NCBI GenBank assembly: GCA_040954595.2
Contig: CM082583.2
Location: 10,615,656 to 10,679,655, forward strand
Direction of reading: 5' to 3'
Source: Balanoglossus misakiensis
Taxonomy: Eukaryota; Animalia; Hemichordata
Length of the DNA stretch: 64,000 nucleotides
Shown here: in pieces, positions 1 to 64,000 of the stretch
How positions within the stretch are numbered: the first letter of the stretch is position 1
Layout of the letters: the number at the start of each line of letters is the position of its first letter
Program-made: the position numbers and the translations under genes
Notes under the pieces: generated by a model
Databases searched by the model: none
Told to the model about the DNA's origin: nothing
What the model saw: only the letters and a program-made list of their open reading frames with translations

Positions 1-2215
1 AATGTATTAATGGAAGCGAAAAACAACACTGTGCCATTTGAAAGTGTGTTACCATAAAGAATTAGATTTATTTCCATAAAATACGAAACTGGAAGGAGAC
101 ACCTATTGTTTGCACTCTTATAAATAAAGTTTACAATCTTAGAATATTTTCACAGTCAACCAGAAAAATAAGACCCTGTGCGTGATATATCGATCTAAAC
201 TGTAGTAGAAAAACACAGGATGATTCTGCATTACATTACAAAGTGCAGTTTGATCATCCAATACATCTGGAGCTATACAAGTGAAATAATTCTGGTGGTC
301 TACAAAATAAATATTCTTTTTTTTCAGCCTACTTTTTTTTTCTTTTAAAACTTATACATTCAAGAAAGACATTTTTTACTGTCTGTATATGTATGTAAAC
401 CTGTGCTTTTGAACTTGTTGACCTTGATCAAGAAGATTATGACATATATTCTTCATGCCATTATCAGCTGCAACTACCCTCTCTCCCTCCTTATTTCATT
501 GTTCAGTTTGGCTATGTACAATGAGTGCAGTTAATTCAGCAGGCATTCAGAAGGTATTGCAAACGCAAAAAAAAATATTCAAACAAGTAGCAGGTGGGTC
601 GTACAAGGGGGTGATGTGAACTTCAAGGGGGAAAGCCAGTTCGAATTTTCAAAAACATTTTGAAAAAGTATCCAATCAGAAGTGAATTCGCTGGCTACCA
701 GATTTAATACACACCCACTTCCTCTGCCGTTATTGGAAATATGGATGTTCAAAGATTTTCAGTTGACTGGCAGACCTGGTCATTGATTTATTTATCAACA
801 AAAAAATATTTAAATCAAAACAAATGTTTAATATTGTAATCCAGGTGGGGGGAGGTGAATCCAAGTATAGCACAGTATCAGGGAGGCACAACAATACATT
901 GATTGCAAAATTACACAGACTAAAAATATGACAAGGTGCAATAGGAAAATATCATTCAAAGAGAATGCGGAAAAACAAAATGAAAATTGCACATTTCGGG
1001 ACCAAATAAACCAGGCAACATTTAAGTTTTTGAAACAAGTAAATAAAAGGATCAAATAACCTTTCTCCACTGTATATGTTTGAAAGAGATTAAGAAAACT
1101 ACATTGACAAGACTTGTTTAATAAAAAGTAAAACAGAAAGTAAGAAACTCACAGAAAAGATGAATGTTGTACTCCGAATATAAAAAATACAGACTCCTAT
1201 GGGATGAATTTATATTAACATGCAGTATGTAGTAATACATACATATTTACAAATGATTCATACATCTAGAGATATCAAAATACTTCTTGGCAAAAATATA
1301 AATACATGAAAGAAGTTTCAGCCAATGATACCACTCGTTTCAAAATTTTGCTACAAATATGAACCAATCAGGAGGTACATACCTACAAGAGAAAGCAAAG
1401 TCTACTCAAACGAACTTGGATGTATGAGACCTAAGAATGGTGATTATAAAATCAGTCAGTTCAACATGCTTAATCCACGATAAAATACCAATTTCCCTAA
1501 ATAAAAGACTGCATATCAGACTTTGGCCAACAGCAGGGAGTGGGAGAAAACATTACCCATGATTTATTTGAGGCAAAAGAAACTGATTGGGAAAAAATAA
1601 TAATCATTATAGACTGAAAGTTCGTCATCAGAAATGGAATGTGTCCATATAAAAAAATCTTCCTCCTTAAAGAAGTATTCATTCTGTGAATAGCATTGTT
1701 TGGTCAAGAAACCCATGATGTCTTTAAGAAGTACCGGTTAACTAATCTTTGATACTGCACGCTAAACTGATTCTGGAGCTAAATTAGATCATTCTGACTT
1801 CTAGCACAACGACAAAGTTTGAAGACATCATTTGATGTAACAGCAAAAGTCAAGGAAAATCTAAAATTATTTCACTGAAATATTGGTAAAATACTTCTTG
1901 ATGGCTCTAAACATTATTGCTATTGTTTTGTGATGCTATTTTGTTTTTAATCAATAAATGTCTGATTCTGTTATCTGAAATTTATTCAGTGAATACTGAA
2001 TATAAGTATTGTTAAATTGAAATTATTAATGCCATAATTATGCATGCCATCCTTGATTATCAGAAAGCTTTTACATTCAATTGAAACTAAAGCCAATAAT
2101 TAGCATTATTGCATAGGAATACATTTCACTCCTTTTAGCCCAACGTAAAAGAAATCTCTAATTTTAAACAGCACATTGCTTGACTGACCTAAAAAGCAGC
2201 CTCAGTTCTGGACTA

Positions 2216-2272
2216 TTAACCCTTTCACCCCCAGTTCCCTCTTGGGATGAACCATGGTGGTGAAAGGGTTAA
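2216..2272. mobile_element. Tiny TTAA-flanked palindromic MITE-like element in the ATP8B 3' UTR region
   Basis: TTAA-CCCTTTCACC...GGTGAAAGGG-TTAA: terminal inverted repeats with TTAA at both ends (piggyBac/Kolobok-like target). Confidence 0.6.
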
Positions 2273-3092
2273 ATAAATTCAACAAATATTTGCAAACAAA
2301 TTGTGCATTAGCCTCTTCAATATGACTTGTCATGATAATATACATGTAAGTATATCTGCCAAGTCAAACTAAACCACAGACTCCATAATATCCCAGATAT
2401 GTATTTCAGCATTTCGGGACTTGATTGTTTGCCAATCACATTGTAAAAAAGAATGACTGACTGTGAATGATACAGCCTGCCAATAAACTCAAGCAGTCTT
2501 TGTCAAAGGTCGAAGGTTACAGGGCCAACTTGAATAATTCAACTACTGGTTATATATAGGCCTTCAAATTAATGTCTTAGAAACTCATTAGGGCAGTGTT
2601 CCGTTACTGTGTTTAGAGCTCGTCTTCGTTTCCGTCTCCAAAATCTGCATGTATCAATAGGAGACAATATTCACAGTTAACTGGCGAAGGATGGTCCATG
2701 ATCTTAGCATCTTCGTAGAGAAAGATCATAAACATTTATGGGGTTTTCGTTTCTGTATCAGATATCTATTAAATGTACAATAAATTGGAATGTGTTTCCA
2801 TTTACATATTTCTTGGGGCTCACACCAAATTCCTCCATCACCATTGTTTAGGAAATGACAAAATGCACTAGCAAAAGGTGTCAAATTGAAAATATCAAGC
2901 AAAAAAGTTAGATTAGGATTAAATTGGAAAAATTAAGGTATTTTCAAGTAAAAGGAATTTAAGTTAAGTAATTTCATTAAAAAGGGTTATGGTGAAGAAT
3001 ATGTTGATTTGAATTAAATACAGCATGCATGATATTTATAATAAATTTGGCAATGAAAAGCTGCTAGTGACAAATGTATTGCCATGATTTCC

Positions 3093-3212
3093 TTACAGTT
3101 TAGTCACGGGCACATCATCGTGTTGTAGACTCACAGCAGAGTCGTGTACGCTGCCCTCTATAGGTGGACTTGGTGATGGAGAAACTTTGTTCGGTCTGAG
3201 CCCCACCTCCAG
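3093..3212 (-). other. Candidate stop-codon readthrough extension of ATP8B (39 codons plus TAA)
   Basis: After TGA at 3215-3213 the frame stays open: LEVGLRPNKVSPSPSPPIEGSVHDSAVSLQHDDVPVTKL, then TAA at 3095-3093. The stop context is TGA-CTG, and composition turns AT-rich only after the second stop. Confidence 0.6.
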
Positions 3213-6200
3213 TCAGGATTTATGGTTGCTTGTTATACTGTTGGGTCTTTCCTCCAGTGTGGTCTCTTCGTCGCTGAAATCATCCACATCTTCAATGATT
3301 CCATCTTCCAGATTTTTGACCGGGCCATTCTCTTTCACTGCGTCCTCGTCCTCGTGTATTCTGCTCTCTGTTGCGCTGTCTGATTTGCTCTCAGTTCTGC
3401 TGTCTGCTCTGTTCTTGGCCTCCTCGTCCTCTTTGTCCCTCCCCTCCCCTCTCCTCCCCCGCCTCGATCCCATCCTCCCGGACGTGATGAGGGCGCCGTA
3501 GCCCTCTTGGTGCGAAAACGCGTAACTTGATCCCGGCCGCGACGTGGATGGACGTTTCTTGATCTTGGTCAGCTGGACGTCGCTTGCCTTCTGCTTCCCT
3601 CTCTGCTGCCACAGTCGGATTCTGTCGGAAAGGGACGGCGAGACATCCAGGATCAAGGCACGTTTGGCAGCAACTGGGCCGAGCAGGATGACGATCACCA
3701 GAAGGAGACAGAACCAGAACGCAGGCATCCTGACCATCACCGACGCTGTGCCAACATATGTAAATGCTGTCCCAAAGAGTTCATACAACGGCTCAGAGTA
3801 CATGAGGAATATGACTGCCCAGTAAACCAAAATACTGCCCCAAATCACAATATGGTTTAGTACTGTCCAGTAAGCCGTGTCTAAAGCAATCTAAAATTAA
3901 AAAAATAAATTATAAGTTAGTAAGGGAGCAATGATGATAATGATTGACAACACACACACACACATGTACTGTTATATGTACACATACATACGAACATACA
4001 TACATACATACATACATATATCTTATTATGAATGCACACGCATTGTTGTCATAGTTACCCTCAGACTCAGACACTTGTTGGGCACAACACTGTTCATTCA
4101 AGCAAACCATCCAACTGAATAGCATATTGAATTCAACAGGCTGCCTCAGAGGGAACAATTGTAGACTTAAATACTGTGAATGTCTGCCTCAGTCTTATTT
4201 CATGAAAAATTTAAAAGGTTCTTGCATGATGTAAAGAACACGATATGCATCCATTATGTGCTATGAGTGAGCAAACAGCAGACGTCATCATTCATTCATA
4301 CATACATTGGACATACACAAATAAAACATTCTGAGTAAAGTGATACATCCTCGTAAATATTAAATGCATGAAATACATACCTGTAGATTGACGATTGTCA
4401 CCAGCAAAGTCGCAATAGTGCATCCAAACATACTCTGATGGTCTACAACGTCTCCATCTGGGGCAGTGTTCTCTATGTAGGCACCTGCAAGACCAAACAT
4501 ACATCTGTGTGAGTGGAAATCGTTAAAGGGACAAAGTTGCTGAAATTATTTCTCTTAAACTGTTCAAATCTTACAATTTTTGCTTTTATTCGTGGTTACT
4601 ACTATGGTAGTACTTATTGTATATGGTGTAGTTGTACACTGTTTAGTACCTAATATCACTTTCATGTGAGTATGCCACACAAAAATTTGACAGAGAGTCT
4701 TAATCTACACCATCACTGTAAAAAAACCTGACCCAGCATCACGAATCCTGCTGCATCCTAGCCAACACAAAGAGCCTCAATATTAAACTTACCATATGGT
4801 ATGAAGAATAAAACTAAAGATGTCAGGACACCATGCATCACACTCCGACAGAACACCCACAGATTAAAACCCTGGTTTTTCTGACCAGGAACGTAGAGTT
4901 TCGGAAACTTTGTGCAGTTTGGGGCATTGACATCCTGAAATGTTACAAAAGGAAGAGGAAGTTTTTCATCAGAATGAATAAAATAACACAATGCTGTGCT
5001 GTGCTACATTACACCACACTAAAAATGTATCCCAGTATTGGGCTAAAGTAGACAGGCTCATCCAAATACACAAAAGAGATATACATGTACATTCTACCGT
5101 AGATCTAAGTTTGATATATTCCATTATCAAATCAATGAGTTTTATCATAATCACAAAATGGAGAGAGTAAACACTTACCTGATCAAAAATACCCAACGCT
5201 ATGACTGGTAGTGATGTAAATATGATGTTGTACAAAGATATAAAATATTGATCATAGACAGTCTGCAACAAAATCAGAAATACACATGTTCACATGCATC
5301 TGTAATATACCGGTACTTTTTAGGCGCCAGCTGATATAATGATTAATATCACAGAAAGCAGAATGGAATGAGACTTGGAACTCACCTGTGCTGAAAACCC
5401 ACAGAAGAAAGCAAACCAGAAATGACAAAATGTAAATGCAAAATTCTTGTAGAAGAAATATTCCAGAAATTTGCACATCCTCATGTAGGACCATCTCCCA
5501 TGAACCAGCAGCAACCTCTCTAGAAATGTATTCCAAAGTCAAGGTCAAAAGTAAATACTCGGAAAATACTTATTATTCATCACTACTTAAATTAAATAGT
5601 TACTTAATACTCGATTGAAAATATTAGGACAGTAGTAAACTGGAAAGCATTTGGCATTAAAACCCATTAATGAAGAAAAAATGTTATCTCCACATGGACA
5701 GTCGCAGATCAATCAATGCATAAAAGTGTCATTTCTTCGGTTGATTGACAATGAAATTAATTGACTCAGTTATTAAAGTTGACATTAAAATATTAAATGT
5801 TGTATCTTCTTGAATTATTAAAATCTTTTGTAAATTTATGGAAACACTGTATTAAAGTGTCCATTTGAATATGATGTCTGCATTTCTGCAAATTGTGCTG
5901 ATCAGTTTCTTGTAAAGGATATCTAAACTGGGCAAATGAGAAATCGCTGGCTAGAACGGCTTGCATTCCTTCCTGACCACTGATACCAACTCCAATGTGA
6001 GCAGCTAGAAAAAGAAAAGGAAAACAGAAAGATTAAATATTTTGAAATTTAAAATCTAAAATATGGGACCAATTGGAAATGTCACCCAAGAGGGAGGGGG
6101 AAGGGAGGGAGGGAGGGAACAAATATCACATGTGATTTTTCACAATTAGACCAGACATTACTAGTGCATATGAGCGAATAGAGGCAGCAGACACTTTCAA

Positions 6201-9200
6201 CTACATGTCACCATGGCAACTTACCTCTTATCATGCTGACATCATTTGCACCATCTCCGATCGCAAGTGTGACGGCACTTTTGTACTTCTTGACCAACTC
6301 AACCACCATGGCTTTCTGAAGTGGCGTTACACGGCAGCAGATGACAGCTTTGCAGAGACTAGCAGCTTGCAGGAAGTCTTTCTCCATATCTGGCTGTAGC
6401 GCATGCGCCTGTTGAAAATAGTCAGTCATGTTTGGGAACAGCGTTTAGATTAATAAAGTGAATGTAAATTTTGCAGCAATTTCATCTAAAATCTTGGGAA
6501 TTTCCACCTACCAAACTGTGTCCATTGATGACCAGTGCAAACGCATAGATTCCTTCAAACTGATCAGCATCTTTCTTGGTGAAACTGACATCGTCACCCT
6601 CATCTTCATCATCACTATCATCGCTCTTCACACCAATCTTTCCTTTCAAGTCTTCTAAGACTTCATTAAGTTCATGTTGCACTTCGTCCTTCTCTGACCC
6701 CGAGATAATGAAGACTTTGTTCATTTCCTCAGTAAGTAGCTGGCATGAGTAGCCGATATTAATGGCTGTCTCTTGCTTATCACCAGTCAGAACCCAAATC
6801 TTGATATTTGCCTGAATAATGAAACACATGGCACACAAGACTGTCAAAAACTTGACTTGATACACTTTCAATTATGAGAGACACAAGATCACAAAGTAAT
6901 GACTTGATTTGTGGACACTGAAGCCACAAAATCAGAATCATTTCACTTTTGACACCACACATGTGATGACCATCTGCAGACAACTTTCCCCATCATTTAC
7001 GGATGTTCACTCAACTTCCCTATATAAAGGGTACTAGTATTACGGGAACATTGTTTTCCCAGTTTTCCCTGATTTTCATTGAGGGGCGTGGTCAAGATGT
7101 AAACACTGGATGAACACTACTGACCTTGGCTAGGTTTGCAATGACCTCAGGGACTCTATCCTGTAATTTATCTTCAATAGCTGTTGCCCCCAGTAACATC
7201 ATATCTGTTTCGATTTCCTCATACACCTTGGAGACTTTCTCTTCTCTGTTTTCCAATGATGTGCTGTTGAGGAATCAATCAAGCATTAAACTTTAACAGA
7301 AGTATATTTACTGGGGTGTATTATGGACAGAGTAGGAAAATCCATAACGCAGTTGCTGATGTATTTTTTAATAAATAAAAATGGTTCACATTTCTTACTT
7401 GGCAATGTGGTGTTTTCTTTTCCACTCGGCAAAATAACCATCATCTATGTCCTTCATAGCAAGGCACAATGTACGTAAGCCTTCACCTGCAAATTCCTAC
7501 AAATACAGAATACATTAATACTGTTATAGTTTCAAAATTCAGCAATCAGATCTACCTCAAATTCTTGCCATACCACCATGGTTTGGTCCAACTCCATTGT
7601 TTTCAATAGGACCCAAGGTGTTGGACCCTTATACAAGGAAACAGGGGTGAAAGTGTAATGTTGATTTCTTCAGACTTACATTAAGGTGTTCTTGGGTGAC
7701 CTGTTTGATGTTTTTGCAATGAGGACTTAATCTTGGTAAAATGACTGAATCAGCTCCCTTGCAGTAGAGTCGGATTTTGTTGTTGAATCTCAAAATGACG
7801 GACATTCTCTTTCTGACGTTGTTGAAATCCAAGATTGCCAGGAGCTCAAACACCTCTTCATTTCTGTCAACTTCAATGGTGATTGTGCTTGGGGTTCGAG
7901 CCTGCAAAAAGATGAAGTTTGCTCAGTCAGTACGTAACTTCAGTTTAAACGCAATGAAACATTTGAAATCAGCATCTGAAATCTGTCGGCAAAGCATGTA
8001 ATAAAATTTCTTACCCTGAAAACAAATCCAAAATTCCTAGCAGCACCAACTAAAGCTGCCTCATCTGGTGATTGGGCTTGGTATTCCAATTCATCTGAAA
8101 AAAAAAGTTGTTAGAAAAGTTTTGAAACAAGTCCAGCTTCCAATTTTCATTCATAATTATTTGAAGTTAGCAAACATGTATTTCTGTAGACAGCACAAGT
8201 CTTAACGAATTCCTAGATGTAAACTTGACTTTTCCAGAGTGATCTGATATTTCCATGGAACATCCACACAGAATATAACCCTGGAACATCACTAGTTGTA
8301 ATGATGAAACTCACCATCATCATTGTATTCAGCCATGACAGTGTGACACAAAGCCAACAACCTGAAGAACGCCCAGCAGTGCTTGTCGCCTTGGTCAATG
8401 AGTTCCATCAAGGACGGATCGTACCACAGAAACTTCTTGTCATACCAAGCATTGTGCTGAAAACCGATTGGAATGGAATTCTGCAGAAGAAAAGAAAGAA
8501 CCACTGCAATTGGCAAATGTGGTCTGACTATGTTGTGTGTGGATACAGCTCGTGTGTGTCCATGCGTAAGGTTGAAGAGTACGGCACTTAATCATGCTTT
8601 CGATATTTACCTCGTTGATTTCAACAGGATGTCCGTTCTTATCGTACAATTCACCATATTTTCTGCCACCAATGCTGCACTTGTTGAAGGTCATCTTATT
8701 CTGGAATGTCAGACAAAACACAATTCAATGAATACTGTTGCCATGGTATCCTGCAGACACTGCCATATGTCACACAGAACCCTCAGGGTACGGTGATTGT
8801 CTGCTTAATGCGTTTGCATGACACAGCTGTACATTCATACATGACATGACATACGTTTCTGTAATAAACTCAACTATTAGCTCTGTTGTATCCACAGAAA
8901 ATAGATGTGTAAATGTTAGGAACTCTGCTCAGGTCAGGGATATGCAAATTTGCTCTTACTGAGAGAATAAATCATCAACCTGCGTGTCTGTTACTGAAAT
9001 AGCCTTAATGCAATTCCTTAGAAATGCCAAGGAATTGCAAAGTAGGCATCAGGTTAAATTTTGGCACCATACCTGTGTCAATGTTCCGGTTTTGTCTGAG
9101 AATATATATTGAATCTGCCCCAGTTCTTCAGTCAGGGTTGTTGTTCTACATTTAGCCGGTGTGTCTCTATCCTCATCGTACATAGCTTTGTCCCAGTTGA

Positions 9201-12200
9201 TCCAAAAACTCTGGGCCAGTCGAATCATTTCAACTCTGTGGTGTACAGTGATATTAAATTACTCACAACAAACTTGGCAGATGAATTCTTGATCAAAAAA
9301 GTTTAATGATGACTTTTGAATTTGAATTATCTTTTTAGAACAATCAGAGATCCTGACCGACTTACGTGACATAGAGTGATATAGGCACAAATGTATTGAG
9401 AATGATGATATAGGAGACGAAATGCAACCCTGCCACAGACGCTGCATCTTTAGTGTACGTCTCCCACGGCAGGTAAACCTGGAAATACCATCCAGTCGAT
9501 GCCTCCCAGTATCCACAACATATCGCACACACCAAACAGGCACAAAACAGTTGGAAAAATATCTGTAACAGAAAACACAATATCGTGTTACCAGACGTGG
9601 GAGTTAGTAATCTCCTTGACGGAAACACTGCAGGAACTGACCTAATTGAACAGAAAGTTCACATAAACCCAGCCAGGGAATGGTGTCTTAGAGTAAATAT
9701 CAAATGGCAAGAATACAATTATAAAATTTGGTGTTTTGAATGATTGATGTGAACGTTTCTGACCTAACAGCAGGATGTTGAGAATATCTTGCTGATATTG
9801 CTTCCTTTATGCTTTTAATAATTCAAAACTACAGGTTAGGATTACTGAAATTGCAGTTTCTATTCCAGGAAATTTTAATATTAGAACCAGACATATTTGG
9901 TTGCCCGTCCTCATACTCATGCTAACAGGAGTACTGAAGCCCCCAAATCCTGTCACAGATTGCCAGTCAATCTTTCATTGTTAAGAGAGGGGTCAGTATT
10001 AGTGTGCAATCAATCAAACTTACAAATATGACAATCTTGTTCATAAGTTTATCAATGTGTGTCCTCTTGAAGTTTGCCTGTCCACTGTTCTGCATCTGTT
10101 TGCTTTCTTTGCCAGTGTAGATGGTCAGTCCATACATCCATTTGGTGTTCCTTAAAACACAGCCTCGTAGAACCATTTGATCATTGCTGATGGAGAATTT
10201 GTCGTCTCCGCCCCATTTCATGAAGCCATCGCATTTGTCTAGTCGGTTGTTGGGCGGGGCAACGTGAACTTCACCTTGGGAGACAATAGAAAGATAACGT
10301 CTGGTGAGATTCTCACTTAGGAACATATGAAGTCTCGATGAAAAGTTTTAATTTCTGAAGATTGAGTTGTCCAGCGATGATATAAGTTATAATTGATGAC
10401 TTTTCTTTTTGAAATATGATTTCTGAAATATCTTAACTAGCTGCTTAGTACATCTTTCACGCATACACATGTATGTTACCAAAATCATCTGAGCTATCTC
10501 CGTACCAGTATTCACAAACATGTTTTTAGAAATGTTGAATTCATTCAGTAAGTGCAATTCTAGTGTCATAAAGATTTTCTAAACCAATGGCATGCCATAT
10601 ATGACAGACTTCTTTGAGCGCGATATGCTATGGAAGGTAATGGGAACTTGTATATGTACTTACAGTTCAATTCTGACAACTTTTTCAAATCACCTCCAAG
10701 GACAGCTGTCTCAGTTAATGCCTGTCTCACTTTTAAGTTGGTTTCTCTGCAAAAGATGGAGGTAGTAAATGACATTATAAGTAACATAAAACTAAATATG
10801 AACTTGATTATTTTCAACACTTGAGTATATCAGCCACAGTAATTTAATATGCTGTCACAGAAGCCTTTTCACATAAAAATACACATCATAACAGCATTAT
10901 TTCCAAATGACATTCCAATCATAACTGTTTTACATTTATAGACAGCAAGACAAGCTCGTAAAGATACAGTTAGCTGAAAATATCCGATTAGAGAATTTGT
11001 GTTATGTAAAGTACAGTTACACTGTATGTACATGTATGCAACATGGACTTGGGCTACGTACACAAAGTACCGGATTTTATCTGTGGATCATCCAATATGT
11101 TGGACACACCAGAGTACTCATCCATACATTGCTGTATTTTATGAATAACCCATTAGTCTTACGGCTTCAGTAGGAGGATGTGAAGTGTTTCAGAGAAAAG
11201 CATAGCCACAGGGACTAAAGCATGATCATTAAAAAAATATTTACTTGCATTTACTGAAGAGCTAATAGGCATTAGAGAATGCACATGTTTTTCAAATGAT
11301 TTCACTCACTTATAAAAACATACATATGGTCACTTTTTTGTCGCAAAAAAAATTATTCAGAGATGAAATATGAGATAATGTAGTCCTGGCAGGACTGGAA
11401 ATACTTACCCATCTAAATCTGCTGTTTCCACATAGACCAAGCTGTGTGGTTCGCTGCTGGCCAACACCATGCAATCAGCCGGAACCGCCTGGTTCATCTC
11501 GATCTTCAAAATATCCCCAACATGGATCTGCTGCCATTTGCATTTTGTAAGTCTTCAGTGGAAGAACAAATAAAGTATGTTTGAGAATTATTTATACAGA
11601 GATGCGAGATATGGCATGGCAACCGAAGAATGCTGATACAGATAACTGAAGGAACATTTAGTCATTCTGTATGTGTACACTCCCTTTGATAGGTGATTTA
11701 GTGGCAACTCTATAGGTTGCAGCTTTGTGTTCTAATAAGTTCTAAGTATTTTTAAAAATTCCATCCTTATGGTGGAAAGAAAATGTTACTTACACATCCC
11801 CTGTCAGGATTTCAGCTTCCCTGTTGTTCACTATGTTGTCACTTTTATGCCGTTTCTGGAAGAAGAAGATAGTTATCAAAATTTAATTGAATGGAAACAT
11901 TAAAACATCATCATTTTAGGGGGGAAATATAGTAAACATCAAAAGGCGTCGAAAGGGTTAATAATGATAGTTTAATAAAAACAATTGTGCGCTAAACTTA
12001 CGATATCATCATAGCCATCTTTGACTGCACTGACAGTCAGCACAAATACCAGAGGGAGGGCAGTCGTAATGGGGTTTAAAGACGACACCCATTCCAGTAA
12101 CTGCAAGATAAAACGTGAAAATCAATGATACTGGGCTCCAATTTGATTAGAATACACTCATCGCAAATATAGTGAACGGAAATGCAGTAATCCAGGCACA

Positions 12201-15200
12201 ATGAAAATGCCCACACGTGTAGTGTATGACTTAAAGGCACACTGCCGAATTGGGATTAAGAGAGAATATGCATGTCTCACTTAGGGAAGAAGTGTCTGCT
12301 GCAGGTGTGAAGTCTGTCATGCGTGAAATGTCAATTTCTTCCACTGTCAGGGTCTAAACTAGAAGTATAAATATATATCTATATCAAACAGATTTCGTGG
12401 GAGAAGCAATAACCAATAGACATACCTGCAAAATCAGCAGAATTGAAAAGTAGATATTGGCAACTCTCCGGAATTGTTCCAGTAAATTTTTCGGGATAAA
12501 TGTTATCAAATTGTACTTGGAAGTTTTGATATAATTATCCTGTTGGAATAAATGAAAAAGAAATATACATAATTGTTAAACTGAAGGTTACATAATTCTG
12601 GGAAACAAATATTTTCAAGAATATTTAATTGATCTATAACATTTGTTGAAATAGTGAATTCCAGGCTGTCTGTGGGAACCTGATTTACATCATGTAGGAT
12701 TTGGTCATTGCTAGTGTGACGTTGAAAGTGAATTGCCATTCACCCCATATATTGATTCTTGGCAAAGGTGACGACACAAAAATCCATACTACTGTATGGT
12801 ACTTTACATAACAACTTGTATAAACACATATAAACAACGTGTGGATGCTAGGGTACACGGTGGAATCAGATCTGGTTGGACGACAATAGTAAAAATAGCT
12901 AGAGTTAAATTTGTGGATATACCCACATTTATTGATTTTATTAAAGTTGACTTACATGATCTACTACTTTCATTCAAGTAAAAGAAACATGTCCTGACTT
13001 GAAAATAAAATAGAACACTTTCCCTTTTCATTTTCACATACAAATAACTTTCATAATATACTCACAGATATTGAATTTGGGTACTAGTGCAAAATGTACA
13101 AGAATCATCTGCTGTAAGAATATTTTTGACATGTGACAAAATTCCAAATTGAGGAAAAATGTCAAGTACTGGTATACTCACACTATAGCCTTGGTGAATG
13201 CTAAACGACCTGTTGTTCGCATGTACCACTCTTTCAACAAACTCTGAAAAACAGAAGTATGAAAGTCATATTAGAAATTCTATGTGTTGTATAGCTACAG
13301 TATAGTGTACCTGATAGTGAATGTATTATTATATCTTATGTTGGGACTCCCAACTAATGTACGGAAGTGAACGTGACACTACTGTGAGTGTGACAGAAAT
13401 GTGTCTATCATGCTCGAGCCACAAAACCTTAAATGAAACCATGATCACAATACATGTACCTCTGGTCTTATTCAACCCAAGTAGCCTCCTTCCACAGGTA
13501 TACTTGATGAGGAAATTTCTGAGGCAACTTGGAACGACTGTACCCATTGCTACACCTTTTCCTTCATTTATGGGTCTCCGTGAGTCACGCCATTGTTTAA
13601 CATGATACCGGTAAGAGTGTTGACACACTGTCGCGGTGGGCCAGTGGTATGTGTTGCTCCAATGTGTACATGTGTTTACAACTACCTGTATCACGCATGT
13701 TTATTCAGCTTCAAGGTAGCAAAAGGTCAGGAAGTCATAAATGCAGGAAAACATTTCTGCTTTTCGTAGAAAGGCAAAATTATCTTTTCATTTCAGTTCT
13801 AGGCATTCACGAGATATGAAGGGATTAAAATGATAAAAATGATGAAATATGGTTTTCAATATCATTTTTCCCTTCAGCAACTGATGGCTTGATCTGTGAC
13901 CTGAATGTCACATTACCAGAAGCTGTCAAATCCAACAATACAAACACTCTTCAAACACAAACAATTATCCTCATATGAACACTGAGGAATCTTTCATCCA
14001 TCCATAAAATTAGAAATGCCAAAACCAATCTCCCTTCAGCCATGAATATCCAAATCATCTGACAGTCAGTCTCATCTTTCATTCTCATCACTATATCTTG
14101 ATGACTTATCCGGTTATTGAAATATGGAAATAAAAGCAAACCCTGGAGATTCACTGCTGCAGATGTAATTTCATCCCTATTCCCATAACTTGACCTATTT
14201 TGGCCCTATTCAGATATAATAGCCCAATTTCATTGCGTATGTATAAATTCACAAACATCCATTCAAATCACATTCTTGAATTAATCTGCTCCAGAGATCT
14301 GAGTTCACAGTTGATAGTTCATGCTGGCTGTGAGTGTCTTGGTTGCAAGTAAATGTACTGTATTTGACCATGACCTTTGCAAATCTGTACCACTATTAGC
14401 AATGGACCATGACCACACCCACAAATCATAACCTTAGCTAGCAAACATCATCGTAATGAAGCGAAATTGACCTTGGAACATGCACACGTATCGTGACATT
14501 GTTAACCTCTGATAACCTTTGCTGACCTGAAGGTCAACCTGCAAAGATTTAAAAGCTACATTGGCCCTTTAAATTAATTCAATTAATGATGCAGGAGACT
14601 TACAACATGACTGATTGGTTGTCATGGAAACAATGTTGACTCACCAATAACTACTGTAGATTTATTCATAGCGAAGTATATCAAACAACAAAACCACGTA
14701 AGAACTCTAGAAATATACTTGAAATATGTATACAAGTTTTGCGAGACAACGTTTCTGTCACCAGAATCAGTGACTCTTTCATGGACTCAAATGGTCACTT
14801 TCTGTTTCCCTTTTATTTAACCGTCTAGACACAAAACGAAGCTGACCAGGCCAGCCTTTCATTGGAGAATCCTAATGCCAAGAGTTCAAACAATTAGGCT
14901 ATATTCCCTACACTGTGAAAAGTGTACTAACTCAATTTATCGGTGCCACTAACTCAGAAATCCTGGTGTTAAAATACTCTGCCTAAATTGAATGATGTCT
15001 TCCGTGTTTGCGAACATCAAGTTAAGTAAAGCCTCATTAGTGTAGGAAGATCAACACTACAAGGTGAAATTAAATGTACATGTACTGTCCCTTAAAGGCC
15101 TTTTGTAAGACTTCAAAGTTGGTCTTAGCATATATGCAAATCAGAGCGGATGAATTCTGTTGACACGCTTGTTTCAACTCTCAGCCATGAAGATGGCGAT

Positions 15201-15267
15201 GCCTTGATAGGGTTGCAATTGAATTAGAGACAAGATAGAATCCCCACACACCTGAGTCACTCCCCAT
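3213..15267 (-). CDS. ATP8B: P4-type phospholipid-transporting ATPase (flippase), ATP8B subfamily, 24 coding exons, ~1233 aa
   Basis: Coding exons in transcript order: 15267-15252, 13243-13182, 12539-12426, 12100-12002, 11855-11794, 11552-11409, 10746-10664, 10274-10024, 9562-9366, 9235-9073, 8700-8611, 8480-8315, 8094-8015, 7901-7680, 7496-7399, 7263-7125, 6811-6512, 6408-6225, 6004-5923, 5527-5386, 5262-5179, 4934-4793, 4484-4381, 3890-3213. They sum to 3702 nt in one frame. Motifs: DGETNLK, PISLYV (P4-specific), DKTGTLT phosphorylation site, [30 protein letters not shown], and the C-tail [17 protein letters not shown] typical of ATP8B. I cannot assign a specific vertebrate paralog (B1-B4). 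Confidence 0.95.
3950..4020. repeat. (CA)n / (TACA)n microsatellite in the last ATP8B intron
   Basis: acacacacacac followed by repeated acat/taca units. Confidence 0.85.
5528..5922 (-). other. U12-type AT-AC intron in ATP8B
   Basis: 5' end ATATCCTTTAC; 3' end TTTTGACCTTGACTTTGGAATAC. Splicing restores the conserved [19 protein letters not shown]. Confidence 0.92.
7563..7659. mobile_element. Degenerate longer copy of the same TTAA MITE family in an ATP8B intron
   Basis: Shares ACCACCATGGTT...GGGGTGAAAG with the reverse complement of 2216-2272. Confidence 0.45.
14645..14669 (-). CDS. Candidate alternative first coding exon of ATP8B (MNKSTVVI-)
   Basis: ATGAATAAATCTACAGTAGTTATTG followed by a GTGAGT donor. 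It is phase 1, matching the acceptor at 13243. An X-box lies next to it at 14618-14631. Confidence 0.45.
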
Positions 15268-18200
15268 TATGGTAGGAATTCAGCCTTGACTATCACATTA
15301 CACTTGGGTTGTTCGATGGCTATCCCGGTCTTCTTTGTACAATATCCTGGAAAGAAACAAAAAAAGAAAAAGAAGTGATAACATGTACTGTTATACTCAA
15401 CAGAGTGTGGTGTAATCCTTTAGGTTAAAAGGGGTAATACAGAAGCACTGTTTATTGTACCAATTAAACAACACACTCATGTGAAGACTTTGATCGGCTC
15501 AAGAAGTAGTCCAAGAATGTCACTGTATATCTGACCAGTGTAACACTACAACAAAAATGACAGAATTGTAAAATATTTCTGGTTACCTGACCTTTTGCCC
15601 AAAAAGGTCAGAACAACTTCTACTGTACATGTACACTACAGTATTCAAAGCAATGGACAGAACGTGTATCGAGTGGTCATAGATTAACTGCCCCGGGCAC
15701 AAAATTCTGGCATTTCATTGGACGTACTGGGCAGTACATCTTAGTTACCATTCTCTGTAAAGCAGTGCCCACTGACAGACGTCTGACAGCAACAACAAGA
15801 CATTCACTACAACTCCAGGACTTAGACTATACAGGAACAATTGAAGACATAAATCACGTCTAACTGACATTTTTCAATCGACGATGCATCCATAATACAC
15901 TATCTACTTTGCATACAAGACTTTAATTTAAACTGTGCTATATTATCAGGAGCGACATGATGTGCTGATCCATAATAACTTGCAAATGTAGGCTACACTA
16001 ATTAATATTCTATTATCATTAAATTCCTAAAATTATAAGCAACTCTTCTCAGTAATTATAGTTATAATGATCCCCTTGTGGATATAAAAAAAAGATCAAT
16101 TCTAATCTACAAGGTGTTATTAATAGTAAATTAATGATCAGGACTAATTGTTTGTAACATAAATAAGGGTATGCACCCAAACAAAAACATACTCTCATCC
16201 CCCTCCCCCACCTCACATGGTGACAAACTTATAAAATATACAATTTACAGTAGAATACACATGAAAAGTCTGACAATGTAAACCCGTACCCAGACTCTGT
16301 AAATGCAAAATTATTGACCACCACCTGTTGCATGGGTCTGGGAATATTCAATGATTGTAACTGCACCATATGGAATAAAATCTGCATTCATTCATACATA
16401 AGTATGTAATTCTCTACTTACTATTATCATGATTATAAAGGTCAGGGAAAATGTAGTCTCAAATTATCATATCCTCAGATACCAAACTCAGAATTCATGA
16501 GAGCTATAATTTATAAATTACAAGCGCCTTCTACTGTCGATGTCACAACAGTTCTGGGCACAATTAGAGTTTAGTATTCTCTCAAACACTTCCAACCAAG
16601 TTAGACCATGATCTGTTGTACAATGTACAAGTAGCAATAAAATTTGCCCTCCCAGGTTAATAAACACATAAAGTGCCATATTCCATTAAAATCTGGGTGT
16701 GGTCTACACTTCATGTAGCAAATAAGTACAGTGCAATTAACCCACACAAAATCACAAATCGTGTTTGTTGCATTACGGTAAGCATGATGTATAACCAGGA
16801 TGTATAATAAACACACCTAGTTCTAGTGTATATGTAGGTACACACGAAAAAAAAACATGACAAAAAGTGAAATGATTCATTGAGTGTGAAGTTGAAGAGT
16901 ATTAAGTACCTGTGACAGTAACGTCCCTTATTTATGTTCAATTTAATTAAGAGGGGTGTAAATCTGGAGTGTTAGCTTATGAAAGTACATGTACTGTAGA
17001 TGTAGCTCATTTTCAGTGAACGCCACAATCAAAGGTTAAAGGTCAAGAGGAGACTGAAGAGATGCCATGGGATACAACAGTCTTGCCGCAGTTTTTACTT
17101 CATCTTTAATCATGTTGTATCAATGAAGTTTGAAGGTGTTTTACAGTTGACTGGTGTCCTGCAAATTGGATGAACAAAAAATAAAGTAACGAATGGAGGG
17201 GAAATTGATTAAGACAGACCACCTTTTCAAATTCTGAAGTGATGATTCCGCCCGCCATCTCAATAAAATCTATACATCCTGCAGGGTCTGATCCAATAAC
17301 TGCTCTAATGGTGTTACTATAGCAACAACATTAAACAGAAACGTAAACATAATTGATTTCCGTCGCTCTGAATATGTGTAAATTAGCTTTAAAATGCCAT
17401 CACTGTTGCTGAAGTTTATTTTCCTGTTTCAAAATCACCACTATTGATCTTTTCGCACTTCAGCTTTTTTGTTGAAGAAGTTTCTTTTTCATGAAAAGAA
17501 CAGTGCGTAGATTCCTCATTTACAGATGCAATGGTCATGCTGATCTAATTTCCTATATCTGTCTTACTTGTGGAAAAGAGAAAAGTGGTGTAATATTGAG
17601 CAGGGCTGCTTCAAATGATGCTGCGGTCAAAATTCACAAATTCAAAGTGGTGTTGTCTGTTGCCTAAGGATACAGAGAAGATTGAAGTATTTTATCAAGA
17701 TGCACATGTATTCATCAATATTAGCATATTAATTTATGTATCCTTCATGGCTGGAAGAAAAAAATTACTTAGATTTTTATACACTGTATGACTAATGTGA
17801 ACAATTAAGAAATTAGTGCTTTGTGAATCTAGCACTGTGTTTAGCCCTCTGGGTAAAAAAATGTGACTTCAAACAAATATATGCAGCAGTCATGAGACAT
17901 CTCATTTTTGACGCCCACAGATATTCACATGGAGATATCAATATTCAATAAATTGAATGAGGTTCTTTGTCATATCAGATCATAATTTCCTGTGACTCAT
18001 CAAGTGCATCATGTACCGTATATTGGGTGATTCTTCATTATTTGCGGATAAGATAGTTATCAGTCGCATCCCACATCAATCACTTCTCTGTCTGTAAAAT
18101 AAAATGGAATATTCTGGGATACCTGCCGTATTTTCTTTCTGCACAATTTACCACAAATGTACTCACTTTCAAACCATCTCTGACTACAACCACAGCAGCT

Positions 18201-21200
18201 CATGTAGCATGGGCAAACAAAACCTGCCCCTCATGCACTGATGAATAAACACATACCTTGTCCTACGTTTTTTTCACAGCACCTGAAATCTGCTCTGACA
18301 CCTGCAATATTTCTAACAGTTAAAAGCTGACATACGCCTGTAAATCATATCCCACCTGTGTCAGTTCATGAGTTTCAAGCACGCACGTCTGGTGTAAGTT
18401 TGCCACGAAGCAATAATTCCTAATCATTGATCGTCACTCACTTCATTCTCAGGAGCCATTTAAACCTTAAACACCTCTAGAACATCTGTTCAAACTCCAA
18501 TTGCAATTTATTTAACTCTGAACTTCATCTAGGGGTGAGAGCTCTCACAAATATTCCTTCACATATGGTTGCAACCATATGTACATGTCTCCGAAAACGA
18601 TGCAATGTTGAAGGGTTATACATTTTATCGATTTTACATAAAAACCCTGCATTATACAAATAGCACTTGCAGTAGCTGTCAGCATTAACAAAATCATATT
18701 TCACTTTCATTTCAGACATTTTTTCCAAAAGTGACTTGATCTGGGTTCTCTACGTATCATAAATATAATGTACATATACAAGTGGTGGGTGTCAATTGCT
18801 AGGTTTCATGCAAACATGTCAATGTGAGTTCACCCATTCAATCCTCTGGCAATTGTGCCAAGATATGATATATATAGTACATATCAATACACGATCCTCC
18901 ATCACGACCAAAGCCTTTCTAAAGCCTAATATTGAGGAACTCACTCCCCCAAGCTAGTTCTTTTTCTAAGAGGAGACAAGGTCACAACCTCTGACTTTAT
19001 TGGTTGACAGGTGAAATAGGTGGTACTGACAGTATACTATAAGGAAACACGGAGAGTGCCCCTGCACTAGCTAACTTTCACGCTGACTAACTATTCCCCC
19101 TCCAATGATTTGTTTATAAAGAACTTGTGTACATGTAGCTTTTAGACTTACAGTACATCTGTCTGTGGAAACGTTTTTAATTCCACAGCTAACCAATAGG
19201 CCTATAGTCATAATTTATTCAACAGTGTCACCCGTTTCCTATCAAACAAATAAATGGCCATTTCAAAGTCACATACATATACTGAATTACTGAACACTAG
19301 TACCTTCAAGTCATTTTGTCCATAGAATTTTCTGTCCTCGAGTTCTAACACTCCCCTGAGTTAAGGTTGTGCTATTAAAAGCATCTGCGAAATTGGCCAA
19401 TCAATACAGCTCAATGCCAACATGGGAAATCCATCAGAAGGAATATTAGAATACCTGTGTATCGGTAATGCTTGTTTCCTAGCAACCATAAATACCGGTC
19501 TCCTGCTTTGTGGTAATTGCTCTTCCAAGCTAGAGACAACACCATCATGACAAGCGCTTTGAGATTATACACACTGCGGCTTGCACGAGAATTCGCTGAA
19601 ATACCGTTATTAATTTGACGGCATGGACTTCATTATTGTTCGGACACCCCCTCACAAGTTGGTAGCCATCATGCAAACTGGATGAATTTAGAAAAAAAAA
19701 CATTACCTGAAAATGCAATTTACCTTTGGATTCTGAATTAAAGACAACATAATCAGGCAAATAATACTGCCAAAATGTCAGAATGTGAAAACTATTAATG
19801 ACTCATACTTACAGACAAAAATAGTGAGCATGGGCGTTATAATGTGTGTGTGTGGCTACACCCAGAAACCTATATTGCTGAATCAATATATGTTTTATTG
19901 CCTTCCTACTTATATAAAAGCAAGTGTTGAAATGAATAGAGGCACAGCCGTTCTGAATGTAAAATTTTACTCCAAACAGAATATCATTTTGTGTTAAATA
20001 ACTATAAATTTTGTGACGCAGTAGAAACTGATGACGCGGTTAGTTACGGGTATCCATAAAATAAAACCATCAACAATGTGATGTTTGTGAATTGAATGTG
20101 GCATGGTTTCATTTATTAAAACTCAATTGATTGCATGGGGGCCAGACCACAATATTGATTATGGATCGGAGACTTCCAGTTTCACAATTGCAGGCAACAA
20201 ACCATGACATTAAAATTGAACATTTTAAACTCTGCTTCGGAGAATGTCACCAGTTTGACCAGTCAAGTGAGACTTCAGTTTTAGTAGCTTTCACATGACA
20301 GCATCTAAAGTGATCGATATGATCTTCACATCAGACAATTTACGCCGGCTTTACATGACTGCATTTTAATTGTATACAAAACAAGACATATCAAAACTGT
20401 CGTCCATGTGTACTTTGCAATTGGCAGGCAACTTTCCACCACAGAACAGTTTCAAAATGTTCATCATTTTCGAAAGTATACCAAGTATATGAATTTCTTC
20501 CATGTCAGGAACTTGTAAATAATTAAAATATTTATAACTATAGCAGGAGGAAAAGAAACTTTGCAAAGTTTTCAAACTGTAATGAAAATACATATTGAAA
20601 ATTAATTTTTTATGAAAAGTACCAAAGAATGTTCAAAATAGCACTGTATATTTATGAATACTCAAAAAACTTCGATATCATGTTTTTTTGATATCAAATT
20701 CTTTGTAGACATTGTTTTGAGTGTTTCATCGAAACAAAATGCCTTTGGCAAATGATATTTGTATGCAGTTTTACCTGAGACTCCTCATAAATGAATAATG
20801 CAGTCCCAAACCATTGGGACTATTCTCCACAATATTGCATTTAACGAATACCTCCTTTGCGGTACACTGATCTACACAATTCAAAAGCTGCTTACCGTTT
20901 GCTCTGGGGCAGTAAAATGCAGAGTGTAAGCTAAATTTTAAAAACACATGAGACTGCAGAATTATGATGATTTGATGTGCAAGAAATATAGACTTTGAAT
21001 GATGTGAAAGTACAGTTTATATCAAGATCGAGACTGACGACTTTGACAAACTCCACAAAGTCATTTCCTTGTGTGCAGAAGTTTTATCACTTTTTAGAAA
21101 CCAAAAAAAAGCAATCCCTTTCAAACAGGAAGTTACATATAGCAAGAATCTAAATGTGCCAAAGACTTCCTGATTTCCCTTGCAACATTCTCACTTTCCC

Positions 21201-24200
21201 AGAAAACACAAGAATGATTTGATCAGCACATCAAGTTGTGTAGAATAATCATTGTGACAGTAGCATAGTTAATTTGAATCTTACTACTTCTTGGGAATGT
21301 ACACTGAATATAAAGTTGACAGTAAAAGAGATGAAGCAGCAAAAGCCAGCAAAAAAACAGCAATCAAGATTCTACCCTGAAACATAATCCAGCGATCTGA
21401 AGAGTCGAGAATACATGGGACAGATGCTAGTCTCATATCCTACAGTATACTGTAGATATTAAGATATAACCAAGCTGCATAAATGTTTCTTGAATGTGTT
21501 TCGGATAGTATTAACATTTCAATTACAAGGATTAGTAGTCTAGAATCTAAATTATTTTAAAAAATCTCGAGCAGCTTAGTATCAGGGGTTTTCAAACTGC
21601 CCTTGACCCTTGATAAAACGACATGACACCACTTATGAACCGCACACATGGGCCAGTGAAAGGTATCACACGAGTTAAGCAATTTGTGGCATACTGTACT
21701 CCACAGGACATGTCCCCTCAGTCATTCTCAGTCGGATAACGGGCTGTGTGTACAGTATTTCAAGTATTGATTGAGAAATATATTCCTTTTATTATATACT
21801 ATAAATACATAATACATAACAGGTATTTAATACAAATTGTACGGTATGCTTGAAGTGAACCAACATATCATAAAGCACAATATTGACATGTTCATCAGTG
21901 GTGTCTCAGAAGATCTAATCTTAATGGTCACTGCATTCATTCACCTGGTGAACATCTGGTTGAACACTGAATTGACAAATCAATCACAGCCAACTTCGTC
22001 AGACAGCAGTGGGCACATTGCCTTTTTGAACTGTGCACTCTCCACCAGCATATTTCACTCTTTCAAAACAAACATCATTTTTCAAAGTAAATAATATTCA
22101 TTATAGGATACCATCAAAATGTAGCTTTGTTTCAATTATCTGATTATTTATAGGAAAGCACTCTTCTAATTTGCTTATAAATTGAATCTTTTTATTCATG
22201 TTGCATTTATCTGTTATTACATTATGAAGACAAAATTCTTCGATCTCATCAGCACAGTTGTACATATTCTCAACTGCACTGTATTTGCAGCAAAATGGAA
22301 ATACAGAACACTATTACTATAAGTATAAAACAAAGCATTGTTAATGAGCTACCAATACAATAACGCCATATGTACTATTTCTCATGTCGATTACTGAATG
22401 TTCATTTCAAGAATAGTTACAAATTGATATCCCATAAAATGGGAAAGCAAGATGAAATGAAACACATTGTAGACAGTTATAACAGTATTCTGACAGTAGA
22501 GGGATGGTTAATGGATCATACTGATGGATAAATAATCATTTCCCAAGAGACTGGTTTTGCAGACTTCGTTGTACAAATTCTTGATGTCTTGATGTATATG
22601 AATATATTTCAATAGACGCTCATCACACAGTTTCATGACAATTCTCATTTTTCAATTTTACAATGAGTCCATATACGTGTATGTTATCATTTCATTACAG
22701 TTACCCGGAAAAAAAAATTATATGGCACTATTATTTGTATCCTCCATATATCACAACAAGAGTCAAGACACTGCATTAAAGTGACACGTCTCTACAAAGA
22801 ATATTTTTTTGTAATTTGTAATGTTTGTTTTCCTCTGTAAATGGAGAGTAGTCAAGTGAACCTCTGATACAGAAGGTTGGAAAATGTGAACCACATGACA
22901 AAATCAATTTCACAGATTGGACGAACTAAACATGTTTCAGCCATATGTCTGTGGTTATTTGGGTGATGAACAGGAGAATCACACCAAGGACTGACTTACT
23001 TTGAACACTCAAGAAAGAACCTTTCAAGTCATTAGTAAATAGAAATTATTTCTTGCATATCAGAGGGTCGTTTCAACTCACCACATTAAGGATAAATCAG
23101 ACCTTGATGGTTATATGTACCCAGATGTTACAACACAGGAAATAAAGCATTGACTTATAACATTAACGACATTATGCATGCTATATGATCTTGATAGTCT
23201 AGTGAACTGGAATGTGAATAGGATAATTTAGTTTTCTGTCGGTGTTGCACTGTAGTTGAAAATTCTACTATTTTTGTCTTTAGGTAAAGTAAAGAGGACA
23301 TCAGGTGTTTAATCACGAGAGAACGACCTTCCAAATCTGTTCCCGTTTAATCTCCTTTCAATAAATAAGTCATTGCATACTGAAATATCAACTCATTCCT
23401 GATTTCCGATTACTCTTTCAGGCAAACTCACTCTTGAAGGCATTACTAAATAACTACAGCACAGTGAAATTCCTCATTTGTAAATACACATGTACTAGTA
23501 AGCATAACTAAAAGGGAAATTGCTTTAGGAAAGACTCATCTAGTAGTAATTATGCATTTGGGCCAAATTTTGGGGACATGATGTGGTAAGTGCCATATAC
23601 GACTGACGATTTAGGACGTTATGAGATTATATGAACCTTTTCCACACAAACTGAATGATAATATTTGTTTTGATCAGTGGTGTATTTTTCACAGTGGTAA
23701 CAGAAGGACCTTTAACACTGATGGAACAAGCTTGTTTCTAGGTATGCTATGTTGGCTTTAACTTCAGGAATAAACATTTTTGCATAATTTAATTTCATCC
23801 GAAAAATTGAAGGCAATAAAGTGTGCAACAAATATCAGCTAACGGATTTTCTTGCATTTTGATATTAATATGCTTTTTGTGATTTTCAACCCAAATACCT
23901 TATAATAACCGATATCACAATTTGATATAATTTTGCATATGACCACAAATGCATCTAAGTGGGTGTTAATGATCATCTGCAGATCATAATGTCGTTCATT
24001 ACATAACTGCAATAACAACTGTCAGATTGGTGACACAGATTGCCATGAATTTTAATTTCCATTTCAATTGAAATCTAACTGTGTCTGTTTTTCTCCCTTC
24101 ACTAGTTGAAAATCACTGTAGTCACCCTAAATCAACCAAAAAAGGGGCTTCACTATTCTTCAGTTTCACTTTGAGCACCTGGAATTTTGCTGATTCAGCA

Positions 24201-25327
24201 GTTTTTTCATCATTGACTATATGAAATTCACAAAAACAAGCAGTATGATCCCTATATTTAATGACATATTTTTATTATTCTTGCAAGAGAGAATTCAAAA
24301 AATCCACAATTAAAAGAAATATACTTTCAAGTTTATTGATCGTACAAGTACTATACATGGTGAAGGCTTTCAAACATATACAATTGTATTTGAAAAGTAT
24401 ACAGATGATTTAGTAAGAATACTAATTACTGCATGGAAAATCGACCTTGGGCTTTCTGTAATTGGACAGTAATTGTTATTTAAATTGAAAGAAAAATATG
24501 CTTTTATAACATGGTAATTTATCTTTCCTGGTTTACCGGCCTGTTATCAATGGGATTTGTTGTAATCACTGATTTCCATGTTAACTTTTTAAGGTGTTCT
24601 TTATATCCGTTTTCGAAAATATATGCCCAAGTCAGTGTTGGGCAGTAAACATCGACGTCTAACGACATGGAATCAATAATTCTTTTGTTTATAACGGTGA
24701 AATAACAAAAGGGAATTTGCATCTTAAAACAGGGAACGTACAGGGAGGTCGATATTTTGCGTGTGTCGTACGTCACGACGCTAGACAGGAGCAGTGATCG
24801 TTTTCGCGATAAACATCAACAAGATCCCGACTGTGTTTAAAACGTCATCAGAGTAAACTCTGTTGTTAATGTAATAAATGCTGGACACTAGCAGTCCACA
24901 AAATTAAGAAACTTGTCATTCATTATACCTAGGTTTCTAACAAGAAAGGGTATTTTTATCCGCTTGCACTGCACGTCAATAGATGCTGTCCAGGGACTGT
25001 CTATCATGTCGGGACAGTGGTCGCGTTCACTGGGGTTGTCTTTACTTGGCTTTCGGTTTCCATGGTTTTCAGTACACGATCCACGCAGGGAACTATTGCT
25101 CAAACTGGAAAAAAAATACCCCCCGACACAGAGCAAGACAGACCCTCACATACATACACAGGCACAGTCACACACTTGCGCTTTCCACGTATCACCAATA
25201 ACAGCTATTGTTAGCTTATACGTGGCTTGCTATATCAGTGTGTGTCTTGTAGCTAAAAGAGATCATACGGTGGGAAGAGTCGAGAGAAATCAGCAGCTAT
25301 GAAGAGCTAAAAGAGCACGAACGTACC

Positions 25328-25475
25328 TGATTTCGCTAAAAACAGCTATGACCCCTCAACGCCAACGGCTTTGACAGTTAGTCTTAGATGAATGAAACAA
25401 CTACAACTCAGGAGCGACGATAATTTCCTTTTCCCTGCGTTCCGCATTCCCCGGTCGACGCCATCTTGGATGAAA
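25328..25475 (-). promoter_or_regulatory. Probable promoter and non-coding first exon of ATP8B
   Basis: CpG-rich island (~24.5-25.6 kb), YY1-like CAAGATGGCG at ~25459-25468, and a CAG|GTACGT donor near 25327. A strong acceptor lies ~10 kb downstream at 15347. Exact boundaries are approximate. Confidence 0.55.
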
Positions 25476-27109
25476 GTTATTGTTATGCAAATATTGTGAT
25501 GAAACTAAACTTTCGATCACTTCCTGACACCTCACTGCAAACAAAAGCCGTTTCCATGGCGCGAAATATCAACAAGTTTGAGTTTGGCAAAAAGCGATTA
25601 AAATTGCGGAGAAGAATATGGTTTAACTTAAGTAAAATAAGCCTTTATTGAAATCGTATCCCCATCATATCTTGATGGGAAAATGTTTACAAGGTGTTTA
25701 ACTCCATTTTTCACTTTCTGTAATGTATCCATCGCATTTAATTTTTGCACATGGGTGATGGGTAGGTCTATAAAGATGCAACTCAAACTGTATGCGACAG
25801 AGGTACTAGTACTTTTTCGGATTAAATGATAACTTTGGCCAGTATCAAAGCTGTTCTTTACACTCTTATATTTTCACTTGGAAAGTGGGCATCATCTTCG
25901 CCCGCCAAAGTTCTTTGCTCTCCGAAAAATAGGAACATATAGTTCGTTGGGGAGACTGTGGTCAAGCCAACGAACCATGCAAGCGGACGATGAATGGACA
26001 TTTTTCATACAAATGCATTTTAACGTTTTGACATAATAGTTTACTATAAATATTTACCACTGTGAATATATGTGGCTTGCCAGTAGGCCAAAAAGTGAAA
26101 ATGTCGTATTAAACCTAATTCGTATGGACCGTCTCCTGGCAACGGAGCAACACACAACGACTTTTGTTCGCACACAGGACAGACCTTGAACGTCAGTCAG
26201 CATTTTTCATGTTGTTTTTTTATTGGTAAAAACTTTAAAGATCTACGTTATGGGTTCATAGTGGTCATACATCTTGGTCGTACGAGGGCGCTATATCTCG
26301 CACATCTCTGATTTCTGTGTACATGTATTCTAGCTTTCCAGTACAAACCAATTTGCGAAGTAATTTGACCATTTGTTTTTCAACTCACTGCATATTTTGT
26401 TACATGTAGCAATACTTCATTTGAGAAAATTCTCATCTACATGCCAGGATGCATTATGTACCAAATACCAAGTTGATTCATGCGGTTTTTGATGTCGATG
26501 ATTGGCATACGAACACACACACACAAACAACAATAGAAAGATGAACAAAACTCATAACTTCTGTTTACACATATAAAACTTTATTATGCAATTATCAATT
26601 ATGTACACATGTATTTCAATTCATGGCTTCATGACTTATCTTCTCCTGAAAAGCTGGCTAGCTAACAAATATGTATATCTGTGTTGCATGGGATTATCTA
26701 TATAAATTCAAACGTAAGATCTTGGTATCACTGTCCTAAAAGTCTCAACATCAGAGCAATATATACAACAGGACCAATGGAGCTAGACAGATTGTGCTTT
26801 TAGAGATATGTGGCACAAGTTATTGGAAATCAAATTTATTTTGTACACTGCATCATCTTGATGAGGGTACATGAAGACACTGTCTTTTACTTCGGTGTAA
26901 TTATAATTATCACCTTATTGGACAGGCAACATTTGAATATTCAAATAAAACTGAAATTTACAGCTGACAAGAGGCGGACCTGAAAACACATTCAAAAGGT
27001 GACGTCCAACTTGTCAAAAATAGTTCATGAGCAAAAAAAGGCGGTCAGTCTAAAGAGTTTTTTGTCCTTGGTAACAGTTGACAGGATGGAAGATTGCCAA
27101 CATTCGAAT

Positions 27110-29747
27110 CTATTGTGAGTAACCCCTGCCACTGCCTTGTCTGGCCATGTACGCACTTCGCATAGGATGGGCTTTGTCAATGACTGGTCTTTCGAGTGCC
27201 TCTTTCAATTTCGCTTGATATTGGGCCTCTGCCTCAAGTCCTTTCAGGTATTCCCTGTACTCCTCGTCCTTCTCCACCTCTTTCCTCCTGATCCCAAAGT
27301 CAAGTTGTCCCTGCAGATCCGACTGGTATTGTAAGTTCTGGGCCTTGATTTTGGCTTCTCTCTCCGCCTCCAGACGTTTGTGTTCCTCGATGGCCGCTAG
27401 CATGGCTTCCTGTTCTCTGCGGGCTTCCTCTTGCAACACTTTGTTTTTCGCCACTGTGAACGGAATAGCATAAAACGATGAACTAAATGGGTGCCTGAGC
27501 CCTCATACTGGTTTGATCCAAATGAATGGAAACATGAATGAAATAGTCAATAACCCATCTATATTATGTTAGAAGCACACATGAGTAAACTATACAACAG
27601 ACTTGTCCCTTCGTTGTAGTAATCAGCAACTGATGGTAGCTTACATTTTTCTTCAAGTTGTTTCTGGCGTTCAATGAGCACTTCTTGCATTAACTTCTTC
27701 CTTGCTTCTCTCTCTCTGGCCCACTGATCCAGTCTCTTCTGCCACTGTTTCTCCACTTCCGCATTGACGACACGGTCCAACTCCTTCTCCCGGAGTTTCT
27801 CCTCTTCCAGCTGCTGGTGCAGGTAATCACGATAGCGGAGTTGTTCTTCGCGCAATTCAAGCTGAGGGGAAAAGAGAGGGGGAAATTGAACATGTCAGTC
27901 TTATTAGATCTGCAATTGTGACCTTAGTGGCATAACTACATTAAACATATTGGATATCAATGCAAACCCTGGCCTAAAACACTATCAAACATGAATCAGT
28001 CTAGAAAGCAACATAAGCCAATGACAGACATCATCATTACTTAGATACTCACTTTTCTTTGCTCTAGTTCCATAGCTTCATTGCGAGATTCTTCCAAGAG
28101 GTTTTCTAAGATCTTCATGTCCAATGCTAATTCTTCTTGGACTTCTTTGGCTTTCTTCTTCATCTTCAGTTTCAATGATCTGTCTAGTTCCTCCCTGGTA
28201 GCAGCCTGCCTGGCTCGTTTCTCTTCCAAGGCACGCTGCTCTTCCAACTGGCGCAGTTTTCGCTGCTCCCTCTGGAGGTGACAAAGAGAGATGGAACAGA
28301 CAATGAATGGATGGAGACAAGACAAATGTGATATGCCCACATGCATGAGCAAAAACAGACTCCTATAGGGTCAGGAAGAGAAAGCTTTTCAGGAGTGACC
28401 ATCTACACTGCACAAGTCTATATGACATTTAATATCCAAATGTCAATCTTTTTTCAAATGAATTATCATACAGGTAACTGCCTGGAATTGTTATGAGCAA
28501 CTTACCAAAAGTTCTGCCTCTTCTTGTATGAGTCTCTTCTCTTCTGCTTTCTGTTGTGCCAATGCTGCTTTCTGCATCTGCAGAGTGTCCAATACATCCT
28601 TATTTCTGGCCATAAGGTCTCTTGCCTCTCTCTCTTCTCTGGCAGCTTTGGCAAGTCTGTCTTGCTCCCACAGATCTGCGTACATTCGTTCCTCTGCTTG
28701 CTTCTGTCTGTCCATGTCTGCCTTGATTTCTAGTTGCTTCATACGCTCTGTGCAGACCTCATCTTGGTGGCGTCGTGACAGCGTGGCACGCAACTCTTCA
28801 CATTCATTTCTTTAAAGAGAAAATTGCACCAGTTGGGTTACCATTTTTCAATATGCAACAAACATGTCTTTAAAGTGAGACATGAAAACAGTACATAACC
28901 ACTGTCCACATGATAATTATCAGTAACAACCTTACCTCCATTTTTGATCCAGTTTTTCTGCAACAATCTGTAATCTTTCCTGCTCTCTCTTTTCTTTCAA
29001 GAACTTGGCTCTTTCTCGCATTTTGGCTTGTCTTTCTAGAACAGTTTCTTGTTTATCTTCCATCTCTTGCAGATACTGCTGTTCTTCTGCAGCTAGTAGT
29101 TCTCTCAATCTGCATAGATACAAGGAGCTATAGTGTGAATGCATGCCAATGTGAGAATATGCTTCTTCTTTTCTGGTGCATGGTAAACAGTAACAGTACT
29201 GGAAACATAACATTTTCCACTGAAATCTACATCACTTTGACCTCTTGTGAAGTATTACCATACCTTTGCCTTCTGTCTTCAAGATTGAATTCTTCTTGCT
29301 GAAGCAGACTTTTAACCCGGCTTTTCACTGTGTTCTGTTGGATACGTTTGTCTGTGATGGTTTCCCAATCATTTTTCAAGTCATACATTTTGTTGTATCG
29401 CACCAAGGACTCAGCTTCTTCTCTCATGTCATCTTGCTTCCGTCGTTCCAGAATCAAATGATCTGGGGGAAACTTACTGGGCATTTTCGCTCGCTAGAAA
29501 AAGAAAACAGACAAATAGATTCTGACTTTATTATTCAGTTTTCATTGGTGGCAATCCTGTGATGCAGTTGATTGTGTACAATTCATGGAAGTTATTATTG
29601 TCATATGCGAGGAATGACATTGAGCCTGTTGTGTCAACAACACTCATCGTGCAAACTGATAAATCGTTGTATACTTACGATTGCGACAGAATGTGGAGTT
29701 GGACCCGTGTATTCACGGGTCCTTCGTTTTGTCTGGTAGGCTAGCAT
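27110..29747 (-). CDS. CFAP53: Cilia- and flagella-associated protein 53 (CCDC11), 7 exons, ~518 aa
   Basis: Exons 29747-29679, 29493-29264, 29109-28936, 28809-28506, 28271-28053, 27861-27645, 27453-27110 (1557 nt, all GT-AG). N-terminus MLAYQTKRRTREYTGPTPHSVAI resembles the CFAP53 GPTP motif. It is followed by a long E/R/K/Q coiled coil (RLRELLAAEE, QKWRNECEELR) and a C-terminal HPMR. Confidence 0.9.
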
Positions 29748-30363
29748 GACGCTGACTGTTGTTGGTTCGGGTAAATGTCACAAGTAACTGATTCGATGCC
29801 GGATATGTCCAGCAACGTTGCAGTTCAACGGTAGGCTTGGAGACCAACAACACAAGTGGTCACAGACACCTCTGTATTAAATGTCCCTGAATTTTCGAAG
29901 AGTGCCAGTGGATCGCAGCCGTCGCTGGTATTCTCAACAATACGCTGTAAAATATATCGAAAGAAACACAGCAAAATCCAATCTGTGCCGTCAAAATGTC
30001 GGATATGCCGTTCGATGGAGCGAAAATACAGCGCCCGACTGTATACGTCAGATTGCCATAGAGACAAAGTTCTAAATACAGAGCGCCCTCATTAAAATAA
30101 GCCTCTTGCAAACATATTTTACGTGGTCAAGAATATTTGCCAGTTATACACGAAATGGTGTAATACCTCTCATTTGGAAGTATTTGGAAGAACTTTAACG
30201 AATACATGACCACAATTTTGTATTAAGATATCTTAATAAAGACGAGTTTTATGTTTTCTACGTATACATTTGTACTGATTTGGGACGAGTATATTATAGC
30301 GCCCTCAGGTGACATCTTCATTTAAGCGGTGTTGTTTGAAAAGAGTAAACTGCGGAAAAGACG
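29748..30363. promoter_or_regulatory. Bidirectional promoter of CFAP53 and SKA1
   Basis: The start codons diverge with 616 bp between them, in CpG-rich sequence. Contains X-box-like ATTGCCATAGAGAC (30052-30065), CTCF-like TAGCGCCCTCAGGTGA (~30297-30312) and a CHR TTTGAA (30335-30340) preceded by GCGG. Confidence 0.7.
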
Positions 30364-32034
30364 ATGGATTCTCAAAATCTGGACGAACTTCACCAGCATT
30401 TCTCCGAGAAAGTCGAGGGTATCAAGAAGTGCATGCAGATGCATGACTGTGGTGAGTTTCTTGGTGAAGTTATATGGGCTTGGGCCCAAGTTTTGAAATT
30501 TGCGGTCCAATGGCCAGACTCACTGGCCTGGCTCTTCTCAGACATCAATACAATGCCAAAGCCAATAATGCAATATACCACCATTGACATACTATTTATG
30601 GCAGCTCCATTGGACTGATAGATTTGTGAGTCTATGGACATAACGGAGGTGTCACGAAGCATCATAGATCCGTGGTAGCTCCATGATATCACAGAGCTTT
30701 GTACCGTCTTCCAAAGCCAAGGTACCCCTCCCACATCCACCCCACTCAACACGACAATAGATGGACTGTGTTCTGTAAATGTACAACCATTGGCCAATTC
30801 AACCTCACTTGTTCCCTCTTCTTGCTTTCCTCTGTGACAGTCACCAAAGACAACTGTCGGGAACTATTGCAGTGTATTCATATTCAACTCATCGGCACTG
30901 AAGATGTTATTACCCACATGAAGACATCAATTACGAATGAAAGGCAAAAATTAGTCGAAGTTCAGGTAAAAAGCAGATCTAATGATCACATTTATTGTTC
31001 ATTTTCATCACTCATAGATATTTCATCATTCATAGATATTTTATAGTTATGTTCTTATTTTATCTTTTTATAAAATAGGAGCTGATCAATGAATACAAAG
31101 AGTTTTTTGAGAATATTCAATACATGAGTAAACATTTACCAAACAGGCTACCAGGAAAACAAGCTACAACCAGCGAAAAAGCAAGGTGAAAGAAATGGTT
31201 TGTCTATTTTCTGACAAATTTGCTCCAACACAGTTCCAGTGTTAGTGCACCCCTTGAATCAATATGGCATGCGACTAACTCAAAAGTTCTTTCAATGTAT
31301 TTATGTACCACCTCACTTAATCATGTATTTTTTGTCTGGTCTGTTATAGCACAAAAGAGAAAGTTGTGCTACAAATCAGACATTCAGAAAACAAGGCCGA
31401 AAATGACAGATCTGTCAGTAGTAAACCTTCAAAACAAAGTGCGAGGATACATTATCCTAAGATGGAATATTTGACAATGGATGAGTTTGAAGACACACCA
31501 AAGTAAGCCAATCCCTAGCAAATATTTTCATTATACTTTGTGATAAATGTTCGTTTTGAGCAAAAGGAACCCTAACTAAATTTTCTTTACTTCAAATTCT
31601 TTACAAGATATATGAAGGGTCGACTGAGTTATGACATCATGAACAACGTTGTGGATGGTATCAATAAAGTAATAGAATACAAGTACAAATTGAAGGCACA
31701 GCCAAGAAACACTGTCGGTGAAAATGACATGAAGAAACGCAAACAGTGGAAACAACAAGAAAATAAAGAAACCAAAGGTAAAAATATTCTTTATTGACTT
31801 GGAAGGGACACTGTCATATTTCTCTGTGGACGTCACATTTACATAACGATATTATCGGCGTGTTGCGTTCTTGTTACAGGTTTACATTTCTTCACAGATG
31901 AAGATTACAGAAAGTACAGTAGCTTGAAACTTGACAAGGCAACAAACAGCATTTTTACAATTCTGAGGCATCTAGGACGACTGACTGAGGTGCGCGGTGG
32001 TGGATGTACAAGATATTGTTTGTCACCGTATTGA
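30364..32034 (+). CDS. SKA1: Spindle and kinetochore-associated protein 1, 6 exons, ~265 aa
   Basis: Exons 30364-30451, 30841-30965, 31079-31185, 31350-31502, 31608-31777, 31880-32034 (798 nt). Microtubule-binding-domain motifs YLTMDEFEDTPKYMKGRL, QENKETKGLHFF and ILRHLGRLTEVRGGGCTRY. Confidence 0.92.
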
Positions 32035-32752
32035 AGATGAAAACTCAACACTTTCTGATACTTCCACTAGAGAATAATTAAATGTTTGTTCTGGAGTAGT
32101 TATAACTTTGTATGTAGTGTTAGTACAATATACTATGACTTTTTATGAAATAATGGTTGTGTCAAATGTCAAAGCAATTGTTGTAAATCATTTTAATAAT
32201 GAGTGGTACCAACAATACCTTTGAGTATTTATTAGGCATCCAACCACATTCAAAATCATGTCTGTGTCAAATTCAATCATTGTACATATAGTATCAAAAT
32301 GTACTTGGACTTGTTTGCTACATACATACTCTTCATTCCTCTCCACGCTATGAAAATTTGCTCATTTCACGCGTAAACTTAATGCACCAAGGTCAGATAA
32401 TGTAAAGAATATTTGTTCAATAGACCAACACCAACAGTAGCTAGGCTACTTGTTTATGTTATTCTAATAATAACTTGCTCAAGGAGAATAAATCGCCTGT
32501 CACTACATGTAGGGATGGATGATTCAATTTCATCAAGGTTTTCTACGACTATTATTATGTGTATCATACATCGCTATGCTATGGACATTCAGCAGACACC
32601 CCCAAAAGCATAATGGTATAGTCCGATGCGTTGGAAGCACAAAGGTCCCATCCCACTGATTGTGAGATAAATCGTATCCAAGGGAACACAGGTTGTGTTA
32701 CCAGTAAACTGTCTGCCTATTTAGCAGGCATATTGTCGGAATCCAGCGCTAG

Positions 32753-35564
32753 ATGATGATGATGATGAAAACTAGAACAAAATTATACACGATTTTGGTT
32801 TTGTGGTGTGTGATATTGCCTGGATCTCTCATTGGTGAGTCGCAAATACATGTACTAATAGCTTTCATTTGCCAACTCTTGGTGGGTTGGTTTTCTTTGC
32901 AGAGCTTAATTTGGTTTCAACCGATTGAATTCGAACTGATTCTATCCATGATGTGTCGAGACTCGCATCATTTTTGCTTTCATACATTTGTGTTGGTTCA
33001 TCGTCGGTTTGACAAAAATAGAACGAGGCAAATGGTCGTCTGTGTGTCAGTGGGTCCATGGAGTGATAGCATGCAGACATATTTGGAATCATGCTTATCA
33101 GTTAGCGTGACAGATATAACCTGGAAACCGCAGCGTCTGGCATTGATTTATGAAAAATGCATGACCGAGGGTCTAACAAAAATTGAGCGATGGCACAAAT
33201 TCTTCAGTAACTCCCTGAGGAACATGTTTGTCCGAGTCCGTTGTTTGGAGAACACTGTTTGGCTGTGATACAGTGGCCAGGGTCTCAGTCGCCTTTTCTG
33301 TTCTGTAGAATCAACTGGTCACGTGATCATTGATACCAGATGTAACATCAAATTACATGTACGTGATACATATCATATCATACCGAGATTGACTCACATA
33401 ACAACATATCGCACAAATAATTCAAATGCTACTGATGATTTGATTATTATCTGTCGAAAAAAGGCGCACCATAATACCATACACAAACAACAGAATGTGT
33501 CTTTTTCTAACATTTCTTTCGTTTATTTTGTGGAGACGGGAGTACCAACACCATGGACAACATACTGGACTATTTTCCCGAAACGGAAGGAGATGGACTG
33601 AACATCATTTGGGCGCACGCCGTCAACAGCCAAGCAGAACTGGATCAATATCTGGCAGGTTCGCACAGATTCACTGAACGGCTGTAATTTTTGGCTATTT
33701 TCCATCATTTTTGTTCTACGCATGGTCATTTGCATTGGTACAGGCCTAATACTTCAACAGGGAACTCGCCGAGGACTTGAGTGTAACCAGACAACGAGAT
33801 TGCGTGTGTTTGTGTGACTTTCGACAGTTTGAGGACGAACTTCTCATTAATTAAAGTTGCCGTAATTCATTCGATATCTCAGGTCAAATCATTTAACATT
33901 GAATCTTATTTGCAAAAATGTCAACTGCTTTGCCTGTCTAAAATAAACTTATAAGGGGTAGAAAATTTGTCACAAAAATCATAGACACTTGAGCGAAAGG
34001 GTCTTTGCAAAAACTGAAGAAAATCGTCATCATCTGATGTCACTAAAAACTTAGAACGCATTGTGGGTGAATTTCAGAAAACGGGCGTTGTACTTTCCAA
34101 TGGCTGTAAATACTCAGAAATGATGAGCAGAATTTCTTCAGGAATTGGTTGGATTTGTTTGTTAGTATCTGTGATTACGTTTTGTACACAGATGACACCA
34201 TGATGCTTGAGGCCGACGTCAGTCCCGAAAACAACACCGGCACGCCAATCATGGCACACCCGCCGGACGTCTACAGTGACATCACCCTGAACGAATGGAT
34301 CAACAAGACCGTGCAAACGGATAAAGGGATGAAGCTTGATTTCAAAGATATCTCTGTCCTCGAAGATTCGCTCGAAATCGTCCAGAGCTACGACAACGAT
34401 ATCCACCAACCGCTGTGGCTCAATGCAGATATAGTCCACGGGCCGAACTCCCCCAAAGAGCCAATACCACCTGTTGAATTCATTTCGACCATTAACAGCG
34501 GGTTTCCAGAAGTTGTTCTGTCTCTCGGTTGGACAACCGATTGGTATGATTCCGCCCCCGACGACATGTACACCTGGACCATGGTGTTCGATAATTTGCA
34601 TTACAGTTATCCGTGTGTGCAACCTGTAACATTTCCCGTCCGTGCAGTGTGGTCTGTGACGTCATGGACCAAGTTTGTAATGTTACTCGGTGTCAGTGAA
34701 GACTTCACCATCACTGTTTGGTCCGGAAGCGCCGATGTCGTCGACGTAGACGGGCTGGTGCAACTTCGACTTCACGGCGATATGGGAAGAATCTACTATG
34801 ACATTCCCGATGCTTTGATGGAGGAGTTCAGAGACGCTTTGGAAGCCTTGCCCACGGTCACTCCTTCCCCAAGACCTGCAGGCTGGGATAAAAACCTGTG
34901 GAGGGCAATAGAATCGGGTACCATCGGTGACAATGTGTACCTGAGTACAGATGTATACGCCGGTATAGTCGGCGCAAACAGCGGTGCTCTGGTTCAAAGC
35001 AGTGACCAGTATAAACCAGGCAGTGGTGGCCTGGACGTCGTGAGAGTGACGGGTCAGGTACAGTTTGTCTCCCGTGCGGACGGCACGCCCCACGCACAGG
35101 GCGACGGAGTGGAAATCCATCTGCGGACGTCGGGTGTCAGCAACCTCAAAGTTGTCCAGGACGGCATTCGCGTTTACATCGGTCGCGACGGCGAAGTGGG
35201 TCTGGAGTTCGTGGCAGCGAGTACTTCTGAGCCGGTTTTGGGACAACTCGATGCCAGTGACTGCTACTCTTTCGACATTTCGGACAGCGGTGAAGATTCA
35301 CCTGTCACCGCAGAAATTCGCCCCACAGAGTGCAGCGATGGGACTGGCTCAGTTCCGGCAAACACCGACCCTGTCACTCTTTCTCTCCAAGGGAACTATG
35401 AGACTGATTACTTTTACATAGTGATGTCTAAAAGTGGTGGTAATATCGATGTTCTACTGGAGGACGTCACTGTTCCGATCCTTTCCTCCGCTAATGTCGT
35501 CGCCACATCTTCTTTCGGTCTCATGGTGGCGCTTCTTGTTACCATCCGAGCCTTGACAACGTAA
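32753..35564 (+). CDS. FAM151/Menorin (DUF2181)-family protein, copy 1, secreted and probably GPI-anchored, ~525 aa
   Basis: Exons 32753-32834 (signal peptide), 33536-33658 (IIWAHAVNS) and 34192-35564 (MMLEADV, PIMAHPP, GMKLDFK, PLWLNADI, LSLGWTT, PVTFPVRA, IYYDIP). Ends in a hydrophobic tail after SS. AATAAA near 35852. Confidence 0.88.
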
Positions 35565-35634
35565 GAGCCTTGACAACAACGTAACTAACCGAAGAGCCTT
35601 GACAACAACGTAACAAACCAGAGAGCCTTGACAA
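35548..35634 (+). repeat. Four copies of GAGCCTTGACAA(C) spanning the FAM151 copy 1 stop codon
   Basis: Copies start at 35548, 35565, 35594 and 35623. Confidence 0.9.
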
Positions 35635-35882
35635 TGTACCAACTATCCAAAGACTAATCATGGTCTCATCAGAGATCTGGAAGAAAAGTATAGTTACGCA
35701 AAGTTTCCGCTAGATTCGCGAGTTTGCAAGTTGCTGAAAAACGATGGAACACGATATAGGTTCAAAATAATAATCCAACCAAATACAGATTTTTCTTTCT
35801 TATCAGATTCCGAATATATTTTATTACATAATTGAAATTATGACAAACTAGAATAAAAATTGTGTTCTATAATTGCTTGTAA

Positions 35883-36340
35883 ACGGCATACTAATTCTAC
35901 TCTGGTCTTTTCGAACAAATTGAATATGGTTTTCCGAATAGTCCTATCAGCGCTGTCATGGGCCGCTTTCTTCGTCGTAACAAGTAGGCCGAGTGTCCTG
36001 ATTTTAACTACTTTGAATATGCAATGATCCCGGGCTGATGCGGATAACGTTGGTCATTTTTGGACCGTACTTTATATGCAAAAGTGTTTAGAAGTAGGTC
36101 AACATATGTAAACCGTTGATTTTTGAAGATGATGCGGGGGTTGGATACTGTACATTTCTACTCAAAATCTACCCAAAAAAATAGGGTTTATAGTCATTGT
36201 AGACAGTTTTATCTGTCGTATGAAGTCCGAGTGGTCGATCTTAACTCTCCCACCAAATTAGATGGAAGCATAATGATTGTGAAAACGCTGACAACAAGGT
36301 CACTGATGTATACTACAAAACACTGTTTTGAATATATAGG
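35883..36340 (+). repeat. Direct duplication of the FAM151 copy 2 exon 1 region (matches ~36911-37410), including an intact signal-peptide exon at 35926-35983
   Basis: Colinear similarity with shared blocks such as TCGAACAAATTGAATATGGTTTTCCGA, GCCGCTTTCTTCGTCGTAACAAGTA and ATGAAGTCCGAGTGGTCGA. Confidence 0.88.
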
Positions 36341-36860
36341 TTTTGCATTCCCATTCAGTGTCGTCAAGGTTTTAGACTGACTACCTACAGACATGGCACG
36401 GGTCAATGGTCGTTGTGTGTGGAAAATTCGTAAATTACCAAGAGTTTTTAAGAGGTGTTTTAGCCTACTTGTTTTTTTATACGCATAGCACAACGATGTT
36501 GAAGAATCCAACCAAATTTAATCACACAATCGTTTGATGAGATAAAACAATGCAAACCGAATTATAACAACGTACACTGAATTGTAATTGACAAAGCAAT
36601 TGCTAAGGTTGTGTAAAAAAGTTTGTAGCATCAATTTTTTTCGCAAGTTTCTTGATCAAATAAATCACTCATACCAATAGACAGCGGTGCTTTAGTTCTG
36701 GATGCAGTGGGGTTCAATGTTATCAGTGGAAAATGCCCAGACTGACTACGTCCCATGGGGCGATGGGAGCTAGTGACCATATGGAACACTGCGACCTCTG
36801 GCTGGGGGCCGGGGGTGACAATGCACGCCCTATTAGTCTATATATTCAAATGCGGGCAAC

Positions 36861-36868
36861 TATATAAG
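36861..36868 (+). promoter_or_regulatory. TATA box of FAM151 copy 2
   Basis: TATATAAG, ~95 nt upstream of the ATG at 36958. Confidence 0.55.
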
Positions 36869-36957
36869 ACGGGTCAACGCTGAGGCGTAGTTCACTTGCA
36901 GTCCACATTTACGGCATACTGGTTAACTCTACTCTGGCATATTCGAACAAATTGAAT

Positions 36958-39154
36958 ATGGTTTTCCGACTAGTCCGATTGGCGCTGTCATGTGCCGCTT
37001 TCTTCGTCGTAACAAGTAAGTGTCCGGATTTTAAGTACATGTACTTTTGAATGTGCAACGATCCCGGGCTGCTGAGGTTAACGTTGGTCATTTTTGGGAC
37101 GTACTTCAATATGCAAAAGTGTTTAGAAGTACTGTAAGGTCGACTTATGTAAACCATTGATTTTGAAGCTGATGCGTTGGGGGGGGGGGGGGTACTGTGC
37201 ACTTCTACTCAAAAACACCTCAGGGTTTGTGGTCGTGGTAGACAGTTGTATTTGCTATATGAAGTCCGAGTGGTCGACCAAAGCTCTCACAACAACGGTA
37301 GCTTAAATACATCATCCGTGCCAGATGAAAGTGGAATGGAATATGAAAACCCTGACAACGAGGTCACTGATGTATGCCACAAGGACGCTCTGTTTTGCGA
37401 CATATAAAGGGTTAAGAAAGTCCTAAACGTTCGTCATTGCCTCAGCGATTGTCTCCTTGAAAATTATACAATGCACACTATCCAGAAAATGCCTCTCTCA
37501 CCCCCTCTCTCTCTATCTGTCTATCACTCTGTTCTAACATATAGAAGGGAGTACAAACACCATGGTCAATATCTTGGACTTCTACCCCGCTGCCGAAGGA
37601 GATGGACTGAAAATCATCTGGGCGCATGCAGTGAACAGCCAGGCGGATTTAACGACTGCATTAACAGGTGAAAGCTTCGCTCTGTGTGTATTTCTAGTTA
37701 CGTATGTGGTCTATAGCAATATCTTCAGCAAAACTGTGTGTAGGCCTACATGTATTTAGTTTTAATTTTCAATGTCTCCAGATGACACCATGATGTTAGA
37801 GGCCGATGTGAGTCCGGAAGAAAACACAGGCACACCAATCATGGCCCATCCCCCCGATCTTACCAGTGACGTCACTCTGTCGGAGTGGATCAACAGAACC
37901 ACTGAAACAAACAAGGGTATGAAGTTGGACATAAAGTACATCGAAGTTTTGGCAGATGCCCTCGATGTGGTGAAAGAATATGACGACGAGATACACCAGC
38001 CACTGTGGTACAACGCTGATATCGTTGCCGGTCCGAATTCCCCCAAAGAGCCCGTCGATCCGGTCGAGTTCATCTCCACCATAAATGACGTCTACCCAGG
38101 TGCAGTGCTCTCTCTTGGTTGGACGACAGCCTGGGAGGCACAATCACCTGTGCAGTTGTACACGTGGACAATGATTTTCGACAATTTGAATTACAGCTAC
38201 CCGTGTGAACAAGCGGTTACCTTCCCAGTCCGTGCTGTCTGGGCTGCAAGCAGCTGGGACAAGTGGATATGGATGCTTGGCATCAGAGATGACTTCTCCC
38301 TTAGTGTTTGGTCAAGCAGCAGTGACGATGTAGACGTCAACGGGTTGGTTACCTTGCGTCAGAATGGTGACATGAAGAGAATCTATTATGATATTCCTGA
38401 AGCCCAGATGCAAGAATTCAAAGAAGCCCTAGGGAGCGTTTCAGACAGGACTGTAGAGTCGGAAGACGTGCTTGGGTGGGACAAGACACAATGGCACTCC
38501 ATTGAATCAAAGTCGACTGGGGACTATATCTATCTTAGCACCTACGGGGCTGGTCTAGTCGGCCAGAGTCGACGGTCTCTCATCCAAAGCAAAACCAAAT
38601 ACCACATACCATCACGTGATGGAGAAGAACCAGAGATCACCGGAAGAGTTCAGTTCGTCTTTCGGCCCAATCAAGACACCTATACGGATGGTGATGGGAT
38701 TGAAATTTATTTTCACACTTCTGGGATCGACGAGATGAACGCAATCATAGATGGTCTGCGACTGTACATCGGGCGCAACGGGAGAGTTATTTTAGGATTC
38801 GTCGACCAGTTTGGGCCAATTAGTGACGGTGCAGTTTCTGATCAACTTAGCCCAAGCGACTGTTATTCTTTTGACGTAACGAAAGATGGTAGCGAAGTTA
38901 CCGCTAAAGTCCAACCAGTAGAATGCTCTGATGGGACCGGCAGCCTACCCTCCGACTCCGATCCTGTTCACATGTCTCTCGAGATTTCGATTGCTGACGA
39001 CCAGTTTTATGTTGCCATAACTAAGGCGGGTGATCAAATAGATGTACTGCTTGAGGACATAACTTTGCCCTATTCGTCAGCTACTGCCATTGCTCCCTTG
39101 ATCAAAATCCTGTTCTTTGCAGCAGTATTTGCCCTGCGATTCACATCTCTGTAG
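36958..39154 (+). CDS. FAM151/Menorin (DUF2181)-family protein, copy 2, secreted and probably GPI-anchored, ~517 aa
   Basis: Exons 36958-37015 (MVFRLVRLALSCAAFFVVT, phase 1, GTAAGT donor), 37545-37667 (IIWAHAVNS) and 37782-39154. Exons 2 and 3 have the same lengths (123 and 1373 nt) as in copy 1. C-terminal SSATAIAPLIKILFFAAVFALRFTSL. Confidence 0.88.
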
Positions 39155-40602
39155 AATAAGAGTATAGACGTACCAATCTATACAATTGCAATGTACTAAA
39201 CAATAGAATGTAGTTTTTGTACTAGTATGAGCTTAATTTGCAATGTACCGAATCATACATTGTTGCTTATGTTGGTAATAAATCTGTAAAATGTTTAACA
39301 CAAATGTTGATAACATTTTCCAAAGTGGTCATCTTTTGTTGAAAGACGCTACCTGATCCACCAGGTGTACAGCTGTCCAGAAATGTCATCTCCCAATCAC
39401 TTTATTGCTTATGATTGTCGTATCGGTGTCTTTGGTTCGGTTTTGGTGTTCTTTTAGTAAGGTCCCTTCCTCAGTCCATTTTAAGACACTTTCTAGGGGA
39501 TTTTGAGATGTTCACTTGAATTGTCGTAGTTGAAATTATTCCTCTGTTTATCACCAGTATTTCTTTATTCCCAGTACTGTGTAGTTTTATTATAATATTG
39601 GTTATATAGGTGTATGATTAACGTAAATGCTATTCGCCGATTATTAGTCTGCAACAGGCGTCAGCTGGTGTCATATTGGGGAAAAGACTAATCTCCTACA
39701 TAGCTGTTATATCTGCACTTCGTGTCGTATATCGTGACGTCATCTAATTAGCATACCGGCCAGCAAAGCGCGTTTTGGATTTCTCGTCTAAACAGTCTTT
39801 AGACACCATGTCTTGATTTGGTTTCCCTCCAGCAAGATAAGACGTACGATTCTGTCGCCAAACTACGTGAGTATAAATATCATGTCCATGTTTGACATCT
39901 TCGTCGGGCTTTTTTTCCGTCGATTTCTTCCACTGTGCGATTCAGCGGACGATTCTTCCCGTTCCATACGCACCTCGGTCAGTCTATTGGCGTTGCCACC
40001 GCAACCAGTTGATGGTTTGCATCCATCCCAACACCGTCACGCCCCGATGCCGACATCGACCGTTACGTCTTTACTACGGGGGGAAAGTAAAGAATTTGTT
40101 CATTGCCAATGAAAGAATCCGACACACATACATTTGTGCGTTATTCTGTGATAAAATGCTGTACAATGTCAGTGGGGAGGTTTTATTGTTTACTCAATAC
40201 GTGTTCGAATTGGAAATCCCAGCTGTTGCCACAAAAACTCGAAACTTTATTTACACTAATATTCTGTCATAAAAATGTGCAGTACGTGTCAATCGAAATT
40301 GTCCGCCATTGTATTCGAAAATGGAATGGATGACAGACAGAAATTATGAACACAAAGATATTTAATGAGATTAAAGTCATCTGGGCTGACGATACGAATT
40401 CCACTAATGAAGTGCGTATGAGTGTTTTTTTCACTGGCCTCATACACTGTTACTGTTTCATTTACCTATCAAGTTTGTCTGGGTGGTAGCGATATGATGC
40501 TTGACTGTCCAAATTTGAACTTGTGGTGTTTTTAATTCGGGTAAATTCTACAGCTGACAAATATTTCCATTTCTTTCGTTTACAGGTAGAACGCTTGTCA
40601 GG

Positions 40603-42336
40603 ATGGCTCGAAGAGTGACGTCACTGTTAATGACAGCTCTCGCCATATCGATATTTCTTAACTTAACATTTTACATGTCTTTAATCCAACATATACATGT
40701 TCCGGCAGACTTGTCTTTGGAAAATTTCACTGTCGAAGAGGGCGCGCTAGATCAGACGTCAGCTTACTCTAAATATGGCGACGTGGTGAGGGACATGGCT
40801 GCCGATAAGGTTGATTCTTTGGTCAAGTTTGGAAAGACAGTTCACAACTCCACTGTAAATAAAGTTGGAGATTTGCTCAAGTATAACGATTGGAAATGGC
40901 CTGAACATTTTTCAACAAACAAACTCTACGACCTCCTCCTGTCGTCGCGATTATCACGGAACACAACATACAACAAGATTTATGACGTGTACAGTCAATT
41001 CAAAGCGATGGTCTCTCCCGACGGGACCAATGATACAGACGCGGATAACAGAATTGGGGAGAAGTTCCTGGAAGTTATGGAAAACTTTACAATGATAGAG
41101 GCCAGGGATGAGGAATTGGAAAGCGTCGTCGATGTCTCGTCTTCAGATGATGAGTATAATTACGTCATTGAGGGTCGCGATGATATTCCGACCCAGTTGG
41201 ATCAAAGCATTGTAGACGACGTTGAATTTGAGCAACTCGCAGACCAGGACAGAGAAGATGTTGATCATGATGTTGGTGTTGGTGGTGGTGGTGGTTTTCA
41301 ACAATTTAAAAATAAAGACGAAAACGACTTCAGTAGCAGTGATGCCGAGTTGCAACCTATGGAAAAAGAAGACATGGTTGATGATCAAAGTGACGATGAA
41401 GAAGACGCGATCACCTTAGCAACACGTCTCATGAACCAGAGTGACTCCTACGTGGCAGGGAAGCTTCAAATGAACCAGGTTCAATTCCCAGCCCCGCTTC
41501 TGCCTCACACAGACTTCCCTCTTGATGTTACCCGCGCTTGGAACGCAACCCGGGTGATGTACAACTGCGTCGACAGATGCGGTGGTCAGACTCTCCTTGC
41601 CTTGATTGGTATTCTGTCCTTCGAGCACAGTTTCCGCAGTGTCTTGAATCGCATTAAACGATACAACCTAACCGAGCAAAGGCAAGAAATCGCCATGAGA
41701 AATATCGATAATCGGATACCACCGTATGTTTTTAACAGACACGTTCACTACCTCGATTTCGAGCAACACGGACTGCACCCTCACGTCTACATCAACATCG
41801 TCCGGGAACCGTTGCCAAGATTCTTAACCTGGTACTACACGGTCCAACCTGACGAGGCCAACGAATGCAATTATAGGTTTCACCCCCACTTGGAAGGCAA
41901 AAACCGCATGACTTTCGATGAATGCGTACTTACAAACCACCCGGCTTGTTTGGAAGAGAATGCGTTCCAAATAATCCCATATTTCTGTGGCCAATCACCC
42001 GAGTGTCGCGTCCCAAGTCGATGGGCCCTGGAAAAGGCTAAAAGACGCGTGGTTCAGGATTTCGTGTTCGTTGGAGTGCTGGAAGAATTCGAACAAAGTC
42101 TGTCAATTCTGGAGATAATACTGCCACAGTTCTTTGAAAGTGCCGTCAAGGTGTACAAAACCATGGTGATGGGGCTCAAGAAATATGAATACTACAAGAA
42201 AATCAGTGCGCCCCTGCCGTCAAAACTCGCTGTCCAAGAAATGAGCAAACGACTAGTTTTAGAGTACGAATTTTTCAATTTCGTTAGAGCCCGGATGGAA
42301 CTTTTAAAGAAACAGATTCTGGTAACACGTCGCTAA
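40603..42336 (+). CDS. Uronyl/heparan sulfate 2-O-sulfotransferase-family (UST/HS2ST-like) type II membrane protein, single coding exon, 577 aa
   Basis: N-terminal transmembrane anchor, long acidic stem, then a catalytic domain with RHVHYLDF, YINIVREPLPRFLTWYY, IIPYFCGQSPEC, WALEKAK, FVGVLEEF and EYEFFNFV. Splice acceptor at 40585; a probable non-coding exon ends at a GTGAGT donor near 39866. Confidence 0.85.
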   Translation: MARRVTSLLMTALAISIFLNLTFYMSLIQHIHVPADLSLENFTVEEGALDQTSAYSKYGDVVRDMAADKVDSLVKFGKTVHNSTVNKVGDLLKYNDWKWPEHFSTNKLYDLLLSSRLSRNTTYNKIYDVYSQFKAMVSPDGTNDTDADNRIGEKFLEVMENFTMIEARDEELESVVDVSSSDDEYNYVIEGRDDIPTQLDQSIVDDVEFEQLADQDREDVDHDVGVGGGGGFQQFKNKDENDFSSSDAELQPMEKEDMVDDQSDDEEDAITLATRLMNQSDSYVAGKLQMNQVQFPAPLLPHTDFPLDVTRAWNATRVMYNCVDRCGGQTLLALIGILSFEHSFRSVLNRIKRYNLTEQRQEIAMRNIDNRIPPYVFNRHVHYLDFEQHGLHPHVYINIVREPLPRFLTWYYTVQPDEANECNYRFHPHLEGKNRMTFDECVLTNHPACLEENAFQIIPYFCGQSPECRVPSRWALEKAKRRVVQDFVFVGVLEEFEQSLSILEIILPQFFESAVKVYKTMVMGLKKYEYYKKISAPLPSKLAVQEMSKRLVLEYEFFNFVRARMELLKKQILVTRR

Positions 42337-43208
42337 TTTCTAGGAATGTGTATATTATATATACCTGAATGTACCGACTATACGCATGCGGTTAGGAACT
42401 TCTCGTAGTAGAGCGCTATATAGGGTGTATTGTACCACAGTCCCTCAAGAAAAGAGGCTGTGCTCAGTTGTACTTAACAAATGTGTGACGATAGACTTGA
42501 TGTACTACATGTATAATGCATCAAGTTAGAAATATCTTTCTTTAATGCTCACAAAACTTCTAGCACAGAAAGGGTGGAAGTTGGGTATACATATATTAGT
42601 ACTAGTAAAGGAATGCGTCATGCTGGTACCAGTGACCGGCTGAATCTAATCTAGAAGTTTCATTATCATGATTATAAAGTGAAATCAACGCCGTTTTATA
42701 AACCGACAATGACAAAACAAATATTTTAAAATTCGGACTAAGCCCGAAATTTCAAGTGTACTTTTTTCACCGTGATCAAACTCTAAATACAGATGTATTA
42801 GCATGAGAACAATTCTTTGAGTGGTTAATTTGAGTCTAAAAGATTACAAAACCTACTTGTACTATTATAATTTCAGATTTTGTGAATAGCTCAGTATTAA
42901 TGAAATAAAATCAACTCATTTGTGAAATTTTGTCACCCGTCATCACACTTATTTTCAGAAAATCTTCATTTGACCATGAGTAGAACCACTGGTTGAAAAA
43001 CTGCTGACAAAAATTGGCCATGAGAATGAGAAAAAAAACACGCTTGCAGCTACCAGGCATCGCCTTATTTTAAGTATTTTTTCTGAATTCCAAAATAAGT
43101 CATTACTTTCATTTAATAGTGTAGTAAAATATTTCCCTTTGCAGCTGCCAGACATTGCATTATTCTCTTTTTTTCTAAACATCTAAAATAAATCACCTCC
43201 ATATCAAC

Positions 43209-43290
43209 GGTAGCGTGGCCGAGCGGTCTAAGGCGCTGGTTTAAGGCACCAGTCATTTCGATGGCGTGGGTTCGAATCCCACCGCTGCCA
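43209..43290 (+). tRNA. tRNA-Leu (anticodon AAG)
   Basis: 82-nt cloverleaf GGTAGCG...CGCTGCCA with anticodon arm CTGGT-TTAAGGC-ACCAG, long variable arm, GTTCGAATC B box, and TTTT at 43295-43298. Confidence 0.97.
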
Positions 43291-43789
43291 ATAATTTTAG
43301 ACAAGTATGTATTTTTGCCTGGCTTGTTTTGGGTAGCATCTCATACATTTTTGCAAATCATGATCACCACTGCAGCTACGTTTTGAGTACATGTATATAT
43401 CATGATTATTTTTTCTTGAACGGCAAAAGTGCAGAAATACAAGTACATGTACATGGAATTCAAATTTAAAAAAATCTATTTTTATTATCACCCAAAGGAA
43501 GCTTCTATTTCATAAACACAGTAAATGTCTCTACAATGGTTTACTATAGATTGATTGATTTTGATGACAATATTCATCCAACTTTCTCATTACGTCACTT
43601 GGTCACAACTGTTAGACAAATGTTCAAAACTCAGTCGTGTAGTCAGTTTCGTCTTTTCAGCCTAACTACACAGTTCACCACTGATTTCCTGACTTTTCAT
43701 TTCACACACTTTATTCTGTTATCTAAAGCCCTTCTTTTGACCACCTGGAATGGCTTCTCCTATTATTCTGTCTGCAAAACTGATTTTTT

Positions 43790-44485
43790 TCATGCAGGTT
43801 TACCAAACACCATTTCAAACTTCTCCCTGTCTGCAATCATGCCATAATTCAGAGTGTAGAACAATGTATGATCTGAACTGTAAGTTTTGAATTTCTTTAA
43901 AACTTCACCAGGTTGGTCTCCTACTTCGTTCAGCGGCTGTACATCGGTTATAGGAACGGAAAAATCGTGTCGCCTTCCCCAGAATGTCAGGTGGGAGACT
44001 CGAAGAGTGTCACAATTCTTGTTGACAGCCATGAGTCCAATGATCCTCCTTAAATAGTAACTCATTGCATAGAGCAGGACAGTTGCTAATACGGCCAGAG
44101 AGATAGAGTAACCAAATGCCTGTTTTGTGATCAGGCCTTCCTTACACAGCATTGCCAGTGGTGGCACCGCAACTAGTGTGATTGCAGTTTGTGCGATTTT
44201 TACCCGAGAGAAACTCCGCAGGGCTCGTATAAATGGCAGTCTGTATATGACTGTGTACTCTGGATCTGCTTGGCTTGGTTTGTCAGTTGCATGACCACGG
44301 CATAGAATCTGCAGTCTTGCACAGGCCACCACATTTGCTGGAGACAATCTTGCTGTGCAACATATCTGTGGTGATTTCATTGCTGCTAAAAATATCTTTC
44401 TTGTGGATTGTGTGACGACAGGCCTTAAGGAAAGCAGAGCTTGGTTCCAGTATGATGGCAAGCCTCGTAAACTAACACGAATCAT
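43790..44485 (-). CDS. TMEM186: Transmembrane protein 186 (mitochondrial), 231 aa
   Basis: Basic presequence-like N-terminus, YTVIYRLPFIRALRSFSRVKIAQTAIT, two hydrophobic segments and LRVSHLTFWGRRHD. An acceptor near 44508 and a donor near 44690 define an upstream non-coding exon. Confidence 0.88.
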   Translation of the reverse strand: MIRVSLRGLPSYWNQALLSLRPVVTQSTRKIFLAAMKSPQICCTARLSPANVVACARLQILCRGHATDKPSQADPEYTVIYRLPFIRALRSFSRVKIAQTAITLVAVPPLAMLCKEGLITKQAFGYSISLAVLATVLLYAMSYYLRRIIGLMAVNKNCDTLRVSHLTFWGRRHDFSVPITDVQPLNEVGDQPGEVLKKFKTYSSDHTLFYTLNYGMIADREKFEMVFGKPA

Positions 44486-44855
44486 GGTGATATTCTTCAG
44501 GAACAATCTGTGAAAATAATTCAGATCACCATCTATCAGCTCCTTCACATAACCTACTGAACGGGGTCATGGGGGCGCTCTCCAGCCACGACGCGGCTAG
44601 TGCGATTCTTGCTCTAGTATGGCAAGTCGGACGATTTTAAGCAATCTCTTGCTACTAATACTCATCAGTCAAAGTTACCTTCAAGCGTTACCTGCCGTCC
44701 TTTCTGCTGTACGTTTTCACTTCGCCTCAGTCAACCTGTGAGTCTGTGACCCGTACGCTGCTTGCTTGTTTCAAGTTGACCCATGACCTCACTCTGCCTC
44801 GCTTTCGTTACAAAGTCGACCTTCGCTGACCCTTGGGATTGGGGAGGGCGTTGAA
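44486..44855. promoter_or_regulatory. Bidirectional promoter region of TMEM186 and the dehydratase gene, with a DR1 element
   Basis: The ATGs diverge 370 bp apart in CpG-rich sequence. TGACCC-A-TGACCT at 44777-44789 is a DR1 of AGGTCA half-sites. Confidence 0.6.
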
Positions 44856-46554
44856 ATGAATCCTGAAAGACAGAACGAAGAAAATAAAGGAGATGGGGAG
44901 TTCCAACCAGAGGACTTGTCGAATTTAACGATTGTACCCCTCTCTAGAATACGCGAGGCAGCGAAGCGATTACGGGGAACTGCGATCCACACCCCTCTCG
45001 TTGTTGCTCTTAACAACGATGTCGATTCCGAGTCCGATTGCGACCGAAAGGTGAACATTTCATTTCTCATACGGGAACTGTAACAGGTGTGACAGGCGTG
45101 TCCTTAAAATATTTATGTGTTGTCTACGGATTTTGTGCTGTTGTTTTCTTTCCAAATATATGTATATGCATAGACTACTGTTTTTGGTATATATGACAGT
45201 TGGAAAACTGGTTTCGTTTTACCATCTTTTTTACGTCCTTGGTTTTAGTAACATAGTTGGGTGCTTCAACTGCGGTTATGCAGACTAGTCGCTTGTTTGT
45301 TTTGTGGTTTTGTGACATGTACTAGCATGAGAATTTTCTGACACTTCTGTGTAATGTAGTCATTCTTATCTTTCGTTACGATTCGAATGTTTGCTTTTGT
45401 TGGACTTTGGTATCTGAATAATTGTAGCCGCAAAGCCCCCGACTTTTCTTTCTTCTCTCAGTTTTTTACTTGCTCATATCCTTCAGAAGTTTATTTTTTC
45501 TCTTGCATAGATTTATTTAAAACTTGAGAATCTGCAACCAATTGGTTCATTCAAACTTCGAGGAGCTTACAATGCCATACAGTGTCTGCCGCAAGGCAAG
45601 CTGCAAAGTGAAGGGGTGTTCACCTCTAGTGCTGGAAACTTCGGACAAGGTCTATCATGGAGTGCCAAACAACTGGAGCTTGCGTGTACCATCATTGTAC
45701 CCGAGACGGCACCGAGGACGAAATTAGAGGCAATTCAGAGACATGGAGGCGGCAAGGTGAACCTGAAACAGGTTCCATATGATGCTTGGTGGAAGGTCAT
45801 GTGTGAGCACTCCTATCCCGGTATGCAAGGAGTATTTATACATCCTGTATGCAATGTGGACGTTATTGCAGGTATGCTTTTAAAGGGGCATTAGCTCTAA
45901 CTTTTGTTTCTTAAAGGGGAAAGCTATACAACTTTCGGTTTCAGAATGAATGTTGCAAAACATTGTTATTGGTAATAATATATGAAAAATGCCAATTCCA
46001 CCACCATATTTCAAATGTGTGCATCATTTGGAAATTATGTTTCTTCATTTAAAGGAAATGGAACCATTGGTCTTGAAATATTGGAAGACTTACCAGATGT
46101 GGATGCTGTTGTTATTCCTTACGGAGGGGGTGGTTTATGTACCGGAATAGCGTCTGCCATTAAAGCGGTCAAACCCAGTGTGAAAATCTATGCCTGTGAA
46201 GTCAATACAGCTGCCCCGCTTTCTGCCTCCCTGGTTGCTGGGAAACCGTCGAGCTGTGATTACACAGCTAGTTTTGTGGATGGCATGGGATCCAAGGGCA
46301 TTCTTCCTGAGATGTGGAGTCTCGTCTCCAGTCTGGTTGACGACTCGCTCGTGGTGTCAGTCCCAAAAGTTGCTGAGGCTGTCAAGTTGTTGATGGAAAG
46401 AAATCGCGTCGTTGCTGAAGGGGCTGGTGCTGCCCCCGTGGCTGCGGCCCTGGCTGGTCTCGCTGGCCATGGTAACATTGTATGCATAGTGTCCGGGGGT
46501 AACATCGATAGTGACAAATTGGTGTCAATCATCAAGGGTGAAGTACCAAAATAA
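44856..46554 (+). CDS. PLP-dependent serine/threonine dehydratase / serine racemase family enzyme, 3 exons, ~351 aa
   Basis: Exons 44856-45050, 45511-45871, 46055-46554 (1056 nt). Motifs: LKLENLQPIGSFKLRGA (PLP lysine), SSAGNFGQG, GNGTIGLEI, PYGGGGL, VAEGAGA, IVSGGNID. Confidence 0.9.
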
Positions 46555-46740
46555 AACCAGAAAATAAAATAGAACTTTAAATTCGATACATCAACATTTC
46601 AAATGATCTTGAAGATTTGACATCTCATAAGCATATTGTCAAGCATCTGTACTTGTACTGTATCTATAAAATAATCACTTTTACGTAGCCATATCCAGGT
46701 CCTAGATAAAGTGTAGATGTGTGAACAAGATTATTATTTA

Positions 46741-47048
46741 CTCAACTCATCTGAAAGGACACTTTCTGATGGGCAAAAGTTATCAGAATTCTGTGGTTGA
46801 GCTCATGGGGGCGCAATTCATATGCGCTTCACGGATGTCGGCGACCCGCACATCTGCAGCAAGTGAAACTAATGGTGGCGTTTTTGCGGGGCTTTCGATT
46901 GTCCGAAGTCTGTTCCCCGCAGGTTCCCTGCCTCTTTTTGAGTCGAGTGCAGCGCCAGCAGCGTTAGAAAACGGGGGCAGGGACCAGACAAGATTATACG
47001 CGCTTCGTTTCGAGGCCCATGCAATGAAAAGATGCTGTCTTGTCTTTT
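46741..47048 (+). ncRNA. Candidate structured RNA element of unknown family
   Basis: Six closely packed hairpins and a 7-bp loop pseudoknot, with G-U wobbles favouring the + strand (see findings). Confidence 0.45.
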
Positions 47049-48599
47049 AGTGGTACTGTTGCTGTTACAAAAGTAAAATCTTCACTATCGAAGACGGTTA
47101 ACTTGTCTTTCTTACGATAAGGAGATTCTCAAGCTTTTGGTATGTTTAAATGTCGTGCGTGTTCTAGTTGAAAAGATTTCAGTCTGGGTACTGGTGGACT
47201 ATAATATTTGCAGAGGGAATTCTGGGAACATGTTCGGCTCGTATAGGATACAGTCGGCGCTGCGGCTATCAAACGAACAAAACCAAATATGATTTATTGG
47301 ACATAACAGTAACATATCAAAGCGCCAAAAATAACTCAAAATCCCCCTAAAGTCACAGATTTCGTCCCGTTTAATAAGCTTATAACAAATTTGTCTTTCA
47401 ATGAGAAAGATTGTGAGCTGTTGCGAAAGTACATAAAACGCATCACCGGTGAGCGTTAAATCAACGTCTTCTTGCGAAAGCTGTCGGCTGGTCTTCAATA
47501 GAGTTGCTATTTTTACCCGCAGTTTGCGCACAGACCGGGTAAAGTCACGGTGCACGTGCTGCCACCACAAACCGACTGTGTCTAGTTTTGTCAACATGTC
47601 GTGACTCACGTTTTTGCAGCGTTTGGCGGGTACTATTAAACTTTCATTTAGCGTCGTGACAAACCGTGTACCAGACTGTTCCAACAAAACCGTAACAATA
47701 CACTGAAATCCATTCGAATTCAAAACCCAAAAATGAAAGTTTTAATTTGTGTTTTTTTGTTAATGTATGAGAGTGGGTGGAGGGGTGCGCATTTGGTGCG
47801 AACTTCCATCGGGCTGTTCTTATTCAGACAATCCCTCCGTCTAACAAGTGTTTTGGTGATTATGTATAAAACAAATCTTTGACTTTTTATCGATCAATGA
47901 AATCTGACATTTTCTTCGGGTCTATTTGAGCTACATGTATTATCCTTTTAATGAAGAAATTATACCGTGCTCTTATAAATTTTGAGGTGATGTTCAGTTC
48001 TTTTTATTCCCGTGTGTCAGCCAGTTAGTTCCTACGATGAAACGCACTGTTTGACTTTTAACATTCTTACGTCTATTCTAAGACTTGAATATTGATTTAA
48101 GTCTGGATTTAAATTCCCTTGCCAAAAATATCGTCTGTTTCACATATGAACTATGTTGACAAGACAAATGCTAGACTTGCTAAAGAAGACACTTTGGATA
48201 TTATAGTGGTTATTGCATAATGTGCTGCCCTGGTGAAAATACTGCCATATATAGTACATCATCACGCCTGTACCACACAGCTCAGCCACCTCTGTGATCA
48301 AAGATTTATTTCAATTTATGATTACCACTCATTTATAAAGTACAATTAAACAGGCCAATCCTTTTTAAAGACCGTAAAAAGCTTGCACTAAGCATTGTCA
48401 TGAGATGTTTGCTATCTGCAACTCCACATCTTTTTGTAGAAATTTCAAGAGCTGGATGCCATTTATAGCCATGCACATGTGCTTTTATAGCTTCTTATCT
48501 GATATTGATAATAATAGTAATCGTCCCAGTTTTATAAGTAACAATAATTGTTGAGCAATTCTTAAAAGATGCAGTGACAGTCCTTTTGGCGTCCAAAAG

Positions 48600-51500
48600 C
48601 GGTTGGGAAATAGAAACTACATGTACACAGAGTCGTCTGAATTCCCAAAAGTCAAACCAGGACCGCTGTAAAGTGAGCTGGGACGTAGAGTCGTATCCGA
48701 AACGCTCTCTTGAAAATCGCTTAAACAAACGGTGGTCACAGCTGCAAGACGTGAAAAAAACTGAATGCACGCAACAACTAGACCATGACCAATGGCGAGA
48801 TTTTCCGATGTTCCTGCGCCACCTGACAAGTCAATCGAAATTTCTCGCCAAATACTGGACTGGGGACGGTGCATGACGTTATATCGTCTACAATATATGT
48901 TATTTGAGGAATTTACCCGCTAACTATGGTCCCCATGGTCCCAAGGTTTTGATGCTTTTTGAGCATCTCTTCCAAGCGTCCCGATGTTCGCCTCCTGCTG
49001 AGTTGGCCGCACCTGATATGATAAAATCGGCGACATTTTCGAGTGGCTCACTTGCACGAGTGATTTTCTTGGGTGGGGTGGAAACCACATTTCGTATTAT
49101 AGTGGCGACCGACCGACAATTGGCGGCTTTCTTTGGCCAAAAGGTCCCCGGGGATCACTTGCAAATGTTGGTAAAACTCGGGGTTCGTCGGTCGGTCGGA
49201 CTACGAGATAAACACTTGAAGAATAGCATCGCGTAAGAATTAGCAACACAACAAGGCATGCTTGGACCTTTACCCAGGGTTTCAAAGAAAGTTTCATTGG
49301 CAGATCTCATTGATAGAAATCGGAGATTTATTGAACTAAACTCTTATTTTACAGTAAATTGCTCGTTCGGTGTGTTCGCAGATTTGTCTATTTTATTATT
49401 TATAGAAATTATTTCCAGTGTAACGAACATAAATACCACGTATATTATTGAAAATATTATTATATTATGCATATGCCTACTTATATTGAAGTAACTATAG
49501 CAACGAAAACATGGGTGTTGCTAATGTAGCCGTCGCACATACGTATTTATCACTTTTCAGATTTCTTTCTGCAAGGATGTTACCCTTTATGGAATCAAAT
49601 CAAGCCTTTGCAAGTCAGGATAATGCGTGTTTTTTGTTCTAAAATTGGGGATGAAGACAGAGAGGTGCATTCCTAGTTACCAAGTAAAGAAACCCGACGT
49701 CGACATCGGTTGTCGTGGTGCTTGACAGGGACCACCCAATAACAATGATTAAAGAGTCCACCGTTCACCCCTTATGAACCAGTTTGAACGGGAAAGTTTG
49801 GTGTTCGACGTTTATAGGGGTGTATAGAGGTTGTGTACAGGAGATTGCATGTTTGAGTATATAGGTCCAGTGCATTGTGTGTGTGTGCTGTTCTGGCTTT
49901 CATTTCGCATATTATGCTTTATTCATATCTTTATTCAAACAAACGTACATTTGAACTATTTAGCTGTGTTGGTATGTATTCGTAAACAAACAAACAAACT
50001 TTTTGAGGGTGGAGCAATTTCCAAGAAGTCTTATACCAGTACACTCAGAACAGAAAAATAACACCAGGCCTAATGGGCAAGAAAACGTCGGTTGTCATGG
50101 TTGTAATTACTGTACCATGATGATTTATATTCGTCATATTTTATCGGTCACAATTCCTTGGGCGAGTGGAGATAAATAATCACAAAGTAACGCTGATCTT
50201 GGGTGGTTACCACTCCTGTTTTTTTTCTCTTCTTTTTTTTTGGGGGGGGGGCCTCAAGATAATTCATAAATCATAATGTCCTGTGGTTGATTCAAAATTC
50301 TAGGCGAACTCAGGCATCGCAACTTGATTGAATTTTAAGTGGTTGCAATCGCCCAGAAATATTACTCAAAATATAGGCCAACCTAACGTTTTAAAAATCC
50401 AAATGTAGAATTACTAGAAAATCAATCAACACCGTTCTTGTGCATTTCTGGTTATGTATTTCTCGCGTGAGAATCAGAGAAATCGAACTTGACAGACAGG
50501 CCGACAGCTAAAAATAGACCGCAAATGCTATTTATATCTCACAGTACACGCCCACCTCTTTATAGCTTAAAATGAGAGCCATGACACCCCGAGTGTATTA
50601 CAACACAGACATCTTTTGCGGCTCAGAATACACTGGTAATAGCAACAGAACAGAGTGGCATTTATTGTATTTTTGCTGCTAACTGTTTGTTTTGATCGAC
50701 AGGAAACAAGTGTATCTGTAAATATTGTCTATTTGGGTAATTTATTTTCCGAAATCTAAGAGTTGTAGCTTGTTCTACTGTGACACTATAATCAACTGGA
50801 TGAACACGATGATTTCTTCAAGGAAAGGCTGGATTCACGTTTCATATAGCTGAACAAAGTCATAATAAGATATTTTATGGCCGTGTCCATATAAAATATG
50901 TGTTCATATTGACTTACTTTTGCAGAAAAGGGGAGATCGATATCGAGTACTTCGACAGGTGGAACAAACGAGATCAACGGAAGTTCCCTTATTTACATAA
51001 ATCCAAATATGGAAACACAGTTAAACAATTCCGTGACGTCATGGACAAATGAAGATATGACGATATCTGCAGTACAATGATAAGAATTTCTCTTTGATCA
51101 GAGATATATATGTCATCTACTCGCGTATCCTTTAGTTGTCATTGTGTATGTTAACCAGCCCTTATTTCAAAAACTTATTAGGACCACATTTCTGGGTTCA
51201 AAGTTAAATTTCTGTGTGAATTTGGGATAATAAAGCGACCTGCGCATAACACTCGTATTGAATTCTTATTACCACAGTATAATGACGTCACTGGCACCGG
51301 GGCAACCTCCTATATTTGCATATAACCATCCGCTGTCAGTGCTTTGACTTAATATAGGACATGCCATAAACCAAATATAAACATAATTAATCTATTTAAA
51401 ATTTTGTAATATACTACACAGTATTTTAAGTGTCCTCTTCTTTAGAGTCAGGTAAATTAATAGGGATTTCAAAACATAAACGACCGTTTTGTGGGACAGC

Positions 51501-52160
51501 GGAACAATCTTTTCAGAGGTTTCCCTGCACGCAGTCAGGATTCTGGACATACCAAGGCTCAGGTCGGTGTTCCTGCCTAAAAATAGAACAGTGTCTACAC
51601 CGTTTCTCATCTCAGCTGATCTGATCCCATTTTACTGGTCAGTAAAAATAGAAACTATAGTGTCTGTGTTCTACTCTTTGCACTGAATCAATTCCCGTAC
51701 ATGGATGGAATTTTTAATGATTTTGTGTATTGGTGTTACCGTTGACTTTGGCGTGTGGTCACTCGTGCTGTTTTGTTGATGTTCGTCTGTTTGGAAGTGT
51801 TTGACTAGAAAAGAACGATAGTATCAACGCAAGTCAGAACGTTTACTTAAGTCTTCACTGTTGACAAATTTTGCAGCGTTTTCCAGCCACCGTCAACTTT
51901 TCAGAGTGTGCTGTGATTTGTGGGGTTATGTTTACAATGCTCACTTTGCGTATGTCTTACTGAACAAGACACACGGCGGTGTTTGCGTGGTCATTCTGAA
52001 CTGATATTCAAAACATACTTCCGCTATTCACCAGAGCCACCATCAAGATCGTGTGTTACGTTCTTTTTCCTGGTTGACACTCAACAAGAAGCGTGCCAGT
52101 TTGAAGCTTTACTGTCAGAAATCATAACACAGCGATCAAGGATTCATTGGTAAGTCATCT
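48600..52160 (+). promoter_or_regulatory. CpG-rich region, probable promoter(s) and non-coding first exon(s) of an unidentified downstream plus-strand gene
   Basis: CpG-rich sequence with donors GC|GTAAGA (~49232) and TG|GTAAGT (~52150), followed by ~11 kb of CpG-poor, intron-like sequence. No coding exon recognised. Confidence 0.35.
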
Positions 52161-52967
52161 CTTGTTCTTTTGAACGAGAACGTAAACACGTGTGTGAAAT
52201 AGACATCTACGTTGTTGTTGTTTTCATCGCGATGATGTACATTTCAAAATGCGTAAATGTAGCCAATATTTTGCAACATGTCTGATATTAACAGCGAGTG
52301 CCTCTCGTGAGAGACGAAGTCTGCTGCTAGGCTGTAACTACAGACGTCATCACAGTTACTTAGCTCCAGATATGCGGCCGAGTAATGAGGCTATTTGAGC
52401 GTCTGCAGAACTGCCCGCGAGAAACCGTTGTTATTTTGTCAGTTTTTGATGGGTTTCCATAACAAATCAGGAAGAAACCGAAAGGAACTAGGGCAGTTAT
52501 GGTCGAAACTTCATAAATACGTGTGTGGGTGATCAGGACTGAGTCATCGTATAAAATTATTTGGGGATTTCCCTGTATTTACATGTGTCGCAACACCCTA
52601 AGCGGCCTTGCAGTTGGAAGAGTAATATGTGCGACAAAGTTTTGAGCATTTTTTCCACTAAAAATCAGTCATTTGTCAGTACTAGATGATACTTTCTGTT
52701 TCCGTGAGCACACATAGCCGGTGTGCGATTCTGATGACGACAGAGTGCCCCACTTTTTTAGTGACCGTACCAGCTTGATTTTATAATTTTTGTCTGCTGG
52801 GCGAACTTCCTTTGAAGGATGTGTGTAGCTTTTGAGTCAAAATAAGTTGCTGGAAAACGGGGAAAACAGAAAAACGTGATGGTGCCAACTTACAAAAATG
52901 GCGAGCAGGGAGCTACCCGTCCTCTCTCGCTGGATGCTAAAAGTCGAATGGCTAAAGTTGAGTTTCA

Positions 52968-53063
52968 GACAATGTCCAAGCTCATTAACACTTGCAAGAA
53001 AATTTGCATATTAAGGACAATGTCCAAGCTCATTAACACTTGCAAGAAAATTTGCATATTAAG
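52968..53063. repeat. Perfect 48-bp tandem duplication
   Basis: GACAATGTCCAAGCTCATTAACACTTGCAAGAAAATTTGCATATTAAG repeated twice. Confidence 0.95.
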
Positions 53064-53792
53064 GTGTTGGAATTGAAATATGGCCCACACAAGCCTGGTT
53101 TTTTCCTAAGGGTGAAGACAATATAAATGAATTTGAATACAAATAACAAGCAGTAAATCTGATGGAGGGGACACGTTTTCTACTGTATTTTTGTCAGGGA
53201 ATAATTAGATAATGATCAACACAAGGGGTGTTATGGTTTTCAGAAAACATGTTGCCATCGACCCATAAATTTTGTTGACATGAAGTCAACTGAGACTTGT
53301 AGGTTGTAATCACCCTAATTTGTTCAAACATGGATTTTGAAACAGAAATAAAATTGGTTTGTCCGTTAATTAAAAATCAATGAGCTGGTTATAAACACAG
53401 AAATTAATTGACACATGAAATGGTTTTGGTTGTTGCCTGATCTATTCAGAGGTGATGTCAAAAGTTCAATGTCGTATTGACCTTTTAAAAAACTTTATTC
53501 TTTTGGTTTACCAAGAATCAAATCAGCATGCATTTCATTTGTGAGGCCTCCAGTGTGTTCAGTACCTGTGTACGAGCCAATTTTGTTTTTTAGAGACGAC
53601 TGAAGACAATTTTCTGACATTGAACTTTTGATATCACTCAAAAGGATCTTATTATGAAAATTCTGTTTTGATGGGCTATTCACGTTATTCTGCTAACTGA
53701 AACATGGCAATGACCTGTTTTTGCAGTGTATTCACAACCCCTATGTGAACAAATCACATGAAGGTTTTGGAAAAAAAATTGTACTATAGACA

Positions 53793-53963
53793 TACTGTAA
53801 AACGGGAATTTTTCGTGAACGATAAATTTTTGTGAAATTTGCAAGAGCCCCCCAAAAATGTGAAATCGGAGATATCGTTGCAGTGAAATATGAGAATGCG
53901 AAAATTACTCATCACGTAACAGTTGCCTCTTTTGATATCGCGAAAATTTCCCGTTTTACAGTA
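53793..53963. mobile_element. MITE with TA target duplication (Tc1/mariner-type)
   Basis: TA-CTGTAAAACGGGAATTTTTCG ... CGAAAATTTCCCGTTTTACAG-TA: near-perfect terminal inverted repeats. Confidence 0.8.
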
Positions 53964-54403
53964 TTTTCATGTTATACACATGCATGTGGTGCGGGTTGAG
54001 TTGTTACCACTGGTCATTGAGCATGTTTCAGTGATCTGAATAATATTCATTTTGTGTACAGTGTAGCTCATAAAAAATATAATGTAGCCAAAATAATGTC
54101 AAAAATTAATGACTTGTATCCCTTTAAAACTGAAATAATTCCTTTCCTAATCAGGAAATGTTATTAAATGACTCATAGATGTACTTCACCTCTCAAGACT
54201 TTCTCTTAGTCTGCATGGTTGGTGTACATGCAAACCCAGATTGCATGGTCAGTTAGTCCCACACCCATGTAGGGGAAAGTGGGCAGGAAGTATAGCAACC
54301 ATGTGAAAGTGAGATAAAAAGATTGTAACCCTGTGTGGGTGGTTTTGACTGTTGGTCATGAGTAGAAAATGTAACCTCAAATATATTACCGGTTCTCGGA
54401 AAG

Positions 54404-54585
54404 TACAGTAAAACCTGTCTAAACCGAACACCGAAGGGACTGAAAATATTGTTCGGTTTGCATAGGCGTCTGGTTTATAGAGGTTCCTGTAACATGTGGT
54501 TTTATGTGAAGGGGGCTTGAAAGGGTGTTCGGTATAGAAAGGTTTCCAGAATAGACAGGGTTCAGTTTAGACAGGTTTTATTGTA
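54404..54585. mobile_element. pogo/Tigger-like MITE with TA target duplication
   Basis: TA-CAGTAAAACCTGTCTAAACCGAAC ... GTTCAGTTTAGACAGGTTTTATTG-TA, with internal subrepeats. Confidence 0.8.
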
Positions 54586-54936
54586 CATGTATATCACTGG
54601 AGGTTTTTGGCTGTAAGGGAAGAAAAGGTCAGGGGTAATATTTTGAGAGAGGGACATCTTTCCCAGAGTGTAAGGTACATGGTCCTTTGGGGATACACAC
54701 ATTACATGATGTCAGTTTCAATAAATTTTGGAGCGGTTGATTTGTGGTTTTGTGAACTTTATTACAAGTTTTGCTGTGGTTAAGATACTAGCATAGTGTG
54801 AGAGTCCTGTTTCATTCAGCTGTTCAGTTTGACACATGATATACCATGTTTACATGGGGTTTTTACACTCGTCAAACACATTGTTCAGATGATTTTGTAT
54901 AAATCGCCGCTATGCATGAACTCATGTAAGTTTATC

Positions 54937-55047
54937 TCAGTTCAAGTGTGGTGTATTTTCCATATGAAGTTCACTTCAGTTCAAGTGTGATGTTTTTCCA
55001 TATCACAGTTCATGTTAGTTCAAGTGTGGTGTTTTTCCCATATGAAT
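54937..55047. repeat. ~39-bp imperfect tandem repeat, 3 copies
   Basis: Three AGTTCAAGTGTG(G/A)TGT..TTTCCATAT units. Confidence 0.8.
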
Positions 55048-58000
55048 TTTGTTTGTCTTGGTCTGATATTGGTCCAATTAATGTATATGTGTATATTTTG
55101 CGTCTGCAGCTGTAATTTGTCATATGTGAAAATTTGACATCAACCATACGTTACAACGAGCTCCTTCTGTTATCACTCATGTACATGACCAGTATGGGCG
55201 CTTTCAACAATAAAATGATGATAAAATTACAAACAGTCATATTTTCCATATGTATTAAAGTCCTATCTTTACAGAATGACTTTTTCGTTTTCATGTTATG
55301 GTAATAATGGAGTGTACCGTTACCTATATATCTGGGTTACCACTGCGTCAAACAGTACAAGTTCCCTTACTTCATTTCAGTATCTTATTCTGAAATGTAC
55401 TGGTATTACTAGTGAGGTCATCATGTCTTCACGTTGATTGCTGTGAAATGAACACCTGTGGTCAGTGTAATGTGTCCTTAATGACCTTAGGACACCATGA
55501 CATTTGCTGGTCAGGATACAACCACATTGTACAGATTAAGTGACCTTAAATGAGCTTATTTCCTCTATAGCAGGTGGGGAATACAAAAATCTTCTCAGAA
55601 GAACCAGAATGTTGTCGGTTCATTTGAATAACTAAGTCTGTACGTGAGACAATATCTTGTAGCCTGTCCTTTGTAACCTCTAGATAGAGCACATGGTCCA
55701 TTTTGGTGAAGTTTATGATGATATGAGAAAGCAATATGTATTTTTTGGAACTTGAAATCTCATTGAACCAGAATCATACAATGTACATGTACTTGGACCA
55801 TTTTTCAAGGTTTCTTCGACTAGCAAGACAGAATACGTGCGAAATAGAACTTCTAAAACCACTATTTTATTTAATCAGCTGTTGTTAGTGACAACTACGA
55901 GAGGACCTGACTGTTACCAAGTAAAATATAGTGTTGGTCAACTATTAATCAGAACATTAGTCTTACTGATCTTGTATACAGCCTGTTGTACCCAGGGTGA
56001 GCTAAGCTAAGGGTTAGTGCCTGTTGTGTCAGACTGTGACGTCTTTAAAAGCTAACGTATGTCACCCAAATTATACTGTTTAGTCTGAGTGTAAAGTACT
56101 GTCACTCTAAAATGATAGTGACCACAATCAGTTTGTTTATCTACAAATAATTGGTGTACTTTCCTCGGCACAGCTCAACTTTGTGAGGAAATTTTCCAAT
56201 ATGGTTTGGAATGTAACTGGGGCTGGCGTAAAGGTTTTTAAAAAAATGTCTTGGGTAATATCTGCCTAACATTTGTAATATGTTTCCATGTCATTTACTT
56301 AGCATAAATGTTAAATGCAATATTGGATGTAAAAAAGCAAAAATAGGAGTCTTCCCGTCTGCGGAAGCAGGATAGTAAAACACACCAATTATTTCACAAT
56401 TAGCAATTACACATGTTCTGACCTGTGATTTATGTTGAGCAGGTCTGTCCCTGCCTCTGTGACAGTTTGTTGATAATTCATAGATCAACACGATTTAATC
56501 TCAAATTGTTTCTTAACTGGTGCAGTTGGCATGTGCATATCATTACCAGTCTATTTGAACTGTTTAAAAGGGCCACTGATTGTTTTGGGCGACTCTGTAC
56601 AAGAAATTGTCAAATGAGAATGTCAAAGGCAAAACTTCCGCACATAAAACCATGAAACGACTGAATGGTGGTGTAATTGTAATTTGTCATCATTCAGACT
56701 CTGTGAATTGTCAGGATCTTGTGACGATGTTTACGACAGGTCACGGGTGAAGTAGACCAACCAGTGGAGAAAACCTGCAGTGATGAACTTAAGATTATTA
56801 CAATAAGTTGATGACTGAAAATAGCCTGTATATGCTGATTTTAGGACACTGGCAGAGATCCAAGTTTCCAAGGGTCATGTGCTGTATGTAGACAGATAGA
56901 CCTATTTTTATGCAGCTTGTCACCACACCCTGTCCCTCTCCCGGAAAGTTATGAGCAGAGTTTAAGGGCAGTCGAAATAAAAATAAAGATCTGGACAGTT
57001 TTCCAAGAGCAGTGTCAGTGTGTGGCTTTATCTTACAAATGTTTATGAAATATGATCTTTTCTGTTGGTGACACGCGACTTTGAGACCGCATCCCAGTGC
57101 ATGTGGCTTTTAGGAGAAGACCAGATGTGTCTGCTTTAGTTTCATTTAAAGGGATTAACATGTGTTTCTCATGACTGGTCCAATCAGATTTCGTTTCTTA
57201 GACTCGGCAAACTGGTCAACCAATCAGATTGTGAGGTTCATTTAGGTGGCCTATTCAAAGTCCCCTGTGCATTTAGTACTTATTTTATATGGCTGTAAGA
57301 AAGAAATTAGACTAATAAATTATGAGAACCCTGACTGTGGTTGTGAATTGCATTCTTTGTGTGTTGATGTGAGGCAGTTACTATCCTGTGGTGCTTAGGG
57401 ATTGCGTCATTATTGTGTTTAGCAAGCAATAGTTGGATAGGCTTGTTCTGGTGTCTTTTGATATTACCAGATCTGGATCGTATTGTAAAGTGACTGGTGG
57501 ACAGTGTTCTTGCTACAGACAGTGCAACTGTAAGTGCTATGTTTGAACTTTTCTTTTGCTATTTTTAAAGAAATTTATTTGAAGTTAGTGTTCGTCTTCA
57601 ATGCATAAAGAATGAGGTGTGTCAACACTAACAATTTGTAAATGTAGTAGCTGCAATAATTGTAACAGTGGGTCATTATTTTCACTTTCTGACTGGAGTC
57701 GCGGATTTAATCAGACCTGCCGCTCCAATTATTGCAGCTATTTTGGCAGATGTTAGGAGTTATGGACTTAGATTAGAACACATGGAAATATTCTGTATAT
57801 TCCTTCTATCTGTGGATGTGGGTATGTAGGTGAAGTCTGTTATTATTTGCCATGCCAAGTTTGAACTCTGTATAACCTTCCATCATCGGCACAGATTGGC
57901 ATCACACCAACACATCCAGAAATAATAAGTGCATTCAAGATTGAAATGCTTCATTGAATTCATCACCTATTGAGAAGAACCTCTGTTCTGGAATAAGTGG

Positions 58001-61000
58001 GCATATCTGTTTGTACAAGTGTTTCTGCAATTGGTTTTGTCAGGGGTTCCAGGAAGTCGCAGAGTTAGTAAAATACGGTGCAGTCATTGTTTTCACTAAA
58101 TTGATTGTGTACAAGACCTTTCCTCCTGAAAACAACAGAACGTTTGACCTCTGTTTGCTCTCAACCTAGTCCAGCATCTGTTCAGTTCCATTTGCCCCTA
58201 GACGTACATGTGCCAGCCTACGCCTGTCAGCCAAAGGTACTGTGCAGTGATAACTCACAGCATCTGAGATAAACCCCCGTGACAAATGACATTTAAACAA
58301 AGGTAGGCAAGGGATAAAGTGACCTGTGGCTGCCACTGCGAGATAGATATTTCATCCCTCTCTTTTTAAAAAACGTTTACATGTGCATAGAATATATAAT
58401 CATGGAGTTCACAAGGTGCCGGGTCTGGTTACTTTCCGGACCACAGCAGAGGATAAATGCAGCTTTGGGGTGAAATGCCCTACAGGCATATGGTTAGCAC
58501 AGTGAGGCTGGTTACCATATGGACACACGCACCCATCCCACCTTCACCCCACCCATCCACCTCCCAACACATAGTCTATATGTGTATTTGGGCAAGAAAT
58601 ACATATCAGGGTTGCGCTCTATCCAAGGAGTTATACCACCTGATGTTAAATTAAGTACTACCCAGTGGTGCCCATTATACAATCATGTCACCCTTTTTGG
58701 AATTAAAAGTGGGTGTGAATGCAAGTATAAACTTGTAGTTACTACATGTACACATTAACTAAGACTAATACTGATTAAGTTCTATTATTGTTTCAAATAT
58801 TCATATGCCAGAAAACCCCCAGATTTTCCCTGTCATTCCGTTGTACACAAACCACAGCAAGAATTAGATAGATGTTTGAGGTCCGTAAAGGATAGATACC
58901 AAAGTAGCAGAAGTTTCAATTTTGTGTTTTTGAGTGTTATGTTCCATTGCAGGAACTGACGTCTTAGATTTTATCAAGTTTGTTGCTTTTCAGAGCTGCT
59001 GAATAGAGATCGGTGAATGTACTTGTGCAAAGCTTGAGTCTTCACCTAGAGATGCAGCAGTAATCTCCCAAGAAGTCCTATCATGGAGAGGCATCTTATC
59101 AGTGATACAGTAGAGATTTCGTGTGGTATTTTGTGAAGATGTCCTGTGACGTCGGTTGTCATGGTTCACTAGGACAGATGTGTTAAAAGAGGATACCAAA
59201 ATCTGTAGGGAATTGTGTTTTTTTCTCGCCAGGACCTGAATGTCGGGGAGATATCGTTCTGTTTCTCTCATCTTAATGGTGTCTTTTTCCCCCAGGAGAG
59301 TTAAATTCTTTAGGCTTCTATTCACGGGAGATTTCTCAGCACGTTGCCAGTTTAGAAGAAATTTGGTCATCTTTTGTGCATGAATAATGCATCATTCAAG
59401 ATGCGCAAGGTTTTTAGGGAATGAAGAAGAAAGTACACACAAGAAATGTATGGAATTCAGGTGTATTAATATGATAAATAAGAAAACAAAAATGTAGTGA
59501 TCCAAGTCAAAACAGTAAAAAAATCAAAATAATCTTGTTAACCAATCCCAAATTTCATTTGGATTCCAGATGTCAAACTCAGTATGTTCATTTGAGGGCA
59601 TATGTTTTTAGGCTACAACTGTCCAAACATCTAAACAATCTTCAAACATGGTGGGAAGATGTGGTTGGCTTGTTATCAGAAATTGATCGATTTTGACTTC
59701 TTGGTTCGTGCTGTCAGTGGCCACAGTTTATGCGTAACATGTGTATGTGGACTTCGGCATTAATTGGCATACCAGCAGATTGAAGTTTATAAAGCTCTCT
59801 CTTTCTGGTAATGTTATTCATACAACAGCAGATTGTGGAACGTCTCTCCACAGGTGAGCTGGCCAATGCTGGTAGAGTGTCCACCGTCAGGTCACCTTAT
59901 GCACTTTGTTTTTATGCACACTGCGTGTGGGAGAGGGGATATGGAACATCCTTCACTCTGTTCCTTTCAATCAGGATATATTGACAAGTGGAAATTGTAG
60001 CTGACAGGTTATTCCTGTTCGCTGTAGCCTAGATGAGGACATTCCTGTTTGATATCAAACAAAATCTGCGTTTGTGTTTGCCTGTGGTTTTTGAAATGCT
60101 GGTAACAACATTTCAATGCTACCTGGACGTGTATACATCACAGAGTTTGATGTATGGATAAAACTTATTTGCACAACATAAGAGGTCCGGTCATCAAATA
60201 AATGTCAAGATTTATTTTTAAATACTTGCTTATTGGTTTTTCGGTAAGTACCTCCAAATATCACTTTGTAGTATTGTATCCTGATTTAAGGACATTAATC
60301 AATTACATTGTACGTATAATTCACAACAGCTCAGTCAATGAAGGTGTCACTGCATTGAATCGTAAACCAACGGTGTCTTTAATAATTATTGTACATGTAC
60401 TGTCTTTTGACCCAGTGGGGACTATGTCATTGACAAAACTTTCTCTTATTAAAATCATGACAGTGAACGTGTCATTTCAGCCGAAGCGTCTATTTCCCAA
60501 CAATTGAACAGCGGGCATATCCTTGGTCACTAAAAATGGCCGTTTTCTTTTTGGCAGTGTTTATGAAAAGTGAAAAAAAACACAGTTGTGGCAGCGTTTT
60601 TGTGTGATGAATGTAAATCATTTACTTCGCATGATCGGAGTAATTCATGTTATTCACCATCCTTGGCTCGTCATCAGAAATGTTGGAAAGGGAATTATTT
60701 TGCTTGTCAATCATTTGTGTTTTTAAACTGAATCTGCGGAAGTTTGCCGGTAGGATGTATGACGGCAGCATCCTTTTCTTCCTTTTCCTAATAAGCCAGG
60801 TCACGCAGGTCACTTTACCGAGTAATATCCTGGAATCAAATTCTGTCCTTTTGCTGAAATGAGGAAGCTAAAAGCAAATCTGACTTTATAAGCACACGAC
60901 AAAACAATCTGGAGTCTTGGGGGTATACACGTACATCTAGGTGTGCTTGTGATGTCATCAGCGTTTGAACTCTTCCCCCCACAGTTTAAGTGAAATACAC

Positions 61001-64000
61001 AATAGTGATATATGATTTTCGTGATAGTTATTGTTATATTACCATATTGATATAGTCGGAACTCATATTTTGACCGTGAGGTCAAAAATACAATGAGTAT
61101 TTGCATGTGTGTAGGGAAATATTAATATGTCAAAACCATTGCTAAAAGAACAGTACAATGACTATAAAACGACAATTAAAATGACTAAAACATTTAAATA
61201 TTCCAAGGCTATAAGATAATAGATGTACACTGACAAAAGACAATATGTTTGTGTTCAAAACTTAAAACTTCTGACTTTGAGTGTGTCCCCATGTTGCTCT
61301 GAATTAAGCTGCAGTAACACATGAATATCTTAAAAAATATATCAAAACAGTTATGTTTTGATTGATAGTTGAAGCATAACAAGTCAGGACAATAGCGTGT
61401 TGGGTTTAATATGAAAATTTCCATCGCTGACATGTTATGACGAGTGTAAATTTGGCTTTTATTCAGGAACATTTTGCAGAAACAAAGGCACTCACCAACC
61501 TGTCATAATTAATCAGTGAAATTGGCTTCAAAACAATTGTGAGTTGACTGTATTGTTTTGGAACAGAGGTTTGTTTGGGTTTGTGTAGCCTGAGGTTTCT
61601 TTTATTCACTGAAAGTTCTGTTGTTCACTTGGCCAGTCAGTTCATACTTGTCTCTGTGTTGAGTTTGCCTTTTTTGTAAAGCCTACAAGAGGCAGTCATT
61701 TGTGAAAGATGGCTTTACGCATGACGTTCCACTGATGTTTGAGACGTCACATCACAGTGAGTATCAGTGTGCCATGCTAAGATGCAAGTTTCACATTGCC
61801 ATGGGTACGACATGATGGTAAAAATGTTTCCATACAGATACAGGGTTAATGGTTCTGAATTTTGTAATGTCAAACTCTAAAATTATGAGAGGCCCAAATT
61901 GATGCTGGCTATGACATCACCCAGTTTGGTATTTTCTACTTCATACATTTTGTTAGAGTGTATGGGGATGTGTAGATAAAATTCCATCTCATGCTCAAGC
62001 AGTATGCTATTTAAAGTAATACTTCAACGTTTGGAGTGAGTCATTCCAAATACAGCTTATGGAGTGCGCTGGTTATTGTGTCTTGATGGGGAACACATGC
62101 TGATCTCCATGACTTCAGTAGATACATATAGCTTGATGCCATGTAAGGGATATACTCCGAACGTCAACCTCCCCTCTTGGTGCTTTTACATATTTTTGCA
62201 GATATGTGTATTGGCCACATTTGTGTATCATTATAGTATTTTTATGGTGCCTTTGGTACACATTTTATTTGTGAAGTTCGGAGTGTGATGTTATGTACGA
62301 GTCATTTCAGCAGAAATTTCACCTTGGAATCTTGATGAACAGGAAAGTATTTGGTTTTTGGGTAGGAGGCACCTTGACATATCAATATTTCCTGTCATGT
62401 ATTTCCTTCACTTTTGGTGAAGGCTGTCTGATTGCATCAGATATGCTTTGGTGTCTCTGTTTGCACCTATCTACAGTAATGTTGATGTTATTTTATGTTT
62501 TCTTTTAGTCCAGGTAACTAGTCTGGCAAGTAAACTGAAGGAATAATGGCAAGGGCCTGACCATGAAATGTTTATTTATGGGTAAGGGCAAGAGGAAAGC
62601 CCAGAATTAACGGGCAAGGTGGAGCCGGGCACATCATTTGGTTTTTCCTCTCGCCCAAACCCATAAATAAGCATTAATGGCCAGCGTGCATGCAGGCCTT
62701 TATTCCCATTATAATACCAACAAACCAAAGGAAATTCTTTGGATGAAAATTTTGGATGCAAGAGACTGTACCATACATGGAACAAGGGGCAGATAATTTA
62801 TGTGCCCTGTCTGTGCATGACACAACTTCAATGATCAGATCACACTCAAATCTGTTTACATGGGATGTCTCTTTATTTGTACAAGTAAAGGAGACCCTTT
62901 TTTATTTAGTAAATAAATTTCCTGTTAAACAAATCTGATGATGGCGCCCGGCCCTTTATATCCGAGGGTACAAGTTGTCAAATCATGGTATCAAAATACA
63001 AAGTGACACTTCTTGTATTGGAACCGTTACGTCCCTAGACTGCTTTTGCGATAGTACAAAAATCAAGCGTTGAAAAGAAATTATTGATATGTCATAAGTA
63101 ACAGTTATACAGAATTGGCTATAATCCAAAGTTTGAACGTTTCGAACATGAATCAAAGTCACACTGATCAAAACCTGAGAACTGTTATGACCTTATGGTT
63201 GTCAATTTGTGGGCTATATGTCTTCTCCAGTATTTTGTTCTTCCCATAAAATTGGGAACCCAGGAAGTTTGAGATCAATGGTTAATGTCCTCCTTGCCTC
63301 TTAACATTTACCAAAAGACTCAAAATCAACAAATCTTTGTAAATATTACCTCAGCTCTGGTTATTTATCGGCATTTTATAACCCCAGTTCTACCCATAGC
63401 CGTAAATTTCACTCGTAGTTAGTCTGCGAGCGAGGAGAGTTTGTGAGTTGTGAAGTAGTCTTGCATTTAGCCATAATTTTGACTTCATAAAACCTGAAGT
63501 TGACAGTGTTGTTCATGTCTCTTTATTTTTTCCGTTAGGTAGGCAGCACTTTCATATCAACCAGTCATATTTCTCACTTCAAACAAAAGAAAACAAAACT
63601 GCTACCGTATTAAGGGAAGAAGACCCTAAGAATTTAATAGATGATTAATCTTCTTTATGTATCAACAGTTCTAGGTTGACCATTGACTGGTATGGTTCAA
63701 GTCCATGCATAAAAAATGCAAGTTTATAAAGTTTTGTGAGGCACCTCCTACAACTGTACACATTGTTCTGTTCAGCAAGCAGTGACTTGGCTTGATTGAA
63801 AAGTGTAAAGTTGCATTTGGAGCTTGTACATATGGTGCGATCAAAGTCAACTCGTATGCATGCAAGATGCAGACTTATAGTGATAGAAATCCTGCTGTGT
63901 CATCTCTACTTGAGAGTTTTGGGCGTCCTCTTGGGAGAGGTGATGTATTTCCCATGATTCCCATCTTACTTGATCTCACCGTTTTCATTTGATATCTAAA

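What the first reader, a model, noticed from the sequence alone, without database searches (positions are those of the whole stretch)
3093..3215. Likely programmed UGA readthrough giving the ATP8B flippase a hidden C-terminal tail (NKVSP ... VTKL)
Seen: the first stop is TGA followed by CTGG. The frame then stays open for 39 codons of coding-like composition (LEVGLRPNKVSPSPSPPIEGSVHDSAVSLQHDDVPVTKL) to a TAA, after which the sequence becomes AT-rich UTR. Established: UGA-C(U) is the leakiest stop context in animals, x-T-x-L at a C-terminus is a class I PDZ-binding motif, and VxP motifs occur in ciliary targeting signals of membrane-protein tails. The short form ends in an uninformative NHKS. 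Inference: readthrough would switch the flippase between an untagged isoform (~1233 aa) and a PDZ-anchored or cilium-targeted isoform (~1273 aa). I do not know of this being described for an ATP8B. A nonsense polymorphism or base-call error at the TGA is the main alternative.
Basis: partly seen in the sequence, partly recalled or inferred. Interest (0 to 1): 0.85.

Follow-up and report, generated by a model that had tools for sequence, protein, structure and literature searches.

The report
Leaky stop extends acorn-worm lipid flippase
In an acorn worm, the gene for the membrane lipid flippase ATP8B has an old, leak-prone stop codon followed by 39 more protein-like codons, so ribosomes likely read through now and then and make a minor form with an extra tail predicted to dock on scaffold proteins; translation of the tail is untested.

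Summary
In detail: minus strand, TGA at 3215-3213 followed by CTGG, 39 sense codons, TAA at 3095-3093. The gene is an acorn-worm ATP8B, 91.5% identical to Ptychodera flava. P. flava and Glandiceps proteins end at the aligned residue, so the stop is old, not an error or a private nonsense allele. The second ORF is 53% GC against 29% just after TAA. Only 2-3 of 3,855 non-coding stops have an open, equally coding-like frame behind them, and the GC step falls at the second stop. Splicing, SECIS, antisense coding and RNA structure found no support. Against: much of the score is base composition, the frame-specific signal is modest (12-99 of 1,000 shuffles), the context is CUG rather than the canonical CUAG, and no orthologous DNA, RNA or peptide evidence could be obtained. 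Functional readthrough: about 0.65. PDZ docking is plausible; ciliary targeting is weak. This is a new candidate of a known kind (OPRK1/OPRL1/AQP4-like). No earlier scan note on it was found.

The parts
3216..13243 (-). ATP8B-type P4-ATPase (phospholipid flippase) coding region, 23 modelled exons; the first exon (about 6 codons) was not located
   Evidence: 1,227 aa, one stop, 1118/1222 identical to P. flava XP_070541924 and 978/1218 to Glandiceps XP_077989510; motifs DGET, PISL, DKTGT, TGD, GDGAND and YAFSH present
3216..3890 (-). Last coding exon: final membrane helices, YAFSH motif, acidic linker and the conserved end [16 protein letters not shown]
   Evidence: aligns to human ATP8B1 1088-1227, E 4e-26; PF16212
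3213..3215 (-). First stop codon TGA, context TCC-TGA-CTG-G
   Evidence: orthologous proteins end at the aligned residue
3096..3212 (-). Second ORF, 39 codons, GC 0.53 (GC1 0.69, GC2 0.44, GC3 0.46), Pro/Ser-rich, contains KVSPS, ends T-K-L
3093..3095 (-). Second stop TAA; the GC step lies within about 10 nt of it in the wide scan
   Evidence: best breakpoint 3102; log-likelihood -520.6 at TAA versus -530.2 at TGA
1986..3092 (-). AT-rich, highly polymorphic 3' UTR; first AATAAA at 1986 (end of the transcript inferred)

Best explanation
The acorn-worm ATP8B gene has an old TGA stop followed by 39 open, codon-like triplets, and ribosomes likely read through that leaky UGA-CUG stop in a few percent of rounds, which would yield a minor flippase form 40 residues longer that ends in a predicted class I PDZ-binding motif (T-K-L). 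Shown: the sequence layout, the conserved stop position at protein level, and the coding-like composition that ends at the second stop. Inferred: a near-cognate tRNA (Trp, Cys or Arg; recalled) outcompetes eRF1 at UGA-C with no RNA structure needed. Mammalian reporters give up to about 3% for UGA-C contexts (PMC5829715). Inferred: the tail starts about 100 residues after the YAFSH motif (autoinhibitory in ATP8B1; recalled), so it would change where the flippase sits and what it binds (a PDZ scaffold at an apical or sensory membrane) rather than its catalysis. The PDZ role on its own is about 0.4 and ciliary targeting about 0.15.
For: The stop position is shared with P. flava and with Glandiceps, which belong to different families. 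PMC11175523 (passages) puts the Ptychodera-Schizocardium split at more than 370 mya. A neutral relic would probably have decayed, given about 2% listed differences plus indels between haplotypes in this UTR. The second ORF scores at the 57th-73rd percentile of 83 held-out coding windows, and both other frames score negative and contain stops. Only 2-3 of 3,855 non-coding stops have an open, equally scoring frame. The GC step fits the second stop about 10 log-likelihood units better than the first. The five other genes in the window have 0.27-0.44 GC after their stops, second ORFs of 2-23 codons, and none ends in TGA. PMC5829715 calls UGACUG a 'poor termination sequence element' (passages). 31 of 42 non-vertebrate ortholog tails end in L/V/I; the extended end does too, the short end does not (the rows are related, not independent). 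Precedent: the OPRK1 and OPRL1 extensions carry class I PDZ patterns (PMC4999894 Table 1).
Against: No DNA downstream of any acorn-worm orthologue was obtained, so neither the identity of their stop codons nor conservation of the second ORF was tested. Much of the coding score is base composition: 14-22% of open shuffles reach it. The frame-specific margin is reached by 12-99 of 1,000 open shuffles over 8 settings. Non-coding controls are mostly introns and intergenic DNA, and only 5 proximal UTRs were available. A narrower scan put the best GC breakpoint at 3048, about 45 nt past TAA. The context lacks the A of UGA-CUAG, which PMC4132726 found in all four candidates it confirmed (passages). 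Readthrough is rare outside Pancrustacea (PMC5100048 section 17). The extension aligns to none of 37 ortholog tails better than shuffles after multiple testing (best 0.037), and its end fits an ortholog-end profile only as well as 69 of 1,909 random ends. The short end is itself strongly conserved (14 of 16 columns), so it probably has its own function.
Confidence: 0.65

Rival explanations
1. Ordinary proximal 3' UTR. The GC-rich last exon simply tapers off about 110 nt past the stop (or an RNA-level element sits there). The open frame and the TKL end are chance, and any leak at UGA-C is unselected noise.
For: 10.5% of non-coding stops have 39 open codons. 3.5% of random ORF ends match [ST]x[LVI]. 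The frame-specific signal is only modest. The short end is conserved. The prior for readthrough outside insects and crustaceans is low.
Against: 0 of 687 non-coding windows are as GC-rich. The joint open-and-coding-like rate is 2-3 of 3,855. The GC step sits near the second stop. TGA-C, the open frame, the codon-position bias and the hydrophobic end all coincide. No significant RNA fold was found (z no lower than -1.4).
Confidence: 0.24
2. Decaying relic. The 39 codons were once the ordinary end of the protein, or a former readthrough tail, and are no longer under selection.
For: Most non-vertebrate ATP8B tails end in a hydrophobic residue, as the extension does (31 of 42).
Against: The stop position predates the Ptychoderidae-Spengelidae split. 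Unselected DNA in this polymorphic UTR would be unlikely to keep codon bias and an open frame for that long.
Confidence: 0.04
3. The tail is made by alternative splicing that skips the TGA, or the GC-rich stretch belongs to an exon on the opposite strand.
For: A plus-strand acceptor-like site lies at 3099 (score 6.0) and a plus-strand frame 3088-3498 is open.
Against: Sense-strand AG sites in the second ORF score at most 0.3, against 1.5-14.4 for real acceptors. Plus-strand sites of 6.0 or more occur about 2 per kb by chance, the matching donor scores 1.0, and no coding-like upstream exon was found. The antisense frame sharing third positions scores below the sense frame at all three model orders. 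It has no Pfam hit. The splice matrices were built from only 21-22 sites.
Confidence: 0.04
4. Another recoding route at the same stop: selenocysteine, A-to-I editing of UGA to UGG, or an antizyme-type +1 frameshift at TCC-TGA-C giving an 18-residue tail.
For: TCC-TGA matches the antizyme shift site (recalled; PMC5829715 mentions frameshifting at UGAC in antizyme).
Against: No SECIS family among the 4 weak Rfam matches in 1-4000 (SECISearch3 was not available). No stable duplex over the stop (best -27.4 against null -27.0 +/- 2.4). The +1 frame closes after 18 codons and scores negative. Glandiceps has Ala, not Ser, before its stop.
Confidence: 0.03

Closest known systems
Vertebrate UGA-CUAG programmed readthrough of membrane proteins: OPRK1, OPRL1, AQP4 (AQP4ex) (PMC4132726; PMC4999894; PMC6444679)
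   Same: UGA followed by CU, a short extension (about 29 residues there, 40 here) on a multi-pass membrane protein, and a new C-terminal PDZ-type end. AQP4ex anchors the channel at astrocyte end-feet (title/abstract listing).
   Different: The context here is CUG-G, not CUA-G. The host is a hemichordate and the protein a P4-ATPase. Conservation of the extension and the readthrough rate are not shown.
Abundant stop-codon readthrough in Drosophila and Anopheles (PMC5100048; PMC13278127)
   Same: UGA-C context and a disordered-type, Pro/Ser-rich, motif-bearing second ORF with intermediate-to-full coding score.
   Different: Described as abundant only in Pancrustacea. Drosophila ATP8B appears in the 2026 list only as tier 3 (TAA stop, 96-nt extension, not conserved), a tier its authors treat as a negative set, so it is not a precedent for this tail.
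ATP8B subfamily of P4-ATPases (human ATP8B1, PDB 7PY4/8OX7; Drosophila dATP8B)
   Same: Catalytic motifs and the YAFSH tail motif are present. dATP8B sits in the outer dendrites of olfactory neurons and ATP8B1 in apical membranes and stereocilia (PMC3961175 passages).
   Different: Longer acidic tail, ending in a conserved polar end and, beyond the stop, a candidate optional module.
Readthrough-generated PTS1 in LDHBx and MDH1x (PMC4359377)
   Same: Readthrough appends a targeting tripeptide; TKL resembles SKL.
   Different: Those are soluble enzymes with UGA-CUA. PTS1 matrix import is not expected for a multi-pass membrane pump (recalled).

Membership tests
Programmed (functional) stop-codon readthrough | Leaky first stop (UGA with C at +4) | tested here: met
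   TGA-CTG-G; UGACUG called a poor terminator in PMC5829715
Programmed (functional) stop-codon readthrough | First stop is old, not a recent nonsense change or error | tested here: met
   P. flava and Glandiceps proteins end at the aligned residue; the identity of their stop codons was not seen
Programmed (functional) stop-codon readthrough | Second ORF has single-genome coding character in frame 0 | tested here: met
   the frame-specific part is modest (12-99 of 1,000 shuffles)
Programmed (functional) stop-codon readthrough | Cross-species protein-coding conservation of the second ORF (PhyloCSF, dN/dS) | not testable with these tools
   No orthologous acorn-worm DNA was reachable
Programmed (functional) stop-codon readthrough | Not explained by splicing, downstream ATG, antisense coding or SECIS (criteria of PMC5100048 section 22) | tested here: met
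   no Met in the second ORF; simple matrices and Rfam stood in for MaxEntScan and SECISearch3
Programmed (functional) stop-codon readthrough | Translation past the stop observed (ribosome profiling, peptides, reporter) | not testable with these tools
   No such data were accessible
Vertebrate UGA-CUAG class | CUAG immediately 3' of UGA | tested here: not met
   CTGG versus CUAG (PMC4132726)
Structure-stimulated readthrough | Stable 3' stem-loop or pseudoknot | tested here: not met
   z 0.56 and 0.33; best of 36 local windows z -1.4; pseudoknots were not modelled
Selenoprotein | SECIS in the 3' UTR | tested here: not met
   Rfam scan of 1-4000 at E up to 5 gave 4 weak unrelated matches
Class I PDZ ligand | C-terminal [ST]-x-[LVI] | tested here: met
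   T-K-L; pattern recalled; chance 67 of 1,909; binding not tested
(K/R/Q)VxPx ciliary targeting signal | Motif in the cytosolic tail, shown necessary for ciliary delivery | tested here: inconclusive
   KVSPS fits the pattern named in the abstract of PMC3172256 (listing), but it is internal and only 3 of 42 ortholog tails have [KR]VxP
ATP8B P4-ATPase | DGET, PISL, DKTGT, GDGAND and YAFSH motifs; closest relatives are ATP8B | tested here: met
   the tree held no ATP8A outgroup

The most novel reading that the evidence does not exclude
An ancient readthrough, older than the split of acorn-worm families, keeps the ancestral hydrophobic PDZ-type end of ATP8B as an optional module behind a newer conserved end. 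A lipid flippase would then have two selected C-termini switched at the ribosome: the first programmed readthrough in a hemichordate and in a P4-ATPase, hinting that functional readthrough in invertebrate deuterostomes has been overlooked.
Probability: 0.3. Interest if true: 0.72.

Novelty: new member of a known kind. Interest (0 to 1): 0.5.

Why it matters
Functional readthrough in animals is documented mainly in insects, crustaceans and a few vertebrate genes; my searches found no paper combining it with hemichordates or Saccoglossus. A confirmed case would put the mechanism in a third deuterostome phylum. It would also give a P4-ATPase a translational switch for localisation, in a family whose members work at apical membranes, stereocilia and sensory dendrites. 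Current RefSeq models would lack the isoform. The claim can be settled cheaply with public P. flava and Glandiceps genomes. The kind of mechanism is known, so the surprise is moderate.

Tried and rejected
No whole genome is held for this window, so other readthrough candidates in the species could not be counted. Sequencing runs: 3 listed, one sample, no RNA holder listed. Haplotype test: X2 contig 2724-3438 shows 11 listed substitutions and 3 indels, all in 2724-3042, and none across the extension. I rejected this as evidence: 183 of 1,122 UTR windows of 123 nt also lack a listed difference, and other contigs run 487-602 nt, introns included, with none, as collapsed mosaics would. Homologue searches for the tail found nothing: no candidate among proteins of 27-88 aa, none of 192 candidates of 110-350 aa, and one unrelated repeat protein in the 1.84-billion search. 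That search also missed the known acorn-worm orthologues, so it is uninformative. Metagenome loci: 21 distant ATP8B loci, none acorn worm. One (L014) has TGA-C and a 62-codon second ORF, but its GC falls from 0.68 to 0.44; no general ATP8B readthrough is seen. RNA structure, SECIS, splicing and antisense exon: see rivals. Two automated exon-chaining scripts failed until the AT-AC intron was recognised. No Atlas look-alike search of the tail was obtained, so feature-level look-alikes are unexamined. Literature: 'stop codon readthrough'+'ATP8B' gave 3 papers, of which I opened one (TOGA2; unrelated passages) and saw two as listings. 0 papers for CG14741, hemichordate, Saccoglossus and 'UGA CUG'+'UGA CUA'. 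In PMC5100048, 2 supplements had no ATP8B identifier, but file 1 could not be searched and may bear on novelty.

Full report
Observation. The feature is on the minus strand. The last exon of a P4-ATPase runs 3890-3216 and ends AAA TCC TGA CTG G. After the TGA (3215-3213) come 39 sense codons without Met, ending VPVTKL, and then TAA at 3095-3093. A 23-exon model translates to 1,227 residues with one stop, once a U12-type AT-AC intron is allowed.

Identity of the gene and host. Of 64 hits among 1,884 candidates, the best are ATP8B-type proteins of Ptychodera flava (89% over 85% of the query) and Glandiceps talaboti (65% over 85%). Full-length identity is 1118/1222 and 978/1218. A 12-row tree groups the window protein with P. 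flava, then Glandiceps, then Acanthaster, each with starred support; it had no ATP8A outgroup. The exon aligns to human ATP8B1 structures through the YAFSH motif. The host is therefore an acorn worm close to Ptychodera.

The stop is old. Both orthologous proteins end at the aligned residue (NHKS, NHKA); both P. flava isoforms share that end. They belong to Ptychoderidae and Spengelidae, families whose common ancestor PMC11175523 places more than 370 mya (passages). A contig of run X2 lists no other letter at the TGA, though it may come from the same sample as the window. I saw only protein ends, so I do not know that the orthologous stops are TGA. The 16 columns before the stop are identical in 14 across the three species, against 21 of 69 in the preceding linker. 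The short end is under constraint, either as a functional terminus or as context for the stop.

Is the second ORF coding-like? GC is 0.53 (positions 0.69, 0.44, 0.46) and falls to 0.29 in the next 117 nt; 0 of 687 overlapping intron/UTR windows reach 0.53. The five other genes in the window show 0.27-0.44 after their stops, second ORFs of 2-23 codons and no TGA. Three-periodic Markov models trained on 10,251 coding bases of the window place the ORF at the 57th-73rd percentile of 83 held-out coding windows. Both other frames are negative and closed. Of 3,855 non-coding stops, 406 are followed by 39 open codons and 2-3 of those score as high. A single GC breakpoint fits best at 3102; the second stop fits about 10 log-likelihood units better than the first. 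A narrower scan peaks at 3048 with the same ranking of the two stops. Against this, 14-22% of open shuffles reach the absolute score, and 12-99 of 1,000 reach the frame margin over eight settings. Most of the signal is thus composition that persists to the second stop, with a modest frame-specific part.

Alternatives. I applied the exclusion list of PMC5100048 (section 22 read). Sense acceptors in the ORF score at most 0.3 against 1.5-14.4 for real ones. There is no in-frame ATG. A plus-strand acceptor-like site at 3099 scores 6.0, a level met about twice per kb by chance; it has no good donor and no coding-like upstream exon, and the antisense frame scores below the sense frame. Rfam finds no SECIS in 1-4000. 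No fold exceeds shuffles. The site reads TCC-TGA-C like the antizyme shift site (recalled), but the +1 frame closes after 18 codons and scores negative.

What could not be shown. No orthologous DNA downstream of the stop was reachable, so the decisive conservation test is open. The lack of haplotype differences across the extension is not evidence: 183 of 1,122 UTR windows are equally clean, and collapsed contigs run clean through introns. Among 21 distant ATP8B loci there is no general readthrough pattern. The extension aligns to none of 37 ortholog tails.

Mechanism. PMC5829715 (passages) calls UGACUG a poor terminator and reports up to about 3% readthrough for some UGA-C contexts in mammalian cells. 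PMC4132726 and PMC4359377 (passages) show that the strongest motif is UGA-CUA(G), which this site misses by one base. I infer sequence-driven leak by a near-cognate tRNA, giving a minor isoform. The tail begins about 100 residues after YAFSH (position 1125 of 1,227), so a role in location or binding is more likely than one in catalysis. T-K-L fits the class I PDZ pattern (recalled; chance 67 of 1,909). 31 of 42 related non-vertebrate tails end in L, V or I, whereas the short acorn-worm ends do not, but a profile of those ends ranks VPVTKL no better than 69 of 1,909 random ends. KVSPS fits the polycystin-1 (K/R/Q)VxPx signal (abstract in listing), and dATP8B sits in sensory outer dendrites (PMC3961175 passages). 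However, the motif is internal and present in 3 of 42 tails, so I rate ciliary targeting low.

Comparison and novelty. It works like the vertebrate OPRK1/OPRL1/AQP4 cases, where readthrough adds PDZ-type ends (PMC4999894 Table 1 passage), but it is not a member of the strict UGA-CUAG class. Abundant readthrough is reported only for Pancrustacea (PMC5100048 section 17). Drosophila ATP8B is listed in a 2026 preprint as tier 3 with a TAA stop (supplement row), a tier treated as a negative set (passages). Searches for readthrough with ATP8B, CG14741, hemichordate or Saccoglossus found no description; one supplement of PMC5100048 could not be searched. The scan's own index held no such note.

Verdict. 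Functional readthrough is about 0.65, ordinary GC-rich UTR about 0.24, and the others about 0.11 together. It is a new candidate member of a known kind; interest 0.5, rising to about 0.7 if the tail proves conserved across acorn-worm families.

Noticed in passing
window 5528-5922, minus strand: U12-type AT-AC intron in ATP8B (5' ATATCCTTT, 3' ...AATAC), splitting an Arg codon; it is required for an intact reading frame.
   Followed up: partly
window 2217-2271: Short inverted-repeat element in the 3' UTR with very high summed read depth, MITE-like; a related high-copy element lies near 7570-7635 in an intron.
   Followed up: no
window 3218-3212, minus strand: The stop site reads TCC-TGA-C, the antizyme +1 shift sequence (recalled); the +1 frame would give 18 residues and scores as non-coding.
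   Followed up: yes
window 3216-3263, minus strand: The 16 residues before the first stop are far more conserved among three acorn worms than the linker (14/16 versus 21/69) and include an RxxS-type phosphorylation pattern (recalled).
   Followed up: partly
window 34110-35561 and 37766-39151, plus strand: Tandem menorin/FAM151-like genes, each with a long single exon and a hydrophobic C-terminus.
   Followed up: no
window 27113-29231 (minus), 40558-42333 (plus), 43793-44566 (minus), 45511-46551 (plus): Neighbours: a TPH-domain ciliary coiled-coil gene, a sulfotransferase-2 gene, a TMEM70/186-family gene and a PALP (serine racemase/dehydratase-like) gene.
   Followed up: no
L014, after the ATP8B-like stop: A distant ATP8B locus also has TGA-C and a 62-codon second ORF, but its GC drops from 0.68 to 0.44.
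   Followed up: no
L015-L019 tails; P0010, P0013, P0019: Some distant ATP8B tails carry NVVxP (3 of 4 distinct loci examined among L015-L019) or RVxP (3 mite proteins), loosely like NKVSP; post hoc, with no alignment support.
   Followed up: partly
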